64,000 nucleotides of DNA from Candidatus Magasanikiibacteriota bacterium (GTDB taxonomy: Bacteria; Patescibacteriota; Patescibacteriia; Magasanikbacterales; GWA2-37-8), in NCBI GenBank assembly GCA_041678665.1, contig JBAYNU010000004.1:12863-76862 (forward strand), in the 5' to 3' direction. A program made the translations under genes and the position numbers. Positions within the stretch are counted from its first letter, which is position 1. The number at the start of each line of letters is the position of its first letter. The notes below the pieces were generated by a model. The model was not told the origin of the DNA. It was given only the letters and a program-made list of their open reading frames with translations, and did not search any database. Below, in pieces: positions 1 through 64,000 of this stretch.

Positions 1-1368
1 GTCGGTGATGGGTTTAAACTCACTAAATTAGCGGGCGCGTATTGGAGGGGTGACGAAAAAAATAAGATGCTTACTCGCATCTACGGCGTGGCATTTGAAA
101 ACAGAGAAAAATTAGATGAGTATTTGCATCAGCAAGAAGAAGCCGAAAAACGCGATCATCGTAAATTGGGAGCGGATTTGGATTTGTTTGTTTTTTCCGA
201 TTTAGTGGGCAAAGGCTTACCCCTGCTTACTCCCAAGGGTACGGTGATTCGCAAAGAATTGGAAAAATTTGTCTATGAAGAGGAAACTAAACGGGGCTAT
301 CAACATGTGATAACTCCGCATTTAGCCAAAGTCCAGCTTTATGAAAAATCCGGCCATTATCCGTATTACAAAGATACGATGTATCCGATAATGAAGGTTG
401 ATGACGATGAGTTAATTCTGCGTCCGATGACTTGCCCTCATCATTTTATGCTTTATAATAGTCGTCCGCGTAGTTATCGCGAACTACCTTTGCGTATTGC
501 CGAGATGGCTTCGCAATTTCGTTACGAAAAGAGTGGTGAACTTTCGGGGTTGATGCGCGTTAGAACTTTTTGTTTAGCGGATGCTCATATTATCGTGATG
601 CCGGATCAGGCGGCCGATGAAATTAAACGCGTATTAGATTTGATTGATTATGCCAACCAGGTTTTTGGTTTGAAAAAAGGCGAAGATTATCGTTATCGGT
701 TGTCTTTGGGCGATAGAAGTGAAGATAAAAAATATTACAAAGATGACGCGGCGTGGGATCAAGCCGAGAATGTCTTGCGCACAGTGTTAAAAGAAACGGA
801 CGCGCCGTTTTTTGAAGCCCAAGGTGAAGCCGCCTTTTATGGACCAAAGATTGATGTACAAATTAAGAAAGTCAGCGGTCACGAAGAAACGGCTTTTACA
901 GTGCAATATGATTTTGTAATGCCCAAGCGGTTTGATCTGAAATATATTGATAAAGATGGGCAGGAGAAACAGCCGTTGGTTATTCACCGTTCATCCATTG
1001 GCTGTTTTGAGCGTACTATGGCATTTTTGATTGAGCGTTATGCGGGCGCGTTTCCAGTGTGGCTTGCTCCGGTGCAAGTCCAGCTGATTCCAGTATCAGC
1101 TGAGAATCACGCGGAAGGCGCGTGTAAATTGAAACAGGAGTTGCGTGCCTTGGGAATCCGCGTGGAGGTGGACGATGCCAATGAAACTTTGGGCAATAGA
1201 GTGCGTAAAGCGGTAGGACAAAAAATTCCTTACATTTTGGCGGTAGGCGACAAAGAACTTGGTGGCGAAGAATGGATGATTCGTATTCGTGGGCAAGAGA
1301 AACAGGAAAAGATGAGTAAAGAAAAGTTTGTTGAGAAAATTTTGGCGGAGATTAAAGAGAGAAAATAA
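1..1368 (+). CDS. thrS: Threonyl-tRNA synthetase, 5'-partial (reading frame is open back to window position 1)
   Basis: Translation from nt 1 reads ...AGAYWRGDEKNKMLTRIYGVAFE..., continuing a class II aaRS catalytic core (HHFMLYNSRPRSYRELPL) and a C-terminal anticodon-binding domain. No stop codon upstream of the annotated Met at 67. Confidence 0.9.
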   Translation, partial: VGDGFKLTKLAGAYWRGDEKNKMLTRIYGVAFENREKLDEYLHQQEEAEKRDHRKLGADLDLFVFSDLVGKGLPLLTPKGTVIRKELEKFVYEEETKRGYQHVITPHLAKVQLYEKSGHYPYYKDTMYPIMKVDDDELILRPMTCPHHFMLYNSRPRSYRELPLRIAEMASQFRYEKSGELSGLMRVRTFCLADAHIIVMPDQAADEIKRVLDLIDYANQVFGLKKGEDYRYRLSLGDRSEDKKYYKDDAAWDQAENVLRTVLKETDAPFFEAQGEAAFYGPKIDVQIKKVSGHEETAFTVQYDFVMPKRFDLKYIDKDGQEKQPLVIHRSSIGCFERTMAFLIERYAGAFPVWLAPVQVQLIPVSAENHAEGACKLKQELRALGIRVEVDDANETLGNRVRKAVGQKIPYILAVGDKELGGEEWMIRIRGQEKQEKMSKEKFVEKILAEIKERK

Positions 1369-1374
1369 TATTTT

Positions 1375-1400
1375 CAAGACGCCTTTCAAAGGCGTCTTTG
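1375..1400 (+). terminator. Hairpin after thrS (AAGACGCC-loop-GGCGTCTT) with a short T tract
   Basis: Inverted repeat seen directly in the sequence; the U-run is weak. Confidence 0.4.
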
Positions 1401-1404
1401 GTCT

Positions 1405-2769
1405 ATGAGTAAAAATTTTTATATTCTTACCCTTGGTTGTCAGATGAATAAAAACGATTCCGAAAGAATTGTTGGGTTGTTGTTGTCGATTGGCATGAGC
1501 CAAGCGACCAAAGCCGAAGAAGCGGATTTAATTATTGTGAATACTTGCAGTGTGCGCCAAACCGCCGAAGAGCGGGTGACCGGGTTTTTTCATAATTGGA
1601 AGGAGCTGAAAAAGAAAAATCCTCTTTTAATTATTGCCATTACCGGTTGTATGCCCGGACGAGATAAGGATGGTAAAATTAAGAAAAAATATCCGGATGT
1701 GGATTTGTGGTTTGGAATAGATGCGTTGCCGCAGTTGCCTAAATGGTTGGAAGGACTTGGTCTGGATTGTCATTCTGAGCCATGCCTACCGGCAGGCAGG
1801 CGAAGCCCGCAGGGCGGAGTCGAAGAATCTATCGGCGATTACCTACAAATTATCCCCCGACGAGATAATCGCTCTTCAGTTTTCGTCTCCATCCAAACCG
1901 GTTGTGATAATTTTTGCACTTATTGCGTAGTGCCCAGCGCGCGCGGCCGCGAAAGGAATCGGCCACTTAAAGATATTCTGGAAGAGGTGAGGCAAGCGGT
2001 AGCGCAAGGCGCAAAAGAGATTATATTATTAGGGCAAGTGGTGAATCATTATAAAATCAAAGATGAAAAATCAAAAATAAAAAATAGTCCATTTAAGGAT
2101 GATTTTGCGGTTTTGCTTTGGGAGATAAATCAGATTTCGGGTGAATTTCGGGTGCATTTTACGGCGGCTGATCCGCAGTATTTTAGTGATGAGCAAATTG
2201 AGGCGCTTAAACTTTCCAAACAAGTGAATTATTTACATTTGCCGGTGCAAAGTGGGGATAATGAAGTTTTAAAAAAGATGAATCGTAAATATACACGCGA
2301 GCAGTACATTGAGTTGGTTAAAAAAATTCGTGTGGCGCGGCCGGGTATTGTATTGGGGACAGATATTATTGTTGGTTTTTGCGGGGAAACCGAAGACCAG
2401 TTTCAAAAGACTTTTGATTTATATCGGGAGTGTGATTTTGATATTTCTTATCATGCTATGTATAGCGAGCGTAGCGGTACCCCCGCGGCCAAGGTATTTA
2501 AAGATGATGTGTCATATGCCAAGAAAAAACGACGCTGGGATATTTTGCAAGAGTATATGGAACAGCGGACTTTGGAGAAGAATCAGAAGTATTTGGGGCA
2601 AACAGTGCGGGTGCTTGTGAACGAATTTGAAGATGGTGTGTGTTTTGGAAATAGTGATGAGTTGAAGTTGGCGCAATTTTTAGGCAAGCCAGAGACGGTC
2701 GGCACTTTTCAAAAAATAAAAATCACCCAAGCATTGGCTTGGGTATTGAGAGGTGTTTATGAAAAATAA
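1405..2769 (+). CDS. miaB: Radical-SAM methylthiotransferase (MiaB-type tRNA-i6A37 methylthiotransferase)
   Basis: MTTase N-domain (LTLGCQMNKNDSE...NTCSVR), radical SAM CxxxCxxC (QTGCDNFCTYCVVP) and TRAM-like C-terminus. Overlaps miaA by 17 nt. Carries an in-frame copy of repeat family A at 1769-1830. Confidence 0.85.
   Translation: MSKNFYILTLGCQMNKNDSERIVGLLLSIGMSQATKAEEADLIIVNTCSVRQTAEERVTGFFHNWKELKKKNPLLIIAITGCMPGRDKDGKIKKKYPDVDLWFGIDALPQLPKWLEGLGLDCHSEPCLPAGRRSPQGGVEESIGDYLQIIPRRDNRSSVFVSIQTGCDNFCTYCVVPSARGRERNRPLKDILEEVRQAVAQGAKEIILLGQVVNHYKIKDEKSKIKNSPFKDDFAVLLWEINQISGEFRVHFTAADPQYFSDEQIEALKLSKQVNYLHLPVQSGDNEVLKKMNRKYTREQYIELVKKIRVARPGIVLGTDIIVGFCGETEDQFQKTFDLYRECDFDISYHAMYSERSGTPAAKVFKDDVSYAKKKRRWDILQEYMEQRTLEKNQKYLGQTVRVLVNEFEDGVCFGNSDELKLAQFLGKPETVGTFQKIKITQALAWVLRGVYEK
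1769..1830 (+). repeat. Repeat family A copy A1 (GTCATTCTGAGC...GGAGTCGAAGAATC), in frame inside miaB
   Basis: Shares its terminal motif and internal GGAGTCGAAGAATC with copies at 18628, 38241, 39432, 61717, 40069 and 10122. Encodes CHSEPCLPAGRRSPQGGVEES. The alternative frame gives the VILS...ESKNL peptide of ORF 1721..1930. Confidence 0.7.
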
Positions 2770-3724
2770 TTTACCAAAAGTATTAATTATTTTAGGTCCA
2801 ACTGCTTCCGGTAAAACGGAGTGGGGAATTAAGATTGCCCAAAAATATAATGGAGAAGTAGTGAGTGCGGACAGCCGGCAGGTTTATAAAGGAATGGATA
2901 TTGGCACTGCCAAACCAAGCGGAGTTAAAAGTTCAAAGTTGAAAGTTATCAAGAGCGGCGAACAGACGCGTCATAACGACGGGCATATCTATATTGTTGA
3001 AGGCATTCCACATCACTTGATGGATATAATAGAGCCAGATGAAGAATTCACTCTGGCGGATTTTAAGAAACGAGCCGTGGTAGTCATTGAGGATATTTTG
3101 AAACGCGGCAAATTGCCGATTATAGTGGGCGGTACCGGGTTATATATACAAGCGCTCGTGGATAATTTAGATATACCCAAAGTGGCGCCTAATTTAAAAT
3201 TGCGTGCTGATTTGGAAAAGAAATCATTATCCGAGCTGGTGGAAATATTAAAAAATATTGATTCGGAAAGCGCTAAAAAAATTGATTTGCATAATCCTCG
3301 GCGCGTGTTGCGCGCGCTAGAAGTGGTATTGGACAGCGGAGGATCATTCGCGCGTCAGCAGAAAAAAGGTTCGGTTTTATATGATGCTTTGCAGATAGGG
3401 ATTCCTTTGCCGCGCGAAGAGCTGTATAGCCGAATTAACGCGCGGGTGGATAAACAAATAGCTGACGGACTTTTGGAAGAAACAAAAAAACTGGTCAAAA
3501 AATTTGATTGGAAGTTGCCCGGTATGAGCGGTATTGGGTATAAACAAATTGGATATTTTTTGCGTGGTGAAATGAGTTTATCAGCGGCAATAGAAATATT
3601 AAAAAGAGATACTCGCCACTATGCCAAAAGGCAAATGACTTGGTTTAAAAGAGATAAACGAATAAATTGGCTGGAAAATTATCAGCAAGCTGAAAAGTTA
3701 GTGGAAGGTTTTTTGCGAGATTGA
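2753..3724 (+). CDS. miaA: tRNA dimethylallyltransferase
   Basis: P-loop GPTASGKT, SADSRQVYKGMDIGTAKP motif. Adjacent to and overlapping miaB. Confidence 0.9.
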   Translation: MFMKNNLPKVLIILGPTASGKTEWGIKIAQKYNGEVVSADSRQVYKGMDIGTAKPSGVKSSKLKVIKSGEQTRHNDGHIYIVEGIPHHLMDIIEPDEEFTLADFKKRAVVVIEDILKRGKLPIIVGGTGLYIQALVDNLDIPKVAPNLKLRADLEKKSLSELVEILKNIDSESAKKIDLHNPRRVLRALEVVLDSGGSFARQQKKGSVLYDALQIGIPLPREELYSRINARVDKQIADGLLEETKKLVKKFDWKLPGMSGIGYKQIGYFLRGEMSLSAAIEILKRDTRHYAKRQMTWFKRDKRINWLENYQQAEKLVEGFLRD

Positions 3725-3733
3725 CATTAAACT

Positions 3734-3764
3734 AAAACGCCCAATTTTAAATCGGGCGTTTTAG
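3734..3764. terminator. Bidirectional hairpin AAACGCCC-loop-GGGCGTTT between convergent miaA and rel
   Basis: 8-bp perfect stem flanked by A/T runs on both sides. Confidence 0.6.
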
Positions 3765-3770
3765 TTTAGA

Positions 3771-5279
3771 TTATTTATTTTTTCCCGGCAGTATCGATTT
3801 CAGCCATTCCAGTTTTGATTTATTTAAGCTATTTTTGATATGTATTTTGGCGCCGTGAGTTTTAACTGATTTAAGCCAATCAGGACTGGGTCCTTTGCGG
3901 TCTTTGCTAATTATAATATCTATTACGTCGCCATTTTTTAAAGGAGTATTAAGGCTCACTAATTGATCATTGACTTTGGCGCCACTGCAGTGGTCGCCGA
4001 TATCGGTATGAATATGATAAGCAAAGTCAACCGGCGTGGCATCCTCGGGCAGGTCGATAACGTCGCCTTTAGGAGTAAATACGAAAATGTGATTTCGGAA
4101 AAAATCTATTTTCATTTCTTCCAAATCGGAGAGATTATTAAGAATTTCTTTTTGCAGTTTAGCCAATTCTTTTGCCCAAGAAATATTTTTATTAGGCAGT
4201 CGTTTACCGTGTTCATCATAATGCCAATGAGCAGCCGCACCATATTCGGCGTCATCATGCATTTCTTGAGTGCGAATTTGAAATTCCATTATTTTACCAT
4301 TTTCGCCAAAGACGGTAGTGTGAAGAGATTGATAGCCGTTGGGTTTGGGTTGGGCGACATAGTCTTTAATACGGCCTTTGAGGGGGTGCCAAAGCTGGTG
4401 GACAATTCCTAAAGTGGCATAACAATCACTGATATCTTTCACAATGATTCTTAGAGCGATAATATCATAAATTTTGTCTATTTCCCAGTTTTTAGTAAGT
4501 AATTTTTGGTATAGGCTATATAATTGTTTTTCACGATTATGCAAAGAAAATACGGTAATGCCGGATTTTTTTAATTCATGATTAAGCTTGTGTTTGGTTT
4601 TTTCCAAAGTTTGAGAAGAGTTTTTGAGAACTTCTTCTCTGATGGCTTTTACTTTTTCATATTCTTTAGGGTAAATATAAGGGAAAGATAAATCTTCCAG
4701 CATTCCTTTAAATTCACCCATACCCAGGCGATTAGCGATGGGAGCGTAAATTTCTAGACTTTCCAAAGCGATGCGATAGCGCTTGTTGGGCTGGTGGGCT
4801 TCCAGTGTCATTAAATTGTGAACGCGGTCGGCAAATTTGACTATCATCACGCGCACATCTTCGGCCATGGCCACAAACATTTTTCGTAAATTTTCTATAT
4901 AGCGTTCAATACCGCGATATTTGAGAGTGCCAAGTTTGGTAATTCCTTTGACAATCGAGGCGATATCTTTGCCAAATTTTTTTTCAATTTCTTCCAAAGT
5001 TATTTTTGTGTCTTCCGGCACATCATGTAGCAGGGCCGCGGCGATAATACTCGGTTCAATTCTCATGGTGGTTAAAATATGAGCGGCGGCCAGAGGATGA
5101 TTAATATATAACTCGCCTGATTTACGGGTTTGGCCGGTATGAGCTTGAAAGGCAAAATCATAAGCAGACCGAACAAGATTAAGATCTTTTTGGTCGCTGT
5201 ATTTTTTTAGTTCTTTTAGTAGCAATTCAATGTCTAAATTTTGAGGAATTGCTATCATAATATTATTTTTTATATCCAC
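3771..5279 (-). CDS. rel: Small RelA/SpoT-family (p)ppGpp synthetase/hydrolase (HD + synthetase + TGS domains)
   Basis: HD hydrolase motif HTGQTRKSGELYINHPLAAAHIL..HDVPEDT, RelA/SpoT synthetase core and a C-terminal TGS-like segment. 502 aa, so it lacks the long ACT-containing tail. Confidence 0.85.
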   Translation of the reverse strand: MDIKNNIMIAIPQNLDIELLLKELKKYSDQKDLNLVRSAYDFAFQAHTGQTRKSGELYINHPLAAAHILTTMRIEPSIIAAALLHDVPEDTKITLEEIEKKFGKDIASIVKGITKLGTLKYRGIERYIENLRKMFVAMAEDVRVMIVKFADRVHNLMTLEAHQPNKRYRIALESLEIYAPIANRLGMGEFKGMLEDLSFPYIYPKEYEKVKAIREEVLKNSSQTLEKTKHKLNHELKKSGITVFSLHNREKQLYSLYQKLLTKNWEIDKIYDIIALRIIVKDISDCYATLGIVHQLWHPLKGRIKDYVAQPKPNGYQSLHTTVFGENGKIMEFQIRTQEMHDDAEYGAAAHWHYDEHGKRLPNKNISWAKELAKLQKEILNNLSDLEEMKIDFFRNHIFVFTPKGDVIDLPEDATPVDFAYHIHTDIGDHCSGAKVNDQLVSLNTPLKNGDVIDIIISKDRKGPSPDWLKSVKTHGAKIHIKNSLNKSKLEWLKSILPGKNK

Positions 5280-7596
5280 AACCTTTTTGGCTACATTTTG
5301 CGCCTCCTTTAATATTTTCTACGAGATAAGATTCGCATTCCGGACATTTTTCTCCGGTTGGTTTTCCGCTGAAAGCGGTTTTGCAATCCGGATAACGATT
5401 GCAGGCATAAAACGGTCCGCGTCGCGATCGTTTTTGGACAATTTCACCCTGACCGCAAACGGGGCATTTGATGCCAGTAGAAGTATTTTGGTCGATGATG
5501 CTTTTAATATTTTTACATTTAGGATAGCCACTGCAAGCGAGAAAAGGTCCAAAGCGTCCGATTTTAACAATCATTTCCGCATCGCATTTTTCACATTTAG
5601 CGCCAGCATGTTTTTCTTTTAGCGCTTTTATTTGTTCGGAATCTTCTTGGCCATTCTTATCCCGATCGGATCCGGGCATAGGTTTAATATTTTTACAATC
5701 GGGGTAGCTGGAGCAAGCCAGGAATTTGCCATACCTACCCATTTTAATAACCATCGGACTTTGACATTTGTCACAGATTTCATCGGATTTTTCTTCGGTT
5801 AAATCTTTTTTATTTAGTTCTTTGTCTTTGGCTGTTAAATTTTTTTTGAATGGAGTATAAAAATTCGCTATTAATTTTTTCCATTTTTCTTCACCGCGCG
5901 CTACCTTGTCAAAATTTTCTTCCATTTGAGCAGTAAATTCCAAATCTACGATTTGTGGAAAGTGGGCAACCAAAAGGTCATTAACCACAAATGCAATCTC
6001 TTTGGGGGCCAAACGTTTTTGGTCGTTGCGTTCTACATAACCGCGGTCTTCAATGGTGGCGATAGTGGGAGCGTAGGTGGATGGTCGGCCGATACCATAT
6101 TCCTCGAGTGCTTTGACCAAAGTGGCATCGGAATAGCGCGCCGGTGGTTCGGTAAAATGTTGTTCTGGTTTGATTTCTGTGCAGTTTACTGTCGCGCCAC
6201 TTTTTATTACCGGCAAGAGGTTTTCTTTGGATTTGTCGGGATATAATTTTAAAAATCCTTCAAAAATAATTGTTTGACCGGTGGCGCGAAAAGTATATTT
6301 ATTGGCACTTTCTATTTCAATTGTGGCGGCATTAAGTTCGGCCGGAGCCATTTGGGTAGCTATGGCACGACGCCAAATTAGATCATAAAGTTTGAGTTGG
6401 TGTTTATCTAGGAAGGGTGATAGTTCTTCGGGTGTGCGTCCAGCATCAGTGGGACGAATCGCTTCGTGTGCTTCCTGCGCATTTTTACTTTTATTTTTGT
6501 AGGTACGAGGAGTAGGCAGTGAGTATTTGTCGCCGAATTCTTTTTTAATGGTTTCGTTGGCTTCGCTTAAAAATTTTTCGGATAAATTAACCGAATCGGT
6601 ACGCATATAGGTAATTAGGCCGATCGAACCTTCTGATCCCAGCTCAATACCCTCGTAGAGTTGTTGAGCTAGACGCATGGTTTGCTTGGCAGAAAATCCG
6701 AGGCGGTTGTTGGCATCTTGTTGGAGAGCCGAAGTGGTAAATGGCGGCGACGGAAAACGTTTGGTATTTTTTTGGTCCACTGCTGTTACTATGTATTTAG
6801 TTTTTTCTAAATCAGCTAAAATTTTGTCTACCTGTTCTTTATTTTTAATATCTAATTTGTCTAATTTTTTTTCTTCAATGGCGTGTAGTTTGGCGGTAAA
6901 TATATTGTCATCCTGAGGCGGAACCGAAGGATCTAGATGTTTTGCCTTGCTCAACATGGCAGGGTTTTTTTCAGGATGACAATTGAACAATCCTTCGATA
7001 CTCCAGTATTCGTCGGATTTAAAATTTTGAATTTCACGTTCGCGTTCAACAACCAGACGCACTGCCACCGACTGTACTCGACCAGCCGAAAGTCCTTTGG
7101 CTACTTTGCGCCAGAGAAAGGGTGATAATTCATAGCCCACTAGGCGATCTAAAATACGTCGCGCTTGCTGGGCGTCTACCAGTTGCAAGTCGAGCGGGCG
7201 TGGATGTTTAAGAGCCTCATCGATGGCGTGTTTGGTGATTTCGTGAAACACGATGCGTTTTACTTTTTTAGGATCAATATTCAAAATACTGGCAAGATGC
7301 CAAGAAATAGCTTCACCTTCGCGGTCCTCATCAGTTGCAAATAATACCTCTTTGGTTTTTTTGGCCGCGTCTTTGAGTTCTTTGGCAACCGCCGCTTTTT
7401 CTTTGCTAACAATATATTGCGGTTCAAAATCGTTTTTGGTATCTACCCCCATTTTGCTTTTTGGCAAATCGCGTACGTGGCCATAAGAAGACTTGACGAC
7501 GAAGTCTTTACCAAGAAATTTGGTGATGGTTTTGGCTTTAGTGGGAGATTCGACAATTACCAGAGTTGGCATAGTGATATAATTAACAATGAACAA
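5263..7596 (-). CDS. topA: DNA topoisomerase I with multiple C-terminal zinc-ribbon repeats
   Basis: TOPRIM N-terminus MPTLVIVESPTKAKTI, type IA core, then several CxxC...CxxC ribbons. The true start may be the internal Met at about 7572. Confidence 0.9.
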   Translation of the reverse strand: MFIVNYITMPTLVIVESPTKAKTITKFLGKDFVVKSSYGHVRDLPKSKMGVDTKNDFEPQYIVSKEKAAVAKELKDAAKKTKEVLFATDEDREGEAISWHLASILNIDPKKVKRIVFHEITKHAIDEALKHPRPLDLQLVDAQQARRILDRLVGYELSPFLWRKVAKGLSAGRVQSVAVRLVVEREREIQNFKSDEYWSIEGLFNCHPEKNPAMLSKAKHLDPSVPPQDDNIFTAKLHAIEEKKLDKLDIKNKEQVDKILADLEKTKYIVTAVDQKNTKRFPSPPFTTSALQQDANNRLGFSAKQTMRLAQQLYEGIELGSEGSIGLITYMRTDSVNLSEKFLSEANETIKKEFGDKYSLPTPRTYKNKSKNAQEAHEAIRPTDAGRTPEELSPFLDKHQLKLYDLIWRRAIATQMAPAELNAATIEIESANKYTFRATGQTIIFEGFLKLYPDKSKENLLPVIKSGATVNCTEIKPEQHFTEPPARYSDATLVKALEEYGIGRPSTYAPTIATIEDRGYVERNDQKRLAPKEIAFVVNDLLVAHFPQIVDLEFTAQMEENFDKVARGEEKWKKLIANFYTPFKKNLTAKDKELNKKDLTEEKSDEICDKCQSPMVIKMGRYGKFLACSSYPDCKNIKPMPGSDRDKNGQEDSEQIKALKEKHAGAKCEKCDAEMIVKIGRFGPFLACSGYPKCKNIKSIIDQNTSTGIKCPVCGQGEIVQKRSRRGPFYACNRYPDCKTAFSGKPTGEKCPECESYLVENIKGGAKCSQKGCGYKK

Positions 7597-7637
7597 ATTG
7601 ATTGATTTGCTTGCTAATTGTTAATTGTTAATTAAAA
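7597..7637. repeat. Repeat family D copy D1 (TTAATTGTTAATTG-type A/T-rich repeat)
   Basis: Related copies at 8784-8837 and 9237-9268 (inside pth). Confidence 0.5.
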
Positions 7638-7694
7638 AATTTTATTTTATCTTATTTATACTATCCTATATCATTTTAGCCAAAAAGTCAATAT

Positions 7695-8780
7695 TTAACC
7701 CACTAAAATGTATTTCATACCCCCCAAATTACGCACCATGACGCGCATTTCCATTAAGGTAAGAGCGCTCATTACCGAAGGGCCATTTAACCCGGTCTCT
7801 TTGATGATTAAATCTACATGTTTTGGTTCCCGTGACAATATATCAATAATTTTTTCTTCAATGGGCGAAGCGGAAATTTTTTGTCGATTTTCTACCACTT
7901 GTTGAATGTTTTTTAAATTTAAAGCTTCAGTAATATCATTAGGAACGGTTACCATTTTGGCCCCTTGTTTTATTAAGTTATTACAACCTATACCAACAGA
8001 AGAAATAATAGTATGAGGTATGGCAAAAACTTCGCGATTGTAGTCCAAAGCACAGCTAGCGGTAATAAGGGTGCCAGACTCTTCGGCTGCTTCAATTACG
8101 AGAGTGCCAAGCGCTAGGCCGGCAATGATGCGGTTGCGAGCCGGGAAGGAATAGTTGGTAGCTTCAAATCCGGGCGGGTATTCAGATATTACCGCTCCCC
8201 CCGATGATATTATTCGTTCTGCCAGCTCTCTGTTGGTGGCAGGATAAATATGATTGTGGTCCACTCCCGATCCTAATACTGCCACGGTGATTCCTTGACC
8301 AGCCAAAGCCGCTTCGTGGGCGATGCCATCAATGCCAATTGCTAATCCGCTGACAATTACCATACCCTGTCGAGCTAATGGTTCTACGATTTGACGGCAA
8401 GATGAAGCTCCATATTGAGTGAACTTGCGTGCGCCCACTACAGCGAGAGTTGGCAAAGAGGAGTCTGGTAGTTTACCGCGGATAAAAAGAGTATGAGGCG
8501 GATCAGTTATTTCGGCAAGCAGTTTGGGATAATTAGGTTCACCTAAAGATACGGTAGTAATGCCTTCTTGAGCCATGCGTTCAGTAATTTTTTCGGTAGG
8601 ATTGGCTTCGCGCCAAGCGATGAATTCGTTGGCAATGTTTTCTTCCAACCCCGCCGCCACCATTTCGGGCAGTTCGGCTTCCCAAAGATTTTTTAAGTCC
8701 GAAAAATAAGCCGTTAACTTGCGATAACGGCTGTAAGTAATTTTGGGAAAGTGAGCGAGTGAAGCGTCAAAGTGAGACAT
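7695..8780 (-). CDS. dprA: DNA processing protein DprA/Smf
   Basis: Rossmann-like DprA core LAVVGARKFTQYG...SGLAIGIDGIAHEAAL...EYPPG. Confidence 0.85.
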   Translation of the reverse strand: MSHFDASLAHFPKITYSRYRKLTAYFSDLKNLWEAELPEMVAAGLEENIANEFIAWREANPTEKITERMAQEGITTVSLGEPNYPKLLAEITDPPHTLFIRGKLPDSSLPTLAVVGARKFTQYGASSCRQIVEPLARQGMVIVSGLAIGIDGIAHEAALAGQGITVAVLGSGVDHNHIYPATNRELAERIISSGGAVISEYPPGFEATNYSFPARNRIIAGLALGTLVIEAAEESGTLITASCALDYNREVFAIPHTIISSVGIGCNNLIKQGAKMVTVPNDITEALNLKNIQQVVENRQKISASPIEEKIIDILSREPKHVDLIIKETGLNGPSVMSALTLMEMRVMVRNLGGMKYILVG

Positions 8781-8783
8781 GGT

Positions 8784-8837
8784 GAAATTGCCAAATTGTT
8801 AAACTGTTAAATTGTTGTCACAAAACAATCTAATAAT
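8784..8837. repeat. Repeat family D copy D2
   Basis: caaattgttaaactgttaaattgttg; same family as 7597 and 9237. Confidence 0.45.
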
Positions 8838-9350
8838 TTAGCCATTTAACAATTTAATTATTTTTTCCATCACCTCGTTCAATATTTTTAGTTCTTCTTT
8901 GCTAAATTTTTCCAGCACAAAATTTGCTTTATCTTCGTATTTGTCCATCTCGGGTGTGGCGATGCCAACGCGGACACGGCGGAAGTTTTGTGTGCCGAGG
9001 TGTTCGATGATGGATTTAATGCCATTGTGCCCGGCCGGTCCGCGGTTGGTTTGGATTTTGTATTCGCCGAGCGGTATATCCTTGTCGTCGTGGATGACGA
9101 TAATATCTTCCGGTTTAATTTTGTAAAAATTCACGAGCGCCTGCACTGCCAAACCGGATTCATTCATGAAAGTTTGAGGCTTAGCAAGAATAAAATTTTT
9201 GTTTTTAGCCACCTCAGAACGTAATTTTTTGGTCTGGTTAATTGTTAATTGTTCATTGTTAATTAATTTATCCAACACCAAAAATCCCGCGTTGTGTCGC
9301 GTTTTTTCGTATTTTTTGCCAGGATTACCGAGACCGACGATAAGTTTCAT
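8838..9350 (-). CDS. pth: Peptidyl-tRNA hydrolase
   Basis: MKLIVGLGNPGKKYEKTRHNAGF signature. Contains the in-frame A/T-rich repeat D3 (peptide LINNEQLTINQTKK). Confidence 0.9.
   Translation of the reverse strand: MKLIVGLGNPGKKYEKTRHNAGFLVLDKLINNEQLTINQTKKLRSEVAKNKNFILAKPQTFMNESGLAVQALVNFYKIKPEDIIVIHDDKDIPLGEYKIQTNRGPAGHNGIKSIIEHLGTQNFRRVRVGIATPEMDKYEDKANFVLEKFSKEELKILNEVMEKIIKLLNG
9237..9268. repeat. Repeat family D copy D3, in frame inside pth
   Basis: ttaattgttaattgttcattgttaattaa. Confidence 0.45.
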
Positions 9351-9445
9351 ATTGGTAGATGTGGATAATTAGCTTGACATTAGTTTGAAGATGTCATATG
9401 ATATATGCAGATACACACGAAAAGTACCTCTCAAGGGTTAGTCCT

Positions 9446-10024
9446 TCAGCGGTGCTTTTTATTATACTCCAGTTTTTCTTTTAAGTTATTCATAAAAATA
9501 AGCTTTTCTTTGGCGGTATCCATTAATAAAGATGAGCAGGTTTGTTTATAAGGGCTCATTACTTTTTCTAATCTTTCATGTTGATACAAAAATTTAACTA
9601 AGGAACAAAAGTCACCGTCGCTGGTAATAATTAATGCTTTATCAAAATGGTTCTCATAAAAATCAATCATAGTTTGTACAACCAAATCGGCGTCAACATT
9701 GCCTTTGTGTTTACCGTCTTTGTCTGGTAATACCGGTTTGAATTTCAAAATGAAACCGGCTTTTTGAAGTGTATCGTAAAGATTTTGATTATTCTGAATA
9801 TAGCCAATAAAAATATAAGCAATCGAAATATTATATTTATCTTTCAAATAAACACGGAAACGAAAGTGGTCTAACTTCCAACCCAAGGATTTAATTCCAA
9901 GGTTTAAGTTTTGACCATCAATAAAGGCGTAATTGTTGGGGTGAGTGGGCATAAAGCGAAATCTTGGCCGTATTTTATCATAAAAACCATCCCTTGACAA
10001 ATAAAGTATCGGCTCCGCCGACAT
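9446..10024 (-). CDS. NYN/LabA-like (PIN-fold) domain protein
   Basis: AFIDGQNL...GNVDADLVVQ...ALIITSDGDF matches the NYN (PF01936) acidic-residue pattern. Confidence 0.6.
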   Translation of the reverse strand: MSAEPILYLSRDGFYDKIRPRFRFMPTHPNNYAFIDGQNLNLGIKSLGWKLDHFRFRVYLKDKYNISIAYIFIGYIQNNQNLYDTLQKAGFILKFKPVLPDKDGKHKGNVDADLVVQTMIDFYENHFDKALIITSDGDFCSLVKFLYQHERLEKVMSPYKQTCSSLLMDTAKEKLIFMNNLKEKLEYNKKHR

Positions 10025-10121
10025 ATTTATCTAATCGCCCTTCATTCCCGCCGCAAAGACAGGGTATTACGGGCTTCTAATAAAACCGACGCGGTTTAGG
10101 CGGCGGTTTATATGTGAATAG

Positions 10122-10160
10122 GTCCTTCGACTCGACCAAAGACCTCGCTCAGGATGACAT
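10122..10160. repeat. Repeat family A partial copy A6 (right arm ...GTCGAGTCGAAGGAC/CGCTCAGGATGACAT)
   Basis: Half-element; the left arm is degenerate. Confidence 0.4.
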
Positions 10161-10175
10161 CGCAATAATGTAATG

Positions 10176-11552
10176 TTATCTTTTCAGCTTGCTCATTTTA
10201 ATAATGATTGGAGAGGCGAAAAATCCAAATTGTTCACGGAGTCGATTTTCTAAGAAGTGAATATAAGAGATGTGCACCGAGGTTCTATTTTTTATCATAA
10301 TTTGAAACATCGGGGGATTGTTACGTAGCTGGCTCATGCCCAAGATCTGGGGATGGCGTACGCCAATACCGCGCGTGGGTAGATGTTTTTTGACAGAGCT
10401 TTTTATAAAATTACGCAGAGTTTCTGAAGGAATTTCGGTTTGTCTTCCTTGCCACGCATCCATAATTAGAGGAAAAATTTGGTGGACTTTGTATCCGGTT
10501 TTGGCGCTGACAAAAGCAATCGGCGCAAAATCTAAGTGCGGGAAGCTTTTGTAAATCATATTTTTTACTTCATTGCGGAAAGCGTCGTCGTTTTCATCGG
10601 CGGTATCCCATTTATTTACGATGATAATTACACTTTTGGTATGTTCGCGCAAAAGCCCTGCGAGTTGTTGGTCTTGGTCGGTAATCGGTTCGGCGGCATC
10701 AAGCACGATAAGCACAATATCGGATTTATTAATCATGTCCAAACTTTTGCCGATGCCTTGTTTTTCCAAATTACCGCTGACTTTGGTTTTGCGGCGGATG
10801 CCGGCGGTGTCGACAAATAAAATATTATTTTTTTCATAGCGCACCAAGATATCATGCGGTTCGCGCGTGGTATGAGGCATGTCGGAGACGATGACGCGGT
10901 TTTCTCCAATGAGCTGATTGAATAAAGATGATTTGCCTACATTAGGTCGGCCCACCAGCGCCACTTTGATTGGATTAAGTTCTTTAAGTTGTTTGGGACG
11001 TACCGGCAATTTATTGAATTGTTTAAAAATTAGATCCATTAAGTCTCCGAGGTTGGCGCTGTTAAGACCGGACACCGGAAAGGGCTGACCCAACCCAAGT
11101 TTTAGAAAGTTGTGGTCATGAATACGCAAGCGCAATTCTTCGCTGTCGGCTTTATTGGCGACAAAAATAATTTTTTTCATTTTGTTTTTTGCCAATTTTT
11201 GTAGGCGTTTAGCCAATTCTCTTTCTTGAGTGAGAATTTCTTCTTGAATATCCGTGACAAATAAAATTATATCCGCTTCAGTTAGTGCGATTTCTGTTTG
11301 TTTAATAATATCTTCTTCCAAAGGGACTTGACTATCGAAGGTTAGTCCGCCGGTATCAATAATGCGAAAATTTTTTCCGCGCCAAGAAGCTACCGCTACA
11401 TTGCGAGTACGGGTGGTGCCGGCCACATCAGACACGATGGCCAAGTTTCTTTCCAAGATTTTGTTGAATAAAGTGGATTTACCAACGTTAACTTTGCCTA
11501 CCAAAGCGACGGTGGGGAGATTCTGTTCAATTATTTTGGCTGGAGTAGACAT
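10176..11552 (-). CDS. der: Ribosome-biogenesis GTPase Der (EngA), two GTPase domains + KH-like domain
   Basis: Two G1 motifs VALVGKVNVGKSTLFN and VALVGRPNVGKSSLFN. Confidence 0.9.
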   Translation of the reverse strand: MSTPAKIIEQNLPTVALVGKVNVGKSTLFNKILERNLAIVSDVAGTTRTRNVAVASWRGKNFRIIDTGGLTFDSQVPLEEDIIKQTEIALTEADIILFVTDIQEEILTQERELAKRLQKLAKNKMKKIIFVANKADSEELRLRIHDHNFLKLGLGQPFPVSGLNSANLGDLMDLIFKQFNKLPVRPKQLKELNPIKVALVGRPNVGKSSLFNQLIGENRVIVSDMPHTTREPHDILVRYEKNNILFVDTAGIRRKTKVSGNLEKQGIGKSLDMINKSDIVLIVLDAAEPITDQDQQLAGLLREHTKSVIIIVNKWDTADENDDAFRNEVKNMIYKSFPHLDFAPIAFVSAKTGYKVHQIFPLIMDAWQGRQTEIPSETLRNFIKSSVKKHLPTRGIGVRHPQILGMSQLRNNPPMFQIMIKNRTSVHISYIHFLENRLREQFGFFASPIIIKMSKLKR

Positions 11553-11557
11553 AGTGT

Positions 11558-11630
11558 TGATAGCTATTAGCTTACAGCTTTTAGCTTTTAGAAATTAAGT
11601 ACCTAACAGCTACACGCTATCAGCTTCACC
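11558..11630. repeat. Repeat family C copy C1 (TAGCTNNNAGCTTTTAGCT-type)
   Basis: gatagctattagcttacagcttttagcttttag...cagctacacgctatcagctt. Related to 35685-35768 and 41909-41940. Confidence 0.5.
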
Positions 11631-11632
11631 GT

Positions 11633-13198
11633 TTATTGTTTATCTTCTCCTAGAATTACTAGAATATCCGTATCCGGGCGATATTTGAGACCAATTTCAA
11701 TATTAGCAGTATCGGGATAATCGTAAGCTTCCATTAACCAATCTGGCAAAGTAGCGGTAGATTTAATGCCCAGTTCTTTTTCTAAGTTATTAATAATTTC
11801 GGTAGCAGCGGTCTGATTGATAATATAAATTGCAGTTTTTTCCAGAGGACGTTTAGAGCTGTTGCCGATAGTGGCGATAGTAAATCCTTGAGCCTCAAGC
11901 TGGGCTTGATATTTGGCCGCTAAACCTACACGCCAAGTACCGTTTTGAAGTTCAATTTTGGCGGTGGAAAATACCGATTGATTAGCCGGTGTAGATATCA
12001 CAGAATCGGTGGTGGCGACAGTCTGTGAATTATTTTCTGTGAAAACATTTTTAATTGCCAGGTTAATATTATTAAAATTTTCATTTTTTGGTCCTAATAA
12101 AAAAGCGCCGTTTTGTCCAAAGTAGGAATAGAGAAATCCATCGGGAGAATTATCCAGTACTAAGGTTTTAAAATTATTATTCATTTCGCGCGCTAGGCCG
12201 GCTAAGTACATAATTTGTCCAAAGTTTAGGTTGGTAATAATGTGGCTGGAAAGAGTATTTAGCATTTCTTGAACTTTGACGGGATTGGTATAAGTTCCAA
12301 AAGATAATAGGCGATCTTTAAGCGCTGAAATAACCTGCTGTTGGCGTTTGGAACGCGCAAAATCAGAACCCTCACCGTTGTTACCATGGCGAGAGCGCGC
12401 ATATTCCAAAGCCCGTTGTCCACTCATGGTTTGGATACCGGCAACGAAACTTATTGGTCTATAAGAGTTGTTTTCACCCGGAAATTCATTATCGGAAAAA
12501 GCGCGTGGCACATCAATGGTAATGCCACCCACGGCATTGATTAAATCTTCAAATGCTTGAAAGTCAACTCGAATATAGTAGGGAATGTCTAAATTAAAAG
12601 TATCGGCGAAAGTTTCACGCGCCAATTCACCGCCGGTGCCGGTAGCTTGCGCTTCGCCATAGGCATTGGCATAATTTATTTTATTAATACCATGCCCATC
12701 AATCTTTACTCCCAAATCGCGCGGTACCGATATCATGGCAATTTGTTTAGTGCTAGGTTTAATGCTAACTATAATATTGGTGTCGGTAAGATAAGGCCCA
12801 TCGTGACCGACTCCTCCCATGCCTAACAGCAAGATGTTTATTCGGTCGGTCGCTTCTCCATCCAAAACATTCTCCGATTTGAAGATATAATTTTTTACCG
12901 TTTGTAAAAAACCCACTCGGCGCGGCTTGAGAGTAATAGGATCATAAACAGTTGGGTCATCAGGCATGTCGGAGAGAGAATAGTGGCGGACGCCGCAGTT
13001 GACTCCGACGACTAAAATTATTAATAAAATAAAATACAGCCACCAGTGTTTTTTACGAGGTGGTTGTTCGTGTAAATGATGATTGCGCGGTCTGAGGAAA
13101 TTCGTCGGATGGGGGGGGAGATATGGTTTACCGGGAAAGTCCTGATGATTATCGATTATTTCTTCATCTTTATCCATACGGGGAGTATTATAGCACAA
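11633..13198 (-). CDS. LytR-CpsA-Psr (LCP) family cell-envelope phosphotransferase, N-terminal TM anchor
   Basis: TM segment WWLYFILLIILVVGV, LCP core (SVPRDLGVKIDGHGINKINYANAYGE) and a LytR_C-like tail. Confidence 0.75.
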   Translation of the reverse strand: MCYNTPRMDKDEEIIDNHQDFPGKPYLPPHPTNFLRPRNHHLHEQPPRKKHWWLYFILLIILVVGVNCGVRHYSLSDMPDDPTVYDPITLKPRRVGFLQTVKNYIFKSENVLDGEATDRINILLLGMGGVGHDGPYLTDTNIIVSIKPSTKQIAMISVPRDLGVKIDGHGINKINYANAYGEAQATGTGGELARETFADTFNLDIPYYIRVDFQAFEDLINAVGGITIDVPRAFSDNEFPGENNSYRPISFVAGIQTMSGQRALEYARSRHGNNGEGSDFARSKRQQQVISALKDRLLSFGTYTNPVKVQEMLNTLSSHIITNLNFGQIMYLAGLAREMNNNFKTLVLDNSPDGFLYSYFGQNGAFLLGPKNENFNNINLAIKNVFTENNSQTVATTDSVISTPANQSVFSTAKIELQNGTWRVGLAAKYQAQLEAQGFTIATIGNSSKRPLEKTAIYIINQTAATEIINNLEKELGIKSTATLPDWLMEAYDYPDTANIEIGLKYRPDTDILVILGEDKQ

Positions 13199-13393
13199 CC
13201 GGTCAAAATTTCAACCCAGTACTTTGGCGGGCTTGATTTTTGTTTTAAATGGTGTTATTATAGTTGGGAGCTTTTATTGTCCTGATATTTTATCGGCGAG
13301 AATCATTAAAATATCAATGATTTGTTAGGTTTTAGTTTTGAGGTCGTCGGGGATGCTTAAAAAGTAAAAAACAGGGTTGGAACTTTATTTTAC

Positions 13394-13467
13394 GGACTCA
13401 TAGCTCAGTTGGTTAGAGCGTACGGTTCACATCCGTAAGGTCAGAGGTTCGAGCCCTCTTGAGTCCA
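13394..13467 (+). tRNA. tRNA-Val (anticodon CAC by manual fold)
   Basis: Cloverleaf: GGACTCA acceptor, D-arm GCTC/GAGC, anticodon stem TACGG/CCGTA with loop TTCACAT, T-arm AGAGG-TTCGAGC-CCTCT. No encoded CCA. Confidence 0.8.
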
Positions 13468-13500
13468 CCGGGGAGGGGTTTTGCATTTTGATTTATTTAT

Positions 13501-14007
13501 ATGCCTATCAATATTTTGAAGGAAAATGTAAATCTGGGCAAAATAATGTTCCAATGGAGCATCAAAGAATACGAAAAATTTGAGCGTGAGCGCAGTTGGT
13601 ATATTTTGGTAGCTATTATTGGTATCGCCCTTTTATCTTATGCTATCATTGTTGCTAATTATTTGTTTGCCTTGATTTTGGTGCTTTTGGGAATAATTTC
13701 TTTTTTGCACGAGATGCAAGATCCGATGGATGTGCCTTTTGCCATTACCGAGATAGGGATTGTGTTGGGCGGTAAATTTTATCGTTATAGCGAAATTAAG
13801 AATTTTTGGATAATCTATAACCCACCGGAAGTAAAGAAATTATATTTTTCCACTGATGCGGTTTTGCGTGGCGTGATTCAAGTTCCACTTTTGGATTACG
13901 ACCCTCGTCCGATCCGACAATTCCTTAGTCAGTATTTGTTAGAGGATTTAACTCAAGAAGAAGAACCACTAGGAGATATGATCGCGCGTCGGTGGCAAAT
14001 ACATTAA
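13501..14007 (+). CDS. Hypothetical membrane protein (2 TM)
   Basis: ORF with hydrophobic helices. Terminator palindrome follows at 14017-14045. Confidence 0.5.
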   Translation: MPINILKENVNLGKIMFQWSIKEYEKFERERSWYILVAIIGIALLSYAIIVANYLFALILVLLGIISFLHEMQDPMDVPFAITEIGIVLGGKFYRYSEIKNFWIIYNPPEVKKLYFSTDAVLRGVIQVPLLDYDPRPIRQFLSQYLLEDLTQEEEPLGDMIARRWQIH

Positions 14008-14016
14008 GTAAAAATC

Positions 14017-14045
14017 CCGACAATTGTCGGGATTAGTTTAAAAAA
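14017..14045 (+). terminator. Perfect 22-nt palindrome AATCCCGACAATTGTCGGGATT + T/A run
   Basis: Seen in the sequence. Confidence 0.55.
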
Positions 14046-14050
14046 TTTAG

Positions 14051-14122
14051 GACCTCGTCGTTCAATGGATAGGACATTAGCCTGCGAAGCTGAAAATCCA
14101 GGTTCGACTCCTGGCGGGGTCA
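14051..14122 (+). tRNA. tRNA, probably Arg (anticodon loop CTGCGAA gives GCG by manual fold; anticodon assignment uncertain)
   Basis: Acceptor GACCTCG/CGGGGTC (one GU pair), T-arm CCAGG-TTCGACT-CCTGG, anticodon stem TTAGC/GCTGA. Confidence 0.6.
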
Positions 14123-14123
14123 C

Positions 14124-14163
14124 AAATAAAAATATCTCAACCGAGTTGAGATATTTTTATTTG
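14124..14163 (+). terminator. Perfect hairpin AAATAAAAATATCTCAAC-CGAG-GTTGAGATATTTTTATTT after the tRNA
   Basis: 18-bp perfect inverted repeat with flanking T/A runs. Confidence 0.7.
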
Positions 14164-14263
14164 TGTTCTGTCTGGGAGTCGAACAGGGAGGGGTTTGGGG
14201 AACGGTAGTTTTTATTCGTTATGGGATTTTGTGTTTTTATTTTAAGGGTGATAGAATTAACGC

Positions 14264-16423
14264 ATGATTGATTTATCCGCCAAAATTATCGCTCTTAATC
14301 GCGTGGGCAAAACACTGGCTCGGCGATTTAAGTATTTAGGGATTGTAACCGCTCAAGACCTGCTTTTTTATTTTCCTTTTCGCTATGAAGATTATCGTCA
14401 GATTGTGCCGATAAAAGATTTGAGCGACGGCGCCATGGTAACGGTGCAGGCAAAGATTGAATTAATTGCTAACAGGCGCAGCTGGAAAAAGCATAAGATG
14501 ATTACCGAGGCTTTGGTAGCTGATGATACGGGCAGTGTAAGGGTGGTGTGGTTTAATCAGCCATATATCGCCAAGACTTTGAAAATTGGTGATGCGGTTT
14601 TTTTATCAGGCAAGGTTAAGTCAGATATGCTCGGATCGCAATTAGTAAATCCAATGTATGAAAAAGTCGGTCAAGGCGATTCCACCCACACGGCGCGTTT
14701 AGTGCCAATATATCCTCTTACTGCCGGCATCACGCAAAAGCAGCTGCGTTTTTTGATGGGGCAAGTTATTGGATTGGCGGAGAGTGCGAAAGAGTGGCTG
14801 CCGGATGAAATTTTGGAGAAGTATGATTTAGTGGATTTGCCCCATGCGTTGCGGGGCGTTCATTTTCCCCATGATGAGAACGACCTTAAGCAGAGTACCA
14901 ATCGGCTTAAGTTTGGGGAATTATTTTTACTGCAAATGAAAGCCGCGCGGGCGCGTTTGGCTAAGGTAAGCCAAAAAGCGTCAATACTCACATTTCCCGA
15001 AGCACAAATTAAGGAGTTTGTCAAGGGTTTGCCATTTGCCCTTACTCGGGCGCAAAAGGTGGCGGCATGGGAGATTTTGCAGGATTTAGCCAAGCCCACT
15101 CCTATGAATCGTTTGCTTTCAGGCGACGTGGGGAGCGGTAAAACTGTAGTAGCGGCGATGGCGATGTATAGTGCCGCTCTTAACGGATATCAAGCGGTTT
15201 TAATGGCGCCAACCGAAATACTTGCGCGACAGCATTATGATTCAGTGAGTAAGATGTTGGGGGATAAAGTGAGTATTGGACTTTTGACTAGGAGTCAGAT
15301 TGAAAAATCCCAAATTCAAAATGACAAATTACAAATAAATTCAAAATTACAAATTACAAAAATAAAAAAAGATTTATTAAATAATATTAAGTTAGGAGAA
15401 ATAAAAATCGTCATCGGCACGCATACTTTGCTTTCGGAAAAAGTGGAGTTTCAAAATCTTGGTCTTACGATTATCGATGAACAGCATCGTTTCGGGGTGG
15501 AACAGAGAAAGACCATCAAAGAGAAGATGGTGGATGCCGATACTACCCGGTCGCATTTTCTTTCTATGACTGCGACGCCGATTCCGCGGTCACTGGCGCT
15601 TTTGCTATATGGAGATTTAGAGCTGTCGGTGTTAAATGAAATGCCGCCCGGGCGCAAGAAAATTATTACCAAGTTAGTGGAGCCGGCTAAGCGCGCCAAA
15701 GCGTATGATTTTATTGACAAACAAGTGAAAGCCGGTAGGCAAGTGTTTGTGGTGTGTCCATTGATTGAAGAACAAGGAATAAAGAATAAGGAAAAAAGCG
15801 AAATGGAAAATAATAATTCCTTACTCCTTACTCCTTACTCCTTTGTGTCAGAAAAAAAATCAGTAATGTCCGAATACGAAAAACTTTCCAAAAAAATATT
15901 TCCTGATTTACGGGTGGCGTATTTGCATGGCAAACTAAAGGAGAAGGACGAAGTGATGCGCGCGTTTAAAGATGACAAGTATGATATCTTAATTTCCACA
16001 TCAGTCGTTGAGGTAGGGGTGGACGTGCCCAACGCCAGTGTGATGATGATTGAAGGGGCGGACAGATTTGGCTTGGCGCAGTTGCATCAATTTCGCGGGC
16101 GGGTGGGTAGAGCCGAGCATCAATCGTATTGTTTGTTGTTTACCGATAATAATACTGCGCGCGTGCAGGAACGTCTGCGTTATTTTGAACAGCACCACGA
16201 TGGATTTAAACTCGCGGAAAAAGATTTGGAAATGCGCGGTCCGGGCGAAGTTTATGGCACCCAGCAGAGCGGAATGATGAATCTGCGTTTAGCCACTTTG
16301 GCTGATCGGGATTTAATAAAAAAAGCGCGGGAAAGCGCGCAAGAAATTATTGCGCATTTAGATAAATTTCCGATTTTAAAAAAGAAAGTGGAGAAGTTTG
16401 GCAAAGAGGTGCATTTAGAGTAG
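14264..16423 (+). CDS. recG: ATP-dependent DNA helicase RecG
   Basis: Wedge/OB N-domain, helicase motif I GDVGSGKTVVA, DEQH box, TATPIPRSLAL, HQFRGRVGRAEHQSYC. Contains in-frame repeat B1 and a cttactc x3 microsatellite. Confidence 0.9.
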   Translation: MIDLSAKIIALNRVGKTLARRFKYLGIVTAQDLLFYFPFRYEDYRQIVPIKDLSDGAMVTVQAKIELIANRRSWKKHKMITEALVADDTGSVRVVWFNQPYIAKTLKIGDAVFLSGKVKSDMLGSQLVNPMYEKVGQGDSTHTARLVPIYPLTAGITQKQLRFLMGQVIGLAESAKEWLPDEILEKYDLVDLPHALRGVHFPHDENDLKQSTNRLKFGELFLLQMKAARARLAKVSQKASILTFPEAQIKEFVKGLPFALTRAQKVAAWEILQDLAKPTPMNRLLSGDVGSGKTVVAAMAMYSAALNGYQAVLMAPTEILARQHYDSVSKMLGDKVSIGLLTRSQIEKSQIQNDKLQINSKLQITKIKKDLLNNIKLGEIKIVIGTHTLLSEKVEFQNLGLTIIDEQHRFGVEQRKTIKEKMVDADTTRSHFLSMTATPIPRSLALLLYGDLELSVLNEMPPGRKKIITKLVEPAKRAKAYDFIDKQVKAGRQVFVVCPLIEEQGIKNKEKSEMENNNSLLLTPYSFVSEKKSVMSEYEKLSKKIFPDLRVAYLHGKLKEKDEVMRAFKDDKYDILISTSVVEVGVDVPNASVMMIEGADRFGLAQLHQFRGRVGRAEHQSYCLLFTDNNTARVQERLRYFEQHHDGFKLAEKDLEMRGPGEVYGTQQSGMMNLRLATLADRDLIKKARESAQEIIAHLDKFPILKKKVEKFGKEVHLE
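15301..15358 (+). repeat. Repeat family B copy B1 (AAATCCCAAATTCAAAATGACAAATTACAAATAAATTCAAAATTACAAATTAC), in frame in recG
   Basis: Near-identical to the reverse complement of 19034-19095 in radA, and related to 34733-34800. Encodes KSQIQNDKLQINSKLQ. Confidence 0.7.
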
Positions 16424-16496
16424 GGACCACGCTTGCCCGCCTTTGGCGGGAATCTTACGACACGAATCACACGAATTTGTGTATATTAGTGGTCCA

Positions 16497-16524
16497 TTGA
16501 CAAATGTGGTATTTTTGATATACT
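16497..16524 (+). promoter_or_regulatory. sigma70-like promoter: TTGACA, 16-nt spacer, TGaTATACT extended -10
   Basis: Seen in the sequence. About 85-nt GC-rich leader before the ORF at 16611, which has an AAGAGGAG RBS. Confidence 0.55.
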
Positions 16525-16610
16525 ATGTTTTAGTTCATTTTATATTGGGAGGAACTGTAGGGGGGTCTACAATTCCGTTTTTAATAGCTGGTTAAAAGAG
16601 GAGAACGAGG

Positions 16611-17003
16611 ATGGATTCGAATTGCTTGTCATTATTGGACAAGAGAGCGATTGCTGATCTGGCTTTAAAAGCGATTGAGTTCGCAAATAAGGGTAACTTT
16701 TCGTTAGCCCATATTACACAGCCAGAACGTTTTTCGCAGGTAAAGCCATGTATTTTCGTTGCTGTTGCCGGCGAAGAAACCCCCGACATGTTAAGAGGGG
16801 CAAGAATTTTATCAAAAATGAGCGATAGAGAGTTCGGTATGCTGACCAAAAAAATTGAGGACGACACAGGGGTTAAGGTCGGGGATTTTCTCACGACTCG
16901 GAAAAAAATGGTGATAAAATTCGAAGGCAATGCGAAAGAAAAAAGTGTGACCCGGAAATCGGCATCCACACGCCGGCATTCCAACAGTGAAGCAGTGCTA
17001 TAA
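16611..17003 (+). CDS. Hypothetical protein (130 aa)
   Basis: Strong Shine-Dalgarno AAGAGGAG 6 nt upstream. The fully overlapping opposite-strand ORF 16592..16984 was rejected. Confidence 0.55.
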   Translation: MDSNCLSLLDKRAIADLALKAIEFANKGNFSLAHITQPERFSQVKPCIFVAVAGEETPDMLRGARILSKMSDREFGMLTKKIEDDTGVKVGDFLTTRKKMVIKFEGNAKEKSVTRKSASTRRHSNSEAVL

Positions 17004-17012
17004 AAGGTAGGA

Positions 17013-17060
17013 TTTATACTCAGGCGCCGTCGCGGTCGTGTTCCCCCACGACCCCGGCGC
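17013..17060 (+). terminator. GC-rich hairpin (GCGCCGTCGCGGTCGTG...CACGACCCCGGCGC) followed by TTGTTTTTTT
   Basis: Seen in the sequence. Confidence 0.6.
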
Positions 17061-17141
17061 TTGTTTTTTTATCTATTTTTATATATTGGCTAAATTTGTT
17101 AATTGAGTTATAATGCTAGTATGATAACTAAATGATAAATT

Positions 17142-17759
17142 ATGTCTAATTTTAGAGAAGGAGCCGGGGGTGAACCACTTGTTGATCCGATGGCTTTGGA
17201 AAGTTTGAGCAACAAGGAAGTTGTTGGGTTAAAATGGCCGGTTGAAGCCATTAGTTCGGTTATTCCCAAGCATTATCAAGACAAAAATAGCTACGGATTT
17301 TTATCACCGGAAAATAAACATGGCAACGAATTATTGTTGTGCGTATATCGCAAAGGCAAAACAGCCAAGGGTGCGGAAGCTGATTTTTATTTTGGTGAAG
17401 AGACTATAGACGAAGAATTATTAAAGCAATTGAAAGGCAAAGGCCGTCCAGAGTTTTTTGTGCATCTAGGTAAAATGAATAATGAACCGCAAACATTGGT
17501 TTTGCACAGCATTGATTTGGCGCAAGCCAGCCGTGGGCAGGGGATTGGAGCGGAATTTAACCAAAGATTACTTATTATAGCAAAACAGCTTGGTTTTAAT
17601 AAAATTGTGGTCTCGGTGGTGAACGAGTCGGCTAAGAATTTGTATAAAAGTTTGGGATTTACTTCGGCTACCGGGGAGACCTTGAGAAATATGAAAATAC
17701 AAGGTATTTATACCCGCGATCCCAATAAGAAGGAATATCCGATGGTGCGGATTATTTAA
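17142..17759 (+). CDS. GNAT-family N-acetyltransferase with N-terminal extension
   Basis: Acetyl-CoA motif A (ASRGQGIGAEFNQRLL...AKNLYKSLGF). Confidence 0.65.
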   Translation: MSNFREGAGGEPLVDPMALESLSNKEVVGLKWPVEAISSVIPKHYQDKNSYGFLSPENKHGNELLLCVYRKGKTAKGAEADFYFGEETIDEELLKQLKGKGRPEFFVHLGKMNNEPQTLVLHSIDLAQASRGQGIGAEFNQRLLIIAKQLGFNKIVVSVVNESAKNLYKSLGFTSATGETLRNMKIQGIYTRDPNKKEYPMVRII

Positions 17760-19230
17760 TGATTTTTTCTACTACTTCAATCACATTTTTCACCGGCGCG
17801 AGTTTGAGGCCGGTGATTTTGTTTTCGTCGGATAAAGAGGGGGTAACAGCGTAAGAGAAACCCAGTTTTTTTATTTCTTCCAAGCGTTTTTTGGTTTGGG
17901 GCACTCCGCGTACTTCGCCGGCTAAGCCCACTTCGCCAAAAGCGGCGAGTCCTGATGGCAGAGTTTTATTTTGAATAGCCGAAGCTACCGCGAGTACTAC
18001 CGCGAGATCAGCTGCTGGTTCGTCGGCCTCCATTCCACCGACAACATTTAAATAAACATCATAACTATCCAAAGGCAATCCGGCGCGTTTGGTTAAAATG
18101 CCAATGAGTACTTGCAGGCGGTTGAGATCAAAGCCACTGGCGCGACGTTGCGGATAGCCGAAATTTGTTTTGGTGACTAGCGCTTGAATTTCTATAAGTA
18201 TTGGCCGCGTGCCTTCCATTAAACAAGTAACTGCCGTGCCCGGCACATTTTCGGCGCGACCGGATAAAAAAGCTTGGCTGGGATTAGCGACTTCTATTAA
18301 TCCAAGTTCACGCATTTCAAAAATTCCCACTTCATCGGTTGAGCCAAACCGATTTTTAACCGCGCGCAAGATGCGAAATCCATGAAAGCGGTCGCCTTCC
18401 AAATATAAAACCGTGTCCACCAAATGTTCCAAAGTTTTTGGTCCGGCTACTTCGCCGCCTTTGGTTACTTGGCCGATTAAAATAATAGTGGTGCCGGTAG
18501 TTTTGGCTATGGCCATCAGTTTGGTGGCGCAGGCGCGGATTTGGTTGACATTACCCGGCGCGCCTTCGGCTTCGTCGGAGTAGAGTGTTTGAATAGAATC
18601 GATGATGACGAGGGCTGGTCGTCCGTTGTCATTCTGAGCGGAGCGTAGCGGAGTCGAAGAATCCCTTTCCGTTTTTGTTTTAAGAGATCCTTCGCTATGC
18701 TCAGGATGACAGTTGTTGATCGTCGCGATCACACTCTCCACATTCGTGGCGCTGACAAAGCGCAATAAAGAGGTATTTATTTTTAGTCGATCAGCCCGCA
18801 GTTTGATTTGTTCAGCGGATTCTTCGCCGGAGATGTATAGCGTATTGGCGACCGCCTGCGCTAATTGTAATGCCAAGGTAGATTTGCCGATGCCCGGTTC
18901 GCCACCCAAAAGTATTAAGCTCCCCGGCACAAATCCACCACCCAGTACCCGGTCAAGTTCGCCTATGCCGGATTTGGTTCGCAAAGTATTAGACGATTTA
19001 ATTTCATCCAATCTCGTCGTTTTTAATGGTTCGTAATTTGAATTTTGAATTTTGGAATTTATTTGGAATTTGTCATTTGAAATTTGGGATTTTTCCAAAG
19101 TTCCCCATTTACCACATTCCAAACATCTACCCGCCCATTTAGAATATTGCGCGTCGCAGTTGGAGCAAACAAATTGGATATTATTTTTGGTCATATTAAT
19201 GGCAAGCAGCGGACATTCTTGGTTTTTCAA
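17752..19230 (-). CDS. radA: DNA repair protein RadA/Sms
   Basis: Zinc finger CSNCDAQYSKWAGRCLECGKW, Walker A GGEPGIGKSTL, Lon-like C-domain. The real start is probably the internal MTKNN. Carries in-frame repeats A2 and B2. Confidence 0.9.
   Translation of the reverse strand: MKNQECPLLAINMTKNNIQFVCSNCDAQYSKWAGRCLECGKWGTLEKSQISNDKFQINSKIQNSNYEPLKTTRLDEIKSSNTLRTKSGIGELDRVLGGGFVPGSLILLGGEPGIGKSTLALQLAQAVANTLYISGEESAEQIKLRADRLKINTSLLRFVSATNVESVIATINNCHPEHSEGSLKTKTERDSSTPLRSAQNDNGRPALVIIDSIQTLYSDEAEGAPGNVNQIRACATKLMAIAKTTGTTIILIGQVTKGGEVAGPKTLEHLVDTVLYLEGDRFHGFRILRAVKNRFGSTDEVGIFEMRELGLIEVANPSQAFLSGRAENVPGTAVTCLMEGTRPILIEIQALVTKTNFGYPQRRASGFDLNRLQVLIGILTKRAGLPLDSYDVYLNVVGGMEADEPAADLAVVLAVASAIQNKTLPSGLAAFGEVGLAGEVRGVPQTKKRLEEIKKLGFSYAVTPSLSDENKITGLKLAPVKNVIEVVEKIIK
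18628..18712. repeat. Repeat family A copy A2, complete 85-bp imperfect palindrome, in frame in radA
   Basis: GTCATTCTGAGCGGAGCGTAGCGGAGTCGAAGAATCCC...GAGATCCTTCGCTATGCTCAGGATGAC. Encodes HPEHSEGSLKTKTERDSSTPLRSAQNDNG. Confidence 0.75.
19034..19095 (-). repeat. Repeat family B copy B2 (reverse orientation), in frame in radA
   Basis: Reverse complement matches the recG copy. Encodes KSQISNDKFQINSKIQ. Confidence 0.7.
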
Positions 19231-20347
19231 AATGCCAGGCTTCCGAATCTAGTACGCAGAAACCTTCTTCTTTCATGGCGGTTATTAAAGCCGCTTGGCA
19301 GGGATTTTTTCGGCAAGGATCGGTGGTTGGATCTTTGGTGCAGTATTTTTGTAAGATGCACTGACTGCCATTTTTCGTTCCCCACATATCTACGGCCATT
19401 CCGGTAGTATGCGGGCAATTGAGTGGGTTTTTGTCGCGTAAAATACAAGTGTTAGGTTTTCCTTCTATTGGATCACAAGTAATGGATCCGGGTAGATTTT
19501 TACAGTTTGCCAAAATTAGACGATATTGATCTTGAAGTGCGCGCCAACCAGAAGTAATTGATACATTAATACCAACGGATTTCATTTTTTGAGCGACAGC
19601 GGCTACGTCTTCTAATAGGTCTGAATTTATAGCAATGGTGCCATTGGTAGAAATATTATCTATGTTTCTAATGATAACTCTTTTTTCAATATCTCCGGTA
19701 GGTACAAAATCCACCGCGTCACTTTCTTCTTCTATTTGAATGGGTGTAATAAATTTTATTTTTAAACTTTTAAATTCTACCAGGTCGGGGTTGATCGTTT
19801 TTAATAGAATATATGATCCCCAAATTAAAATTAAACCGATGACAGCTTCACCAATGCGTTTGTAAGCGGTCGTTTTTTCTTCCCCACCACCAGAGGTAAT
19901 TATTTTTATTCCTTGAAGAATAATTACTATAGCCGCCGCGATTGAACTAATGATAATTCCAACTTTATATAAAGCGGAGAGAAATTCACCGATCCATGGA
20001 ATATACAAATAGCCAGCTTCATCCAGCGCGTTTTTGGGGTCAATAACAGTATATTTAAGATAGGGAATGTGAATGGAATTCCGTGGGGTGATCAGCTCGT
20101 CAATCGGCTCGGTAAGTTGAATTGATTCGTCGGCAGAAGTGTCCTTAATGCAGTAATACTTTCCTTCGTTGTTGGCTACACTACTACAAAGCATTCCCAC
20201 CTTGGCGCAATTCAGCGTTTTGCATTGCATTTCTCTGCTTCCCTGCTCTATTGCTTGGTCAGTCAGTATGTCCATAGGCAAAGCTAAAACCGATTTGGTT
20301 GGTAGTAATATTGCCAAAAACGAAATGATTATTATGATTTTTTTCAT
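19196..20347 (-). CDS. Secreted, membrane-anchored LAS/M15-family zinc peptidase (VanY/L-Ala-D-Glu peptidase-like) with Cys-rich N-domain and a two-helix hairpin anchor
   Basis: Signal peptide; two hydrophobic helices separated by TSGGGEEKTTAYKR; C-terminal SGWR...CPHTTGMAVDM (HxxGxAxD)...SEAWHFE (ExWH) zinc-ligand motifs; about 20 Cys. Confidence 0.65.
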   Translation of the reverse strand: MKKIIIIISFLAILLPTKSVLALPMDILTDQAIEQGSREMQCKTLNCAKVGMLCSSVANNEGKYYCIKDTSADESIQLTEPIDELITPRNSIHIPYLKYTVIDPKNALDEAGYLYIPWIGEFLSALYKVGIIISSIAAAIVIILQGIKIITSGGGEEKTTAYKRIGEAVIGLILIWGSYILLKTINPDLVEFKSLKIKFITPIQIEEESDAVDFVPTGDIEKRVIIRNIDNISTNGTIAINSDLLEDVAAVAQKMKSVGINVSITSGWRALQDQYRLILANCKNLPGSITCDPIEGKPNTCILRDKNPLNCPHTTGMAVDMWGTKNGSQCILQKYCTKDPTTDPCRKNPCQAALITAMKEEGFCVLDSEAWHFEKPRMSAACH

Positions 20348-20357
20348 AATATTTAAC

Positions 20358-21050
20358 TTATTGAGTGCTCACGGTAGTAAATTTGTTTAGCAATTCTTCA
20401 ATGTTTATGTCATCCATCAAATTTATTTTTTTGTTATTTACAAAGATAGCCGGTAATTCCACTACGCCCAAACTTTTAGCCAAAGCCATAGATTCAGCAA
20501 TTTTATTTTGGGTAGTAGTCGCGGTGCGGCAGATTTGCCATTTATTTATATCCAAATTTAAACTTTGTGCCACCTTATTTAAACCGCTTTCTTTTAAGTT
20601 ATTTTTGTCCGTCATTACTAAATTAACAAACGGGAAGAATTGTCCCTGTTCGTAGGCGCAATAGGCGGCTAAATGGGCGGGTAAATTACCGGTGCTAAGT
20701 AGAGTCATTTGCGGGGTGTCTTTCCAAATTAAGCGGGCTTTTTCTGGATTTTCTCTGATGAATTTGGTAATGGCGTAAGTTATTTCACCACAACGTTTAC
20801 AGCCTAGGTCAGCGAATAGCACGATCCAAAGTTTGGCGCCCGGGTTACCAAAAGTGGGATCGGCGGGGAAGATGGGAATGTAGGTAGCGGTGGAATTAAC
20901 AATAGGTGTTTCGACGTAATTCGTAACAATGGAGCGCGCTTCTTTTATTTTGATGATTAATAGCAAAATAACACCAGCGATAAGCAATATTAAAATGAGA
21001 TAGAATTTTTTATGATGGGACATATTAAAAAGTAGTAAGCAAATAGTCAA
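20358..21050 (-). CDS. Thioredoxin-fold DsbA-like thiol:disulfide oxidoreductase, membrane-anchored
   Basis: TM anchor plus the CKRC active-site-like motif in a DsbA-like context. Confidence 0.6.
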   Translation of the reverse strand: MTICLLLFNMSHHKKFYLILILLIAGVILLLIIKIKEARSIVTNYVETPIVNSTATYIPIFPADPTFGNPGAKLWIVLFADLGCKRCGEITYAITKFIRENPEKARLIWKDTPQMTLLSTGNLPAHLAAYCAYEQGQFFPFVNLVMTDKNNLKESGLNKVAQSLNLDINKWQICRTATTTQNKIAESMALAKSLGVVELPAIFVNNKKINLMDDINIEELLNKFTTVSTQ

Positions 21051-21057
21051 GTTAAGA

Positions 21058-22284
21058 TTATAAGTTAGCTTGAAAGATGCCGGTTTTGTTTTTGTCGGTA
21101 AAAATAACTTTATTATTTAAATTATCATATTCAATCGTGTTGATATTATAATCATCGCCCAAGGGAATTTCCGTTTGCAGTCCGGTATTAGTGTCAATTT
21201 TTATTAAGTCATAATTACTATCGGCGGCAATTTCCGGCATCAGCCCTGCTCCTTTTATCAGATCACGGGGAACAGCGCAGTAAAGCACTTGCTCATTGGC
21301 AAAAGTACATTTTTCCGCCCAAGTGTAAGTTTTTAACATTTTACGACCAGTATTAATATCATCGCCATAAGCGTTGGTAATCCATAATTCCGGTTTTAAA
21401 TCACTACGGTCGCTCCAAACACTATAAAGCAGACGTTTGCCTGAAGGCGACCATTGTTCCTCAAATCCCCAACCTTCGGTGGTTAGCCCGCGGAAGTTTT
21501 CGTGATTAAGGCCAACCAACAAAATTTCGCGTCTTTGGTCTCCGATTGGTTCGGCGGTTTGTGAGAAGGCCAAGGTTTGGCGGCTGGGCGACCAGTCAAC
21601 AGTTACTTTGTCGGCGTTAGCTCCCATCGGTTCGATGATTTTGGTGTGAGTGCCGTCGGAGTCTACGGTTATTAACCAACGATTTTCTTCCGCCACGCCG
21701 ATACTTTTGGCGCCGATTTGATCATCGGTTGGTGAAAAAGAAAATTCTTCCCAATGTTGTGGCAGGGTTATTTGTTTTTGTTTATCAAAGTCATAAACTA
21801 TTTTGTTGGCATCGGGATATTCAATCACGGCTTTATTGGAAGTGTTGCCCCAGGTAACATCGGAGACATTATAAAATACCTGATCAGATAGTGCGGTAAT
21901 TGTGCCGTCAGCGGAGCGTTTATAAAATTTGCCATTGGCGGCATTGTAGTAACGAAGCGAACTGTCTTTACTAACGGAATTGTAGACGGCATAATCGGAA
22001 ACAATTTTGGTTACCGGTTCTTTTTTAAAGTAACTGTCACTTACTCCCGGAATGTTGCCGGCTTGGGGCAGGCTACCGGTGCCGGTTTGTCCTGTAGTAG
22101 TGGTCGTCGGTCTTTCTCCAGCCGCCGGAAATTGTCCGGTAGTGGAAGCGCCCGGAATAATTTGCCCCGGGGTAACAAAGCCACCGGTAGTTTTTTTAAA
22201 CATATAATAAAGCGCTAAAGCAATGGCGCTGGCCAGTATTAGCAGTCCGATGGCGAGTAGTATTTTTTTTAGGCGAGTAGACAT
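21058..22284 (-). CDS. Membrane-anchored beta-propeller (TolB/PD40-like) protein with Thr/Gly-rich linker
   Basis: N-terminal TM, TTTTTGQTGTG linker, repeated WSPSG/DG.. blade-like motifs. Confidence 0.5.
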   Translation of the reverse strand: MSTRLKKILLAIGLLILASAIALALYYMFKKTTGGFVTPGQIIPGASTTGQFPAAGERPTTTTTGQTGTGSLPQAGNIPGVSDSYFKKEPVTKIVSDYAVYNSVSKDSSLRYYNAANGKFYKRSADGTITALSDQVFYNVSDVTWGNTSNKAVIEYPDANKIVYDFDKQKQITLPQHWEEFSFSPTDDQIGAKSIGVAEENRWLITVDSDGTHTKIIEPMGANADKVTVDWSPSRQTLAFSQTAEPIGDQRREILLVGLNHENFRGLTTEGWGFEEQWSPSGKRLLYSVWSDRSDLKPELWITNAYGDDINTGRKMLKTYTWAEKCTFANEQVLYCAVPRDLIKGAGLMPEIAADSNYDLIKIDTNTGLQTEIPLGDDYNINTIEYDNLNNKVIFTDKNKTGIFQANL

Positions 22285-22300
22285 AAAATTTTTTTAGTTT

Positions 22301-23356
22301 TTAAATACGTGAAATTATGCGGTCGCGTAGTGCTTCTCTTTCTATTTTTGGTTCTAATTTTTTGATAGCATTGTCTATGCCGCTGATAATTTTTTTAAAG
22401 GCAATTTTTAATTTACCAAATGCCAAACCGTATATAAAATAAAATAATAGTAGAGGTGAGAAAAAAATGATAAAAATATTTGTCCAAGAAAAATGTATCA
22501 ACCATAATTTTAATCCTTCCGCCATTCCCGCCCAAAATATTAATCTATTTATTTTATTTTTTAATTCTTGCAATTTGGTAATCGCCTTTTGTATAGCCGG
22601 GGCGCGATTCTGCCCTTTTATTTGTTTAAGCTCTGTAAATACATCAGTGATTTCGTCGGCTAGTTTAGGTAACAGAGTTTTGATTACCATTGTTACTGCC
22701 GGAGAATTAATCATGTCGTCAGAATCTTTGGATAGTTCTTGCAATTCCGCTTCCGCCTGTTTAGATTCTTCTAAGCGTTGTTGTTGGCGTTGCTGGTCTA
22801 ATTCCGCGGCAATTGTTTGTGGGTCATCTTGATTAGGGTTGCTGTCGGCTGGCGGTGAAACATCTTCGTCTTTGGCGGTTTTTTCGGTTTTTTCCGGAGG
22901 CGCAGAGGTATTGGCTTCTGCTGGCGGTTGATCAAGAGTTTCGTCTGATACTAAAGGGGTAAGTTCCTCAGCGCCGGGCGACCCCGGGTTTATTGTTTGG
23001 GGTCGAGGAAAAGTTTGAGAGGCGGTAAAATTTGGTTTTTTCATATCTATGCCAGCTTGTGGTTGTTCTTCCGGTTTGAGGGTAGGTGGCTCGTTTGAAA
23101 TGTTGGTTTTTTTGTCTTCTTCCTCGCCTTCTTCTCCCTCCGGTGTTTTGATGTTGATTTCAATGCTATTATCATCCAGTTTATTCACTCCTTTTCCTTC
23201 TACCGAGTTAATAGTCAAATTATTATCGGAATCATTATTGGTTGAGTTGGTCTCAATTTTAATCTTATCCGGATTTTTGCTGGATATCTGGGGCGGGGTC
23301 ACTGGTTTTTCTTTTTGGTCGTTATCTTTTATTTCTTGATCATCGGTCATAATCAC
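22301..23356 (-). CDS. Hypothetical acidic low-complexity protein with C-terminal TM helices
   Basis: ORF only; E/D/P-rich N-terminal two-thirds; hydrophobic C-terminus. Confidence 0.45.
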   Translation of the reverse strand: MIMTDDQEIKDNDQKEKPVTPPQISSKNPDKIKIETNSTNNDSDNNLTINSVEGKGVNKLDDNSIEINIKTPEGEEGEEEDKKTNISNEPPTLKPEEQPQAGIDMKKPNFTASQTFPRPQTINPGSPGAEELTPLVSDETLDQPPAEANTSAPPEKTEKTAKDEDVSPPADSNPNQDDPQTIAAELDQQRQQQRLEESKQAEAELQELSKDSDDMINSPAVTMVIKTLLPKLADEITDVFTELKQIKGQNRAPAIQKAITKLQELKNKINRLIFWAGMAEGLKLWLIHFSWTNIFIIFFSPLLLFYFIYGLAFGKLKIAFKKIISGIDNAIKKLEPKIEREALRDRIISRI

Positions 23357-23388
23357 GTATCACACGGCACATATTAGATGTTGTGTAT

Positions 23389-25920
23389 TTAGCTAATTGT
23401 TAGTTTATTATTTTTTACTGTTAATTCGTATTGTTTCTTTATTTTGTTATTTAGAATGATTTCGGATATTAAGGTCTCTATATTATTTTGAATATAACGG
23501 TGTAAATTACGTGCCGGAGCGTCTTGGCTGGTAAGTTTGTCAACAATAAATTGGATGGCGGTGTCAGTTGGTTGGATGGCGGTGTGGTAATTTTGTAAAC
23601 GTCTATTAAGTGTATTTATTTCTAAGCTAGCGATTTGGTTTAGGTCAGCAGTGGTGAGGTTGTTAAAATAACAGATGGCGTCCAGACGGTTGATAAACTC
23701 GGGAGAGAAATATTCCTTAAGTTTGTCGTCTATAAAAGAGTGATTTAAATAAGGGGAATTACCAAAACCGATAGCGCCTTTTTTGGCATCTATCGCCCCG
23801 ACATTAGTAGTTAATATTATTATAGCATGTCTAAGGGAAATTTGCTTGCCCGAGGCATCGGTAATTTGTCCGTTTTCTAAAATTTGCAGCAGTAGCTTGT
23901 TTACGTCTCGGTGCGCTTTGTCTACTTCATCAAATAGAATTACGCGATAAGGATTAAGTTTAATTTTATCGGTAAAATTATTAGCTTCTTTAAAACCAAT
24001 ATAACCGGCAGGAGAGCCTAATAATTTGGCAGTGCTGTGTTGTTCATTGAACTCGCTCATGTCCAGTTTGATGAAGGCGTCCGAATCGGGATAAAGTGTC
24101 TGTGCCAAGACTTTGGCTAATTCTGTTTTACCCACTCCGCTTGAGCCAACAAATAAGAAGGAAGCCAAGGGTCTTTCGAAACTGCTTAATCCGAGTTGTC
24201 CTCTTTGGATGGCTTTGGCGACAATAGCGACTGATTCGTCTTGGCCGATAATATATTTTTTGAGGTTTGTTTCCAATTGAATCCAGCGATTTTTATCATC
24301 AAGCATGATTTGCGCCGCCATGGTGCCGGTAATTTTGGCTATCTGTTCGGCTACTTGTCGCGCGGTGATGGTACCGGCGGATTTTATTTTTTTCTTTTTT
24401 CCAGATTCGATCTGTTTTTGAATTAAAGCGTGTAATTTTTTTTCTTCGGTTTTTAGTTTAAGCGCTTCGTCAAATTGGTTTTGTCCGGCGGCGGATTCTT
24501 TGGCCAAAATAGTTTGTTCCAGTTTTTGTTCTAGACGCTGAATCTTATTTTGCCAAGGGGAATTTTTGGACTTCACGCGTTTGGCGGCCGCCGTTTCGTC
24601 TAGTAAGTCAATGGCTTTATCGGGTAAAAATTTACCGGTAATATAGCGTTCCGATAATTTAACCGCCGCTTCCACCGCTTCGTCGGTAATTTTAACATTA
24701 TGAAATAATTCATAATTTTTTTTCAATCCTTTTAATATTATGATAGCATCTGTAGTGGTCGGTTCTTTTATAATGATAGGTTGAAAACGGCGTTCCAAAG
24801 CAGAATCATTTTCAATATATTTTTTAAATTCCGGAGGAGTAGTAGAACCAATACAGCGTAGCTGCCCGCGCGCTAAGGCCGGTTTTAGAATATTGGCTGC
24901 GTCCATCGCCCCTTGGTTGGAACCGGCACCCACAATATTATGAATTTCATCAATAAATAAGATAATATTAGGATCACTCGCGACATCATCTATCACTTCT
25001 TTAAGTCGCGCCTCAAATTCACCGCGATAAATGGTGCCGGCGATTAAAAGCCCCATGTCCAAAGCATAGATTTTTTTGTTTAAAAGCAGATCTGGCACAT
25101 CGCCGGTTGTAATTTTTTTGGCCAGACCTTCCACGATTGCCGTTTTACCTACGCCCGGATCGCCCAGTAGTATTGGATTATTTTTGGTGCGGCGGCAAAG
25201 GATTTGGATCAGCCGTTCAATTTCCGTATCGCGTCCGATTACTGGATCAATATTTTTTTGAGTGGCTTGGTCGGTAAGATTAATGGCAAAAAATTCTAAA
25301 GCATTATCTGTGTTCGTCATGTTTCCGGAGGGGGATTTACTTTTGGTAGTTGATTTTTTAGAATGCGCAATGGGTGACGCTATTGGGTGATTATCCAGAT
25401 GTTCATTAATTTTTTCGATAGTTTCGGCTACTTCGGTCATGCGCGGAAATTGAGTGGCATTATTTAGAACGATGTTGATTTGTTTTTCCAATTCCGTTGT
25501 TTTTATTCCGTTTAGTTTGAAAATTTCATTTATTTTAGGGTCGTTAATAGCGGTGATGGCCGCCAGTAAATGTTCGGTTCCCAAATAATTGTGGTGATTT
25601 TGTTGGGCTAGATAAAGGGCTTTTTCCAAAGTGATTTTTGTAGTGGGAGCAAGCGGAGTGATAGTTTTTTCGGCGGTGGCTTGGGGAGTTTGTCTGGCGG
25701 TATTTTTGGTGCTGGGTAAATTAATAATAAATTGTTCAATAATTTTTGGGTCAATTTTAAAACGGTTAATAATTTCTGCTCCCACCGCGCCTTTTTGGTT
25801 TTGTAAAACAAAAAGAATATGGATTAATTCCACTTGCGGATTTTGGAGTTCGGTTGCCAGGGCGATTGCCCGAGATAGCACTTCTTTAAGGTGGGTAGAA
25901 AAACGTTCCAACAAGTCCAT
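23389..25920 (-). CDS. clpC: Clp/Hsp100 AAA+ chaperone (ClpC/ClpB family, short middle domain)
   Basis: Clp_N repeats, two Walker A motifs ([11 protein letters not shown]; [12 protein letters not shown]), short coiled-coil M-domain. Confidence 0.85.
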
Positions 25921-25934
25921 AGAAATATATTAAA

Positions 25935-26012
25935 ACATGAAAACACCAGAACATAAAAACAATTAATATTTTATTGGTTTTTATGTCTAGTGTTATTGTA
26001 TTTTCATGTTCA
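25935..26012. promoter_or_regulatory. About 78-bp imperfect palindrome in the divergent clpC/pgm intergenic region (AACATGAAAACACCAGAACATAAAAAC...GTTTTTATGTCTAGTG..TTTTCATGTTC)
   Basis: Nested inverted repeat seen directly; candidate operator. Confidence 0.4.
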
Positions 26013-26053
26013 GTATTGTATACTAAATTAACCTTTTATTCAAGCGAAAAAGT

Positions 26054-27913
26054 ATGGTTAATACAAGTGTTTTTAAGGCGCTACCAGAGCTAAAAAATTT
26101 AGGGCTAGTAGACAGCGCTTTTTTGAATATAAAAAAGTGGCTAGAAGATGACAATTATAAGGAGTATTGGGCGGAGATCAAGGCGTTGATTGCAGACAAG
26201 AATGTTAATGAGCTGAATAACGCTTTTTATAAAGTGATTCCTTTTGGCACAGGCGGGCGCAGAGGCAAAATGGGCGCTGGTACCAATCGGATTAATAGTC
26301 GGGCTATTGCCGAATCGGCGCAGGGCTTTGCGCAGTATTTGTTTACTGTTTTTGGAGAAAAAGCGGCGCGCGAGCGGGGCGTGGTAATAACTTATGATGT
26401 GCGCCATCATTCGTTGGATTTTGCGCGGGTGGCGGCAGAAGTGTTTGTTGCCAATGGTTTAAAAGTGTATTTTTTTGATGGTATTCGTTCCACTCCGCAA
26501 TTGTCTTTTACTATTCGGTATAAAAAAGCAATCGGCGGTGTGATGATTAGCGCTTCGCACAATCCGCCGAGCGACAATGGCATCAAAATTTATTGGGAAT
26601 ATGGCGGGCAGGTGGTGCCGCCGCATGATTTAAATATTATTAAAGAAGTAAACAGTATTAGGGATGTTAAGCAAATAGATTTTGATGAAGCTTTAAACAG
26701 GGGCAAAATTATTATGCTCGGCAATGAGGCCGACCAAGCTTACGCAGCGACTGTGAGTAGTTTATCGCTTGGAGATTATCGTGATGCCAAGATTATTTTT
26801 ACCCCGCTTAATGGCTGTGCCGGTACTTCTTTTTTGCCGGTACTGCGCCGGGTGGGGTTTAAAAATATTATTGAGGTACAAGAACAAATGGCCGGTGATC
26901 CAGATTTTAGTGCTGTGGCCAAACAAATTCCCAATCCCGAAGTGCCGATTTCTTTGGATTTGGCAATTAATTATGCCCGGCAAAATAGCGCGGATTTGGT
27001 GGTGGCGGCCGACCCCGATGCCGACCGGATCGGCGTGGTGAGTCGCAAGAGTTTTAATAATGATGAATATGTTTTTTTAAATGGCAATCAAATTGGGGTG
27101 CTGCTTCTAAATTATATTATTCAAGAATTAAATAATAAAAACGCTTTACCAAAAAATGCGGTAGTAATCAAAACGGCCGTCACTACCGAACTGCTGGCGC
27201 AAATCGCGCGTGCCCACGGTATTGAAGTAATAGGGGATTTGCCGGTGGGTTTTAAATATATCGCTGATGCTATGGAAACGCGTTTGGCGGGTAGAACATT
27301 TTTGTTTGGCACCGAAGAAAGCCACGGGTATTTATACGGCGATTATGCCCGCGATAAAGATGGCGCGGTGGCGGCGTTGCTTATCTGTGAATACGCTTCT
27401 TTGCTCAAACGATCCGGCCGAACCCTGTTTGAACAGCTGGAAGAAATCAAAAAAGAATACGGTTATTATCGCGAACTGTTGCAATCGGTGTTTTATCCCG
27501 GCATGGATGGTATGGATAAAATGAGCGCGATTATGAATGCCCTGCGCGCTAACTTACCGCAAGAAATTGCCGGATTAAAAGTGGTAGAAATTTTGGATCA
27601 ATTAAATAAAACCGTGATCGATCCGGCGACTGGTAAGCGGGCCGGAGAATATGTTGGATTTTCGGACAACGCTTTGGTATTTTATTTAAATAAAGAAAAA
27701 TCCATTCGGGTGGTGGCGCGGCCATCGGGTACCGAGCCAAAAATAAAATTTTATGCGGCAGTGGGTAAGACAGTGGGTAAAGAAAAAAGCGAAGCGGAAT
27801 ATTTGGCGATAAAAAAGGAATGTGATCAGTTAGCCTATCAAATTGTGGATGAAATGGTAAAAATTTCCGATAAAATTTCTCCGGGCGGAGAAAAGTTTGA
27901 GGTGTTGGGATAA
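26054..27913 (+). CDS. alpha-D-phosphohexomutase (phosphoglucomutase/phosphomannomutase family)
   Basis: Active-site loop GGVMISASHNPPSDNGIK; four-domain length. Confidence 0.8.
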   Translation: MVNTSVFKALPELKNLGLVDSAFLNIKKWLEDDNYKEYWAEIKALIADKNVNELNNAFYKVIPFGTGGRRGKMGAGTNRINSRAIAESAQGFAQYLFTVFGEKAARERGVVITYDVRHHSLDFARVAAEVFVANGLKVYFFDGIRSTPQLSFTIRYKKAIGGVMISASHNPPSDNGIKIYWEYGGQVVPPHDLNIIKEVNSIRDVKQIDFDEALNRGKIIMLGNEADQAYAATVSSLSLGDYRDAKIIFTPLNGCAGTSFLPVLRRVGFKNIIEVQEQMAGDPDFSAVAKQIPNPEVPISLDLAINYARQNSADLVVAADPDADRIGVVSRKSFNNDEYVFLNGNQIGVLLLNYIIQELNNKNALPKNAVVIKTAVTTELLAQIARAHGIEVIGDLPVGFKYIADAMETRLAGRTFLFGTEESHGYLYGDYARDKDGAVAALLICEYASLLKRSGRTLFEQLEEIKKEYGYYRELLQSVFYPGMDGMDKMSAIMNALRANLPQEIAGLKVVEILDQLNKTVIDPATGKRAGEYVGFSDNALVFYLNKEKSIRVVARPSGTEPKIKFYAAVGKTVGKEKSEAEYLAIKKECDQLAYQIVDEMVKISDKISPGGEKFEVLG

Positions 27914-27930
27914 ATATTTTGGAAAATCAA

Positions 27931-27958
27931 AAAACAGACGGTATTTGTCTGTTTTTTT
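27931..27958. terminator. Bidirectional hairpin AAACAGACGGTATTTGTCTGTTTTTTT
   Basis: Seen in the sequence, between convergent genes. Confidence 0.6.
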
Positions 27959-27972
27959 GTAGAATATTATTT

Positions 27973-28866
27973 TTAATTTCCCATAGTACGCAAGCGTTTG
28001 ATTCGCTCTTCTATCGGTGGATGAGTGGAGAAAAGTGAAGACATTTTTTTGCCGGAAAAGGGGTTGGCGATAAATAGGTGAGCAGTAGCGGAAGAGGCGC
28101 GTTGCATCGGCGTATGATCGGCGGCAATTTTTTCCAGCGCTTTGGCCAGTCCTTCGGGGTAGCGGGTAAGAAGCGCTCCGGAAGCGTCGGCTAGATACTC
28201 TCGGCGGCGCGAAATTGCCAGTTTTATTAGTTCGGCGATGAGCGGTGAGAGAATGGCGAGAATGATTCCGACAATCATAAATATGGCGCCGGCGTTTCCG
28301 CTTCCGCGATTGTCATCACGCGAGCCGCGAAATAGACGAGTGCGAATGAAAATATCCGACATCATGGCAATGGCGCCAACCAGTACTGCTACGAGCATCA
28401 TAAAGCGAATGTCGTAATTTTTGATGTGCGAAAGTTCGTGCGCGATTACGCCCTCCAGTTCTTCATTGGTAAGTTTAGAAATAGCGCCGGTAGTAATGGC
28501 GATGCTGGCAAGTTCCGGTTTTCGTCCGGTGGCAAAAGCATTGATTGCCTGATCTTCAATTATATAAATCTTTGGCATGGATTGGCCGTTGGCAATGCAA
28601 AGGTTTTCTACAAAATGGTAAACATATTTATTATCATCGTGGGCAATCGGTTTAGCTCCCGACATCGCGAGCGCAATTTTATCACCGGAAAAATATGAAA
28701 CGGATGTCATGATAAGTGAAATAATAATTGCGATCCACACGCCACTATACATTTTATCTCCCTGCGCCATACTAAAAATATAGCCGATACCAATAAGCAC
28801 GGCGATGAAAATCATCACGAGAAGTACAGAATTGCGTTTGTTAGAAGATATTTCTTGGTAAATCAT
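27973..28866 (-). CDS. htpX: M48-family zinc protease HtpX
   Basis: HELSHIKNYD zinc motif, 4 TM. Confidence 0.85.
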   Translation of the reverse strand: MIYQEISSNKRNSVLLVMIFIAVLIGIGYIFSMAQGDKMYSGVWIAIIISLIMTSVSYFSGDKIALAMSGAKPIAHDDNKYVYHFVENLCIANGQSMPKIYIIEDQAINAFATGRKPELASIAITTGAISKLTNEELEGVIAHELSHIKNYDIRFMMLVAVLVGAIAMMSDIFIRTRLFRGSRDDNRGSGNAGAIFMIVGIILAILSPLIAELIKLAISRRREYLADASGALLTRYPEGLAKALEKIAADHTPMQRASSATAHLFIANPFSGKKMSSLFSTHPPIEERIKRLRTMGN

Positions 28867-28977
28867 AGGATTTTGTATAGGGTATTTTACCCTCAGTTGT
28901 ATAACTAGTCAATTGTGTAAAAATAAACCATCCCTTTATTGTAGGGGTGGTTTATTTTTTTATAGTTTTTGTATAAT

Positions 28978-29544
28978 TTAAAACTTTACCTGCACATTTT
29001 GTTTCTCCGCCTTGCCTGCTTGGAAAAATTCGTATTTTACGAATTTAAGTATACCGGCAATCAGGTTGGTTGGGAACACCTGAATCTTGGTATTGAAGTC
29101 GCGCACATTGCCGTTGTAAAACCGGCGAGCGGCTTGAATTTTATTTTCGGTATCAGATAACTCCGCCTGTAATTGCAAGAAATTTTGGCTGGCTTTGAGA
29201 TCGGGATAATTTTCCGAAACTGCGAACAGTGATTTAAGAGTAGAGGATAGGGTATTTTCGGCGGCTTCGCGTTCGGCGAGGGTAGCGCCTTTGTTGTCAT
29301 GCACTTGCATGGCGCTCGCGCGAGCGGCGGTTACTTTTTCGAGAGTGCCGGCTTCGTGGGTCATGTAGCCCTTCACAGTCGCAACCAAGTTCGGGATTAA
29401 ATCGTAACGGCGTTTCAGTTGGACGTCGATGTCACTAAAAGCTTCATCTACTTGGTTTTTACTGCGTATTAAACCATTGTAAACGGCAATAATCCAAACT
29501 GCGGCTATTGCCACAACCGCTAAAATAATGTAAAGTATAGTCAT
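28978..29544 (-). CDS. lemA: LemA family membrane protein
   Basis: N-terminal TM plus LemA-typical YNGLIRSKNQVDEAFSDIDVQLKRRYDLIPNLV. Conserved lemA-htpX pairing. Confidence 0.8.
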   Translation of the reverse strand: MTILYIILAVVAIAAVWIIAVYNGLIRSKNQVDEAFSDIDVQLKRRYDLIPNLVATVKGYMTHEAGTLEKVTAARASAMQVHDNKGATLAEREAAENTLSSTLKSLFAVSENYPDLKASQNFLQLQAELSDTENKIQAARRFYNGNVRDFNTKIQVFPTNLIAGILKFVKYEFFQAGKAEKQNVQVKF

Positions 29545-29726
29545 ACTTTAGTTAATTAGTTAACGCGCCAAGGACGGCGTTGTTAAAGTATATTATAGAT
29601 TATTTAGTTATTTAAAGCAAATTTATAACATGTGGATGGTATATTGATTTAACAAATGCAACTAAAGCAATGAATCAAACATTCCATGCCTTCTAACAAT
29701 TCAATTGTTATTAATTTATATAAAAT

Positions 29727-30047
29727 ATGCCATTTGACGAATTAATAAATTTTGGTACAGATGTTGGTAGAAGAGGTAGCCGCGCTGAAGTTGTGGCGAA
29801 AAGAATGCATGATAATTTGCAATTAGAAAGAAAGAAAGCCAAGGACATTATGGATAATATTAAAGAAGGCGCAGTGTACAGGGGGGAAGTTGATAAGAGT
29901 GGTGAAAGAGAGATAAAAGTTGTCAAAATAATAGAAGATCCGTTGGAAGTAGTCATTGAAGTGCTGGGTAAACCAAAATCAAATATAAAGAAAGTAAGCC
30001 CTTATCACGAAATGTTTAAAAGTCCTCCAATAGAAGAAGCTAAGTAA
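29727..30047 (+). CDS. Hypothetical small charged protein
   Basis: ORF only; no clear RBS; overlapping minus-strand ORF 29711..29956 judged less protein-like. Confidence 0.35.
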   Translation: MPFDELINFGTDVGRRGSRAEVVAKRMHDNLQLERKKAKDIMDNIKEGAVYRGEVDKSGEREIKVVKIIEDPLEVVIEVLGKPKSNIKKVSPYHEMFKSPPIEEAK

Positions 30048-30073
30048 TTTTGTTTTCATTTTCAATTTGATTT

Positions 30074-31228
30074 ATGTTAACTGTAATTATTTTTATTTTG
30101 GTTTTGGGTGTATTGGTTTTGGCGCATGAGTTTGGACATTTTATTGCCGCGCGTAAAAGTGGAATGAAGGTGGAAGAATTTGGGTTTGGTTTTCCGCCCC
30201 GCGCCTTGGGAGTGCGATTTTTGGATAACGGTAAACGAGAATGGATATGGGGAAACAAAGAATCCGAGGGGGAAAGAACTGTTTATTCCATTAATTGGTT
30301 GCCGATTGGCGGTTTTGTAAAAATTAAGGGTGAGAATGGCGAAGCCGTGGTTGATCAAGATAGTTTCATGAGTAAATCGGCTTGGAAAAAAACGATTGTG
30401 CTCGCGGCGGGAGTAGTGATGAATATTGTGCTCGCGGCGGTATTACTTTCAGTGGGATATATGATAGGTTTGCCGCAAACCACTGATGATATTTCGGATG
30501 GCACGGTGGTAAAAGACGCGCGGGTGGCGATACTCCAAGTAATAGAAGGTAAACCAGCGGCTCAAGCTGGCCTTAAAATGGGGGATGAAATAATAGGAAT
30601 TGACGCTATCAAAAATCCGCGTATCATTCAGATGCAGGAATATGTCGATCAAAATCGCGATAAAGAAATTATTTTTACGATTGCGCGCGGACAAAAGACT
30701 TTTGAGAAAAATATTATTCCCACTCTTAATTCTGATACCGGCAAAGGTGGAATTGGGGTGGCGATTGCGGAGGTGGGACTGGTAAAATATCCTTGGCATA
30801 AAGCAATTTATTATGGCGTCATTGCCACTGGGTCTTATTTATTAGCTATTGTTTTGGCTTTTTGGCAATTGATTGCCGGTTTATTTGTTGGCAAAGGTGC
30901 TGGTAGCGCCGTTACTGGTCCGGTGGGAATTGCGGTTATGACTGGGCAGGTAGCCCGTATGGGATGGGCGTATCTTATTCAGTTTACCGCGATGTTATCT
31001 TTGAATTTGGCGGTAATAAATATTTTGCCTTTACCGGCGCTTGATGGTGGTCGGATATTATTCACTTGGCTCGGCAAAATTTTTAAAAAACCGGTATTTA
31101 TGAAATTTGAACAGGCAGCGCATACGATTGGTTTTATGGCGCTTTTGGTCCTGATATTTGTAGTGACGGCCAAAGATTTATGGGGGTTTAAGTCCGTTTT
31201 CACAAATTTGTGGAGTAAGATTTTCTAA
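30074..31228 (+). CDS. rseP: RIP site-2 metalloprotease RseP-like (M50) with PDZ domain
   Basis: HEFGHFIAAR zinc motif in TM1, PDZ segment, LDGG motif in C-terminal TM. Confidence 0.85.
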   Translation: MLTVIIFILVLGVLVLAHEFGHFIAARKSGMKVEEFGFGFPPRALGVRFLDNGKREWIWGNKESEGERTVYSINWLPIGGFVKIKGENGEAVVDQDSFMSKSAWKKTIVLAAGVVMNIVLAAVLLSVGYMIGLPQTTDDISDGTVVKDARVAILQVIEGKPAAQAGLKMGDEIIGIDAIKNPRIIQMQEYVDQNRDKEIIFTIARGQKTFEKNIIPTLNSDTGKGGIGVAIAEVGLVKYPWHKAIYYGVIATGSYLLAIVLAFWQLIAGLFVGKGAGSAVTGPVGIAVMTGQVARMGWAYLIQFTAMLSLNLAVINILPLPALDGGRILFTWLGKIFKKPVFMKFEQAAHTIGFMALLVLIFVVTAKDLWGFKSVFTNLWSKIF

Positions 31229-31237
31229 TAATGTTAT

Positions 31238-32269
31238 ATGCAAAATCAATTGCACCAATTAAAAGAAGAGGCGCTACTCGCTATTAAAGCTGCCAAAGAT
31301 AAGGTTGATTTGGAAGAATTGGAAAATAAATTTTTGGGAAGAAAAAATGGAGAACTTACCAATTTGATGAAAGGGCTCAAAGATTTGGAAGTAGAAGCGC
31401 GTAAAATAGCGGGACAATTGGCCAACGATGTTAAAAATATGATCGAAGCGGCACTAAATGAAAAAAAGGGTGAGTTATCTAGCGGTGAGTGGGCGATGGA
31501 ATTGGAAAAGGAGCGTGTGGATGTGACGGCGCCGGCATTACCAGCAGTAGAGCGTGGGCATTTACATCCCATAACCCAAGTACTCGAAGAGATGAACGGA
31601 GTAGCACGAGCGATGGGCTTTATAGTGGAAGACGGTCCTGATCTGGATAGTGATTATTATTGTTTTGAAGCTTTAAATATTCCTACTACGCATCCGGCTC
31701 GCGATTCTCAAGACACTTTTTATATTAAAAATCACCCACAATGGTGCATGCGTCCGCATGTATCCAATATGCAGGTAAGATTAATGCAAAAATATGGGGC
31801 ACCCCTTCGAATTGCTTATCCCGGGAGAGTCTTCCGTAATGAAGCCACTGATGCTAGCCATGAACATACTTTCTATCAGTATGAATCTTTGGTGGTTGAT
31901 AAAGATATGAATATTGGGCATCTAATTGGTATAATAAAAGAATTATTGCGTGGTTTGTATCAGACCGATGTTGAAGTGCGTTTACGTCCCGGATTTTTTC
32001 CTTTTGTAGAGCCGGGCTTTGAAATGGATATGAAGTGTCTGATTTGTGGTGGCAAAGGTTGTGGTGCCTGTAAACATAGCGGCTGGGTGGAAACTTTAGG
32101 TTGTGGGCTTATTCATCCACGTGTGGTTGAAATTGCGGGTTTTGATCCCAAAGTTTGGCATGGCTTGGCTTTTGGTATGGGCTTGACGCGATTGGCTATG
32201 CAAAAATACGGCATTCATGATATTCGCTTGTTAATGGGTGGAGATTTACGATTTTTGAAACAATTTTAG
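31238..32269 (+). CDS. pheS: Phenylalanyl-tRNA synthetase alpha subunit
   Basis: Class II motifs, FRNEATDASHEHTFYQYE...GFGMGLTRLAM. Confidence 0.92.
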   Translation: MQNQLHQLKEEALLAIKAAKDKVDLEELENKFLGRKNGELTNLMKGLKDLEVEARKIAGQLANDVKNMIEAALNEKKGELSSGEWAMELEKERVDVTAPALPAVERGHLHPITQVLEEMNGVARAMGFIVEDGPDLDSDYYCFEALNIPTTHPARDSQDTFYIKNHPQWCMRPHVSNMQVRLMQKYGAPLRIAYPGRVFRNEATDASHEHTFYQYESLVVDKDMNIGHLIGIIKELLRGLYQTDVEVRLRPGFFPFVEPGFEMDMKCLICGGKGCGACKHSGWVETLGCGLIHPRVVEIAGFDPKVWHGLAFGMGLTRLAMQKYGIHDIRLLMGGDLRFLKQF

Positions 32270-32270
32270 T

Positions 32271-34733
32271 ATGTATATTTCCTATAATTGGCTAAAACAA
32301 TACATTAATTTACCTGATTCCATTAAGGCCGACGAGGTGGCGCGTAATTTGACGATGAGCACGGTAGAAGTAGAAAGTGTGCACCATAAAGGCAAGCATT
32401 TAGAAAATATTGTGGTAGGCAAAGTTTTGTTAGTCGAAAAACATCCTAATGCCGACAAACTTAAAGTTTGCGAGGTTGATGTGGGTACAGACAAATTAAA
32501 GATTGTCTGCGGCGGATCCAATGTTCGTGAAGGTATGCTTTGCGCGGTGGCCAAGTTGGGTGCCAAAGTGAAGTGGCATGGCGAGGGTGAGTCGATCGAA
32601 ATGAAGGAAGCGGAAATTCGCGGGGTAAAATCCTACGGCATGATTTGTGCGTCCACCGAAATTGGTTTGGGAGAAATGTTTCCGTTGAAAGAGGAAAAAG
32701 AGATTCTAGATTTAAGCGCTATGAAATTGGCAGTAGGCAAACCATTAGCTGAGGCGTTAAGTCTAAATGAAGTGGTGCTAGAGATTGACAATAAATCTAT
32801 GACCAACCGGCCCGATTTGTGGGGGCATTATGGCATGGCGCGCGAGGTAGCGGCGGTATTTAAAAAAGATTTAAAAAATTACGAGGTAAAAGATGTGTCA
32901 GCTGGCAGTACAGTAAAAATAAAAGTGAAAGTTGAAGACGAAAAATTGTGCCCGCGCTATATGGCAGTGGTAATTGAGGGGATAAAAATAGAACCGTCGC
33001 CAGCATGGCTCGCACAAAAAATTCATGCCATTGGTTTGCGTCCGATAAATAATATTGTCGATATTACCAACTATATAATGTATGATTTGGGCGAGCCGAT
33101 GCATGCGTTTGACGCTGCGCGTCTCAAAGGAATAAGGAGTAAGGATAAAGGAGTAAATATTTTAGTGAAACGGGCGAAAGACGGAGAAAAGTTTAGAACT
33201 CTTGATGGCGCGGAGCACCAGTTAGACTCAAGCATGCTCGTGATTGCAAATGATGAAAAGTCGGTGGCCTTGGCTGGTATTATGGGTGGAGAAGAGAGTG
33301 AAATTTCTAATGATACCACCACGATTATTTTTGAAGCTGCCAATTTTGATGCTGCCACTATTCGTAAAGCCTCGGTTAAGCTCGGTTTGCGTACCGATTC
33401 CTCGGCGCGTTTTGAGAAAGCACTTGATCCGAATTTATGTGAACAGGCGTTGGCCAAAGCGGTGGAGTTAACTTTGCAATTATGTACGGGCGCCAAGGTG
33501 GCAAGCAAGGTGGTAGACGATAAAAAATTTCATTTATATCAGGGGCCGATTGAACTACCTTGGGAATTTTTGTATAAGAAAATTGGCGTTCAGATAGATA
33601 AAAAAGAGGTGTTGGCGATTTTAGAAAGATTAGGTTTTGAATTAAAAGAAAAGAAAGATTGTTTGGTGGTAACAATACCGACTTGGCGTGCCACCAAAGA
33701 TATTTCCATTCCCGAAGATTTGGTAGAAGAAGTGGCGCGCATTTATGGCTACAATAATATTCCGGTCCAACTGCCGGTTTTCCCGATTACTCCACCCATT
33801 GCCAATAGCCAGCGTATTTTAGAATGGAAATTGCGCGATATCTTTTCACAGGGTTTGGGTTATAGCGAGGTTTATAATTATTCTTTTGTCTCTGGAAAAC
33901 AAATCAAAAATCTAGGTGATGACGCTGGTTTGTATTTAGAGTTGGATAATCCCATCTCTGATGAAAGGCCCTATTTACGTCGCCATATCGTCGGCGGGCT
34001 TATCGAAAATGTGGTTCAAAATATTGAGCGTTTTCCGACGGTGAAATTGTTTGAAATCGGCAAGAAGTTTACCGTCGAAGCCGCCGGTCCGCGCGCGCGT
34101 TTTAATGGCGATGAGCTTTTGCCTCAACAGGGTAATTGGCTGATTGCCATTTATGCCGACAAAAAAGACGCCAACCCATATTGGCAGATGCGCCAAGCCG
34201 CGCAATTAGTAGCCGATAATTTAAATTTGGAATTAAAATATCAGCCCAAGAAAAAATTGATGCCATGGCAACATCCTACGCGTTCGGCCGAATTGGTTTA
34301 TAAGGATAAGGTGATTGGTTTAGCGTCTGAAATAACACCTCAGATTGCTAAAAATTTTGGCTTAAGCGTGCGGGCGGGGATTTTGGGAATAAATATTGAT
34401 CAGCTGGTAGAGACGGGGGCTTTGAATGTTAGCCCTAATTATCAAATAATTTCTGCTTTCCCCGAAGTAATGCGCGATTTGGCTTTTGTGGTAAAAAAAT
34501 CCGTGACGCACGATGAGATTGTTTGGGCTCTGCACAACATTGATCATCTTCTGAAAAAAGTAGAATTATTTGATGTGTACGAGGGTGCCACTATCGGCGA
34601 TGAATACAAAAGTATGGCGTATCGTTTTACTTTTTCTCATACCGAACGGACTTTGAAAAGTGAAGAAGTGGATAAGGCGATGGAAAAAGTGCGCCAGGTG
34701 ATTGAAAAACTGGGGGGAGAAGTAAGGGTGTAA
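32271..34733 (+). CDS. pheT: Phenylalanyl-tRNA synthetase beta subunit
   Basis: tRNA-binding N-domain, B3/4, B5, FDX-ACB C-terminal domain; immediately after pheS. Confidence 0.92.
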   Translation: MYISYNWLKQYINLPDSIKADEVARNLTMSTVEVESVHHKGKHLENIVVGKVLLVEKHPNADKLKVCEVDVGTDKLKIVCGGSNVREGMLCAVAKLGAKVKWHGEGESIEMKEAEIRGVKSYGMICASTEIGLGEMFPLKEEKEILDLSAMKLAVGKPLAEALSLNEVVLEIDNKSMTNRPDLWGHYGMAREVAAVFKKDLKNYEVKDVSAGSTVKIKVKVEDEKLCPRYMAVVIEGIKIEPSPAWLAQKIHAIGLRPINNIVDITNYIMYDLGEPMHAFDAARLKGIRSKDKGVNILVKRAKDGEKFRTLDGAEHQLDSSMLVIANDEKSVALAGIMGGEESEISNDTTTIIFEAANFDAATIRKASVKLGLRTDSSARFEKALDPNLCEQALAKAVELTLQLCTGAKVASKVVDDKKFHLYQGPIELPWEFLYKKIGVQIDKKEVLAILERLGFELKEKKDCLVVTIPTWRATKDISIPEDLVEEVARIYGYNNIPVQLPVFPITPPIANSQRILEWKLRDIFSQGLGYSEVYNYSFVSGKQIKNLGDDAGLYLELDNPISDERPYLRRHIVGGLIENVVQNIERFPTVKLFEIGKKFTVEAAGPRARFNGDELLPQQGNWLIAIYADKKDANPYWQMRQAAQLVADNLNLELKYQPKKKLMPWQHPTRSAELVYKDKVIGLASEITPQIAKNFGLSVRAGILGINIDQLVETGALNVSPNYQIISAFPEVMRDLAFVVKKSVTHDEIVWALHNIDHLLKKVELFDVYEGATIGDEYKSMAYRFTFSHTERTLKSEEVDKAMEKVRQVIEKLGGEVRV

Positions 34734-34800
34734 ATTACAAATATTAAATTACAAATTCCAAATAAATCACAATTATCAAACAAATTGTTTTTTGAATTTT
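34733..34800. repeat. Repeat family B copy B3 (intergenic; AAATTACAAATTCCAAATAAAT followed by an inverted half)
   Basis: Sequence similarity to B1/B2. Confidence 0.5.
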
Positions 34801-34856
34801 ATATTTGTTATTTGGAGTTTATTTGATATTTTTTATTTGGTGCTTTTAGTGATTTG

Positions 34857-34865
34857 TGTTATAAT
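34857..34865 (+). promoter_or_regulatory. Extended -10 element TGtTATAAT upstream of the 34930 gene (GGGAGG RBS follows)
   Basis: Seen in the sequence. Confidence 0.45.
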
Positions 34866-34929
34866 ATAATCATCTTATAATTAATCTCATCATCCGCACC
34901 ATGCTTGCGGGGGATGGCAGGGAGGCAAT

Positions 34930-35316
34930 ATGTTTGAAAGTTCAAAGGATATACTTTATATAGTATTATCGTTTTGTATTTTGTGGGTAACGGTATTTTT
35001 ATGTTGGATGTTTTATTACGCCGGTAAGATTCTCAAAGATGCCAGTCGAATTGTAGAAGAATTTCGCATGCGCCTACAGCTTTTGACCGATGCCATTAAT
35101 TATATTCGCGGTAAAGTGGAAAATATTTCCGCCTTAATGACTTTGGCAACCCAAGGCGCCACCGGTTTGGTAAAAAAAGTGGTTGCCAAAAAAGCCAATG
35201 AGTGGATGAGTGATGCCGAAGATAAATTTGATAATAGCGCTAAGGACGCGGTGGATCGAGCGGTGGCGGCGACTGCCAAAAGTATAAAAAAAGCGGCAAA
35301 GAAGATTAAAAATTAA
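34930..35316 (+). CDS. Hypothetical protein with N-terminal TM helix
   Basis: GGGAGG RBS 7 nt upstream. Confidence 0.55.
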   Translation: MFESSKDILYIVLSFCILWVTVFLCWMFYYAGKILKDASRIVEEFRMRLQLLTDAINYIRGKVENISALMTLATQGATGLVKKVVAKKANEWMSDAEDKFDNSAKDAVDRAVAATAKSIKKAAKKIKN

Positions 35317-35326
35317 AGTATGTTTT

Positions 35327-35593
35327 ATGGAAAATGTCGACAGAGAAGGAGAAATGAAACAATTTACCGATGCGCTTTTTTCGTATGAAAAATATTACAG
35401 TGAATTGTTAAAAAAATATCCTCAAAAAGGCAACAATCCTTTAGATTTAGAAAAATTACCAACGAATGAGGCGGTTATTTTGGACCAGTATAATAAACGA
35501 GTAATTGAACTAAAAAGACAATTAGGTATCTCATTTAGCGATATGGATAAAATGAGGCACGAAGTGCAGGCTAAAATATTATCCGAATATTAG
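35327..35593 (+). CDS. Hypothetical small protein
   Basis: ORF in operon-like spacing; terminator hairpin ACCCGCCACAGTGGCGGGTTTTT at 35611-35633. Confidence 0.5.
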   Translation: MENVDREGEMKQFTDALFSYEKYYSELLKKYPQKGNNPLDLEKLPTNEAVILDQYNKRVIELKRQLGISFSDMDKMRHEVQAKILSEY

Positions 35594-35610
35594 TATAATT
35601 ATAAAGTGTA

Positions 35611-35633
35611 ACCCGCCACAGTGGCGGGTTTTT
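35611..35633 (+). terminator. Rho-independent terminator
   Basis: ACCCGCC-ACAG-TGGCGGGT + TTTT. Confidence 0.7.
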
Positions 35634-35684
35634 AGTATCTAAATAAGGGGTTGAAAAGAACGAGGGGATGAGGTAAGATAACCG

Positions 35685-35768
35685 AGCTGTTAGCTTGTAG
35701 CTTTGAGTTTTTAGGGGTATTATTTTGAATAATCTACAAGCTAAAAGCTATCAGCTATAAGCTAACAA
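35685..35768. repeat. Repeat family C copy C2
   Basis: gctgttagcttgtagctttgag...caagctaaaagctatcagctataagctaaca. Confidence 0.5.
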
Positions 35769-35769
35769 T

Positions 35770-38700
35770 ATGTCCGATTTTGTCCACCTACACGTCCACT
35801 CTCACTATTCATTGCTCGACGGTTTGTCTAAAATTGACGAGCTGGTAAAGACTGCGGGGAAGCGCGGTTTTTCGGCGTTGGCTTTGACTGACCACGGTAA
35901 CATGTATGGCGCGATTGAATTTTATCAGTGTTGTTTAAAAGAAGGTATTAAACCAATTATTGGCATGGAAGCTTATTTAGCTCCCGCATCAAGATTTGAT
36001 AAAGATCCTAAGAGCGATAAATATTATCATTTGGTATTGCTCGCGCTTAACGAAACCGGTTATCGTAATTTAATGAAGTTGGCGTCGCTTGCGCACTTGG
36101 AAGGTTTTTATTATAAACCCCGATTAGATAAAGAACTTTTACGCCAGTATCACGAGGGTTTGGTCGCTTCTACCGCTTGTATGCGTGGTGAGATTCCGTG
36201 GATTTTGCGCAAAGAAAATAATTATGAGAAAGCCAAAAAAGTAGCGCTTGAATATCAAGAAATTTTTGGCAAGGATAATTTTTATTTGGAATTAATGGAT
36301 TTGCCGGCACATGAAGGTCAAACCGAACTTAATTCTCAATTAGTTGAGTTATCCCAAGACACCGGTATTCCACTGATTGTTACGCGCGACGCGCATTATC
36401 TTAATTCCGAGGATGGTGAGGCGCAGGATATTCTTACTTGTATTCGCGATGGTCGCACCATTGACGAGCCCAATCGCCAAAGCATGCAAGGAGTGGATTT
36501 TTCTTTGTGTGCCAGCAAAGAAATTGCTACGCGTTTTAAACATATTCCCGAGGCCATGCTCAATACCGTCAAGATTGCGGAGCGGGTAGATTTAAAATTA
36601 GAATTAAACCAATGGCATTTTCCTTCAATTGAAATTCCGGATGGCCAAACCGCCGAACAATATTTGCGTGATTTAGTTTATGAAAAGCTGCCCAAATTGA
36701 TTGAAATAACCGATGAGGTAAAACAGCGCATTGAATATGAATTGGATGTAATTTTAAAAAAGGGCTATGCGCCATATTTTATTACTGTGGCCGATTACGT
36801 GCAGTATGCGCGTGACCATGACATCATTGAAACCACTCGTGGAAGCGGTGCTGGCTCAATTGTGTCTTATGCCCTGGGTATTACCACTGTTAACCCGTTA
36901 TATTTTAAATTACCGTTTGAGCGTTTTTTAAATCCGTTTCGTCCCAGCGCCCCTGATATTGATGCGGATTTTGCCGACGATCGGCGCGATGAAATGATTG
37001 CTTATGTTACCCAAAAATATGGCGCCGATAAAGTGGCGCAGATTATCACTTTTGGTACCATGATGGCCAGAGGCGCAGTACGCGATGTGGGTCGGGCGTT
37101 GGGATATAGTTATAGTTTATGCGATCAAGTCGCTAAGCTTATTCCTTTTGGCGCGCAGGGTTTCCACATGACTATCAAAAAAGCGATTGAATTGGAACCG
37201 GATTTGAAAAAACGTTATCAAGAAGATGAACAAATTAAACGTTTGTTGGATTTAGCGCAAAAAATTGAAGGCTGCGCGCGCCACACTTCCATTCACGCGG
37301 CCGGAGTGGTGATTTCTCCCACCCCGCTTACTGATTTTACGCCGGTGCAATACGAAACCGGCGGAGATAAAATTACCACGCAATACGAAATGCATGCGGT
37401 AGAGGCGGCCGGTATTTTGAAAATGGATTTTTTAGGCATTCGGAATTTGTCGATTTTGGGACACGCGGTGGAGATTGTGCAAAAAACCACCGGCACCAAA
37501 GTGGATATCATGCATTTGCCGTGGGATGATACCAAGACTTACGAAATGCTCGCCCGCGGTGAAACTATGGGCGTGTTTCAGCTTTCCGGCTCCGGTATGA
37601 CCCGGTATTTAAAAGAATTAAAACCCAGTTCAATTTTTGACATTATGGCCATTGTGGCCTTGTTTCGTCCGGGTCCGATGGAAAGCATTCCCGAATATAT
37701 TCAGCGCCGGCATCATCCCGAAATGATTGAATATTTGGATCCGCGGATGAAAGATTATTTGGACCAGTCACTCGGGTTGATTGTTTATCAGGACGATGTG
37801 CTCTTAACCGCCATTAATTTGGCCGGGTATAATTGGGAAGAGGCGGATAAATTTCGCAAAGCCATGGGTAAAAAAATTCCCGAAGAAATGGCGAAACAAA
37901 AAGAAAAGTTTTTTAAAGGTTGCCGTGAATTTGGCAAATTACCGGATTTAAAAATTCATCGTTTATGGGAATTGATTGAGCCGTTCGCCGCTTATGGTTT
38001 TGGTAAAGCGCACGCGTGCAGTTACGGTGTGGTGGCTTATCAGACGGCCTACATGAAAGCGAATTTTCCGGTGCAATATATGACCGCCGTTTTGATTGCC
38101 GAGTCGGGTGATATGGATAAAGTGCCGGAAATTATTGCCGAGTGTGAACGCATGGGGGTACGGGTGTTGCCTCCGGATGTAAACGAGAGTTTCAAAAATT
38201 TCGCGATGATTAGCGACGAGGTGGTGTCCACACCACAATTGTCATCCCGAGAGGAGTCGAGAGCCTGCCCTGAGCGACAGCCGAATGGGGATCCCTTTCC
38301 GCCAAAGGCGGACCCGCCTATGGCGGGAAACGACCACACCCGAGGGATTCCTCCGCTCGTTACACTCGGTCGGAATGACAGATCAGCGCATATCCGTTTT
38401 GGACTTAGCGGCGTCAAAAATGTCGGTGAACATATCGCCGATGTGATTTATCGCGAGCGCAAAGACAATGGCGCTTATAAAAGTTTGGAGGATTTGCTTA
38501 CGCGCGTAAAAGATAAAGATTTAAATAAAAAATCTTTGGAAAGTTTAATCAAATGTGGGGCTTTTGATTGTTTTGGTTATGATCGCGGACTGTTGGTGGC
38601 TAATATTGAAAATCTTTTAGCTTTTGTACATCATTCGCAGGAGCAGATGGATAGCAAACAAAATTCTTTGTTTGGGGGAATACTAAAAGGAGCCAACAAA

Positions 38701-39441
38701 GTGCGATTGGAAGCCGCGCCTGATGCCACTGAAAATGAAAAATTAACTTGGGAAAAGGAATTATTGGGTTTGTATGTAACCGCGCATCCGTTTGATTTTT
38801 TTCAAAAAACTATGGCAAGCGCTCTTACTCCGGTTAGAGATTTACCGCAGTGTCAGCCATCAAGTTGGGTAGTGGTAGGCGGGATAATTGATTCTACCAA
38901 GAAAAAAATTACGCGTAATGGCGCGCCGATGATGTTTGTGACTATTCAAGATTTATCCGGCAGTTTGGAACTTCTGGTTTTTCCGCGCACTTATGAGACC
39001 ACCAAAGATGTGTGGGTGGAAGGCAAAATGGTGTGTGTGGTAGGTAAGACCGGTGATGAAGGTGATAATAAGTTGTTTGTGGAAAAAGCGTATGAGTTAA
39101 CCAAGGAGAATGCGGCGACAATTGCCGGGCAGATGGCAATGTCGATGAGACCAACGCGAACAATTTCCAATCAAACCCCAATGACCAGTAACCAAGTTAA
39201 AAACAGCAATCGAACAGTTGAGTCATCGAGCAATGTAATGATGGTGAATGACGGGATTGAGATTTGTGTATCGCCGGCGAAAATCAAGACGCATTCCGAT
39301 GCCGTTAAGGCGGTGTTAGCAAAATATCCAGGCGAGATGCAGGTGTATATTGTGGTAGGTGATAAAAAAATCAAAACGCAGTATAAAGTCAGTGTAGATG
39401 AGGAATTTAAAAAAGAAATTATTTCGTTATTGTCATCTTGA
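35770..39441 (+). CDS. dnaE: DNA polymerase III alpha subunit
   Basis: PHP domain HLHVHSHYSLLDG, palm/fingers, OB fold. Contains a 141-bp in-frame family A insertion (A3); the stop codon lies inside A4. Confidence 0.92.
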   Translation: MSDFVHLHVHSHYSLLDGLSKIDELVKTAGKRGFSALALTDHGNMYGAIEFYQCCLKEGIKPIIGMEAYLAPASRFDKDPKSDKYYHLVLLALNETGYRNLMKLASLAHLEGFYYKPRLDKELLRQYHEGLVASTACMRGEIPWILRKENNYEKAKKVALEYQEIFGKDNFYLELMDLPAHEGQTELNSQLVELSQDTGIPLIVTRDAHYLNSEDGEAQDILTCIRDGRTIDEPNRQSMQGVDFSLCASKEIATRFKHIPEAMLNTVKIAERVDLKLELNQWHFPSIEIPDGQTAEQYLRDLVYEKLPKLIEITDEVKQRIEYELDVILKKGYAPYFITVADYVQYARDHDIIETTRGSGAGSIVSYALGITTVNPLYFKLPFERFLNPFRPSAPDIDADFADDRRDEMIAYVTQKYGADKVAQIITFGTMMARGAVRDVGRALGYSYSLCDQVAKLIPFGAQGFHMTIKKAIELEPDLKKRYQEDEQIKRLLDLAQKIEGCARHTSIHAAGVVISPTPLTDFTPVQYETGGDKITTQYEMHAVEAAGILKMDFLGIRNLSILGHAVEIVQKTTGTKVDIMHLPWDDTKTYEMLARGETMGVFQLSGSGMTRYLKELKPSSIFDIMAIVALFRPGPMESIPEYIQRRHHPEMIEYLDPRMKDYLDQSLGLIVYQDDVLLTAINLAGYNWEEADKFRKAMGKKIPEEMAKQKEKFFKGCREFGKLPDLKIHRLWELIEPFAAYGFGKAHACSYGVVAYQTAYMKANFPVQYMTAVLIAESGDMDKVPEIIAECERMGVRVLPPDVNESFKNFAMISDEVVSTPQLSSREESRACPERQPNGDPFPPKADPPMAGNDHTRGIPPLVTLGRNDRSAHIRFGLSGVKNVGEHIADVIYRERKDNGAYKSLEDLLTRVKDKDLNKKSLESLIKCGAFDCFGYDRGLLVANIENLLAFVHHSQEQMDSKQNSLFGGILKGANKVRLEAAPDATENEKLTWEKELLGLYVTAHPFDFFQKTMASALTPVRDLPQCQPSSWVVVGGIIDSTKKKITRNGAPMMFVTIQDLSGSLELLVFPRTYETTKDVWVEGKMVCVVGKTGDEGDNKLFVEKAYELTKENAATIAGQMAMSMRPTRTISNQTPMTSNQVKNSNRTVESSSNVMMVNDGIEICVSPAKIKTHSDAVKAVLAKYPGEMQVYIVVGDKKIKTQYKVSVDEEFKKEIISLLSS
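38241..38381. repeat. Repeat family A copy A3 (141 bp, inverted termini GTCATCCCGAG / CGGAATGACAG), in frame in dnaE
   Basis: Encodes LSSREESRACPERQPNGDPFPPKADPPMAGNDHTRGIPPLVTLGRNDRS, inserted just before the conserved IRFGLSGVKNVGE motif. Confidence 0.75.
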
Positions 39442-39478
39442 GCGGAGCCCCGCCAAGGCGGGGCGGAGTCGAAAGATC
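39432..39478. repeat. Repeat family A copy A4 (single arm GTCATCTTGAGCGGAG-CCCCGCCAAGGCGGGG-CGGAGTCGAAAGATC); contains the dnaE TGA stop
   Basis: Seen in the sequence. Confidence 0.65.
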
Positions 39479-39508
39479 TGCAAACAGAAAAAAATTTTGG
39501 GAATTTTG

Positions 39509-39533
39509 AAACGTCCAAATGGGCGTTTTTTTA
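39509..39533 (+). terminator. Terminator AAACGTCC-AAAT-GGGCGTTTTTTT (same stem sequence recurs at 63523)
   Basis: Seen in the sequence. Confidence 0.65.
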
Positions 39534-39642
39534 CAAAAAGAAAAGCCGTACTTGGGTGTACGGCTTACTGGTGGGAGTCATGACCGGAAATGAGCGGTTT
39601 TTTGATAGGGTGCTTAATTACGGCGGGACCGGTTTGCACCGG

Positions 39643-39909
39643 CTAACGAGACAGGTTTTTAATCCTGACGTTTTTTTTAAAACGCGGCTTTTTTCCCGCG
39701 TCCGTTTTTATTTTTATGGCGAACATGGCTATAAATGCCACGATTGCCACTACGATGCAGATTGTTTTTCCGATCCCCTGATAAGGATCGGGTATAATTG
39801 TTCTTACCGTCGGTGTCGGTAAGATGTCATACGCGGTTGCTGCCGCTAAAGCGGCAATCATTGCAATAACCGCGACTACCGCGGTCCAACTATCACTTTT
39901 TTTTTCCAT
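39643..39909 (-). CDS. Small hydrophobic membrane protein (88 aa, 2 TM)
   Basis: AAGGAG RBS 8 nt upstream on the minus strand; downstream hairpin AGCCGTAC..GTACGGCT + T-run (39541-39570) terminates it. Confidence 0.55.
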   Translation of the reverse strand: MEKKSDSWTAVVAVIAMIAALAAATAYDILPTPTVRTIIPDPYQGIGKTICIVVAIVAFIAMFAIKIKTDAGKKPRFKKNVRIKNLSR

Positions 39910-40068
39910 TTAAAATCTCCTTGCCATTTTATTATGGCCTATTTTGTTATTTTCTGAAAACGGAAAAAACCGCATAATTCACAGGTTTTTCCGTTTTCAG
40001 AAAGGGTAAAAAGAACTAAACTGACATTGCAGTATAGCACATTTTAGGAGTTTTGTCAAGGGGGGGTG

Positions 40069-40144
40069 ATGTCATCCCTTTGAAACCGGGGATCTCTTAT
40101 ACTACGAAAGTCGAAGGGATTCTTCGCTTCGTTCAGAATGACAT
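40069..40144 (-). repeat. Repeat family A copy A7 (reverse orientation), abutting the prs stop codon
   Basis: rc: GTCATTCTGAACGAAGCGAAGAATCCC...GGGATGACAT. Confidence 0.65.
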
Positions 40145-40150
40145 GTGGTG

Positions 40151-41095
40151 TTATACATCATTCAAACTTTTAATTGATTCGTTTTCATGCAATCGACGAA
40201 TACATTCAGCAAAGACATCAACCACAGAAACTATTTCGGTATTTTTTAATTTTTTATCATTTAAAGGAATAGTGTCGGTAAAAATAAATTTGGAAATCGG
40301 CGAAGCGTTGAGGTCGTTAATGGCGTTGCCACTAAGCACCGCATGGGTGGCGCAGGCTTCGACCGATAAAGCGCCGGCATTGCCGAGTAAAAATTCCGCG
40401 TCGCGAATGAGAGTGCGACCGCTGGCCACCTCATCGTCTATGAGCAAACATTTTTTGCCGGTTACTTCACCAATCACGCCTTTTATTTTTGGCTGTTCGT
40501 CATTACTATCACGGCGTTTATCCATAATCGCCACGGATAATTTTAATCCATCGGCGTAGAGTTTAAGGATCTTGGCCGCGCCCGCGTCGCCGGCTACTAA
40601 AACATAGTTGTCTAGGTTCCAGTTATTTTTTAAATGATTAATCATGGTGGGGGCAGCCACTAAGTGATCACAGGGTATGGAAAAAAATCCTTGAATTTGA
40701 TGTGAATGCATTTCCATCACTAACGCATGATCGGCGCCGGCGGTTTCAATCAAATCAGCTACGAGTCGCGCGGTAAGGCAAATTCTTTCTTGGTCTTTTT
40801 TGTCCGAACGCGCGTAGGGCAAGTAGGGCATCACGGCGGTAATACGCGCCGCCGATGCTCCTTTGAGCGCGCGGATCATCATAAGCATTTCCATTAAGTT
40901 AGCATCAACAGGTGAAGCGCTGGTTTGGACGATGTAAACATCGGCACCGCGCACCGGTTCGTCAATTTTTACGAAACGATTGTCGTTGCTAAAAGCAAAA
41001 GCGCGCGATTTACCCAAAGTAATCCCCAGATTTTGGCAGATATTTTGAGCGAATTGCTGATGGCTGTTGCCGGAAAAGATTTTGATATTATTCAT
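40151..41095 (-). CDS. prs: Ribose-phosphate pyrophosphokinase
   Basis: PRPP synthetase N/C domains, PRPP-binding loop. Confidence 0.9.
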   Translation of the reverse strand: MNNIKIFSGNSHQQFAQNICQNLGITLGKSRAFAFSNDNRFVKIDEPVRGADVYIVQTSASPVDANLMEMLMMIRALKGASAARITAVMPYLPYARSDKKDQERICLTARLVADLIETAGADHALVMEMHSHQIQGFFSIPCDHLVAAPTMINHLKNNWNLDNYVLVAGDAGAAKILKLYADGLKLSVAIMDKRRDSNDEQPKIKGVIGEVTGKKCLLIDDEVASGRTLIRDAEFLLGNAGALSVEACATHAVLSGNAINDLNASPISKFIFTDTIPLNDKKLKNTEIVSVVDVFAECIRRLHENESIKSLNDV

Positions 41096-41595
41096 ATGAT
41101 TTAGATGAATTAAGCATCATCATTGTAATACTTTTTCGCCCAGTATACAAGTAATAATAGAAAACCGAACAGGGAATGTTCGGCTTTAAGATGGGAACCA
41201 TTTAAGCGATAATTCGCCAAATGGTAATTGCGAGGATTGTTATAAAGAGCGAGGTAAGGCACAGTAGCATCTTGCGCCTTGTTTTTTTGGCGGCGCGGAT
41301 TTGAGCCGCTACGAAAGGATTGCCGAAATGAATCGGCAAGATAATTTCCTGATACTTCACTTGTCCTCCTTATTTTAATAAGAGGAACGCGAAAGAGAAT
41401 GCGGCTGCGGTGGTTCCGACAATGCAGAATATCAGCGTTTCGAAACCAGAAAAATTTAATAAGTTTTTCTGCAGAAAGAACATCTTTCCCCCCTATATTT
41501 GCCAGTTTATTTTGGCATGTTCAAATTAAAAAAGCCCATGATGGGCAATAGTATACTCTAAAATTAGCGTATTGTCAAGTTATATCTGTGGAAAA

Positions 41596-42672
41596 CTAAT
41601 TTAGCGACCAGTTAGGGTCGGCAGAGATTTTTTTCCAAGAAGTAAAATCTTTTTTTAGTGCTTGATAATATCCGGCTACCGCGATCATAGAGGCGTTGTC
41701 CATGGAGTATTGAGTGGAAGGAGTAAGGAATAAAGAGTGGGGAACAAGTGATTCAATTTGATTGGCGAGAGTGGCTCGGAGTTTTTTGTTGGCGGAGACG
41801 CCACCGGCGAGGATAATAGTTTTGGGTTTTAATTTTTGAGCGGCGCGGATGGTTTTGGCAACGAGCACATCAACAATGGCTTGTTCGAAAGAAGCGCAGA
41901 AGTCTTCTGAGCTTATAGCTTTTAGCTTATAGCTTTTAGGTGATGAATCGAGAGTGTGGTCGCGGAGCCAATAAAGAGCCGAAGTTTTGAGGCCGGCGAA
42001 AGAAAAGTCCCAGCCAAAGGCTGGTCCGCTTTTGGCGGAGAAATTCTCTTTTTTAAGCATTGGTCGCGGAAAATCGATCGCGTTGTTTTTTCCAGTTTCA
42101 GCCAGTTTGGAAATTTGTGGGCCACCGGGATAGGGGAGATCCAAAAGTTTAGCGACCTTATCAAAGCACTCACCGGCAGCATCATCGCGAGTTTGTCCGA
42201 TGATTTTATATTTTCCTTGTTTTTTGATATGAATTAATTCCGTGTGCCCGCCGGAAACCACCAACGCCAGAGCAGGGTATTGGATTTTTGTAATTTGAGA
42301 TTTTGAATTTGAAATTTCCACGGAGTGGATGTGTCCTTCAATGTGATTCACCGCGACCAGAGGAATATTCCAAGCGTATGATAAAGTCCGCGCGGCTTCC
42401 ACGCCCACAATGAGTCCGGTAATCAGTCCGGGGCCGGCAGTGACGGCGATGATATCAGGATGACTTTGGTCCTTTAGTACCTCCTCAATTAAGGGCACGA
42501 TTTTTTCCGCGTGCATCCGACCGGCGATTTCCGGAACCACCCCACCGTATTTTTTGTGAATTTCAATTTGCGAAGCGGTCAGTTCCTTAATAACAAAACA
42601 GCCCTGCTCGGAACAATCCAGTAGGGCCACCGAAGTATCATCGCATGATGATTCAATGCCTAGTACAAGCAT
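41596..42672 (-). CDS. tsaD: tRNA N6-adenosine threonylcarbamoyltransferase TsaD (Kae1/YgjD family)
   Basis: MLVLGIESSCDDTSVALL, HxEGH metal site (NHIEGHIHS). In-frame repeat C3 (peptide SYKLKAISS). Confidence 0.9.
   Translation of the reverse strand: MLVLGIESSCDDTSVALLDCSEQGCFVIKELTASQIEIHKKYGGVVPEIAGRMHAEKIVPLIEEVLKDQSHPDIIAVTAGPGLITGLIVGVEAARTLSYAWNIPLVAVNHIEGHIHSVEISNSKSQITKIQYPALALVVSGGHTELIHIKKQGKYKIIGQTRDDAAGECFDKVAKLLDLPYPGGPQISKLAETGKNNAIDFPRPMLKKENFSAKSGPAFGWDFSFAGLKTSALYWLRDHTLDSSPKSYKLKAISSEDFCASFEQAIVDVLVAKTIRAAQKLKPKTIILAGGVSANKKLRATLANQIESLVPHSLFLTPSTQYSMDNASMIAVAGYYQALKKDFTSWKKISADPNWSLN
41909..41940. repeat. Repeat family C copy C3, in frame in tsaD
   Basis: gagcttatagcttttagcttatagcttttagg. 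Confidence 0.55.
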
Positions 42673-42709
42673 ATACGCTAGAGTTATACCCTACACCAAA
42701 AAGTATCTG

Positions 42710-42783
42710 TGTCAGGGGGGAGACTCGAACTCCCGACCTCCGGGTTATGAATCCAGTGCTCTAACCGGCTGAGCTACCCTGAC
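42710..42783 (-). tRNA. tRNA with CAT anticodon (Met or lysidine-Ile)
   Basis: Acceptor GTCAGGG/CCCTGAC, D-arm GCTC..GAGC, anticodon loop TTCATAA, T-arm GGGAG-TTCGAGT-CTCCC. Confidence 0.75.
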
Positions 42784-42862
42784 AAACCGCACCTATTATA
42801 TCAAAAATATGGTAAAAGTCAATATGTCCAAATAGGGTTGGACGTGTTATAATATAATAAAT

Positions 42863-44767
42863 ATGGGTGAGACATTTATTAAACTTATTGGAGACATAAC
42901 GCGCATTAAAGCCATTGTGTATTTAATGGTTGTTTTTGGGTTGATTTATCTGGGTACTAACTATTTTTTACTTTGGCCAGCCGCTACTTTGCCCATGTTA
43001 AATTGGGAAAAAAATGTTCCTTTTTTAGCTTGGACGGTCATTTTTTATTATCTTACTTATTTTCAAGCAGGGGCCATACTTTTATTAGTAAATAAATCTG
43101 ATTTACGAAAGGTTTTAATGGCTTTAATCGGATTAATAGTATTGCATGGTTTGGTTTTTTTGTTTTTTCCTACCGTTTACCCGCGTCCGGTTTTCGAGTC
43201 AACGCATACTGTTTGGACAAGCTTATATGGCGTTTTAATTTATTTTGATCATCCTCTTAATTGTTTTCCTTCGCTTCATGTGGCGACGTCTGTGCTGGTA
43301 ACATTAATTTTTTGGCGAATGAAAAAATCATGGGGCGCATGGTCATTGATTTGTACCCTGTTGGTTATTATTTCCACTCTTACCCTCAAACAGCATTATG
43401 TGGTAGATATTGTAGGTGGTTTAATTACTGCCAGCGGTGTTTATTATTTTTTTAAGACTCGTTCCATAAAAATAATGCCGGTTATTTTTTTGGTAATTTT
43501 TTCCTTGCTGATTTTTACACCTATTCTGGTTTCGGCTGATTCCACTCAAGCTCAATTAGAGGCGGAGCTGAAAGATATTGAAAGACAAATTGCCGAATAT
43601 ACCGTGGAACTTGGCAAGACGCAAACCGAAAAGACCACTTTAGCCAATAAAATTAAACAATTGCAATCTCAACAAAAAAGTTTGACGTTGCAGGTGAAAG
43701 CTACCGCGCTTAAGTTGTCGGATATCGGTAGTCAGATTACGGAAAGAGAAAAAAGTATTAAATCCAATTTAACTAAAGAACAGCAATTAAATAATGATAT
43801 TGCAGTGGTATTGCGTCAAATTAATGCCGTTGATAACAACATTCTATTGGCACTCGTGGCGGCTGATGGCCTATCGGAAGTTTTTAATCAAGTTCAAAAT
43901 TATGTTGCTTTAACCGATGCGATTATAATATTACAGAAGCAAAATAAAATTATTCGTACTAATTTAATTACCGAACAAACCATATTAGAGGGGCAGAAAG
44001 ACGAAGCCAATGATTTGCTTAAAATAAAATCTATTCAACAGCAAAGTTTAAATAGTTCCATTAGCCAGCAAAATCAATTGTTGACTGCGACCAAAGGCAA
44101 AGAGAGTAATTACCAAACCATCCTTAGCGACCGTAAAAACCGCGCCGCCGCGATTCGTAGCCGAATTTATGAGCTGTTTAACACTGGTAGTCAAATTAAT
44201 TTTGGTCAAGCGGTAGAAATTGCCAAATGGGCGGGTGGGATCACTGGTATGAGAACTGAGTTTTTGCTTGCCATCTTGACACAGGAGTCAAATTTGGGTA
44301 AAAATGTTGGTACTTGTAATCGGAGTGGTGACCCACCAGAAAAAGGTTGGCAGGTGATAATGAAACCAACTCGCGATCAGGAGCCGTTTAAAAAAATTAT
44401 TGAAGAATTGGGGCTGAATATTGATACGACCCCAGTGTCGTGTCCGATGAAAGATAAAAATGGCAATCAAGTGGGTTGGGGCGGGGCGATGGGGCCGGCG
44501 CAATTTATTCCTTCTACTTGGATGGGGTATAAAAATAAGGTTACCGCTATTACCGGTAAAAGCACCGCTAATCCTTGGGATATTCGCGATGCATTTTTGG
44601 CGGCGGCGATTAAGTTAAAAGGAGACGGCGCCAACGGCACCGATGACGGCGAGTGGAAGGCGGCGATGCGCTATTTCGCCGGTTCGGTAAATTTAAAGTA
44701 TCGTTTTTATGGTGATAATGTAATGACGCTGGCGAAACAGTATCGCACGGACATTGCTGATTTATAA
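42863..44767 (+). CDS. Polytopic PAP2-like membrane domain fused to a long coiled coil and a C-terminal lytic-transglycosylase-like domain
   Basis: PAP2 motifs FPSLHVATS and LKQHYVVDIVGG; about 200-aa heptad region; SLT-like TQESNLG...GAMGPAQFIPSTW. Confidence 0.6.
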   Translation: MGETFIKLIGDITRIKAIVYLMVVFGLIYLGTNYFLLWPAATLPMLNWEKNVPFLAWTVIFYYLTYFQAGAILLLVNKSDLRKVLMALIGLIVLHGLVFLFFPTVYPRPVFESTHTVWTSLYGVLIYFDHPLNCFPSLHVATSVLVTLIFWRMKKSWGAWSLICTLLVIISTLTLKQHYVVDIVGGLITASGVYYFFKTRSIKIMPVIFLVIFSLLIFTPILVSADSTQAQLEAELKDIERQIAEYTVELGKTQTEKTTLANKIKQLQSQQKSLTLQVKATALKLSDIGSQITEREKSIKSNLTKEQQLNNDIAVVLRQINAVDNNILLALVAADGLSEVFNQVQNYVALTDAIIILQKQNKIIRTNLITEQTILEGQKDEANDLLKIKSIQQQSLNSSISQQNQLLTATKGKESNYQTILSDRKNRAAAIRSRIYELFNTGSQINFGQAVEIAKWAGGITGMRTEFLLAILTQESNLGKNVGTCNRSGDPPEKGWQVIMKPTRDQEPFKKIIEELGLNIDTTPVSCPMKDKNGNQVGWGGAMGPAQFIPSTWMGYKNKVTAITGKSTANPWDIRDAFLAAAIKLKGDGANGTDDGEWKAAMRYFAGSVNLKYRFYGDNVMTLAKQYRTDIADL

Positions 44768-44777
44768 AGTATAAAGT

Positions 44778-46712
44778 ATGAAAGGAATTTTGGCGAGCAC
44801 CAAATCTTTCTTTGTTTGGGTAAACAAATTTTTGCGTCCGTATTTATCGGCTTATTGGCTGTCAATTTTGCTTATTCTTATTTTTGTTTTACAAAATCAT
44901 TTTTTTAATTTTTGGTTGGGTATTTTTCCCGGTCACCACATTATTCGCCGCACTGTGGTGACTATCGCTTTGGGGTTGTTTTTATTTGGCGCGCCGGCAT
45001 TGTTTAATTTTCGATTGAAATATTTGATTCTAAGCGCGATTTCTTTTTTTGTTTCTTTGATTTTTATCGTTCAGTTTCTTTATTATTCTTATTCCGGCGG
45101 TTTTTTACAGGCTTCGGCGTTACTTTACTTGGGACAAGGGGCTACTCTATTTGGCACGGTAAAGATTTTGCTTGATTATCGGTTGTTGTTTTTTGCAGTT
45201 GGTCCGTTAGCCGTACTAGCGACCTTGATTTTTTCTTGTCGGGGATACATGGTAGAAAAAGTGGTTTTGAAAAAAGAAAAATTAATTGCCGGTGGGTTTA
45301 TTATTTTGTTTACTATTTTAGGTTATGGTTATTTATTTTTTCGAGAATACACGGAGGCGGGGAATGTCACCCATATTTATGCCTACAATAAGCTTTATGA
45401 TGTGAATGCTTTGGTAAGCAAGCTGGGGGTAATTAATTTTTCTTTTGGTGATGTTTTGGCTTTTGGGTTACGCGTCGATGAGGTAACCGCTTCGGACGCG
45501 GGTTTGGTAGAAGCTTGGATTAAACAGCGTCCGGCGACCGCAATAAATAAAAATAATTTTGGGATTGCTCAAAAAAGAAATTTGATTTTAATTCAAGTGG
45601 AATCTTTGGAAAACGCGGTGATTGGTAAGCAGGTTGCCGGCCAAGAGATTACTCCTTATCTGAATAAATTAGTTGAAGCTGGTTTGTATTTTTCTAATTT
45701 TTACGCCCCGATCGGTCCCGGCACTACCGCCGATACGGAATTTTCGGTATTAAATTCTCTTTATCCCTTACCTAATACGGTTGCTTTTATTGATTATGCT
45801 TATAATCATTATTTGGCTTTACCGAGTTTGCTCAAAAATAATGGTTACCACACCTATGCCTTGCATGGTGACGTGGCTAGTTTTTGGAATCGCGCCAATA
45901 TTTATCCTCAGTTGGGGTATGAACATTGGTTGAGCAGACAAGATTTTGTAACGCCACGTGAGATTGGAGTATATGGTTTGGGAGATCAAGATTTTTTTAA
46001 TCAATCCATTTCCAAGCTCCAGTCTTTTCCTCAGCCTTTTATGGCGACTTTGATTACTTTAACTTCTCATACTCCATTTAATTTACCGGCAGATTTGGTG
46101 AGTTTGAACAGCGCGGAAGTTAATAATTTGGATTGGTTGCAGAAGCAATATTTACAAAGTATTAACTATGTGGATAAGGCTATCGGTGAATTTATTGCGA
46201 ATTTAAAAACAGCCGGTTTGTATGATAATTCTTTAATATTTATTTACGGCGACCACACCAGTTTTACCAATATTAGCAAAGCTTTGGAGGTCAACGACGC
46301 TGTCTTTGGTGATTTACAATATACGAAAGTGCCACTGATAATTTTGGCGCCGGGCGTTGATTTAAAAGGCATTAATTCTAAGCCGGCTAGTCAAGTAGAT
46401 ATTTATCCGACAGCGGCCAATTTACTTGGCGCAGAGATCCCGGTTACTATTTTTGGTCGTGATCTTATGGCCGATACAGACGGATTGGTAATACATCGTA
46501 ATTTAGTGTCTGGTACTGTTAAAAGCGTTTTAACCGATAATTTAGCTTATCATTCCAGCGGTGATGGAATATTTGAAAAAGGCAATTGTTTGGATGTTTT
46601 CGATAAAAAAGTGTTAGCAGTAGAAAATTGTCGGGCGTTGTATGATCAAGCGGTACAGGCGGTGATGGTCTCGGATTTAATGATAAAAGGTGATATAATA
46701 ATTACTCATTAA
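44778..46712 (+). CDS. LtaS-like membrane sulfatase-family phosphoglycerol transferase (5 TM + extracellular alkaline-phosphatase-superfamily domain)
   Basis: N-terminal TM bundle, sulfatase domain starting NLILIQVESLE, metal-binding-like segments. Confidence 0.65.
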   Translation: MKGILASTKSFFVWVNKFLRPYLSAYWLSILLILIFVLQNHFFNFWLGIFPGHHIIRRTVVTIALGLFLFGAPALFNFRLKYLILSAISFFVSLIFIVQFLYYSYSGGFLQASALLYLGQGATLFGTVKILLDYRLLFFAVGPLAVLATLIFSCRGYMVEKVVLKKEKLIAGGFIILFTILGYGYLFFREYTEAGNVTHIYAYNKLYDVNALVSKLGVINFSFGDVLAFGLRVDEVTASDAGLVEAWIKQRPATAINKNNFGIAQKRNLILIQVESLENAVIGKQVAGQEITPYLNKLVEAGLYFSNFYAPIGPGTTADTEFSVLNSLYPLPNTVAFIDYAYNHYLALPSLLKNNGYHTYALHGDVASFWNRANIYPQLGYEHWLSRQDFVTPREIGVYGLGDQDFFNQSISKLQSFPQPFMATLITLTSHTPFNLPADLVSLNSAEVNNLDWLQKQYLQSINYVDKAIGEFIANLKTAGLYDNSLIFIYGDHTSFTNISKALEVNDAVFGDLQYTKVPLIILAPGVDLKGINSKPASQVDIYPTAANLLGAEIPVTIFGRDLMADTDGLVIHRNLVSGTVKSVLTDNLAYHSSGDGIFEKGNCLDVFDKKVLAVENCRALYDQAVQAVMVSDLMIKGDIIITH

Positions 46713-46738
46713 TTTTTTAGTAGTTTATTAAGTATTTT

Positions 46739-47659
46739 ATGTCAGCACAAGCGGAGTTATTTGCAGTGTTTGCAATAGTAGTAGTGGGTTTTTTGGTAGT
46801 GGATTTAGGTTATTTTAATCGGAAAAGTCACAAAGTTAGTTTTAAAGCGGCTTTGTGGCAATCGTTATTTTGGATTGCCGTTTCCGTGGTTTTTTCTTTT
46901 CTCATTTTTTTGTTCATGAGTAAAGAATTGGCGGCGGAGTTTCTGAGCGCGTATGTTACCGAAAAGATGTTGTCAGTGGATAATTTGTTTGTTATCATGC
47001 TGATTTTTAGTTATTTTAAATTGGAAGAAAAATATCATCACCGCGCGTTATTTTGGGGTATTATGGGGGCGATTGTTTTTCGCGGGGTTTTTATTTCCGC
47101 CGGCGCTTATATTATTCACCAATTTTATTGGGTGCTTTACATTTTTGGCGTTATTCTTATTTATACCGCCATCAAACTTTTGCGCGATAAAAAAGAAGAG
47201 CATATCAATTTTCAGCATAATAAAGTTGTTCGCTTGGCGCATAAATTTTTGCCGTTTACCGCCAGTCACCACAATGGTAAATTCTTTTTTAAGGAAAATG
47301 GCAAATTTTATTTTACCTCGCTATTTTTGGTGGTATTGCTCGTGGAAGCCAGTGATATTATTTTTGCGGTTGATTCCATTCCAGCCGTGTTTGCCATCTC
47401 GCAAAATCTATTTATCGTTTTTACTTCCAATATTTTTGCCATCATGGGTCTGAGAGCGTTGTTTTTTCTGATTGAGAATGTTTTGCATCGTTTTCATCAT
47501 CTGCAAAAAGGTTTGTCGTTTATTTTATTTTTTATCGGCGCCAAAATGCTCTCCGGTATTATCGGTTTACATATTTCATCTTTAGTTTCTTTTAGTATTA
47601 TTATGCTGGCTTTGAGCGCGTCGATTATTTTGTCAATTATTTTTCCTAAGAAAATTTAA
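46739..47659 (+). CDS. TerC family integral membrane protein
   Basis: LSVDNLFVIMLIF and AVDSIPAVFAIS TerC repeats. Confidence 0.8.
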   Translation: MSAQAELFAVFAIVVVGFLVVDLGYFNRKSHKVSFKAALWQSLFWIAVSVVFSFLIFLFMSKELAAEFLSAYVTEKMLSVDNLFVIMLIFSYFKLEEKYHHRALFWGIMGAIVFRGVFISAGAYIIHQFYWVLYIFGVILIYTAIKLLRDKKEEHINFQHNKVVRLAHKFLPFTASHHNGKFFFKENGKFYFTSLFLVVLLVEASDIIFAVDSIPAVFAISQNLFIVFTSNIFAIMGLRALFFLIENVLHRFHHLQKGLSFILFFIGAKMLSGIIGLHISSLVSFSIIMLALSASIILSIIFPKKI

Positions 47660-47669
47660 TCTTTATTTT

Positions 47670-48104
47670 ATGCTTTTTAAAAAAGTTTATCATCTCGGTG
47701 ATAAGTTGGAAGATAAAGTGCGTGGCCGACTTAGTCACTATCCTATTATCTACGCGTTTGTCGGGGGAGCGGGAGTAATTATTTTTTGGCGCGGTATTTG
47801 GCATTCGGTCGATCTTTTGACACGGTTTTTTTGGCTAGGCGAGCTTAATATTGCCGATTTACCATGGTGGGATGGACCAGTATCAGTAGCGATTGGCGTG
47901 TTTTTGCTTTTGATTACCGGATTATTCGTTTCGAGCTTTATCGGCAATGAAATAATAATTTCTGGTCTTAAAGGTGAAAAACGAGTGGCGGAAAAAACTG
48001 CTCAAGAAATAAAAGAGGATATTGCCATGGATGTGAGAACCGAGCAGGAATTAGAGAAGATATTTGAACGTTTGGAAAAAATTGAGCAAGATATTAAGAA
48101 ATAG
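47670..48104 (+). CDS. Hypothetical membrane protein with C-terminal coiled coil
   Basis: 2 TM plus acidic C-terminus. Confidence 0.5.
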   Translation: MLFKKVYHLGDKLEDKVRGRLSHYPIIYAFVGGAGVIIFWRGIWHSVDLLTRFFWLGELNIADLPWWDGPVSVAIGVFLLLITGLFVSSFIGNEIIISGLKGEKRVAEKTAQEIKEDIAMDVRTEQELEKIFERLEKIEQDIKK

Positions 48105-48127
48105 GCGAAGATAATGAAAATACTTTA

Positions 48128-48955
48128 CTATTTAGTAGAGTATTTTTTAGTAGATAATTTTTGGATAATCATTTTTTCGTGATTGTGCGCCAGCTTGGCA
48201 ACTACTCCCAAATTTGGCGCGGCAATCTGGGAATGTCCAATGAGAGTATCTTTGGCGCCATCGGAATATTGGATAACATCGCTCGCGTTGGCATAAACCA
48301 AGATTATGTTATTCTCTTTGGCGCGCGCCAAGCAGAGTTTATCTACGCGATTTTCTTCGGCATCGGGATTGCGCTTAAGTCTGGCGCCGGCGATTTCTTT
48401 GTACCAATAGCTTGGGCAATACACGATTTGCACGTCCAGCGCTTTCATACGTTGAAAAATTTCCGGAAACATAATATCCCAGCAAATAATCAGCCCGGCT
48501 TTGCCGTATTTTGTATCAAATACAGATATTTTCGTTTCGGGAGTTAAGAATTTTTTTTCCGAAAGGTATAGGTGGTTTTTGTGGTATGTTCCCAAAACTT
48601 TTCCAGTTGAGTCTACGTAATTGGTAGTGCTAAATGCGCCACGGGGAGTGTCTTCCATCCACGAACCGCAGACAATATCAATACTGTATTTTTTGGCCAG
48701 TTTTTGAAATTGGTTTAAGAAGTGATGATTACGGTCCAAGTAGCGCCGGTCGCCAAAAATAGAACCGGTCATAAAATCTTCCGGGAAGACAATGACATTA
48801 GCATTGTTTTGTGATGATTGTTTAATAAAAGATTCCGCGCGTTTTAGATTTATTTCCGGTTTGAGATGGGCGACAGAAAACTGGACGACGGCGATTTTTA
48901 AAGTATTTTTCATGTTACCTTGGTTATTTATCGGGTTCATACTATCACAAACCAA
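48128..48955 (-). CDS. Carbon-nitrogen hydrolase (nitrilase superfamily)
   Basis: E-K-C triad context: VIVFPEDF, ...K..., LIICWDIMFPE. Confidence 0.75.
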   Translation of the reverse strand: MVCDSMNPINNQGNMKNTLKIAVVQFSVAHLKPEINLKRAESFIKQSSQNNANVIVFPEDFMTGSIFGDRRYLDRNHHFLNQFQKLAKKYSIDIVCGSWMEDTPRGAFSTTNYVDSTGKVLGTYHKNHLYLSEKKFLTPETKISVFDTKYGKAGLIICWDIMFPEIFQRMKALDVQIVYCPSYWYKEIAGARLKRNPDAEENRVDKLCLARAKENNIILVYANASDVIQYSDGAKDTLIGHSQIAAPNLGVVAKLAHNHEKMIIQKLSTKKYSTK

Positions 48956-49063
48956 ACTATATGGGAAGTTCAGTGATTGGTAATATAAAATTTATCTGCT
49001 TAATAAAGAAACGCCACAAACCAAAAGGTTGATGGCGCACATTGTCGTGTCCACCCCGTTCGT

Positions 49064-49423
49064 TTAGCGGGGAATGGACAATGTTGGTTTAAATATTTTA
49101 CAGGCGCATCCCAATCGCGCCTGCTGCCGACAAAGCTTGTTATATTGTCGCGCTGCCTTCTCGGCCATCATTTTCTTATCCTCCTTTATGGCGAGTCGTT
49201 TAGCGCAATGACTCGCGTTGTAGTCATTGTTTTCATATGTTTCGCAGGTGCGTTGATACCGTGTTTCGGCTTGCCGAGCGGCAATCAATAGGCTATTTAC
49301 GTTTTCCTGCGATTTCACCATGCGCATACACTGGCAACCACGTTCATTGTATTTACCATGATTGCACGTTATCAAAAGCACAGCGAGGCAGATCAAAATC
49401 ATGATCAAACCTATTTTTTTCAT
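49064..49423 (-). CDS. Secreted Cys-rich hypothetical protein (signal peptide/lipobox-like LITC)
   Basis: N-terminal signal; 8 Cys. Confidence 0.45.
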   Translation of the reverse strand: MKKIGLIMILICLAVLLITCNHGKYNERGCQCMRMVKSQENVNSLLIAARQAETRYQRTCETYENNDYNASHCAKRLAIKEDKKMMAEKAARQYNKLCRQQARLGCACKIFKPTLSIPR

Positions 49424-49557
49424 GATAATCTCTCCTTTTTTTGAAGCGAAATGTTTGTTCTTCTTAATTTTAATTATACACGGAAAATGTTATTTGTCAA
49501 GTAGTTTGGCTTGAATAAAAATAATGAATAAGGTAATATAAATGTTGTAAAACTACT

Positions 49558-50652
49558 ATGAAAGAGGAACAAAGAAAGGTATTAATTTTATATACCGGCG
49601 GCACAATCGGTATGCGTTCCAAACCAGGCGGTGGCGGTTTGGCTCCCGAAAGCATGGAAGATTTGCAGAAAAACATCCCTCAAATTGAAGGGTTGCCTTA
49701 TGATATTGAATGGCAGGAATGTAAATACGAGGGGAAATTTATAGATTCTTCTTTTGCCGGTCCAAAAATGTGGAATGTATTGGGGGAAAAGATAATGAAG
49801 AATTATGACAAATGTGACGGCATGGTGGTGGTGTTTGGCACTGATACCATGGGTCCATCGGCCACTGCGCTTTCATACCATCTGGAAGGGCTTAAAAAGC
49901 CGGTTATTTTCACCGGGTCAATGAAGCCGGCAGTTGATGAGGATTCTGATGGGCCGAAAAACATGGTGGACGCAATCAGGTTGGCTGGGGAATCAGGACG
50001 CTCAATTCCGTCAATTGAAGGCGTGAGTATTTGTTTTTTTGGTAAACTTACTAATCCAGCGGATACTTTCAAAATAAGTGCTCAGGCACTTGATGCTATG
50101 GGCCTTTTTAAAGATAAAAACCCTTTAGCAACCATAAATGACGATGAGATTATAGTTGGTAATATACAAGAAAAAAATAATTTGCAATCAGAGGCGAGAT
50201 ATTTACCCAAGACAGATAAAAGAGTCGCCGAATTGAATGTGGGTTTCAGGAAAATGTTTAGGGACGAAGAGAGCCTGGTCGTAAGAGCAGAAGGCGTGGA
50301 TGGAATACTATTGTATAATTTACAGGAAGACACCATGTACCCCGAAAAATTACAAGCATTTTATGATGGCATAGAGAAACAGTATTCTAATAAGGTAATT
50401 TTTTTTATGGGAGATAATCTTCCCAATAAAAGATGGGTGAAATTAAAGTGCTCCACTAATAATCATGAACATATAAATGCTGTCTTAAAAGCCGAGTATA
50501 TATTACAGCGAACCAGCAATCTTGAAGAAATTAAGAAATTGGCGGAGTCCAATTTAAGGGGTGAATCGGAAGGGCCAATAGTAAACGAAACCGAGATTCT
50601 AAAATGGATGGAAGCGAATAGAGAAGTGCAAGGAGCAAAGGATAGAAGATAA
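49558..50652 (+). CDS. L-asparaginase/glutaminase family protein (type I-like)
   Basis: ILYTGGTIGM and VVVFGTDTMGPSA catalytic motifs. Confidence 0.75.
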   Translation: MKEEQRKVLILYTGGTIGMRSKPGGGGLAPESMEDLQKNIPQIEGLPYDIEWQECKYEGKFIDSSFAGPKMWNVLGEKIMKNYDKCDGMVVVFGTDTMGPSATALSYHLEGLKKPVIFTGSMKPAVDEDSDGPKNMVDAIRLAGESGRSIPSIEGVSICFFGKLTNPADTFKISAQALDAMGLFKDKNPLATINDDEIIVGNIQEKNNLQSEARYLPKTDKRVAELNVGFRKMFRDEESLVVRAEGVDGILLYNLQEDTMYPEKLQAFYDGIEKQYSNKVIFFMGDNLPNKRWVKLKCSTNNHEHINAVLKAEYILQRTSNLEEIKKLAESNLRGESEGPIVNETEILKWMEANREVQGAKDRR

Positions 50653-50727
50653 AAATACTGGCACTAAGCCGGTATTTTTCTTGTAGCCCCAACGCAACGG
50701 TTGGCAAACTCTTTTAATGAAGTATTA

Positions 50728-51159
50728 TTATTTATTCGGATTTTTAACTTTGTATTTTTCAATAAACTTATAAATATACTTGACGACCTCATCTCTGCCG
50801 TCAGCCGGACTTCGTGCTACCCAAAGTGCGGTATTATACAAAACGGTGGTATCGGCTTTGAGCCAATATCCGTTAATTAACAAAAAGATTAGCAAGGCGG
50901 TAACCGCAATTCTTTTGTTACCATTTTGGAAAGGGTGGTTTTTAATTAAAAGATAAAACAAAAAAGCCGCTTTGCCATTGAGGCCTTTATATAAAAGTCG
51001 GTTATTAAATTTTTGGAAAGGGGAGACAATACAACTTTCTAGGATATTAGGATATCTCGTTTCAAATTCAGGAATCGGTTCATCCCAATCCATAGTGTTT
51101 TTGGCGAGACGATGGGCGACAAATTTAATCTGTTCTACGGTGATTGGTTTAATATTCAT
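50728..51159 (-). CDS. doc: Doc/Fic-family toxin
   Basis: Fic/Doc motif HPFQNGNKRIAVTA; about 140 aa; 4 nt downstream of an HTH gene. Confidence 0.7.
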   Translation of the reverse strand: MNIKPITVEQIKFVAHRLAKNTMDWDEPIPEFETRYPNILESCIVSPFQKFNNRLLYKGLNGKAAFLFYLLIKNHPFQNGNKRIAVTALLIFLLINGYWLKADTTVLYNTALWVARSPADGRDEVVKYIYKFIEKYKVKNPNK

Positions 51160-51163
51160 ATGT

Positions 51164-51424
51164 TTATTCCTTACCTAGCATTTTTAATAAATCACCATAC
51201 TCCACGATAACTTTTTTGACGCCGTATTCGATTTCATTTTTGAGCTTATCTGATAAATCAGAATAAACAATGCCCTTTAATTCTTTGCGGGGGATATAGT
51301 ATGTTTTGCCTACCTTTTTAGCTTTGATAGCGCCATTTTGGATTTTTTTAAAAACGGCAATTCTACTAACACCAAGAATATCGGCGAGTTGTTTAACGGT
51401 ATACGTTGTGTTATCTATTTTCAT
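51164..51424 (-). CDS. Excisionase/MerR-like HTH DNA-binding protein, putative antitoxin for Doc (start revised to internal ATG; the ORF-track N-terminus overlaps the promoter)
   Basis: HTH YTVKQLADILGVSRIAVFKKIQNG. Promoter TTGACA-17-TACAAT lies inside the longer ORF 51164..51469. Confidence 0.6.
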   Translation of the reverse strand: MKIDNTTYTVKQLADILGVSRIAVFKKIQNGAIKAKKVGKTYYIPRKELKGIVYSDLSDKLKNEIEYGVKKVIVEYGDLLKMLGKE

Positions 51425-51459
51425 ATTATTAAAGTTTGTTATGTTTATTCTACGCAGTA

Positions 51460-51488
51460 ATTGTACCATATGTTAACTATCATGTCAA
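51460..51488 (-). promoter_or_regulatory. Consensus sigma70 promoter (minus strand) TTGACA-17 nt-TACAAT for the HTH-doc operon, overlapped by GTTAAC-N13-GTTAAC palindromes
   Basis: Seen in the sequence. Confidence 0.65.
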
Positions 51489-51512
51489 TGGTTAACATAG
51501 ATTTGTATAACA

Positions 51513-51542
51513 AAAACCCCGCTATTTAAGCGGAGTTTTTTG
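51513..51542 (-). terminator. Rho-independent terminator (minus: AAAAAACUCCGCU-UAAAU-AGCGGGGUUUUU)
   Basis: Stem is better paired on the minus strand; ends the SIR2 operon/UTR. Confidence 0.65.
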
Positions 51543-51697
51543 GTCGTGGTAGAACACCTCGGTCTGGTACCCACCTGAGTGAGGCCGTTGATGGCTTTTT
51601 CGGAGGTCAAAGCCCGTGTTTCACAATCCCTCTCGGTCGGGGGTCGTTTGAGGCGTTTTTGATAATTATCTTGGGCTTATTATAACAAAAATTTACC
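51543..51697 (-). ncRNA. GC-rich (about 55%) structured 3'-UTR or small RNA candidate between the 300-aa gene and the terminator
   Basis: Local GC far above the about 40% background; contains CCCTCTCGGTC also found at 53922; no family recognised. Confidence 0.3.
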
Positions 51698-52600
51698 CTA
51701 TATAGCTATTTGTTTCTGGAATTCAGATTCAAGTTTTTTTAAATGATTGGGATCACTGAAGTATTCTTTAATTTTGACCACTTCTTTAGCCCCCATGGTG
51801 TTTGAGTGCCCTAAATAATCTACAAGATCTATTTCTGGATAAGAGAAGCGTGCATTAATGCCGCGCCCTTTGTGTACAACATGAAAGTGTTTCGAAATTT
51901 GTTTGCCTTTAAATACAGAATGATCGCCGCTATTTACTCTGAAATCAAATCCATTTATATCGCCAGCACGGCCACCCAGAATTGGGCCTTGCCATTCTAT
52001 TGCATCCTTGTATTTTTCTCTCAATTCTCTTTCCTCTCGTTCTTCTTCTGACTCGACAAATGGCGCAAATTTTTCCTCTGAATTATTAAGAATATTGAAA
52101 ATATCATCAGAAATTTTTTTGTCCCAAACCTGCTGCCTGCTTATTCTTTCTAATTCACTCCAATATGTATTCCAATCGCTTTTAAGTTTTGTAGTTCGTG
52201 CAACAGAGTTTGATAAATATTTTTTTATTTCTATCTGCTCTTTATCATAAATTGGATTTGTTCCCTTGATTATAAAAGGAAAGAGTGTAAATTGTTCATT
52301 TTCATTTCCGTTTATTTCAATTATAAGTCCTTGAGGATGTTCGGGATCTTTGGAATAAAGTTCAATACGCGATTTGATTCTAACCCTTTGTTTTATTTTT
52401 GATAAAAAACTTGGAATTATTTCTGCCGAAGGACCACTCATCGGTAAATAATTTCCATTAATACTCATCCAACCAATACCGAAGCCATGTCCTGCTGAGC
52501 TCAGCCATGATTTTGGTATTTCTGCGATAAGGTCAAATTTTAGACCAACTATTGCAAATGGTTTTGGCGTAATGAGTACTGCTTCTTTTTTGTTCTCCAT
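51698..52600 (-). CDS. Uncharacterised 300-aa protein co-oriented downstream of the SIR2-like gene
   Basis: ORF; beta-rich N-domain, acidic linker (EEEREERELRE), His-rich C-domain (RVNSGDHSVFKGKQISKHFHVVHKGRG). Confidence 0.55.
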   Translation of the reverse strand: MENKKEAVLITPKPFAIVGLKFDLIAEIPKSWLSSAGHGFGIGWMSINGNYLPMSGPSAEIIPSFLSKIKQRVRIKSRIELYSKDPEHPQGLIIEINGNENEQFTLFPFIIKGTNPIYDKEQIEIKKYLSNSVARTTKLKSDWNTYWSELERISRQQVWDKKISDDIFNILNNSEEKFAPFVESEEEREERELREKYKDAIEWQGPILGGRAGDINGFDFRVNSGDHSVFKGKQISKHFHVVHKGRGINARFSYPEIDLVDYLGHSNTMGAKEVVKIKEYFSDPNHLKKLESEFQKQIAI

Positions 52601-52711
52601 AAATATGTAATTCTACATGCCAATGAACCAAGATATTCTATATTGCATAAACATAGTTCATCTAACAAGAGTTATATTTTTTTATAGTACAATGTAATAA
52701 TATGTGTAGCA

Positions 52712-53731
52712 TTAAAATAGATGCTCGCTTCTTGATTCCATATTAAAGTCTGGATAAATTTTGAGTAGATTAGAAAACCCTGAAATATAAATTCGGCTAA
52801 TCCCGCCGAACTTATTCAGGCCGGTGTTGTTTATGACTGCCTTGCCTGTTGCACTATCTCCGCCTCCCACTATAATGATGCGTCGAGGGGGATTTTTAAT
52901 CAATTTTAATACCGAATCATTGAAGTGGTCTTCCTTGCCCTTCCAGCCAATAATGATTATGACATTGGCGTCATTTGTGACAAATTGCTGTAAGGCATGT
53001 ATATGCTCTATTGGGCAAGAGAACGATTTGCCCGTTATCGTTGGTACTACCAATGTCGACCCGTCGCCGGAATATTGGTAGCTTGAGTTAATTTTAATTT
53101 GGTTGCTTGCGTATCTCCCCCACATAATTGAGCCATGTGGGTAGATAAATTTTATAGGTCCATCAATAAAAGAACTGCTTTGAGAAAATTCAATACCCAA
53201 ACTTTCTGATAGCGCTTTTTGGGCTAAATAATCATAGTTAAAATTAACAATACAAAATTCTTTGGATATACACTTTAGTGCACGAAAGAATGTGTGGTAA
53301 TTGTTGCCTGAAATTTCTCGGTTTTCCCACGAAACCACTTTGAATAGTGAACCTAAATAATTAGTGAGGGCGACGATTTCGGTTGCAAATTTGCCTCCGT
53401 CGTTAGGATCATTTCGAACTTTATCAAGAGATTCCTCCAAACCAAGACCGTTTCCTTGCCATTTGCGGACAACACCAACCAAACCTTGAAGACGCGGTTG
53501 CGTGACCAGCAGTGACTTAAATGCTGGCCGGCTATCAAATAAATTATTTGATAGTGGTGGGCGTAAGGATGATTTTAGAAAGGATGGGTCTTCAGAATCA
53601 TCAATTAGGTCATATGATGCACCGGCACCGAATATAACTAGTGGTTTAATATTTACATTTGGAATGTCGCCAAGCATAGAAATATAACTAATAATATAGT
53701 AATATTGATTACTTTTGAATATTACCACCAC
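52712..53731 (-). CDS. SIR2-like (DHS-like NAD-binding, SIR2_2-type) domain protein (GTG start at 53731, or ATG at 53677)
   Basis: Motifs LVIFGAGASYD (GAGxS), VNFNYDYLAQ (NYD), IYPHGS (catalytic His region), IIIIGWKGKEDHF. Confidence 0.65.
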   Translation of the reverse strand: MVVIFKSNQYYYIISYISMLGDIPNVNIKPLVIFGAGASYDLIDDSEDPSFLKSSLRPPLSNNLFDSRPAFKSLLVTQPRLQGLVGVVRKWQGNGLGLEESLDKVRNDPNDGGKFATEIVALTNYLGSLFKVVSWENREISGNNYHTFFRALKCISKEFCIVNFNYDYLAQKALSESLGIEFSQSSSFIDGPIKFIYPHGSIMWGRYASNQIKINSSYQYSGDGSTLVVPTITGKSFSCPIEHIHALQQFVTNDANVIIIIGWKGKEDHFNDSVLKLIKNPPRRIIIVGGGDSATGKAVINNTGLNKFGGISRIYISGFSNLLKIYPDFNMESRSEHLF

Positions 53732-53888
53732 AATTATCGTTTGGCAAGAAAAGGTAGTTCAATTATTATATGAGATTTGTTGACTACTAAGCTTAAAAAG
53801 CATATAATTGAGAGTGTTAATTTGACTGTTTTATCAATTAAATAAAATTCGGATAATATTGATTTCACATTGTCAAATACTAAGACTA

Positions 53889-53925
53889 ACACAAAAGACG
53901 GCATTTAGCCGTCTTTTGTGTGTAC
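53889..53925. terminator. Perfect hairpin ACACAAAAGACGGC-ATTT-AGCCGTCTTTTGTGTGT
   Basis: Seen in the sequence. Confidence 0.6.
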
Positions 53926-53963
53926 ACCCCTCTCGGTCACCCGAGAACCCGTGCACAGCAGTG

Positions 53964-54035
53964 TAGCCCCAACGGGAATCGAACCCGTGTTGCCTCATTG
54001 AAAGCGAGGCGTCCTAGCCACTAGACGATGGGGCC
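53964..54035 (-). tRNA. tRNA-Glu (anticodon TTC)
   Basis: GGCCCCA acceptor, Glu-type D-arm TCGTCTAGTGGCTAGGAC, anticodon loop CTTTCAA, T-arm ACGGG-TTCGATT-CCCGT. Confidence 0.8.
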
Positions 54036-54281
54036 AAATTAACTTTTGTTAGGATTTAGAATATACATTTCTGCCATTAAGATGATTGAGACGATCCCGA
54101 TTCTGCTTCGAGCATGGGGCCAGATTGAATTTTGAATTATGAATAACGAATTTTGAGTATTGAACGACGGATAGGATTATATCATTTTCTGGGGATAAGT
54201 CAAGGCGAGGTTGACCGGAACAAATTTTTGTGTTAGTTTGAAGCTATAAAAAAGAATGTTCTTTACAAAAGGGGGGAAGTC

Positions 54282-55028
54282 ATGGCAAAGACGATTAAAA
54301 AACTCTTGAAAAATTTTTTAGTTCTGGATTTAGACGGAACTTTCGTCCGTTGGAGCCTTTTTCTTTATTTGATCGATGAGCTCGTGTTGATGGGCGTGTT
54401 TAAGCGTTCCATCTATAACGAATTTAGTGATGAGTATCGGGCGTGGGACGGAAGGGAGAGGGATGGGTACTACGAGGCCTATATTAATGCCACTGTGCGG
54501 TCGTTTGCGCCCCATATTAAAGGAGTGTCAAAAAAGATAATGCTTAGAGCGGCCAAGCGAGTGGTAGCTAAGCACGGTCATCAGATTTACGGCTTCACGC
54601 GGGAGCTCGTGGAAAAGGCCCAGCTTCAGGGTCGGGTGGTAATCGCCTTGTCGCAGTCGCCCAGCGAAGTGGTAGGCGAATTTTGCAAGCATTGGGGCAT
54701 TAAGTATTGGTGCGGGACAACTTATCATACCGCGCCTCGTCGAGGTAAAGGTGAGTGTTACACTGGTGTTTGCCAGGTCCCCGACAAAAATCTGGAACTT
54801 AAGGCATTGGTTACTAAATTGCAGCTGACCTACACGCGCTCCATTGGTGTCGGTGACACCTTAGGTGACCGGAGTTTCCTTAAGCTGGTAGAGAAACCTA
54901 TTTGTTACAATCCATCCAGCGCTTTGATGCGTTACGCCCGCCGCAAAGGCTGGCTGCGTGTCTATGAGCGCAAGGATGTGCGTATTATATTTTCTCACAA
55001 GGGAGGGCGAGAAGTTTGCGCTCTTTGA
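54282..55028 (+). CDS. HAD-superfamily hydrolase (HAD-IB/SerB-like), GC-atypical
   Basis: Motif I LVLDLDGTF, motif IV GVGDTLGD; about 50% GC against a 40% background; AGGGGGGAAG RBS. Confidence 0.7.
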   Translation: MAKTIKKLLKNFLVLDLDGTFVRWSLFLYLIDELVLMGVFKRSIYNEFSDEYRAWDGRERDGYYEAYINATVRSFAPHIKGVSKKIMLRAAKRVVAKHGHQIYGFTRELVEKAQLQGRVVIALSQSPSEVVGEFCKHWGIKYWCGTTYHTAPRRGKGECYTGVCQVPDKNLELKALVTKLQLTYTRSIGVGDTLGDRSFLKLVEKPICYNPSSALMRYARRKGWLRVYERKDVRIIFSHKGGREVCAL

Positions 55029-55040
55029 ATATTTAAACTA

Positions 55041-55068
55041 AAAGCCGGGATTGGAACCCCGGCTTTTT
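55041..55068. terminator. Bidirectional hairpin AAAGCCGGG-ATTGGAA-CCCCGGCTTTTT
   Basis: Seen in the sequence. Confidence 0.65.
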
Positions 55069-55080
55069 CATTATTAGAAT

Positions 55081-55425
55081 TTAGGCGTGGGCGATATCAT
55101 CTTTTTTTTGCGCCAATTCCAGCGCTTGTAGATAAAGTCTGGTATTAATGCCTTTATTAGCAACATTGCTATTTTTTATTTCCGCATTAACAATCATTTG
55201 GCGTATTGCTTCTTGGCTGGCACCGATTTTGAGGTATGATTTTATTAAATTAACCATTTTTTCCATTAAAGCGTTTTTTTCCTTGACATAACTTAAGGCA
55301 TCGGGAACTTTGGTGGTATTATTAAAAATATTATTTGCTTCCACAATTAGCTTTCCAAATTTTTCTTGAAATTCACCAATTGTTGGCCTGGGGGTCGATT
55401 CATTAATATTTTGATTAGTAAACAT
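55081..55425 (-). CDS. Hypothetical protein (114 aa)
   Basis: ORF only. Confidence 0.45.
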   Translation of the reverse strand: MFTNQNINESTPRPTIGEFQEKFGKLIVEANNIFNNTTKVPDALSYVKEKNALMEKMVNLIKSYLKIGASQEAIRQMIVNAEIKNSNVANKGINTRLYLQALELAQKKDDIAHA

Positions 55426-55572
55426 AGTAATTATTATTGGTAATAAATTTAATGTTATTTTATCATATTTAATAAGTAAAGTAAATATCGTTTTTAAAGT
55501 TTGGCAATTTATGTTTTTTTTGCTAAGATATCTTTACTTCCCTTCTTATTTTTAAAAAGGTAAATTAATTTT

Positions 55573-56625
55573 ATGCGAGTAAATAGCAAGGATTATCGGA
55601 CAATTTGGATGGAGGGGGGTTCTGTTTTTTTGATTGAACAAAATTTGTTGCCGTTTGAGTTTAAAATTGTAGAATTGAAAACTTGCGTTGAAAGTTGCAA
55701 CGCTATCAAAACCATGCTCGTGCGGGGTGCGATTGCGATTGAAGCGGCGGCCGGGTATGCGATGGCGCAAGCATTTATGGAAGCGCCCAGAGACGATAAA
55801 GGAGAATATGTTGACCGAGCTAAGAAGAATATTGAATCCACCCGGCCTACGGCGCGAAATTTGTTTTATGCGGTGGATAGGGTTTATAACGCGGGTAGAA
55901 AATCTGATAATCCGGTTAGTGCAGTGGTAGCGGCGGTTGGTGAGATGGTGGAAGAAAGCGTGGTCGCCACGCGTCGAATTGGAGAAATTGGGGCGGAATT
56001 GATTAGAGACGGAATGAAAATAGAAACACATTGTAATGCTGGTTGGTTAGCTTGCGTTGATTGGGGCACGGCTCTATCGCCGATGTATATGGCTCACCGG
56101 GCTGGTAAAAAGATTTTTGTTTATGTTGATGAAACTCGTCCGCGCGGACAAGGGGCACGGCTCACTGCTTGGGAGTTAAATAATGAAGGCGTGCCGCATA
56201 AAATTATTCCTGATAACGCCGGCGCGTATTTAATGTCTAAAAACGAAGTGGATTTTATGATAGTGGGCGCGGATCGCATAGCGACCAATGGGGATACGGC
56301 CAACAAAATTGGTACTTTGGAAAAAGCGATTGTGGCTAAAAAATATGGCGTGCCATTTTATATTGCGGCGCCATTATCAACTTTCGATTTAAATTGTAAA
56401 ACCGGGACAGATATTAAAATCGAAGAACGCGGTGAAGACGAGGTATTATATCAAGTTGGTGTAGACGATCAGGGTGCGCTACGAAAAGTTTTGGTATGTT
56501 CACCGGGGTCACGTGCGATTAACCCCGGTTTTGATGTTACTCCGGCGGATCTGATTACTGGTATTATTACGGAAAAGGGGATTGTGAGGGCGAGTAGGGA
56601 AGAAATTAAAAAATTATTTGTTTAG
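55573..56625 (+). CDS. mtnA: eIF-2B/MtnA-family sugar-phosphate isomerase (methylthioribose-1-phosphate or ribose-1,5-bisphosphate isomerase)
   Basis: e2B-family fold; the class II aldolase gene immediately downstream suggests MtnA-MtnB. Confidence 0.7.
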   Translation: MRVNSKDYRTIWMEGGSVFLIEQNLLPFEFKIVELKTCVESCNAIKTMLVRGAIAIEAAAGYAMAQAFMEAPRDDKGEYVDRAKKNIESTRPTARNLFYAVDRVYNAGRKSDNPVSAVVAAVGEMVEESVVATRRIGEIGAELIRDGMKIETHCNAGWLACVDWGTALSPMYMAHRAGKKIFVYVDETRPRGQGARLTAWELNNEGVPHKIIPDNAGAYLMSKNEVDFMIVGADRIATNGDTANKIGTLEKAIVAKKYGVPFYIAAPLSTFDLNCKTGTDIKIEERGEDEVLYQVGVDDQGALRKVLVCSPGSRAINPGFDVTPADLITGIITEKGIVRASREEIKKLFV

Positions 56626-56661
56626 TTTTTTGGCTTATTTTTATTTCAGGATAGATTCATT

Positions 56662-57243
56662 ATGCATCAATCAGCGGCTAAGTTTAAAACTGAGTTTATT
56701 CATCGAGTAGTGCCAGCGGATATTCGAATAATTGAGTTGCGGTGTTGGGCGCGGATATTTAGCGAAAAGGGCTTAACGCCATTTAAAGATGGATTTTTTT
56801 GTGGTAACTTAAGTTTTCGTTTAAATTCGCGAGAAAACCGTTTCATTATTACCGCTTCGCAGATTGGTATTCAAGAAAATTTACCGGATAGCGGTTTTGT
56901 TTTAGTGGAAAATTGTGATTTTGATAGTGGTGTGGTAAAAGTTATTGGTCTGCGCGATCCTTCTTCTGAGAGTTTTTTACATAGCGCAATTTATTTAGCC
57001 AGGCCGGAAGTGAACTTTATTTTTCATGGGCATAGCAATAAAATATTAGCCAATGTGGACAATTTGAATTTGGTCGTAACTAATACATCGCCACCGTATG
57101 GTACGGTGGCATTCGCTCGGAGTGCTTTGGAGGTGTTGGGGCAGAATAATTTTATTATTATGAGAGATCATGGCTTTGTAGCACTCGGCAAGACAGCCGA
57201 CGAAGCCGGAAAATATGCGATAGAAGTTCTGGAAAGGATATAA
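56662..57243 (+). CDS. Class II aldolase/adducin-domain protein (MtnB-like dehydratase/aldolase)
   Basis: GNLSFR, PSSESFLHSAIY, FHGHS motifs. Confidence 0.65.
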   Translation: MHQSAAKFKTEFIHRVVPADIRIIELRCWARIFSEKGLTPFKDGFFCGNLSFRLNSRENRFIITASQIGIQENLPDSGFVLVENCDFDSGVVKVIGLRDPSSESFLHSAIYLARPEVNFIFHGHSNKILANVDNLNLVVTNTSPPYGTVAFARSALEVLGQNNFIIMRDHGFVALGKTADEAGKYAIEVLERI

Positions 57244-57261
57244 TTTTAAGATTAAAAAAGA

Positions 57262-57292
57262 ACAGATCACTCGTCTGTTCTTTTTTAATCTG
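57262..57292. terminator. Bidirectional hairpin AGAACAGA-TCACTCG-TCTGTTCT flanked by A/T runs
   Basis: Seen in the sequence. Confidence 0.6.
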
Positions 57293-57293
57293 A

Positions 57294-57572
57294 TTAAGCT
57301 TTGAGGGCGTCTTTGAGGGCTTTGCCAGCTTTAAATTTAGGAACTTTAACGGCTGGGATTTGAATTTTTTCGGTGGGATGTTGAGGATTAACGCCCATGC
57401 GCGCCGCGCGGGTTTTGGCAGAGAAAGCGCCGAAGCCAGTAAGTACTACTTCGCCGTTTTTCTTTAATTCTTCAGTTACTACACTAGTGAAGGTATTTAA
57501 CATATCCTCGGCTTCGCGTTTGGAAACGTTAAGCTTGCCAGCCAATACTTCGGCTAATTCAGCTTTGTTCAT
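57294..57572 (-). CDS. hup: HU/IHF-family DNA-binding protein
   Basis: MNKAELAEVLA...GFGAFSAKTRAARMGVNPQ. Confidence 0.9.
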   Translation of the reverse strand: MNKAELAEVLAGKLNVSKREAEDMLNTFTSVVTEELKKNGEVVLTGFGAFSAKTRAARMGVNPQHPTEKIQIPAVKVPKFKAGKALKDALKA

Positions 57573-57741
57573 ATCTTCACCCCCTCTCGAAACATTTTTA
57601 TGACCATATATTTGTTAGTGATGGTATTTTACCATTAAAAAAGAATTTTGGCTAATCAAACATTTTTAGTTATCAAGTTATAAAGTTGAAAGTTATAAAG
57701 AGTGAGTTGTCGCGACTTTATAACTTGTCACTTTCAAACTA

Positions 57742-59268
57742 TTACTTGGCGTATTCTACTACGCGGGTTTCGCGGATAACGGTGATGCGGATTTCGCCCG
57801 GATATTGTAATTCTTGTTCTACTTTGCGGGCGATGTCTTTGGCTAATTGGAAAGCGCTGTAATCATCCACTTCGTTGGGTTTAACGAAAATGCGCACTTC
57901 ACGACCAGCTTGAATAGCATAGACTTTTTCGATACCGGCAAAAGATGAAGCGGTTTTTTCCAGCTCTTCCAAACGCGCTACAAATAATTCAAAGGTATCC
58001 TTGCGTGCGCCAAAACGTGCACCCGAAATAGCATCAGCGGCTTTGACAATGCTGGCATAAATATCATAAGGAGTATCTTCATGATGAGTTTTGGCCGATT
58101 GAGCGACATCTTCATCCACGCCGAATTTTTTCAAAATGGCGTAGCCGATTTCTGGGTGTGAACCTTGGGTTTCTTGATCTACGGCTTTGCCGATATCATG
58201 AAAGAATCCACATTTTTTGGCTTTGGCTTCGTTTACGCCTAGTTCGGCGGCAATTAAGGCTGAGAGGTAAGCTACTTCCATGGAATGGTTAACGATATTT
58301 TGTCCGTAAGAAGTGCGATATTTAAGACGGCCGACAATTGAAACTAATTTCGGATCAATGCCGGTAATGCCCATTTTGTAAAGGGCCTCTTCGCCGGCTT
58401 TTTTGATATCTAGCGCCAAGTCTTGTTTGGCTTTTTCTACATATTCTTCAATGCGCGCCGGCTGGATGCGGCCATCAGCCATTAATTTTTCTAAAGCTAA
58501 TTTAGCCACTTGGCGACGAATCGGAGAAAAGCCGGAAACCATAATAGAATCAGGAGTGTCGTCAATAATAATTTCGCAGCCGGTTAATTTTTCAATGGTT
58601 TTGATATTACGACCTTCTTTGCCGATAATGCGTCCTTTCATTTCTTCGCTCGGAATGGAAACATTGGAAGAAGTGGTTTCGGAGGCGTGTGAAGACGCGC
58701 AACGCTGTATGGCGCCGGAAATAATTTCGCGCGCTTTTTCTTCGTATACTTGGTTATCTTCTTTTTGTAATTTCATGATACGCCCAGCCAAATCGGCCTT
58801 GCTTTCCTCTTCCACTTTTTGTAAAAGCTGTTCCTTGGCTTCTTCTTTGGTAAGCGAGGCGATACTTTGCAGAGTAACAATTTCTTGAGCGCGTAATTTT
58901 TCAATTTCAGTTTTAATTTGATTGACTCGGTCCACTTTTTCTTGCAGTTTAGTTTGATTATTTTGAAATTCCAAAAGTTTTTGATCAAACATGTTTTCGC
59001 GCTTTTCCAAACGCGCTTTGATTTCGCGTAATTCCTGGCGCATTTGTTGATCTTCTTTTTTGGCGGCATCAATTAATTTGTCGGCTTTTTCTTGGCCTTG
59101 AGACACTAATTCTTGTTGTTTGGTTTTGGCATCCAATAATAATTTTTCCGCTCTGGCTTCGGCGCTGTTGGCTTGAGCCGCGCCGACTTGTTTGCGAATG
59201 AAATAACCAATGCCAAAACCGATTACAGCCGTTCCGACAATTAAGGCTATCCAAATAAATGTAGGCAT
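57742..59268 (-). CDS. rny: Ribonuclease Y
   Basis: N-terminal TM, coiled coil, KH domain, HD domain (FFHDIGKAVD). Confidence 0.9.
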   Translation of the reverse strand: MPTFIWIALIVGTAVIGFGIGYFIRKQVGAAQANSAEARAEKLLLDAKTKQQELVSQGQEKADKLIDAAKKEDQQMRQELREIKARLEKRENMFDQKLLEFQNNQTKLQEKVDRVNQIKTEIEKLRAQEIVTLQSIASLTKEEAKEQLLQKVEEESKADLAGRIMKLQKEDNQVYEEKAREIISGAIQRCASSHASETTSSNVSIPSEEMKGRIIGKEGRNIKTIEKLTGCEIIIDDTPDSIMVSGFSPIRRQVAKLALEKLMADGRIQPARIEEYVEKAKQDLALDIKKAGEEALYKMGITGIDPKLVSIVGRLKYRTSYGQNIVNHSMEVAYLSALIAAELGVNEAKAKKCGFFHDIGKAVDQETQGSHPEIGYAILKKFGVDEDVAQSAKTHHEDTPYDIYASIVKAADAISGARFGARKDTFELFVARLEELEKTASSFAGIEKVYAIQAGREVRIFVKPNEVDDYSAFQLAKDIARKVEQELQYPGEIRITVIRETRVVEYAK

Positions 59269-59573
59269 ACAAAAATAATCTTCGGAGTTCGAAAATGTAG
59301 TGGTTTAGAAGAAATTTGTTTATGCTAAAATGCCCGAAACAAAAATTGGCTTATTTAAAGCATTTAAAGAAGTTCCAATTTTGATTAAGCAATTTAAAGA
59401 CATAAGTTGGATTGCCGAAATCGGAATTTTGGCTAATCTTATATATTCTTCCATTTCCATCACATCCAGAACCTAATTAATAAATTATGGAAGTATCATA
59501 GCACAAAATCAGAGTTTTGTCAATGCCTAATGTTTAATGGGTTTTTTGATAATTTTGTATATGTGTCATGTAG

Positions 59574-59602
59574 TTGACGGAAAAGGAAAAATGAAGTACA
59601 AT
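59574..59602 (+). promoter_or_regulatory. sigma70-like promoter TTGACG-17 nt-TACAAT upstream of infB; followed by a direct repeat TTTCGTATTTT x2
   Basis: Seen in the sequence. Confidence 0.5.
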
Positions 59603-59657
59603 ATGTACGAACTACTAAAATTACGAAATTATAAAATATAATTCGTTTCGTATTTTC

Positions 59658-61706
59658 GTGGTCTTTCGTATTTTGCACATCATATATATGAATGTCTCCG
59701 AACTTGCACGTCAACTTCATGTTCATCCGCAAAAACTTCTGCAAATATTGCCCGAGTTTGGTTTTGACGTTGGTTTAAAAGCGGTTAAGATTGATGACCG
59801 GGTGGCGCAACAAATTCAAAAAGCTTGGCGACGAATTAAGTTTGTTTTGGAAGAGCGAGAGCGTACAGAGTTAGAAAAACAAAAAGAGCTAGAAAAAGCG
59901 GCCCGCAAGGAAAGTGGTGTTACTGTCGCTATTCCCACTAAACTCACTGTCAAAGAATTAGCCGAGCGTCTTAATGTGCCGGTAAATAAATTAATTGTGG
60001 AGTTGATGAAAAATGGAATACTGGCGGCTCAGAACGAAAATATTGACCACGATACCGCTATGATTGTGGCACAGGAGATGGGATATGTTGTTACCGAGGA
60101 GCAACGCGAAGTAAAAGATGAAAGTAGCGGTGAACATGTTCAACAATTGGAAAAAATTCTTGCCGAAGAAAACACCACTCCCAGGCCACCGGTAATTGTG
60201 GTGATGGGTCATGTGGATCATGGCAAAACCAAACTACTTGACGCGATTCGTGAAACTAACGTGGTGGCTACCGAGGCTGGTGGTATCACTCAGCACATCG
60301 GCGCTTACCAAGTTATTTGGACCGATCCTAAAACCAAACAAAAGAAGCCTTTAACTTTTATTGATACCCCCGGACACGAGGCCTTTACGGTGATGCGTAG
60401 TCGTGGTGCCAAGGTGGCGGATATTGCTATTTTGGTAGTGGCGGCCGATGATGGTGTAAAACCACAAACCATTGAAGTAATAAATATTATTAAAGCCGCT
60501 AAATTACCGGTAGTGGTGGCGATAAACAAAATTGACAAAACTGGAGCCGATCCGCAAAAGGCGCGCAATGATTTGTCGCTTCATGGCATTGTAGCGGACG
60601 ATTGGGGCGGGGAAGTTCCGGTAGTAGAGATTTCTGCCAAGCAAAAATTAAATATTGATAAATTACTAGATACTTTGATGCTTGTGGGCGATATGAATGA
60701 AGCGACCATCCGCGCTAATCCAAAAAGACCGGCCGCTGGCACAGTAATTGAGGCGCGAGTGAGCAAAGGTGAAGGGCCGATAGCCACAATTTTGGTGCAA
60801 GCCGGTACTTTACGAGTAAATGATCCCTTGGTTATTAATGGAGAAATTTATGGAAAGGTGCGCGCGATGAAAAATTATCGTGGTGAAAGTTTAACCGAAG
60901 CGCCACCATCCACCCCCGTTCGTATTTTGGGTTTTAAAATGGCTCCGCAGGTGGGTGACGTATTGGACGTAGGGCGGGCCGAGGGCGCGCAGAAGATTGA
61001 TTTAAAATCAAAGCAAACCCAACAGTCTGGCGCTGAACAGCATGTGATTGTTAAAACCGATAACCCCGATGATGAAAATAAGAAAGCATACAATATTATT
61101 GTGAAAGCCGATGTGCTTGGATCTTTGGAAGCGATTATTGGGTCGGTGGAAAAGTTAAAAAATGAAGAAGTGAGCGTAAAGATTGCCGGTAAGGGTTTGG
61201 GTAATATTACCGTCGACGATGTGGGTAAAGCGCAGGCTTCGGGAGCCGTAATTTATGGTTTTAATGTATTTGCTACACCAGTTGCCAACGAAATGATGCA
61301 AAAAAATAATATTTCTTTTCGTCAATTCAAAATTATCTACGACATGTTTGATGATATCAAAGCGGAATTGCAGAAACTTTTGAATCCGGAATTTATCGTT
61401 ACCGAGTTGGGCAATTTTAAAGTATTAAAAATTTTTCGCACCGATAAGGGCGCGCAGGTTTTGGGTGGTCGTGTGGAAATGGGCAAACTTATTGCCGGTT
61501 GCAAGGTGCGTATAAAGCGTGACGGTGAAATAATTGGCGTCGGCAAGCTTACCCGGCTTCAAACCAATAAGCAAAATATGAATGAAATTCCTTCCGGTAC
61601 CGAATGTGGTGTGCAATATGAAAGTAAGTTGCGAGTAGAAGAAGATGATGTTTTGGAAGCTTATACCGAGACGACCAAGACGAAGAAATTGGTGTTGGAG
61701 AAATAA
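59658..61706 (+). CDS. infB: Translation initiation factor IF-2 (short N-terminus; likely true start ATG at 59688)
   Basis: G-domain [27 protein letters not shown]; C-terminal beta-barrels. Confidence 0.92.
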
Positions 61707-61716
61707 CTTTTTAACT

Positions 61717-61801
61717 GTCATTCTGAGCCCCGACGTTAAGTCGGGACGAAGAATCCCTTAAAGATTGACGAGAGGGATCCTTTGCTTTATTAGGATGACA
61801 A
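61717..61801. repeat. Repeat family A copy A5 (85 bp) between infB and proS; its right TIR ...AGGATGACAA overlaps a candidate proS start
   Basis: GTCATTCTGAGCCCCGACGTTAAGTCGGGACGAAGAATCCC...GAGGGATCC..TTAGGATGACAA. Confidence 0.7.
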
Positions 61802-61809
61802 TTAAATAT

Positions 61810-63039
61810 ATGTATCAATCAAAATTATTCACTAAAACTTTGCGTGAAGCGCCCAAAGACGAGGTGTCTTTGAACGCCCAGCTTTTGATCCGTGCTGGAT
61901 TTATAGACAAACTCATGGCCGGGGTATATACTTTTTTGCCATTAGGGTTGCGTACTTTAAATAAAATACAAAATATTATTCGTGAAGAAATTAACGCTGT
62001 GGGTGGACAAGAAGTTTTGATGCCGGCGCTTAATCCCAAAGAAAATTGGGAGAAAACCGGACGCTGGAGCGGTTTGGATGTGCTTTTTAAATTGGAAGGT
62101 GCGGGTGACAAAGAATATGCTTTGGGTGCTAGTCACGAAGAGGTGGTTACACCGCTGGTGCAAAAATTTGCTGTTTCGCACAAAGATTTGCCGTGCGCGG
62201 TTTATCAGATTCAAAATAAATTTCGCAATGAACCGCGCGCCAAAGCCGGATTATTGCGCGGGCGAGAATTCAGCATGAAGGATTTATATTCTTTTCATAA
62301 AGATGAAAAAGATTTGGATGGATATTACGAAAAAGTAAAGGCGGCTTATTTTAAAATTTATGAACGTGTAGGCCTGGGAGCTATTACTCACTTGGTGTTT
62401 TCTTCGGGCGGTACTTTTTCCAAATATAGTCATGAGTTCCAAACTATTACTAAGTATGGTGAGGATACTGTATATATATGTGAGAAATGCGGAGTAGGAG
62501 TGAATAAAGAAATTATTGCCGAACAAATTATCTGTCCGGAGTGTGGCGGTAAAGATTTAAAAGAAGAAAAAGCGATTGAAGTAGGAAATATTTTTAAATT
62601 GATGACCAAATATTCAGCAGCTTTTGATTATAATTATATTGCCGAAGATGGCAGTAAAAAACCGGTGATGATGGGGTGCTACGGTATCGGACCGAGCCGT
62701 GTAATGGGTACAATTGCTGAGGTTTTACATGACGAAAATGGTATTATTTGGCCACAGTCAGTAGCGCCGTTTAACGTTCATTTGGTATCTTTTGGTAAAA
62801 ATGGCGACGAGGTTGCCAAAACTGCCGATAAGTTGTATAATGATCTCACTAAACGCGGTGTAGAGGTTTTGTATGATGATCGTGACATTGGTGCTGGTGC
62901 TAAATTTGCCGATGCGGATCTGATCGGAATACCCAAAAGAATTGTAGTGAGCAAAAAAACCTTGGAACAAAATTCAGTAGAAGTGAAGATGAGAAATGAA
63001 AAAGAAAACAAATTAGTAAATATTAATAAATTATTTTAA
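61810..63039 (+). CDS. proS: Prolyl-tRNA synthetase, short form without editing insertion, with an internal CxxC-x15-CxxC zinc ribbon (ORF-track start 61765 lies inside the repeat)
   Basis: N-terminus MYQSKLFTKTLREAPKDE aligns with bacterial ProS N-termini; class II motifs; about 410 aa. Confidence 0.85.
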   Translation: MYQSKLFTKTLREAPKDEVSLNAQLLIRAGFIDKLMAGVYTFLPLGLRTLNKIQNIIREEINAVGGQEVLMPALNPKENWEKTGRWSGLDVLFKLEGAGDKEYALGASHEEVVTPLVQKFAVSHKDLPCAVYQIQNKFRNEPRAKAGLLRGREFSMKDLYSFHKDEKDLDGYYEKVKAAYFKIYERVGLGAITHLVFSSGGTFSKYSHEFQTITKYGEDTVYICEKCGVGVNKEIIAEQIICPECGGKDLKEEKAIEVGNIFKLMTKYSAAFDYNYIAEDGSKKPVMMGCYGIGPSRVMGTIAEVLHDENGIIWPQSVAPFNVHLVSFGKNGDEVAKTADKLYNDLTKRGVEVLYDDRDIGAGAKFADADLIGIPKRIVVSKKTLEQNSVEVKMRNEKENKLVNINKLF

Positions 63040-63177
63040 TAATGTATGAACTCAGCCTTAAGAGCCCGCATGGAACATGCGAAGAAGAATACCAAGAAGG
63101 GAAAAAGTTTAACTGTTAAGAAGCGTAAGATGTGCAAACAGCGCACATAATTTTTTCGTTTAATTTTTTTAGATTTT

Positions 63178-63507
63178 ATGTCGGAATATACTTTCACCGA
63201 TGCCAATTTTAAACAGGAAGTTGTAGAATCTGCCACGCCAGTGTTTGTGGATTTTTGGGCGCCATGGTGTGGGCCGTGCCAGATGATGGGTCCGATTGTG
63301 GAGGAATTGGCTCACGAATATGAAGGAAAAAATATTAAAATTGGCAAATGTAACGTAGATGAAAATAGTGAAGTTGCTGGACAGTATAATGTTATGAGCA
63401 TCCCGGCCTTTAAGGTATTTAAAGCCGGACAGATTGTGGATGAAATTACCGGCGGGGTACAAAAAGAAAAATTAAAAGAAATGATTGATAAGTATTCTGT
63501 CAGCTAG
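63178..63507 (+). CDS. trxA: Thioredoxin
   Basis: WAPWCGPCQMMGP active site. Confidence 0.92.
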   Translation: MSEYTFTDANFKQEVVESATPVFVDFWAPWCGPCQMMGPIVEELAHEYEGKNIKIGKCNVDENSEVAGQYNVMSIPAFKVFKAGQIVDEITGGVQKEKLKEMIDKYSVS

Positions 63508-63522
63508 TGAGCAGATAAACTA

Positions 63523-63548
63523 AAATAAGAAAACGTCCGATAGTGGGC
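63523..63548 (+). terminator. Terminator AAAACGTCC-GATAGT-GGGCGTTTTTTG
   Basis: Same stem as the dnaE terminator at 39509. Confidence 0.65.
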
Positions 63549-63576
63549 GTTTTTTGTTTGACGCTTGCTTGGCATC
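63548..63576 (+). promoter_or_regulatory. Consensus-like sigma70 promoter TTGACG-17 nt-TATAAT
   Basis: Seen in the sequence; drives the partial ORF starting at 63614. Confidence 0.6.
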
Positions 63577-63613
63577 GGTATATAATATCTTTAGTTTATT
63601 TTAATGATAATTA

Positions 63614-64000
63614 TATGCAAAAAATTGGCAGGTTTTTTTTGTGGAGTGCGTCCGTATTAGTATTGGTCGCTTTTGGAGTATTAATTATCGGACTAGCTCA
63701 ATTTTTGGTGAATTCCAAAACACATTCTACTAGTGTGAGCAGTGTGGGCTTGGAATCAGATTATTCTTACGACCAAATTACTGGTATGGGTATGTCGGAT
63801 GGAGCGGTAGTCACTGCAGTGCGATCATTAGCCAAGACCGCTAATATGCAAATGGCGGCTTCGGAAATAGCGTCTCCGGTAAACGATACCATCGCATCGG
63901 CTAATACTACCGAGCGGATGATAGTTAAAACTGGTAATTTATCAATAGTAGTCAAAGATGTGCGCGCATCAATTAAGGCGGTTTCGGAATACGCGGTCGC
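63614..64000 (+). CDS. Hypothetical membrane-anchored protein, 3'-partial (runs off the window)
   Basis: ATG at 63614; N-terminal TM FFLWSASVLVLVAFGVLIIGLA; open to the window end. The opposite-strand 62-aa ORF 63767..63955 was rejected. Confidence 0.5.

Follow-up and report, generated by a model that had tools for sequence, protein, structure and literature searches.

A four-gene block in a Candidatus Magasanikbacteria genome encodes a 383-aa protein that is predicted to join a hairpin of the type IV secretion system (T4SS) pilin family to a zinc peptidase of the LAS/M15 group. On balance, with somewhat better than even confidence, we favour the interpretation that this block is a T4SS accessory module of Patescibacteria, in which a VirB2-like anchor would carry a wall-opening enzyme of the VirB1 type. 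The interpretation draws on PF18895 family matches, linkage or proximity to VirB4 in relatives, exchange of catalytic domains in one slot, a pilin array beside one relative, T4SSs in Magasanikbacteria and an intact active site, together with the finding that most VirB2-bearing Patescibacteria have no recognisable VirB1 (PMC12102498). If it is correct, the fusion may supply the wall-cutting part that seems to be missing from the secretion machines of these bacteria.

Gene block and flanks

The window, that is, the whole stretch of DNA analysed, covers 64 kb of an 83.6-kb contig, and its host is an ultrasmall bacterium of the candidate phyla radiation (CPR). A preliminary description had reported four co-oriented ORFs at 19196-23356, and an ORF check found each of them where it had been placed, on the minus strand.

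17752-19230, minus strand: RadA/Sms, downstream flank (synteny; context only)
19196-20347, minus strand: fusion protein, 383 aa; signal peptide, Cys-rich ectodomain, predicted VirB2/T4SS_pilin-like hairpin and predicted LAS/M15 (VanY-like) zinc peptidase
19199-19681, minus strand: predicted LAS/M15 peptidase domain of the fusion, residues 223-383; S266/R269/Q274; zinc ligands H313, D320 and H372; catalytic E369; 10 Cys, 8 of them near-invariant
19733-20095, minus strand: hairpin module of the fusion, residues 85-205; PxLxIxIPG motif, helix 118-151, loop SGGGEEK, helix 156-185, INPxLV motif
20096-20278, minus strand: variable Cys-rich N-terminal ectodomain of the fusion, residues 24-84; C42, C47, C54 and C66
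20279-20347, minus strand: predicted signal peptide of the fusion, residues 1-23 (MKK, hydrophobic core, SVLA/LP); hydropathy and AlphaFold2 helix 2-13
20358-21050, minus strand: DsbA-like oxidoreductase, 230 aa; Thioredoxin_4 match, syntenic in about 18 loci
21058-22284, minus strand: beta-propeller protein, 408 aa (AlphaFold2, Foldseek and synteny)
22301-23356, minus strand: acidic membrane protein, 351 aa (composition and hydropathy)
23389-25920, minus strand: ClpC/ClpB-type AAA+ chaperone, upstream flank (Pfam-type match; context only)

Intergenic gaps within the block are 10, 7 and 16 nt; clpC lies 32 nt upstream, and the start of radA abuts or overlaps the stop codon of the hydrolase gene. 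Promoter-like sites occur upstream of clpC at about 25968-26043, and clpC probably heads the transcription unit. Housekeeping genes (lemA-htpX-clpC ... radA) surround the block in this genome and in most relatives, and no T4SS genes are present in the 64-kb window or in an additional ~15 kb of the contig that was examined.

The fusion protein and its neighbours

The signal peptide claimed for the 383-aa protein agrees with a hydrophobic segment at residues 1-25, and a Sec signal and its cleavage site are predicted from the sequence; hydropathy places further hydrophobic segments at 119-155 and 164-186. The ectodomain following the signal peptide has low pLDDT and is little conserved in alignments A1 and A2. 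It was rightly described as Cys-rich, since it holds 4 of the 14 cysteines, with 10 in the peptidase domain and none in the hairpin.

The two-helix hairpin, previously likened to VirB2/TrbC pilins, was recovered by hydropathy and by an AlphaFold2 model in which both helices have pLDDT >90, and together with the signal peptide and a short charged loop it reproduces pilin topology. Residues 119-180 match T4SS_pilin (PF18895) with E 3.4e-4 and 21 bits, below the Pfam gathering cut-off of 26.6. The same family is matched by 51 of the 73 members of the fusion's own family (best E 4.6e-9; TrbC by one) and by 72 of 105 further representatives. At family level, the likeness of the hairpin to T4SS pilins goes beyond mere VirB2-like topology and extends to profile matches. 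Searching with a profile of the hairpin module found 45,306 cluster representatives and no sequence match among the solved pilin structures searched. Small single-domain pilins have about 70-130 aa; the fusion has 383 aa and two extra extracytoplasmic domains.

For the C-terminal domain, the proposed LAS metallopeptidase is borne out by Pfam, Foldseek and conserved motifs alike. Its motifs are SGWR (266-269), H313-TTG-M-A-V-D320 and E369-A-W-H372, of which H313-x6-D320 and E369-x-W-H372 are invariant across 73 sequences and align to the motifs of VanX and LdcB. In M15 enzymes the zinc triad takes its His and Asp from an H-x(3-6)-D motif and its other His from a C-terminal ExxH, which also supplies the catalytic Glu. 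The VanY Pfam family is matched by the 383-aa protein alone with E 1.8e-5 and by 54 of 73 family members. An AlphaFold2 model of residues 223-383 (pLDDT >90) retrieves with Foldseek Ply500 (2vo9), VanX (1r44), VanXYc (4mut), LysB4 (6akv), LdcB (4ox3/4jid) and VanY (5hnm) at probability 0.99-1.0, and a profile search against solved structures retrieves VanX, LdcB/YodJ and VanY. Sequence and model together indicate a LAS fold, whose central antiparallel sheet has helices packed on it, and an intact M15 active site comprising the zinc triad and the catalytic Glu. On whether the enzyme is of the M15/VanY type or a phage L-Ala-D-Glu peptidase, the LAS/M15 fold stands, whereas the subfamily rankings conflict: Pfam favours VanY and Foldseek puts Ply500 and VanX first. 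Because of this disagreement we assign no bond to the predicted cleavage. The enzyme had been described as secreted; an extracytoplasmic location is indeed expected, but it is tethered to the membrane rather than freely secreted.

The next gene, described as a dedicated DsbA-like gene, merits that name. Its product matches Thioredoxin_4 (E 1.9e-14), scores 25.2 bits against DSBA, just under the cut-off of 25.6, and has a CxxC motif (C84-K-R-C87) and an N-terminal TM anchor (11-42); translation probably begins at M10 (21023). The orthologues of loci L012, L020 and L024 likewise carry CxxC, and that of L024 matches DSBA with E 2.8e-20. By sequence, the protein has the thioredoxin fold, CxxC and extracytoplasmic placement of a DsbA-like thiol:disulfide oxidoreductase.

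TolB consists of an N-terminal TolA-binding alpha/beta domain and a six-bladed propeller, and binds Pal in the diderm periplasm. The 408-aa protein, called TolB-like in the preliminary description, shares with TolB and PD40/WD40-like propellers the fold and a weak PD40 repeat signal. However, its model (pLDDT 85) comprises a TM helix (3-33), a disordered Thr/Gly/Pro-rich linker (33-85) and a propeller (91-408) of 28 strands, hence seven blades, and lacks the TolB N-terminal domain. Foldseek ranks the tricorn propeller first and also retrieves oligogalacturonate lyase, WD40 proteins and TolB, the last at rank 10 among hundreds of propeller matches, and the propeller has >626 homologues at ~55% identity. 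We therefore reject the TolB identity; as modelled, the protein is a generic seven-bladed propeller on a TM anchor and not a TolB orthologue. Patescibacteria have been described as monoderms (PMC12857230), and the window showed no Pal or Tol genes.

The 351-aa protein is acidic, as claimed (60 D+E versus 44 K+R), and evolves fast; its N-terminal part is disordered or coiled, and a hydrophobic segment (286-320) lies towards the C-terminus. The protein is homologous to its positional equivalents in L029, L001, L003 and L031, but its conservation is confined to the Magasanikbacteria-type lineage: in Uhrbacteria-type genomes, the protein in this slot has a similar architecture and no detectable sequence similarity.

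Synteny, VirB4 linkage and exchange of catalytic domains

About 20 species-level genomes share the gene order propeller-DsbA-hairpin/hydrolase-RadA, which is more than chance and bears out the synteny in relatives that the preliminary description had made its test. In two of them (L020 and L024), the triad closes a co-directional PrgI-VirB4 cluster with which it is contiguous. The genes of L024, all co-directional, run 601 aa - PrgI (PF12666) - 240 aa - VirB4 (PF19044, 1e-30) - 188 aa - TM protein - pilin-like 476 aa - propeller - DsbA - hairpin+VanY - RadA, and L020 is its equivalent. Eight other loci have VirB4 or its neighbour within 10 kb: VirB4 and a 189-aa neighbour lie 6-9 kb off, past RecG, in L014, L015, L017 and L018; in L009 and L013, VirB4 is cut off where the locus ends; and L011 and L016 reach only the neighbour of VirB4. 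The association with VirB4 and other T4SS genes that marks a pilin is found in L020 and L024 (contiguous) and in L009, L013-L015, L017 and L018 (VirB4 within 10 kb), and not in the window or the examined contig parts. Inside the available flank, no VirB4 is present in about half of the syntenic loci (~10 of 20). In L028, a hairpin+M15 fusion is encoded just upstream of a three-member array of short VirB2-like pilins. Independently, a published study reports recG and radA as common members of T4SS loci in the class ABY1, and the Magasanikbacteria genomes in its tables have VirB4/TrsD/PrgI clusters as well as 'VirB2' matches away from virB4 (PMC12102498).

In other loci, the hairpin in this slot bears different cargo, namely C39-like (L029), Amidase_2 (L031) and M23 (L012) domains, and a census of fusions adds SLT, NlpC/P60, CHAP, 3D and M15_4. 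Tandem paralogues with differing cargo occur in L012 (M23+M15) and also in L010, L017 and L018. Neither the VirB4 linkage in relatives nor this swapping of hydrolase domains was part of the preliminary description.

These patterns bear on an alternative that we regard as unlikely, in which the fusion is a housekeeping enzyme independent of any T4SS: an endopeptidase, or a DD- or LD-carboxypeptidase, on a simple two-pass anchor that would trim the cell's own peptidoglycan in growth or division. It would be co-expressed with the envelope quality-control genes for LemA, HtpX and ClpC, and the DsbA of the block would fold it. Housekeeping genes alone, with no VirB4, make up the window and the examined contig parts, the clpC-radA position is stable in most relatives, and tight packing with clpC and radA suggests constitutive co-transcription. 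Moreover, VanY is the best Pfam match, and the structures matched (VanX, LdcB/YodJ and VanY) are stem-peptide or D-Ala-D-Ala peptidases, LdcB being a wall-trimming carboxypeptidase. However, a trimming enzyme would hardly be expected to have amidase, C39-like, M23 or SLT domains take the place of its catalytic domain at one locus, the anchor appears related to T4SS pilins and not just a generic TM segment, and the triad is contiguous with PrgI-VirB4 in two loci and close in eight more.

Domain swapping could also point outward, to a host-directed pilus weapon in which the fusion is a minor pilin in, or capping, a VirB2-like filament and its hydrolase cuts the host wall at contact, with cargo matched to host wall chemistry. 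We consider this improbable. In-situ exchange of bond specificities recalls the diversification of polymorphic toxins and endolysins, and the tandem paralogues, the pilin array of L028 and the extensive disulfide bonding, which suits a cell-exterior protein, all fit, as does the dependence of epibiotic growth in Saccharibacteria on pilin arrays and T4SS (PMC10633639). However, no pilus has been observed, and a 160-residue globular domain per subunit fits a VirB2-type helical filament poorly, which at best would leave the fusion a place at the tip or as a rare subunit. Cargo swapping is not diagnostic either, because any bond specificity would likewise do for holing the cell's own wall. An extended form of this idea, to us equally speculative, makes the VirB2-like hairpin a general carrier of M15, M23, amidase, SLT, NlpC/P60, CHAP and C39-like enzymes, which would be interchangeable and would reach the T4SS filament on minor pilins. 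The propeller would serve outside the cell as a partner in assembly or host recognition, DsbA would be the folding factor, and the whole would form a contact-dependent drill through the wall of a host bacterium in episymbiosis; one-slot cargo swapping would then record adaptation to differing host wall chemistries.

A remnant prophage lysis cassette, with a holin-like two-TM hairpin fused to an M15 endolysin, has a superficial likeness to holin-endolysin pairs and the phage endolysins Ply500 and LysB4 among the top structural matches in its favour, but it is effectively ruled out by the identical chromosomal position in about 20 species-level genomes, the lack of phage genes nearby, a signal peptide, Cys-rich ectodomain and dedicated DsbA foreign to lysis cassettes, and the match of the hairpin to the T4SS_pilin family.

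Proposed role and comparison with known systems

As part of a T4SS accessory module, the 383-aa protein would leave the cytoplasm via Sec and its VirB2-like helical hairpin would insert in the membrane, so that the Cys-rich N-domain and the C-terminal peptidase would both face outward. The adjacent membrane-anchored DsbA-like enzyme may make its disulfides, all 14 Cys being predicted to be extracytoplasmic. The domain content, the intact active site, the topology signals, the synteny, the VirB4 linkage in relatives and the domain swapping are observed, and what we infer is the targeting, the bond that is broken and the owner of the wall. The pilin-like module would lead the enzyme to the site where the VirB4 machine handles VirB2-like subunits, and the zinc peptidase, with its active site intact, could cut stem peptides locally and open the wall for a channel or pilus. 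Wall opening in other T4SSs is the task of VirB1 or PrgK-type hydrolases. Two further conserved partners accompany the fusion, namely the membrane-anchored propeller and the acidic membrane protein. Against the module stand the lack of T4SS genes in the window and examined contig, the housekeeping surroundings, the sub-threshold PF18895 score of the protein itself, the lack of a solved pilin match and the ~10 of 20 loci without VirB4 in the flank. Also against it, we know of no T4SS pilus demonstrated by experiment in Patescibacteria and of no precedent for a propeller or DsbA as T4SS parts. The literature searched contained no fusion of pilin hairpin and wall hydrolase.

Among LAS/M15 peptidases, VanY and LdcB (M15B), VanX (M15D) and the L-Ala-D-Glu endopeptidases Ply500 and LysB4 (M15C) share with the fusion's domain both the fold (E 3e-5 to 1e-3 in Foldseek) and the SxxR...Q, HxxxxxxD and ExxH motifs, at an identity of only 12-23%. 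In contrast to these known enzymes, the domain has a Cys-rich insertion (282-311) and eight conserved Cys.

The VirB2-like pilins of Patescibacteria (PF18895; PMC12102498, PMC10633639) resemble the fusion in having a signal peptide, two hydrophobic helices and a short charged loop, and in related genomes the fusion is encoded within or alongside PrgI-VirB4 clusters and adjoining arrays of short pilins. However, these pilins have ~100 aa, whereas the fusion adds a Cys-rich N-domain, a 160-aa enzyme after helix 2 and the conserved hairpin-flanking motifs PxLxIxIPG and INPxLV, and in this Magasanikbacteria genome it is not near virB4.

VirB1-type hydrolases of monoderms include PrgK of pCF10, TraG of pIP501, CwlT of ICEBs1 and TcpG of pCW3, and we know of no description of an M15 zinc peptidase among them. 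Like PrgK, TraG, CwlT and TcpG (established background and PMC12102498), the fusion would be a peptidoglycan hydrolase that is tethered to the membrane, faces out of the cytoplasm and is tied to a VirB4 machine, and the Gram-positive cargo repertoire of SLT, CHAP, NlpC/P60, M23 and amidase equals that of the fusion family, whose paralogous and orthologous members carry SLT, CHAP, NlpC/P60, M23 and Amidase_2. The differences are that VirB1-type proteins have a single TM helix as anchor, versus a pilin-like hairpin, and that the 383-aa fusion has an M15 zinc peptidase only, without the SLT/GH23 lytic transglycosylase or CHAP/NlpC domain that defines the type. By this comparison, its relation to VirB1-type hydrolases is one of functional analogy rather than membership.

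A conserved envelope gene block between clpC and radA

The 383-aa protein is encoded in a run of six minus-strand genes (window positions 17752-25920) arranged head to tail:

23389-25920, minus, clpC
22301-23356, minus, 351-aa acidic membrane protein
21058-22284, minus, 408-aa protein (propeller)
20358-21050, minus, 230-aa thioredoxin-fold protein (DsbA-like)
19196-20347, minus, 383-aa protein (hairpin/hydrolase fusion)
17752-19230, minus, radA

From clpC to the 383-aa gene, the gaps are, in order, 32, 16, 7, and 10 nt, and radA starts directly at, or overlaps, the stop codon of the 383-aa gene. A pattern scan found a cluster of promoter-like sites upstream of clpC and no convincing candidate for a minus-strand terminator between the six genes, which fits, if weakly, a single transcription unit from clpC to radA. 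The two genes are adjacent in the clpC operon of Bacillus subtilis; in the window, the four envelope genes lie exactly between them. The other genes of the window are housekeeping genes (aminoacyl-tRNA synthetases, topoisomerase I, DprA, Der, RecG, DnaE, RNase Y, IF-2, etc.), together with four tRNAs. A second envelope-biogenesis pair at 42863-46712 (plus strand) encodes a 634-aa PAP2-superfamily membrane protein, then a 644-aa sulfatase-family protein, possibly LtaS-like. Two neighboring ORFs without a Pfam match (300 and 339 aa; 51698-53731, minus strand) adjoin an HTH_17 and Fic/DOC pair (50728-51159) that is also found in the region L034; together they are possibly a small mobile or defense islet amid the housekeeping genes.

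Scanning one genome per GTDB species, we found 28 loci, about 20 of which share the order (lemA-htpX-clpC)-TM protein-propeller-DsbA-hairpin/M15-radA, with recG convergent, while the clpC...radA context is missing in more distant members, such as Moranbacteria. The preliminary description had named a lack of synteny in relatives as a refuting outcome; the genes are syntenic, and the four-gene block is real and conserved. In two relatives' loci, L020 and L024, clpC was not detected upstream of the triad of propeller, DsbA-like protein, and fusion; genes of a PrgI/VirB4 cluster are found there instead, which suggests that the junction of triad and radA stayed fixed while its surroundings were rearranged. 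The record titles of these two loci and of L003, L009, L010, L013, and also L021 read "uncultured Gammaproteobacteria" or "Bdellovibrionales", probably mislabels of Patescibacteria, since gene content and synteny are of the Uhrbacteria or Magasanikbacteria type.

The neighbors of the fusion were largely as first described. The 230-aa protein, encoded 10 nt away, is indeed Thioredoxin_4/DsbA-like, with one N-terminal TM anchor and the motif C84-K-R-C87, and the CxxC is kept in all three orthologues inspected. The 408-aa gene, the best conserved of the block, has more than 626 homologues, the top 120 of which are about 55% identical. The supposed TolB-like propeller stands as a propeller and not as TolB: in the model (pLDDT 85), a TM helix leads through a disordered linker of 50 residues to 28 strands forming seven blades, and the Foldseek matches were propellers of a generic kind (tricorn protease, oligogalacturonate lyase, WD40 proteins, TolB), so orthology to TolB is rejected. 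The 351-aa acidic membrane protein is present as described; it is net acidic and mostly low-complexity, with a C-terminal hydrophobic segment, and its clear homologues are limited to Magasanikbacteria-type loci (41% identity to the protein in locus L029). In the same slot, Uhrbacteria-type genomes encode a protein of like architecture without detectable sequence similarity. HMMs and hhalign split the TM proteins between clpC and the propeller gene into Magasanik-type and Uhr-type groups with no detectable relationship, which rejects a single family, and gave no significant link between these proteins and the VirB4-adjacent TM proteins of L020 and L024.

A pilin-like hairpin joined to an LAS/M15 peptidase

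Against Pfam, the 383-aa protein matches VanY at residues 239-373 (E 1.8e-5, with a score at the gathering threshold) and the T4SS_pilin family PF18895 at residues 119-180 (E 3.4e-4, 21 bits versus a cut-off of 26.6); against NCBIfam, it weakly matches a pilin-like conjugal transfer protein of a mycoplasma ICE. A search found 100 homologues, and all those with a specific taxonomic label are Patescibacteria (Magasanik-, Uhr-, and Moranbacteria). When 73 aligned members were searched singly, VanY was matched by 54 (best 2.4e-13), T4SS_pilin by 51 (best 4.6e-9), Peptidase_M15 by 20, and TrbC by one. On these matches, kinship of the hairpin with the T4SS pilin family appears to hold at the family level, though the 383-aa protein itself is sub-threshold. 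A profile of the hairpin module matched neither VirB2 nor TraA among PDB sequences, which leaves Pfam as the basis of the homology to pilins.

In the AlphaFold2 model (pLDDT 83.8), low-confidence residues 18-80 precede a pair of long helices, 118-151 and 156-185, with the loop SGGGEEK between them; an acidic linker and a confident alpha/beta domain (223-383) follow. Foldseek placed this domain with Ply500, VanX, VanXYc, LysB4, LdcB, and VanY (E 3e-5 to 2e-2), and a profile search matched VanX, LdcB/YodJ, and VanY among PDB sequences. Together with the Pfam match, these results make the LAS/M15 assignment firm, while the ranking of M15 subfamilies differs by method (VanY by Pfam, VanX/LdcB/VanY by PDB-sequence profile, Ply500/VanX by Foldseek). 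R269, Q274, C311, H313, A318, D320, E369, W371, and H372, as well as G146 and P187, are invariant in the 73-sequence alignment, the peptidase domain has eight Cys that are at least 90% conserved, and the zinc site is intact. Hydropathy indicates a signal peptide in residues 1-25 and, further on, two TM segments, and all 14 Cys fall in the N-domain and the peptidase domain; once the signal peptide is cleaved, both domains would be extracytoplasmic. Thus, the signal peptide, the VirB2/TrbC-like hairpin, and the C-terminal peptidase, all first read from the sequence alone, are supported by hydropathy, by family matches with the two-helix model, and by agreement of fold, profiles, and motif residues, respectively.

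Exchange of catalytic domains behind the hairpin

Several homologues match the 383-aa protein only in its N-terminal half, and in these Pfam identifies the hairpin followed by a C39-like peptidase, Amidase_2, SLT, M15_4, or 3D domain. Two such fusions, C39-like in L029 (P0050) and Amidase_2 in L031 (P0081), occupy the same slot as the M15 fusion, with the DsbA gene on one side and radA on the other, and with clpC, the TM protein, and the propeller upstream. In another relative (L012), a hairpin+M23 gene is directly upstream of the hairpin+M15 gene.

The module belongs to a large family. Searched against 1.84 billion cluster representatives, its profile (residues 85-205) gave 45,306 matches at E <= 1e-3, 16,394 at <= 1e-10, and 727 at <= 1e-30. 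In a Pfam census of 105 top representatives with a single hairpin (alignment A5), PF18895 was matched in 72, and the cargo was VanY in 21, SLT in 12, Amidase_2 in 9, NlpC/P60 and Peptidase_M15 in 8 each, Peptidase_C39_2 in 7, Peptidase_M23, Peptidase_C70, and Lipase_GDSL_2 in 3 each, and Peptidase_M15_4, Lipase_GDSL, 3D, and CHAP in 2 each. This range, together with the half-matching fusions, points to the hairpin as a putative carrier of peptidoglycan hydrolases of essentially all classes. The few fusions with GDSL lipase/esterase or Peptidase_C70 (AvrRpt2-like) domains, which are not classical wall hydrolases, suggest that it may deliver other enzyme types too. Two census members match the Dickkopf N-terminal Cys-rich family. 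"Poly-pilin" proteins with tandem hairpins in one polypeptide score above all single-hairpin proteins in the module-profile search, with 11 matched stretches in P0224 (1147 aa), 17 in P0231 (1775 aa), and 4 in P0221 (618 aa), whose C-terminus resembles a lytic transglycosylase motif.

Relation to type IV secretion

In L024, the triad forms the 3' end of a single co-directional cluster with T4SS genes, in the order 601-aa protein, PrgI, 240-aa protein, VirB4, 188-aa protein, 176-aa TM protein, 476-aa Cys-rich pilin-like protein, triad, followed by radA (PrgI PF12666 and, in the 476-aa protein, PF18895 above threshold; VirB4 PF19044 at 1.3e-30). L020 is laid out in the same way, with two Cys-rich pilin-like genes. 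In these pilin-like proteins (476-560 aa; L020:3882-7160 and L024:6030-7460), whose genes separate the VirB4 cluster from that of the propeller, Cys-rich domains flank the hairpin on either side, and no catalytic domain is recognizable; Cys-rich non-catalytic domains on the hairpin may be adhesin-like cargo. In L014, L015, L017, and L018, VirB4 and its 189-aa neighbor lie 6-9 kb away on the opposite strand, beyond recG, and these VirB4 proteins are 70-73% identical to that of L020; VirB4 is truncated by the locus end in L009 and L013, and L011 and L016 extend only to its neighbor. In L028, labeled Saccharibacteria, three genes for short VirB2-like pilins form an array (3573-3962, 3959-4258, and 4360-4731), and the gene just upstream of it encodes a hairpin+M15 fusion of 326 aa. 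Within this stretch (1835-4731), an apparent antitoxin/toxin pair, read by eye, follows the fusion (2858-3482).

The most economical reading, which we consider somewhat probable, is that the hairpin module positions a wall hydrolase for a T4SS. The hairpin would place the enzyme where the VirB4 machine handles VirB2-like subunits, the hydrolase would open the wall locally, as VirB1, PrgK, TraG, or CwlT do in other T4SSs, and folding of the exposed, Cys-rich domains would fall to the neighboring DsbA.

No T4SS genes were found in the window by Pfam on about 45 ORFs or by tblastn with a relative's VirB4 and its neighbors, and further parts of the same contig yielded no VirB4, only a T2SSE-type ATPase. 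This T2SSE/PilB-type gene (L033:4809-6521, located some 5 kb outside the window on its start side and flanked by unannotated genes) points to type IV pilus or T2SS-like machinery on the contig, without VirB4 in the parts examined. Thus, in this bacterium the T4SS link rests on orthology and lineage, not adjacency. Independently, a published survey of Patescibacteria found that in the class ABY1, to which this bacterium belongs, T4SS loci commonly contain recG and radA, and its tables include Magasanikbacteria genomes that have VirB4/TrsD/PrgI clusters as well as "VirB2" matches away from virB4 (PMC12102498). The main rival, an enzyme that has no part in a T4SS, works on the cell's own wall, and uses the hairpin only as an anchor, is favored by the purely housekeeping context, which the window shares with half of the syntenic loci; pilin homology, cargo swapping, and the contiguous VirB4 clusters of L020 and L024 count against it, and we consider it unlikely. 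Cargo diversification and tandem paralogues hint at a more adventurous possibility, that the fusion is built into the pilus and acts on the host's wall, but neither discriminates, cargo diversity because opening the own wall would be equally tolerant of any bond specificity, and we find this quite improbable. Given its synteny and the lack of phage genes, the block is not a prophage lysis cassette.

Under the T4SS-positioning reading, the fusions offer a concrete candidate for how ultrasmall cells open peptidoglycan, their own or a host's, for a secretion apparatus, with enzyme specificity, localization, and essentiality as testable targets. They may also be among the "VirB2" counted away from virB4 in genome surveys, and they are a naturally occurring case of a cassette that swaps domains while its locus stays fixed. 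The literature searched, of incomplete coverage and thus giving absence of evidence only, contained no description of the pilin module-hydrolase fusion, of its conserved triad, or of in-place cargo swapping, nor do the Patescibacteria T4SS papers mention such fusions. The ingredients are already known, namely, M15 peptidases, DsbA, VirB2-like pilins in Patescibacteria, and T4SS-associated hydrolases; here, in a large protein family, the pilin-like module itself bears the wall hydrolase, as part of a conserved triad that also comprises a dedicated DsbA and a membrane-anchored propeller. The Patescibacteria T4SS is essential for epibiotic growth in the sole system tested (PMC10633639). Among monoderm T4SSs, those of Patescibacteria are unusual in encoding VirB2-like pilins (PMC12857230), and most of their genomes with VirB2 have no recognizable VirB1 wall hydrolase (PMC12102498), as would follow if the hairpin fusion does the job of VirB1.

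Follow-up and report, generated by a model that had tools for sequence, protein, structure and literature searches.

The islet at tRNA-Glu

The window, by which we mean the whole 64-kb stretch of DNA that was analysed, from a bacterium of the candidate phyla radiation, contains two minus-strand open reading frames separated by 111 bp: one at 52712-53731 (339 aa if counted from a GTG), which encodes a SIR2-like protein, and one at 51698-52600, which encodes a protein of 300 aa. Both were found where a first-pass annotation of the sequence had placed them and, as it had also reported, they lie between a tRNA-Glu gene and a Doc toxin-antitoxin module. That annotation read the two genes as one NAD-depleting defence system. 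The features of the region, in the direction of transcription, are:

53963-54035 (-), tRNA-Glu(UUC) (ARAGORN; Rfam tRNA, 62.4 bits)
53962-53974 (-), attL-like copy of a 13-nt direct repeat, CGTTGGGGCTACA, equal to the tRNA-Glu 3′ end (repeat search)
53889-53956 (-), double hairpin downstream of tRNA-Glu (RNA fold, -45.1 kcal/mol, z = -7.19; inverted repeat)
52712-53677 (-), stand-alone SIR2-like coding sequence, 321 aa from its most likely start (PADLOC, homologue motifs, family profile against the PDB, AF2, Foldseek)
52601-52711 (-), AT-rich spacer of 111 bp between the SIR2-like and 300-aa genes (sequence, consensus scan)
52256-52600 (-), predicted Ig-like beta-sandwich domain of the 300-aa protein, residues 1 to about 115
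51989-52255 (-), predicted long helix (119-155) and acidic helical linker (ESEEEREERELREKYKDAIEW) of the 300-aa protein, residues ~116-204 (AF2 secondary structure, family alignment)
51698-51988 (-), predicted DUF4160-type (DhiT toxin-type) domain of the 300-aa protein, residues 205-300 and stop codon (PF13711 family matches, invariant columns, short relatives)
51512-51540 (-), intrinsic terminator with a 12-bp stem and U-tract, ending the SIR2-like/300-aa transcription unit (RNA fold)
51488-51460 (-), promoter-like site at the HTH_17 gene (promoter scan, 11/12)
51164-51469 (-), HTH_17/excisionase-family DNA-binding protein, 101 aa (Pfam HTH_17, 2.6e-8; TIGR01764, 36.4 bits)
50728-51159 (-), Doc (Fic-fold) toxin, 143 aa, with an intact HPFQNGNKR (Pfam Fic, 2.6e-11, 44.6 bits; TIGR01550 DOC_P1, 50.7 bits)
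50682-50694 (-), attR-like distal copy of the 13-nt repeat, in the same orientation, at the far end of the islet (repeat search)

Positions ~50695 to 53961 make up a 3.3-kb, low-GC, foreign-looking islet that begins immediately downstream of the tRNA-Glu 3′ end, with a GC content of 0.32-0.39 compared with 0.41-0.51 in the flanks. This agrees with the defence-islet-like context described previously, given that the segment is small, abuts tRNA-Glu and includes the Doc module. The two copies of the 13-nt repeat are identical at 13 of 13 nt and lie 3.28 kb apart, the distal one just after the terminator of the flanking asparaginase gene; two matches were found in the window where 0.02 were expected, and a repeat of this kind could arise by chance in about 2% of such windows. 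We propose that the islet was inserted at the tRNA-Glu 3′ end, in which case the predicted empty junction would read ...GGTTCGATTCCCGTTGGGGCTACA/AGAAAAATACCGGC..., the slash marking the junction. A genome scan for such an empty site with the asparaginase gave no match, the closest asparaginase homologue being only 43% identical and lying at a non-syntenic locus that has no tRNA-Glu. None of the islet reading frames encodes an integrase. No relatives of the SIR2-like or 300-aa proteins were found among IMG/VR viral contigs, INPHARED phages or PLSDB plasmids, and a phage or plasmid origin was therefore rejected. The tRNA was the only Rfam match between 49 and 56 kb. An 11-nt repeat, CCCTCTCGGTC, occurs at 51628 and 53928 and was judged compatible with chance for a region of 3.9 kb.

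The strong hairpins that had been said to flank the gene pair are real (z = -7.2 for the one, a 12-bp stem for the other), but they look like ordinary intrinsic terminators. The double hairpin downstream of tRNA-Glu comprises a 6+7-bp stem with a GUGA loop followed by an intrinsic terminator with a 14-bp stem and U-rich sequence, and the hairpin at 51512-51540 was also detected on the plus strand by the terminator scan. The 3′ region of the 300-aa gene is itself moderately structured (z = -2.4).

Beyond this second terminator, the Doc protein carries the HxFx(D/N)(A/G)NKR motif of Doc/Fic toxins and is preceded by a small gene. Because the HTH_17 protein ends 4 bp before Doc, it is presumed to be the antitoxin or regulator of Doc, of a non-canonical type. 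The arrangement resembles that of Phd-Doc, in which a small DNA-binding protein likewise precedes a Doc with an intact Fic motif; however, the upstream protein in the window is of the HTH_17/excisionase type rather than Phd/YefM. Homologues of Doc or of the HTH protein were found near neither the SIR2-like nor the 300-aa family at any of 107 loci elsewhere, and a four-gene cassette (SIR2-like, 300-aa, HTH and Doc) was rejected for this reason.

Identity of the SIR2-like protein

The SIR2-like reading frame extends without a stop as far as the GTG at 53731. Translation most likely begins at the ATG at 53677, however, which yields 321 rather than 339 aa, since this is the start in the NCBI annotation and all 14 of the closest homologues (P0017-P0030) begin there with M(L/F/G/E)... 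The motifs previously quoted for this protein (GAGAS, NYD, PHGS and IIIIGW..D) are all present in its translation. GAGAS (residues 17-21; the Rossmann-type NAD-binding loop), N147-Y-D149 and H181-G are invariant in an alignment of 37 homologues, and N147, D149 and H181 are the predicted catalytic residues (321-aa numbering; 18 is added for the 339-aa frame). The Pfam SIR2_2 profile (PF13289) scored the protein itself at 13.3 bits (E = 0.093), below the cut-off of 24.5, although it matched 26 of the 37 homologues at E ≤ 0.01 (best 5e-7). Given this sub-threshold score, it is PADLOC models, the profile of the family and structure that support the assignment. PADLOC SIR2 models matched the window protein with a best E of 5.8e-9, and the profile of its family, searched against the PDB, retrieved PsSIR2 (8w9l) at 4.7e-8 with N163/D165/H212, the PsSIR2 catalytic residues (PMC11472057), aligned. 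The AF2 model (pLDDT 93.5, pTM 0.93) had as its best Foldseek matches in the PDB the SIR2 subunits of SIR2-HerA (E ~1e-9, probability 1.0), followed by sirtuins (CobB, Sir2Af, SIRT1/3), also at probability 1.0, and SPARSA. By Pfam, PADLOC and AF2 the protein is a SIR2 fold essentially alone, a single domain with neither SLOG nor a large C-terminal sensor. Together, its sequence signature and model indicate that the protein is a genuine SIR2-superfamily enzyme with its NAD-binding and catalytic signature intact; the earlier SIR2 assignment is supported in this respect.

The closest solved relative is the SIR2 subunit of SIR2-HerA (Nezha; PDB 8w9l, 8wld, 8suw and 8j4u), with a TM-score of 0.5-0.59 and a similar size class (321 aa in the window compared with 380-430 aa), and the GAGxS, N-x-D and H-G-S elements of the window protein align with those of PsSIR2. 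Identity is only 15-17%, however, and no HerA ATPase lies beside the window gene or any of 86 homologues, nor is there a HerA/AAA protein in the islet or among 109 flanking genes of homologues. A SIR2_2-type catalytic domain is also common to Thoeris ThsA, DSR1/DSR2 and the SIR2-APAZ protein of SPARSA, in which the SIR2 domain is an NAD+-depleting abortive-infection effector. These systems differ from the islet in other respects: its proteins have no SLOG or TIR matches and there is no ThsB; DSR1/DSR2 are proteins of ~1000 aa with a large C-terminal sensor; and, as regards SPARSA, there is no APAZ/pAgo neighbour, and weak Aga_SIR2 matches are confined to the SIR2 domain.

The occurrence of sirtuins (CobB, SIRT1/3) among the structural matches raises the alternative that the protein is a housekeeping or regulatory NAD-dependent enzyme, either a protein deacylase or an ADP-ribosyltransferase, and housekeeping genes are indeed common beside homologues in the wide family. 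Because so many neighbours are of this kind, context does not establish a defence role for the SIR2-like family as a whole. Nevertheless, both by sequence and by structure the protein is matched best by SIR2_2-type defence SIR2s and not by sirtuin deacetylases. The family is patchily distributed, a word search of 5.8 billion proteins having retrieved 45 clusters; the gene has toxins as neighbours in a low-GC islet linked to a tRNA; and close homologues adjoin GmrSD, AbiU2 or SNF2 genes. We regard the housekeeping alternative as quite improbable. Our favoured interpretation is that the enzyme would consume NAD+, as a glycohydrolase or an ADP-ribosyl transferase, in the manner of an abortive-infection-type effector, and that it may be held off by autoinhibition or oligomerisation, as bacterial SIR2 effectors elsewhere are. 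Neither a sensor domain nor a partner gene is conserved with it. How an NAD-consuming effector could be silenced and later activated with neither a sensor domain nor a fixed partner is a question that this SIR2 enzyme of ~320 aa poses.

Domains and genomic partners of the 300-aa family

The 300-aa protein had been described as lacking any assignable motif. Its RVNSGDH motif and acidic stretch are present in the translation as quoted, but its His-rich C-terminal domain is probably DUF4160-like. From the AF2 model (pLDDT 77), the alignment and the matches of its relatives, the protein is predicted to begin with an Ig-like beta-sandwich, to continue with an acidic linker of helical structure and to end in a DUF4160-type domain. 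The invariant signature of this last domain is a D-H...H-x-H...H cluster, with D226, H227, H238, H240 and H243 unchanged in 50 members of the family. PF13711 (DUF4160) matched 10 of 15 members (best E 5.5e-5). The window protein by itself gave no PF13711 match in the Pfam search, so that its assignment is indirect; the cause is about 8 additional aa inserted into the motif, between DH and HFH, which only it and one homologue (P0002) possess. The family motif is continuous with that of short DUF4160-like relatives, which carry the canonical Y..DH.PPHFHV. A sister family retains the N-terminal module and has the C-terminal domain swapped; neither the substitute C-terminal domains nor longer fusions related to the 300-aa family matched anything in Pfam.

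DUF4160 is the DhiT toxin, whose toxicity was demonstrated by experiment in Dickeya and E. coli (PMC8198452), and it is a predicted effector domain in the NsnC-like proteins of Menshen (PMC12065111). The C-terminal ~90 residues of the 300-aa protein share with these the signature Y/F-S-x-D-H...(P)-H-F-H-V, from which the window copy departs by its insertion. Whereas stand-alone DUF4160 proteins have ~70-90 aa, here the domain is preceded by an Ig-like one and a linker of helical structure, so that an orphan toxin domain gains a new fused architecture. The locus also differs from DhiTA (DUF4160/DUF2442), in that the gene following the 300-aa gene encodes the HTH_17 protein, beyond a terminator, and not a DUF2442 antitoxin; DUF2442 was likewise absent from the top 25 Pfam families listed for neighbours at other 300-aa loci. 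We propose that the DUF4160 domain would act as a metal-dependent toxic effector, probably targeting nucleic acids, and that the Ig-like and helical module may serve recognition or dimerisation.

The recurrent neighbour of the 300-aa family is a DNA methyltransferase, which was found 0-3 genes away in 7 of 12 independent informative lineages. In six of these it is of the N6_N4 type and divergently oriented to the 300-aa gene, and in the remaining one (L101) it is a C-5 methyltransferase located downstream on the same strand. Three architectures are represented: LexA-S24-MTase, at 19-66 bp, ParB-MTase and C-5 MTase. A LexA-S24-MTase accompanies, for example, the family member of the Ryanbacteria locus MHOA01000012.1 (L097). 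Of 10 methyltransferase sequences checked, 8 retain the DPPY/SPPY catalytic motifs intact, and the methyltransferase-linked members are scattered over the family tree. At locus L003, the 300-aa gene and an HTH/Zn-ribbon gene share an overlap of 10 nt. The small genes upstream of two other homologues (L004 and L005) are unrelated to each other.

These associations recall type II restriction-modification, with the 300-aa gene paired divergently with an N6/N4 methyltransferase that carries a LexA-DBD or ParB_N domain, or preceded by the HTH/Zn-ribbon gene in an overlap resembling controller-endonuclease operons. The family could accordingly be the nuclease component of modules resembling restriction-modification, in which the DUF4160-type domain and its invariant His/Asp cluster would be catalytic and the Ig-like domain would recognise DNA; the window copy would then be an orphan, its methyltransferase either located elsewhere in the genome or lost. 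The frequency of the link, its three architectures, the intact catalytic motifs and the spread of linked members over the tree favour this idea. However, fusions of ParB and MTase typically occur as orphan methylases on mobile elements, the setting of the methyltransferase-linked loci, and recombinases and integrases also lie nearby, so the link may reflect hitch-hiking. In addition, the association is incomplete, with no methyltransferase in view in 5 of the 12 lineages, among them the whole clade of the window protein; no DNA methyltransferase is present among the islet genes, and searching all 64 kb of the window by tblastn with the partner methyltransferases gave nothing below E 0.1. An active endonuclease on its own would be lethal, and fold searches with the 300-aa protein recognised no known nuclease fold. 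We consider this restriction-type role rather unlikely for the window copy and its family, but the recurrent association opens a nuclease or restriction-type mechanism to direct testing. Under the interpretation that we prefer, in which the DUF4160 domain is a toxic effector in its own right, the window's clade would have lost the methyltransferase link.

Probable independence of the two genes

If the SIR2-like and 300-aa proteins formed one two-gene NAD-depleting system, with the latter as sensor or partner, their genes would be expected to recur together, and the first-pass annotation had asked whether homologues of the 300-aa protein are always adjacent to SIR2-like genes. No such synteny is conserved. 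Queries with 37 SIR2-family proteins found no SIR2-like gene at 20 other loci of the 300-aa family, as was also the case for a set of nine loci, and none of the 86 loci of SIR2-like homologues has a 300-aa homologue. Even the nearest homologues are already unlinked: the closest relative of the SIR2-like protein (69% identity) adjoins GmrSD, and that of the 300-aa protein (66% identity) stands alone. The 300-aa protein moreover has a toxin-type domain of its own and another recurrent partner, the methyltransferase. As a conserved system, the two-gene proposal is already refuted. For the window itself, the shared strand, the short spacer with no terminator in it, the common terminator after the second gene, the location of both genes within a tRNA-linked islet and the fact that modules are reshuffled in defence systems speak for it, yet set against the synteny data they leave it highly improbable.

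We also weighed a modular arrangement in which the SIR2-like gene is the constant half and the gene downstream is swapped among nuclease-type effectors (the DUF4160 protein, GmrSD, HEPN_AbiU2 or GIY-YIG). Within the close clade (at least 40% identity; only about five contexts inspected), the neighbours include GmrSD, HEPN_AbiU2, an SNF2 helicase and GIY-YIG, and in 4 of the 5 contexts a nuclease- or toxin-type gene lies directly downstream on the same strand, at gaps of 28-265 bp. This sample is very small, however; GmrSD and AbiU2 are known to act alone, the GIY-YIG protein (84 aa) is a member of a small, ubiquitous family, and clustering of this sort is the usual appearance of defence islands. 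In the wider family, no domain recurs beside the SIR2-like gene (80 metagenome loci), no neighbour family occurs at more than 3 of the 86 loci, and no Pfam family is represented more than twice among the 109 flanking genes. A modular system of this kind is distinctly unlikely.

We think it likely, based on these data, that the islet is an assembly of independent toxin/defence-type cassettes in one orientation, namely the SIR2-like enzyme, the 300-aa protein and the HTH_17-Doc pair, and that the first two do not represent a conserved two-gene SIR2 system; their adjacency would be an accident of islet assembly. A false lead, that of a new two-gene SIR2 architecture, is thereby removed. Two concrete uncharacterised families remain in Patescibacteria, whose anti-phage repertoire is poorly known.

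A consensus scan of the spacer found neither a terminator-like nor a strong promoter-like site, which makes co-transcription plausible, and the two genes are probably co-transcribed in this islet. Since they lie on the same strand, 111 bp apart, with no detectable terminator between them, they may be functionally coupled in this lineage. An unlikely but more far-reaching possibility is that the Ig-like/coiled-coil/DUF4160 proteins are unrecognised methylation-linked, restriction-type nucleases of candidate-phyla-radiation bacteria, with the His/Asp cluster of DUF4160 catalytic, and that in the window's clade they have been uncoupled from the methyltransferase and share a transcription unit with a SIR2 enzyme that has no sensor, perhaps as a newly assembled, lineage-specific pairing. 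Were the family to consist of such nucleases, the DhiT toxin family would receive its first biochemical mechanism.

Layout of the islet at tRNA-Glu

The window derives from a contig of a Candidatus Magasanikbacteria (Patescibacteria/CPR) MAG. The first-pass annotation had described two ORFs on one strand, separated by 111 bp, lying beside a tRNA-Glu gene and a Doc module; these positions were verified, and all of the motifs that it quoted were found in the translations of the two ORFs. The genes are arranged as follows:

53963-54035, minus strand: tRNA-Glu(UUC)
52712-53731, minus strand: SIR2-like ORF (ORF call)
51698-52600, minus strand: ORF of the 300-aa protein (ORF call)
51164-51469, minus strand: HTH_17 protein, on the same strand as the SIR2-like/300-aa pair and 3′ of it
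50728-51159, minus strand: Doc toxin, on the same strand as the pair, after HTH_17

The two proteins are 100% identical to the NCBI entries WCX97_02060 and WCX97_02055, each labelled hypothetical. For the SIR2-like coding sequence the most likely start is the ATG at 53677, giving 321 aa; it is the NCBI start, and all 14 of the closest homologues (P0017-P0030) start at this point too. Elsewhere in the window, a 159-aa ORF (55552-56031, minus strand) lies entirely antisense to a 350-aa ORF (55573-56625, plus strand) and is probably a spurious shadow ORF.

The final 13 nt of tRNA-Glu (CGTTGGGGCTACA, 53962-53974) have one further copy in the window, equally oriented, at 50682-50694, just past the asparaginase terminator; 0.02 matches would be expected per window. 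The 3.28 kb between the two copies hold exactly the SIR2-like, 300-aa, HTH_17 and Doc genes, and GC content is 0.32-0.39 in this islet versus 0.41-0.51 in the flanks. A direct repeat of a tRNA 3′ end at the borders of an element is a classical sign of integration there. No integrase is encoded inside the islet, and its sole recombination-related gene specifies an excisionase-family HTH, which may equally well be the Doc antitoxin. The islet has the look of an element that integrated at tRNA-Glu and is either decayed or non-autonomous. In it a minimal SIR2 and a fused DUF4160-type protein share a small toxin/defence locus of a CPR bacterium; Doc is a third, separate toxin module.

The strong hairpins noted earlier around the pair are indeed present, and correspond to a double hairpin/terminator 3′ of tRNA-Glu (z = -7.2) and a terminator with a 12-bp stem 3′ of the 300-aa gene. 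The ~160 nt from the 300-aa stop to this terminator (51541-51697, minus strand) have a GC content above their surroundings and moderate structure (z = -2.4), with no Rfam match. On the other side, a partial duplicate of the first 9 nt of tRNA-Glu together with the 5′ leader lies 86 bp upstream (54028-54048 versus 54114-54134; 21 nt, 86% identity), where ARAGORN called no second tRNA.

Distribution of the two genes in other genomes

It had been proposed that the SIR2-like and 300-aa proteins form a two-gene, NAD-depleting defence system. Among the loci compared, both genes occur together in the window only. By tblastn, a SIR2-like gene was found in none of nine fetched loci with 300-aa homologues (45-66% identity). 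Conversely, none of 86 fetched loci with SIR2-like homologues has a 300-aa homologue. When all 37 SIR2-family sequences were used as queries, 11 further 300-aa-family loci, drawn from Ryanbacteria, Saccharibacteria, Staskawiczbacteria, Parcubacteria and others, likewise yielded none (0/11). Nor are the closest homologues of each gene linked: 28 bp past the 69%-identical SIR2-like homologue lies a GmrSD_N gene, and the 66%-identical 300-aa homologue is solitary, adjoining divergent HTH genes. The two genes are not a conserved system: the other 300-aa loci show no synteny with SIR2-like genes, which refutes the proposal on the terms that the first-pass annotation itself had set, and the idea of a new two-gene SIR2 system finds no support. 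Since the 111-bp spacer contains no detectable terminator, co-transcription is plausible in this genome; functional coupling confined to this lineage would fit such an arrangement, and with the nearest homologues apart we consider it very unlikely.

The SIR2-like protein

The Pfam SIR2_2 score of the protein itself is below threshold (13.3 bits, E 0.093; cut-off 24.5), so that the SIR2 assignment does not stand on this model. It is nevertheless a SIR2-family enzyme by four other lines of evidence: PADLOC SIR2 models match it (best E 5.8e-9), PF13289 is matched by 26 of its 37 homologues, the family profile retrieves the Paenibacillus SIR2 of SIR2-HerA (8w9l, E 4.7e-8), and AlphaFold2 models the protein with very high confidence (pLDDT 93.5, pTM 0.93). 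In the PDB this model best matches SIR2 subunits of SIR2-HerA/Nezha (E ~1e-9, TM 0.5-0.59), followed by CobB, Sir2Af, SIRT1/3 and SPARSA; with the matches ranked in this order, a role outside defence appears quite improbable. The family-invariant N147, D149 and H181 align to N163, D165 and H212 of 8w9l, the putative catalytic residues of the Paenibacillus protein, and mutation of catalytic residues in the SIR2 NADase pocket abolishes protection against phage T7 (PMC11472057). The protein comprises little beyond the SIR2 domain; no SLOG, TIR, APAZ, STAND or large sensor region was found in it. Based on the conserved catalytic triad and the nearest characterised relatives, we infer that it is a sensor-less effector consuming NAD+, which is probably kept inactive through autoinhibition or oligomerisation, on the model of PsSIR2 and ThsA, for which these are the off-state (PMC11472057). 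SIR2 proteins of defence type are known as a kind; this stand-alone minimal form is new.

Clustering of up to three genes on each side of the 86 SIR2-like loci revealed no neighbour family in more than three loci, and Pfam and PADLOC scans of the 109 immediate neighbours found no domain family in more than two. Neighbours within the close CPR clade are GmrSD, HEPN_AbiU2, a SNF2 helicase and RNase H with GIY-YIG, a set that resembles a defence island but includes no fixed partner. A modular architecture, in which a SIR2-like protein is combined with an exchangeable nuclease, would accommodate such neighbours and is unlikely in view of this lack of recurrence. Three close loci differ from one another in their neighbours, with GmrSD_N 28 bp 3′ (L014:1282-2349), HEPN_AbiU2 42 bp 3′ (L011:7003-7656) and a 1030-aa SNF2 helicase 5′ (L013:2-1423); some of these pairs could themselves be true two-gene combinations.

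The 300-aa family and its methyltransferase neighbours

The model of the 300-aa protein (pLDDT 77) has three parts:

residues 1-~115: Ig-like N-domain
residues 119-204: long helix and acidic helical linker
C-terminus: small beta-rich domain

This protein had been described as carrying no assignable motif; family matches and invariant residues point to a C-terminal domain of DUF4160 type. Pfam DUF4160 (PF13711) is matched by 10 of 15 family members (best E 5.5e-5). The window's own copy has no match, the DH and HFH motifs being set apart in it by ~8 inserted residues (SVFKGKQIS), which only its closest homologue, P0002, has as well. D226, H227, H238, H240 and H243 are invariant in 50 diverse full-length members, and an exhaustive profile search found the canonical signature Y-x-x-D-H-x-P-P-H-F-H-V in short relatives. 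DUF4160 is the toxin DhiT of DhiTA, a growth inhibitor in both Dickeya and E. coli (PMC8198452), and has been proposed as the effector domain of Menshen NsnC-like proteins, without a structural homologue (PMC12065111); we likewise found no related solved structure. The domain is known, and its fused architecture is new. The same search recovered a sister family (P0124, P0125, P0142, P0145, P0147 and P0152; alignment A4) sharing the Ig-like and helical N-module (residues 1-211). Its C-terminal domain of ~150 aa is unrelated to the DUF4160-type one, opens with a hydrophobic helix and has no Pfam match. A constant N-module with exchanged C-terminal effectors is a pattern typical of toxin and defence proteins.

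An N6_N4-class DNA methyltransferase lies upstream and divergent in 10 300-aa loci (~6 independent lineages), and a C-5 methylase lies two genes off in one more lineage. The former is fused to LexA_DNA_bind and Peptidase_S24 domains, 19-66 bp from the 300-aa gene, in L006/7/8, L097 and L098/99, and to ParB_N in L002, L003, L009 and L100. Of the 10 sequences checked, 8 carry an intact DPPY or SPPY motif; none was found in L098 (truncated) or L100. In a neighbour-joining tree the methyltransferase-linked members are scattered over the whole family; no methyltransferase is in view for the window's clade (window, L001, L004, L005), nor is one of this type encoded within the 64 kb. Other genes nearby are those for serine recombinases, an integrase, a rolling-circle Rep, NERD and AbiJ, which marks the family as cargo of mobile elements.

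Given that DhiT is toxic, that these residues are invariant and that methyltransferases recur beside the gene, we take the protein to be a toxic effector independent of the SIR2-like protein. Its DUF4160 His/Asp cluster is most likely a metal-binding centre that attacks nucleic acid, while recognition or dimerisation would fall to the Ig-like and helical parts. The family may be a new class of restriction-type nuclease; a restriction-type role draws on the methyltransferases of those lineages and, with none in the window's clade, is rather doubtful.

The LexA-S24-methyltransferase fusions (L006:305-1747, L097:1995-3434 and L099:4084-5982, from other CPR genomes; SPPY intact) are unusual, and suggest a damage- or cleavage-responsive repressor-methylase controlling the divergent 300-aa-family gene. 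Directly upstream of the 300-aa homologue in two other loci is a conserved Zn-ribbon/HTH protein (L003:5318-6010 and L009:1475-2722; 49% identity to each other). In L003 the two genes overlap by 10 nt, a placement that resembles that of the controller protein in restriction-modification operons.
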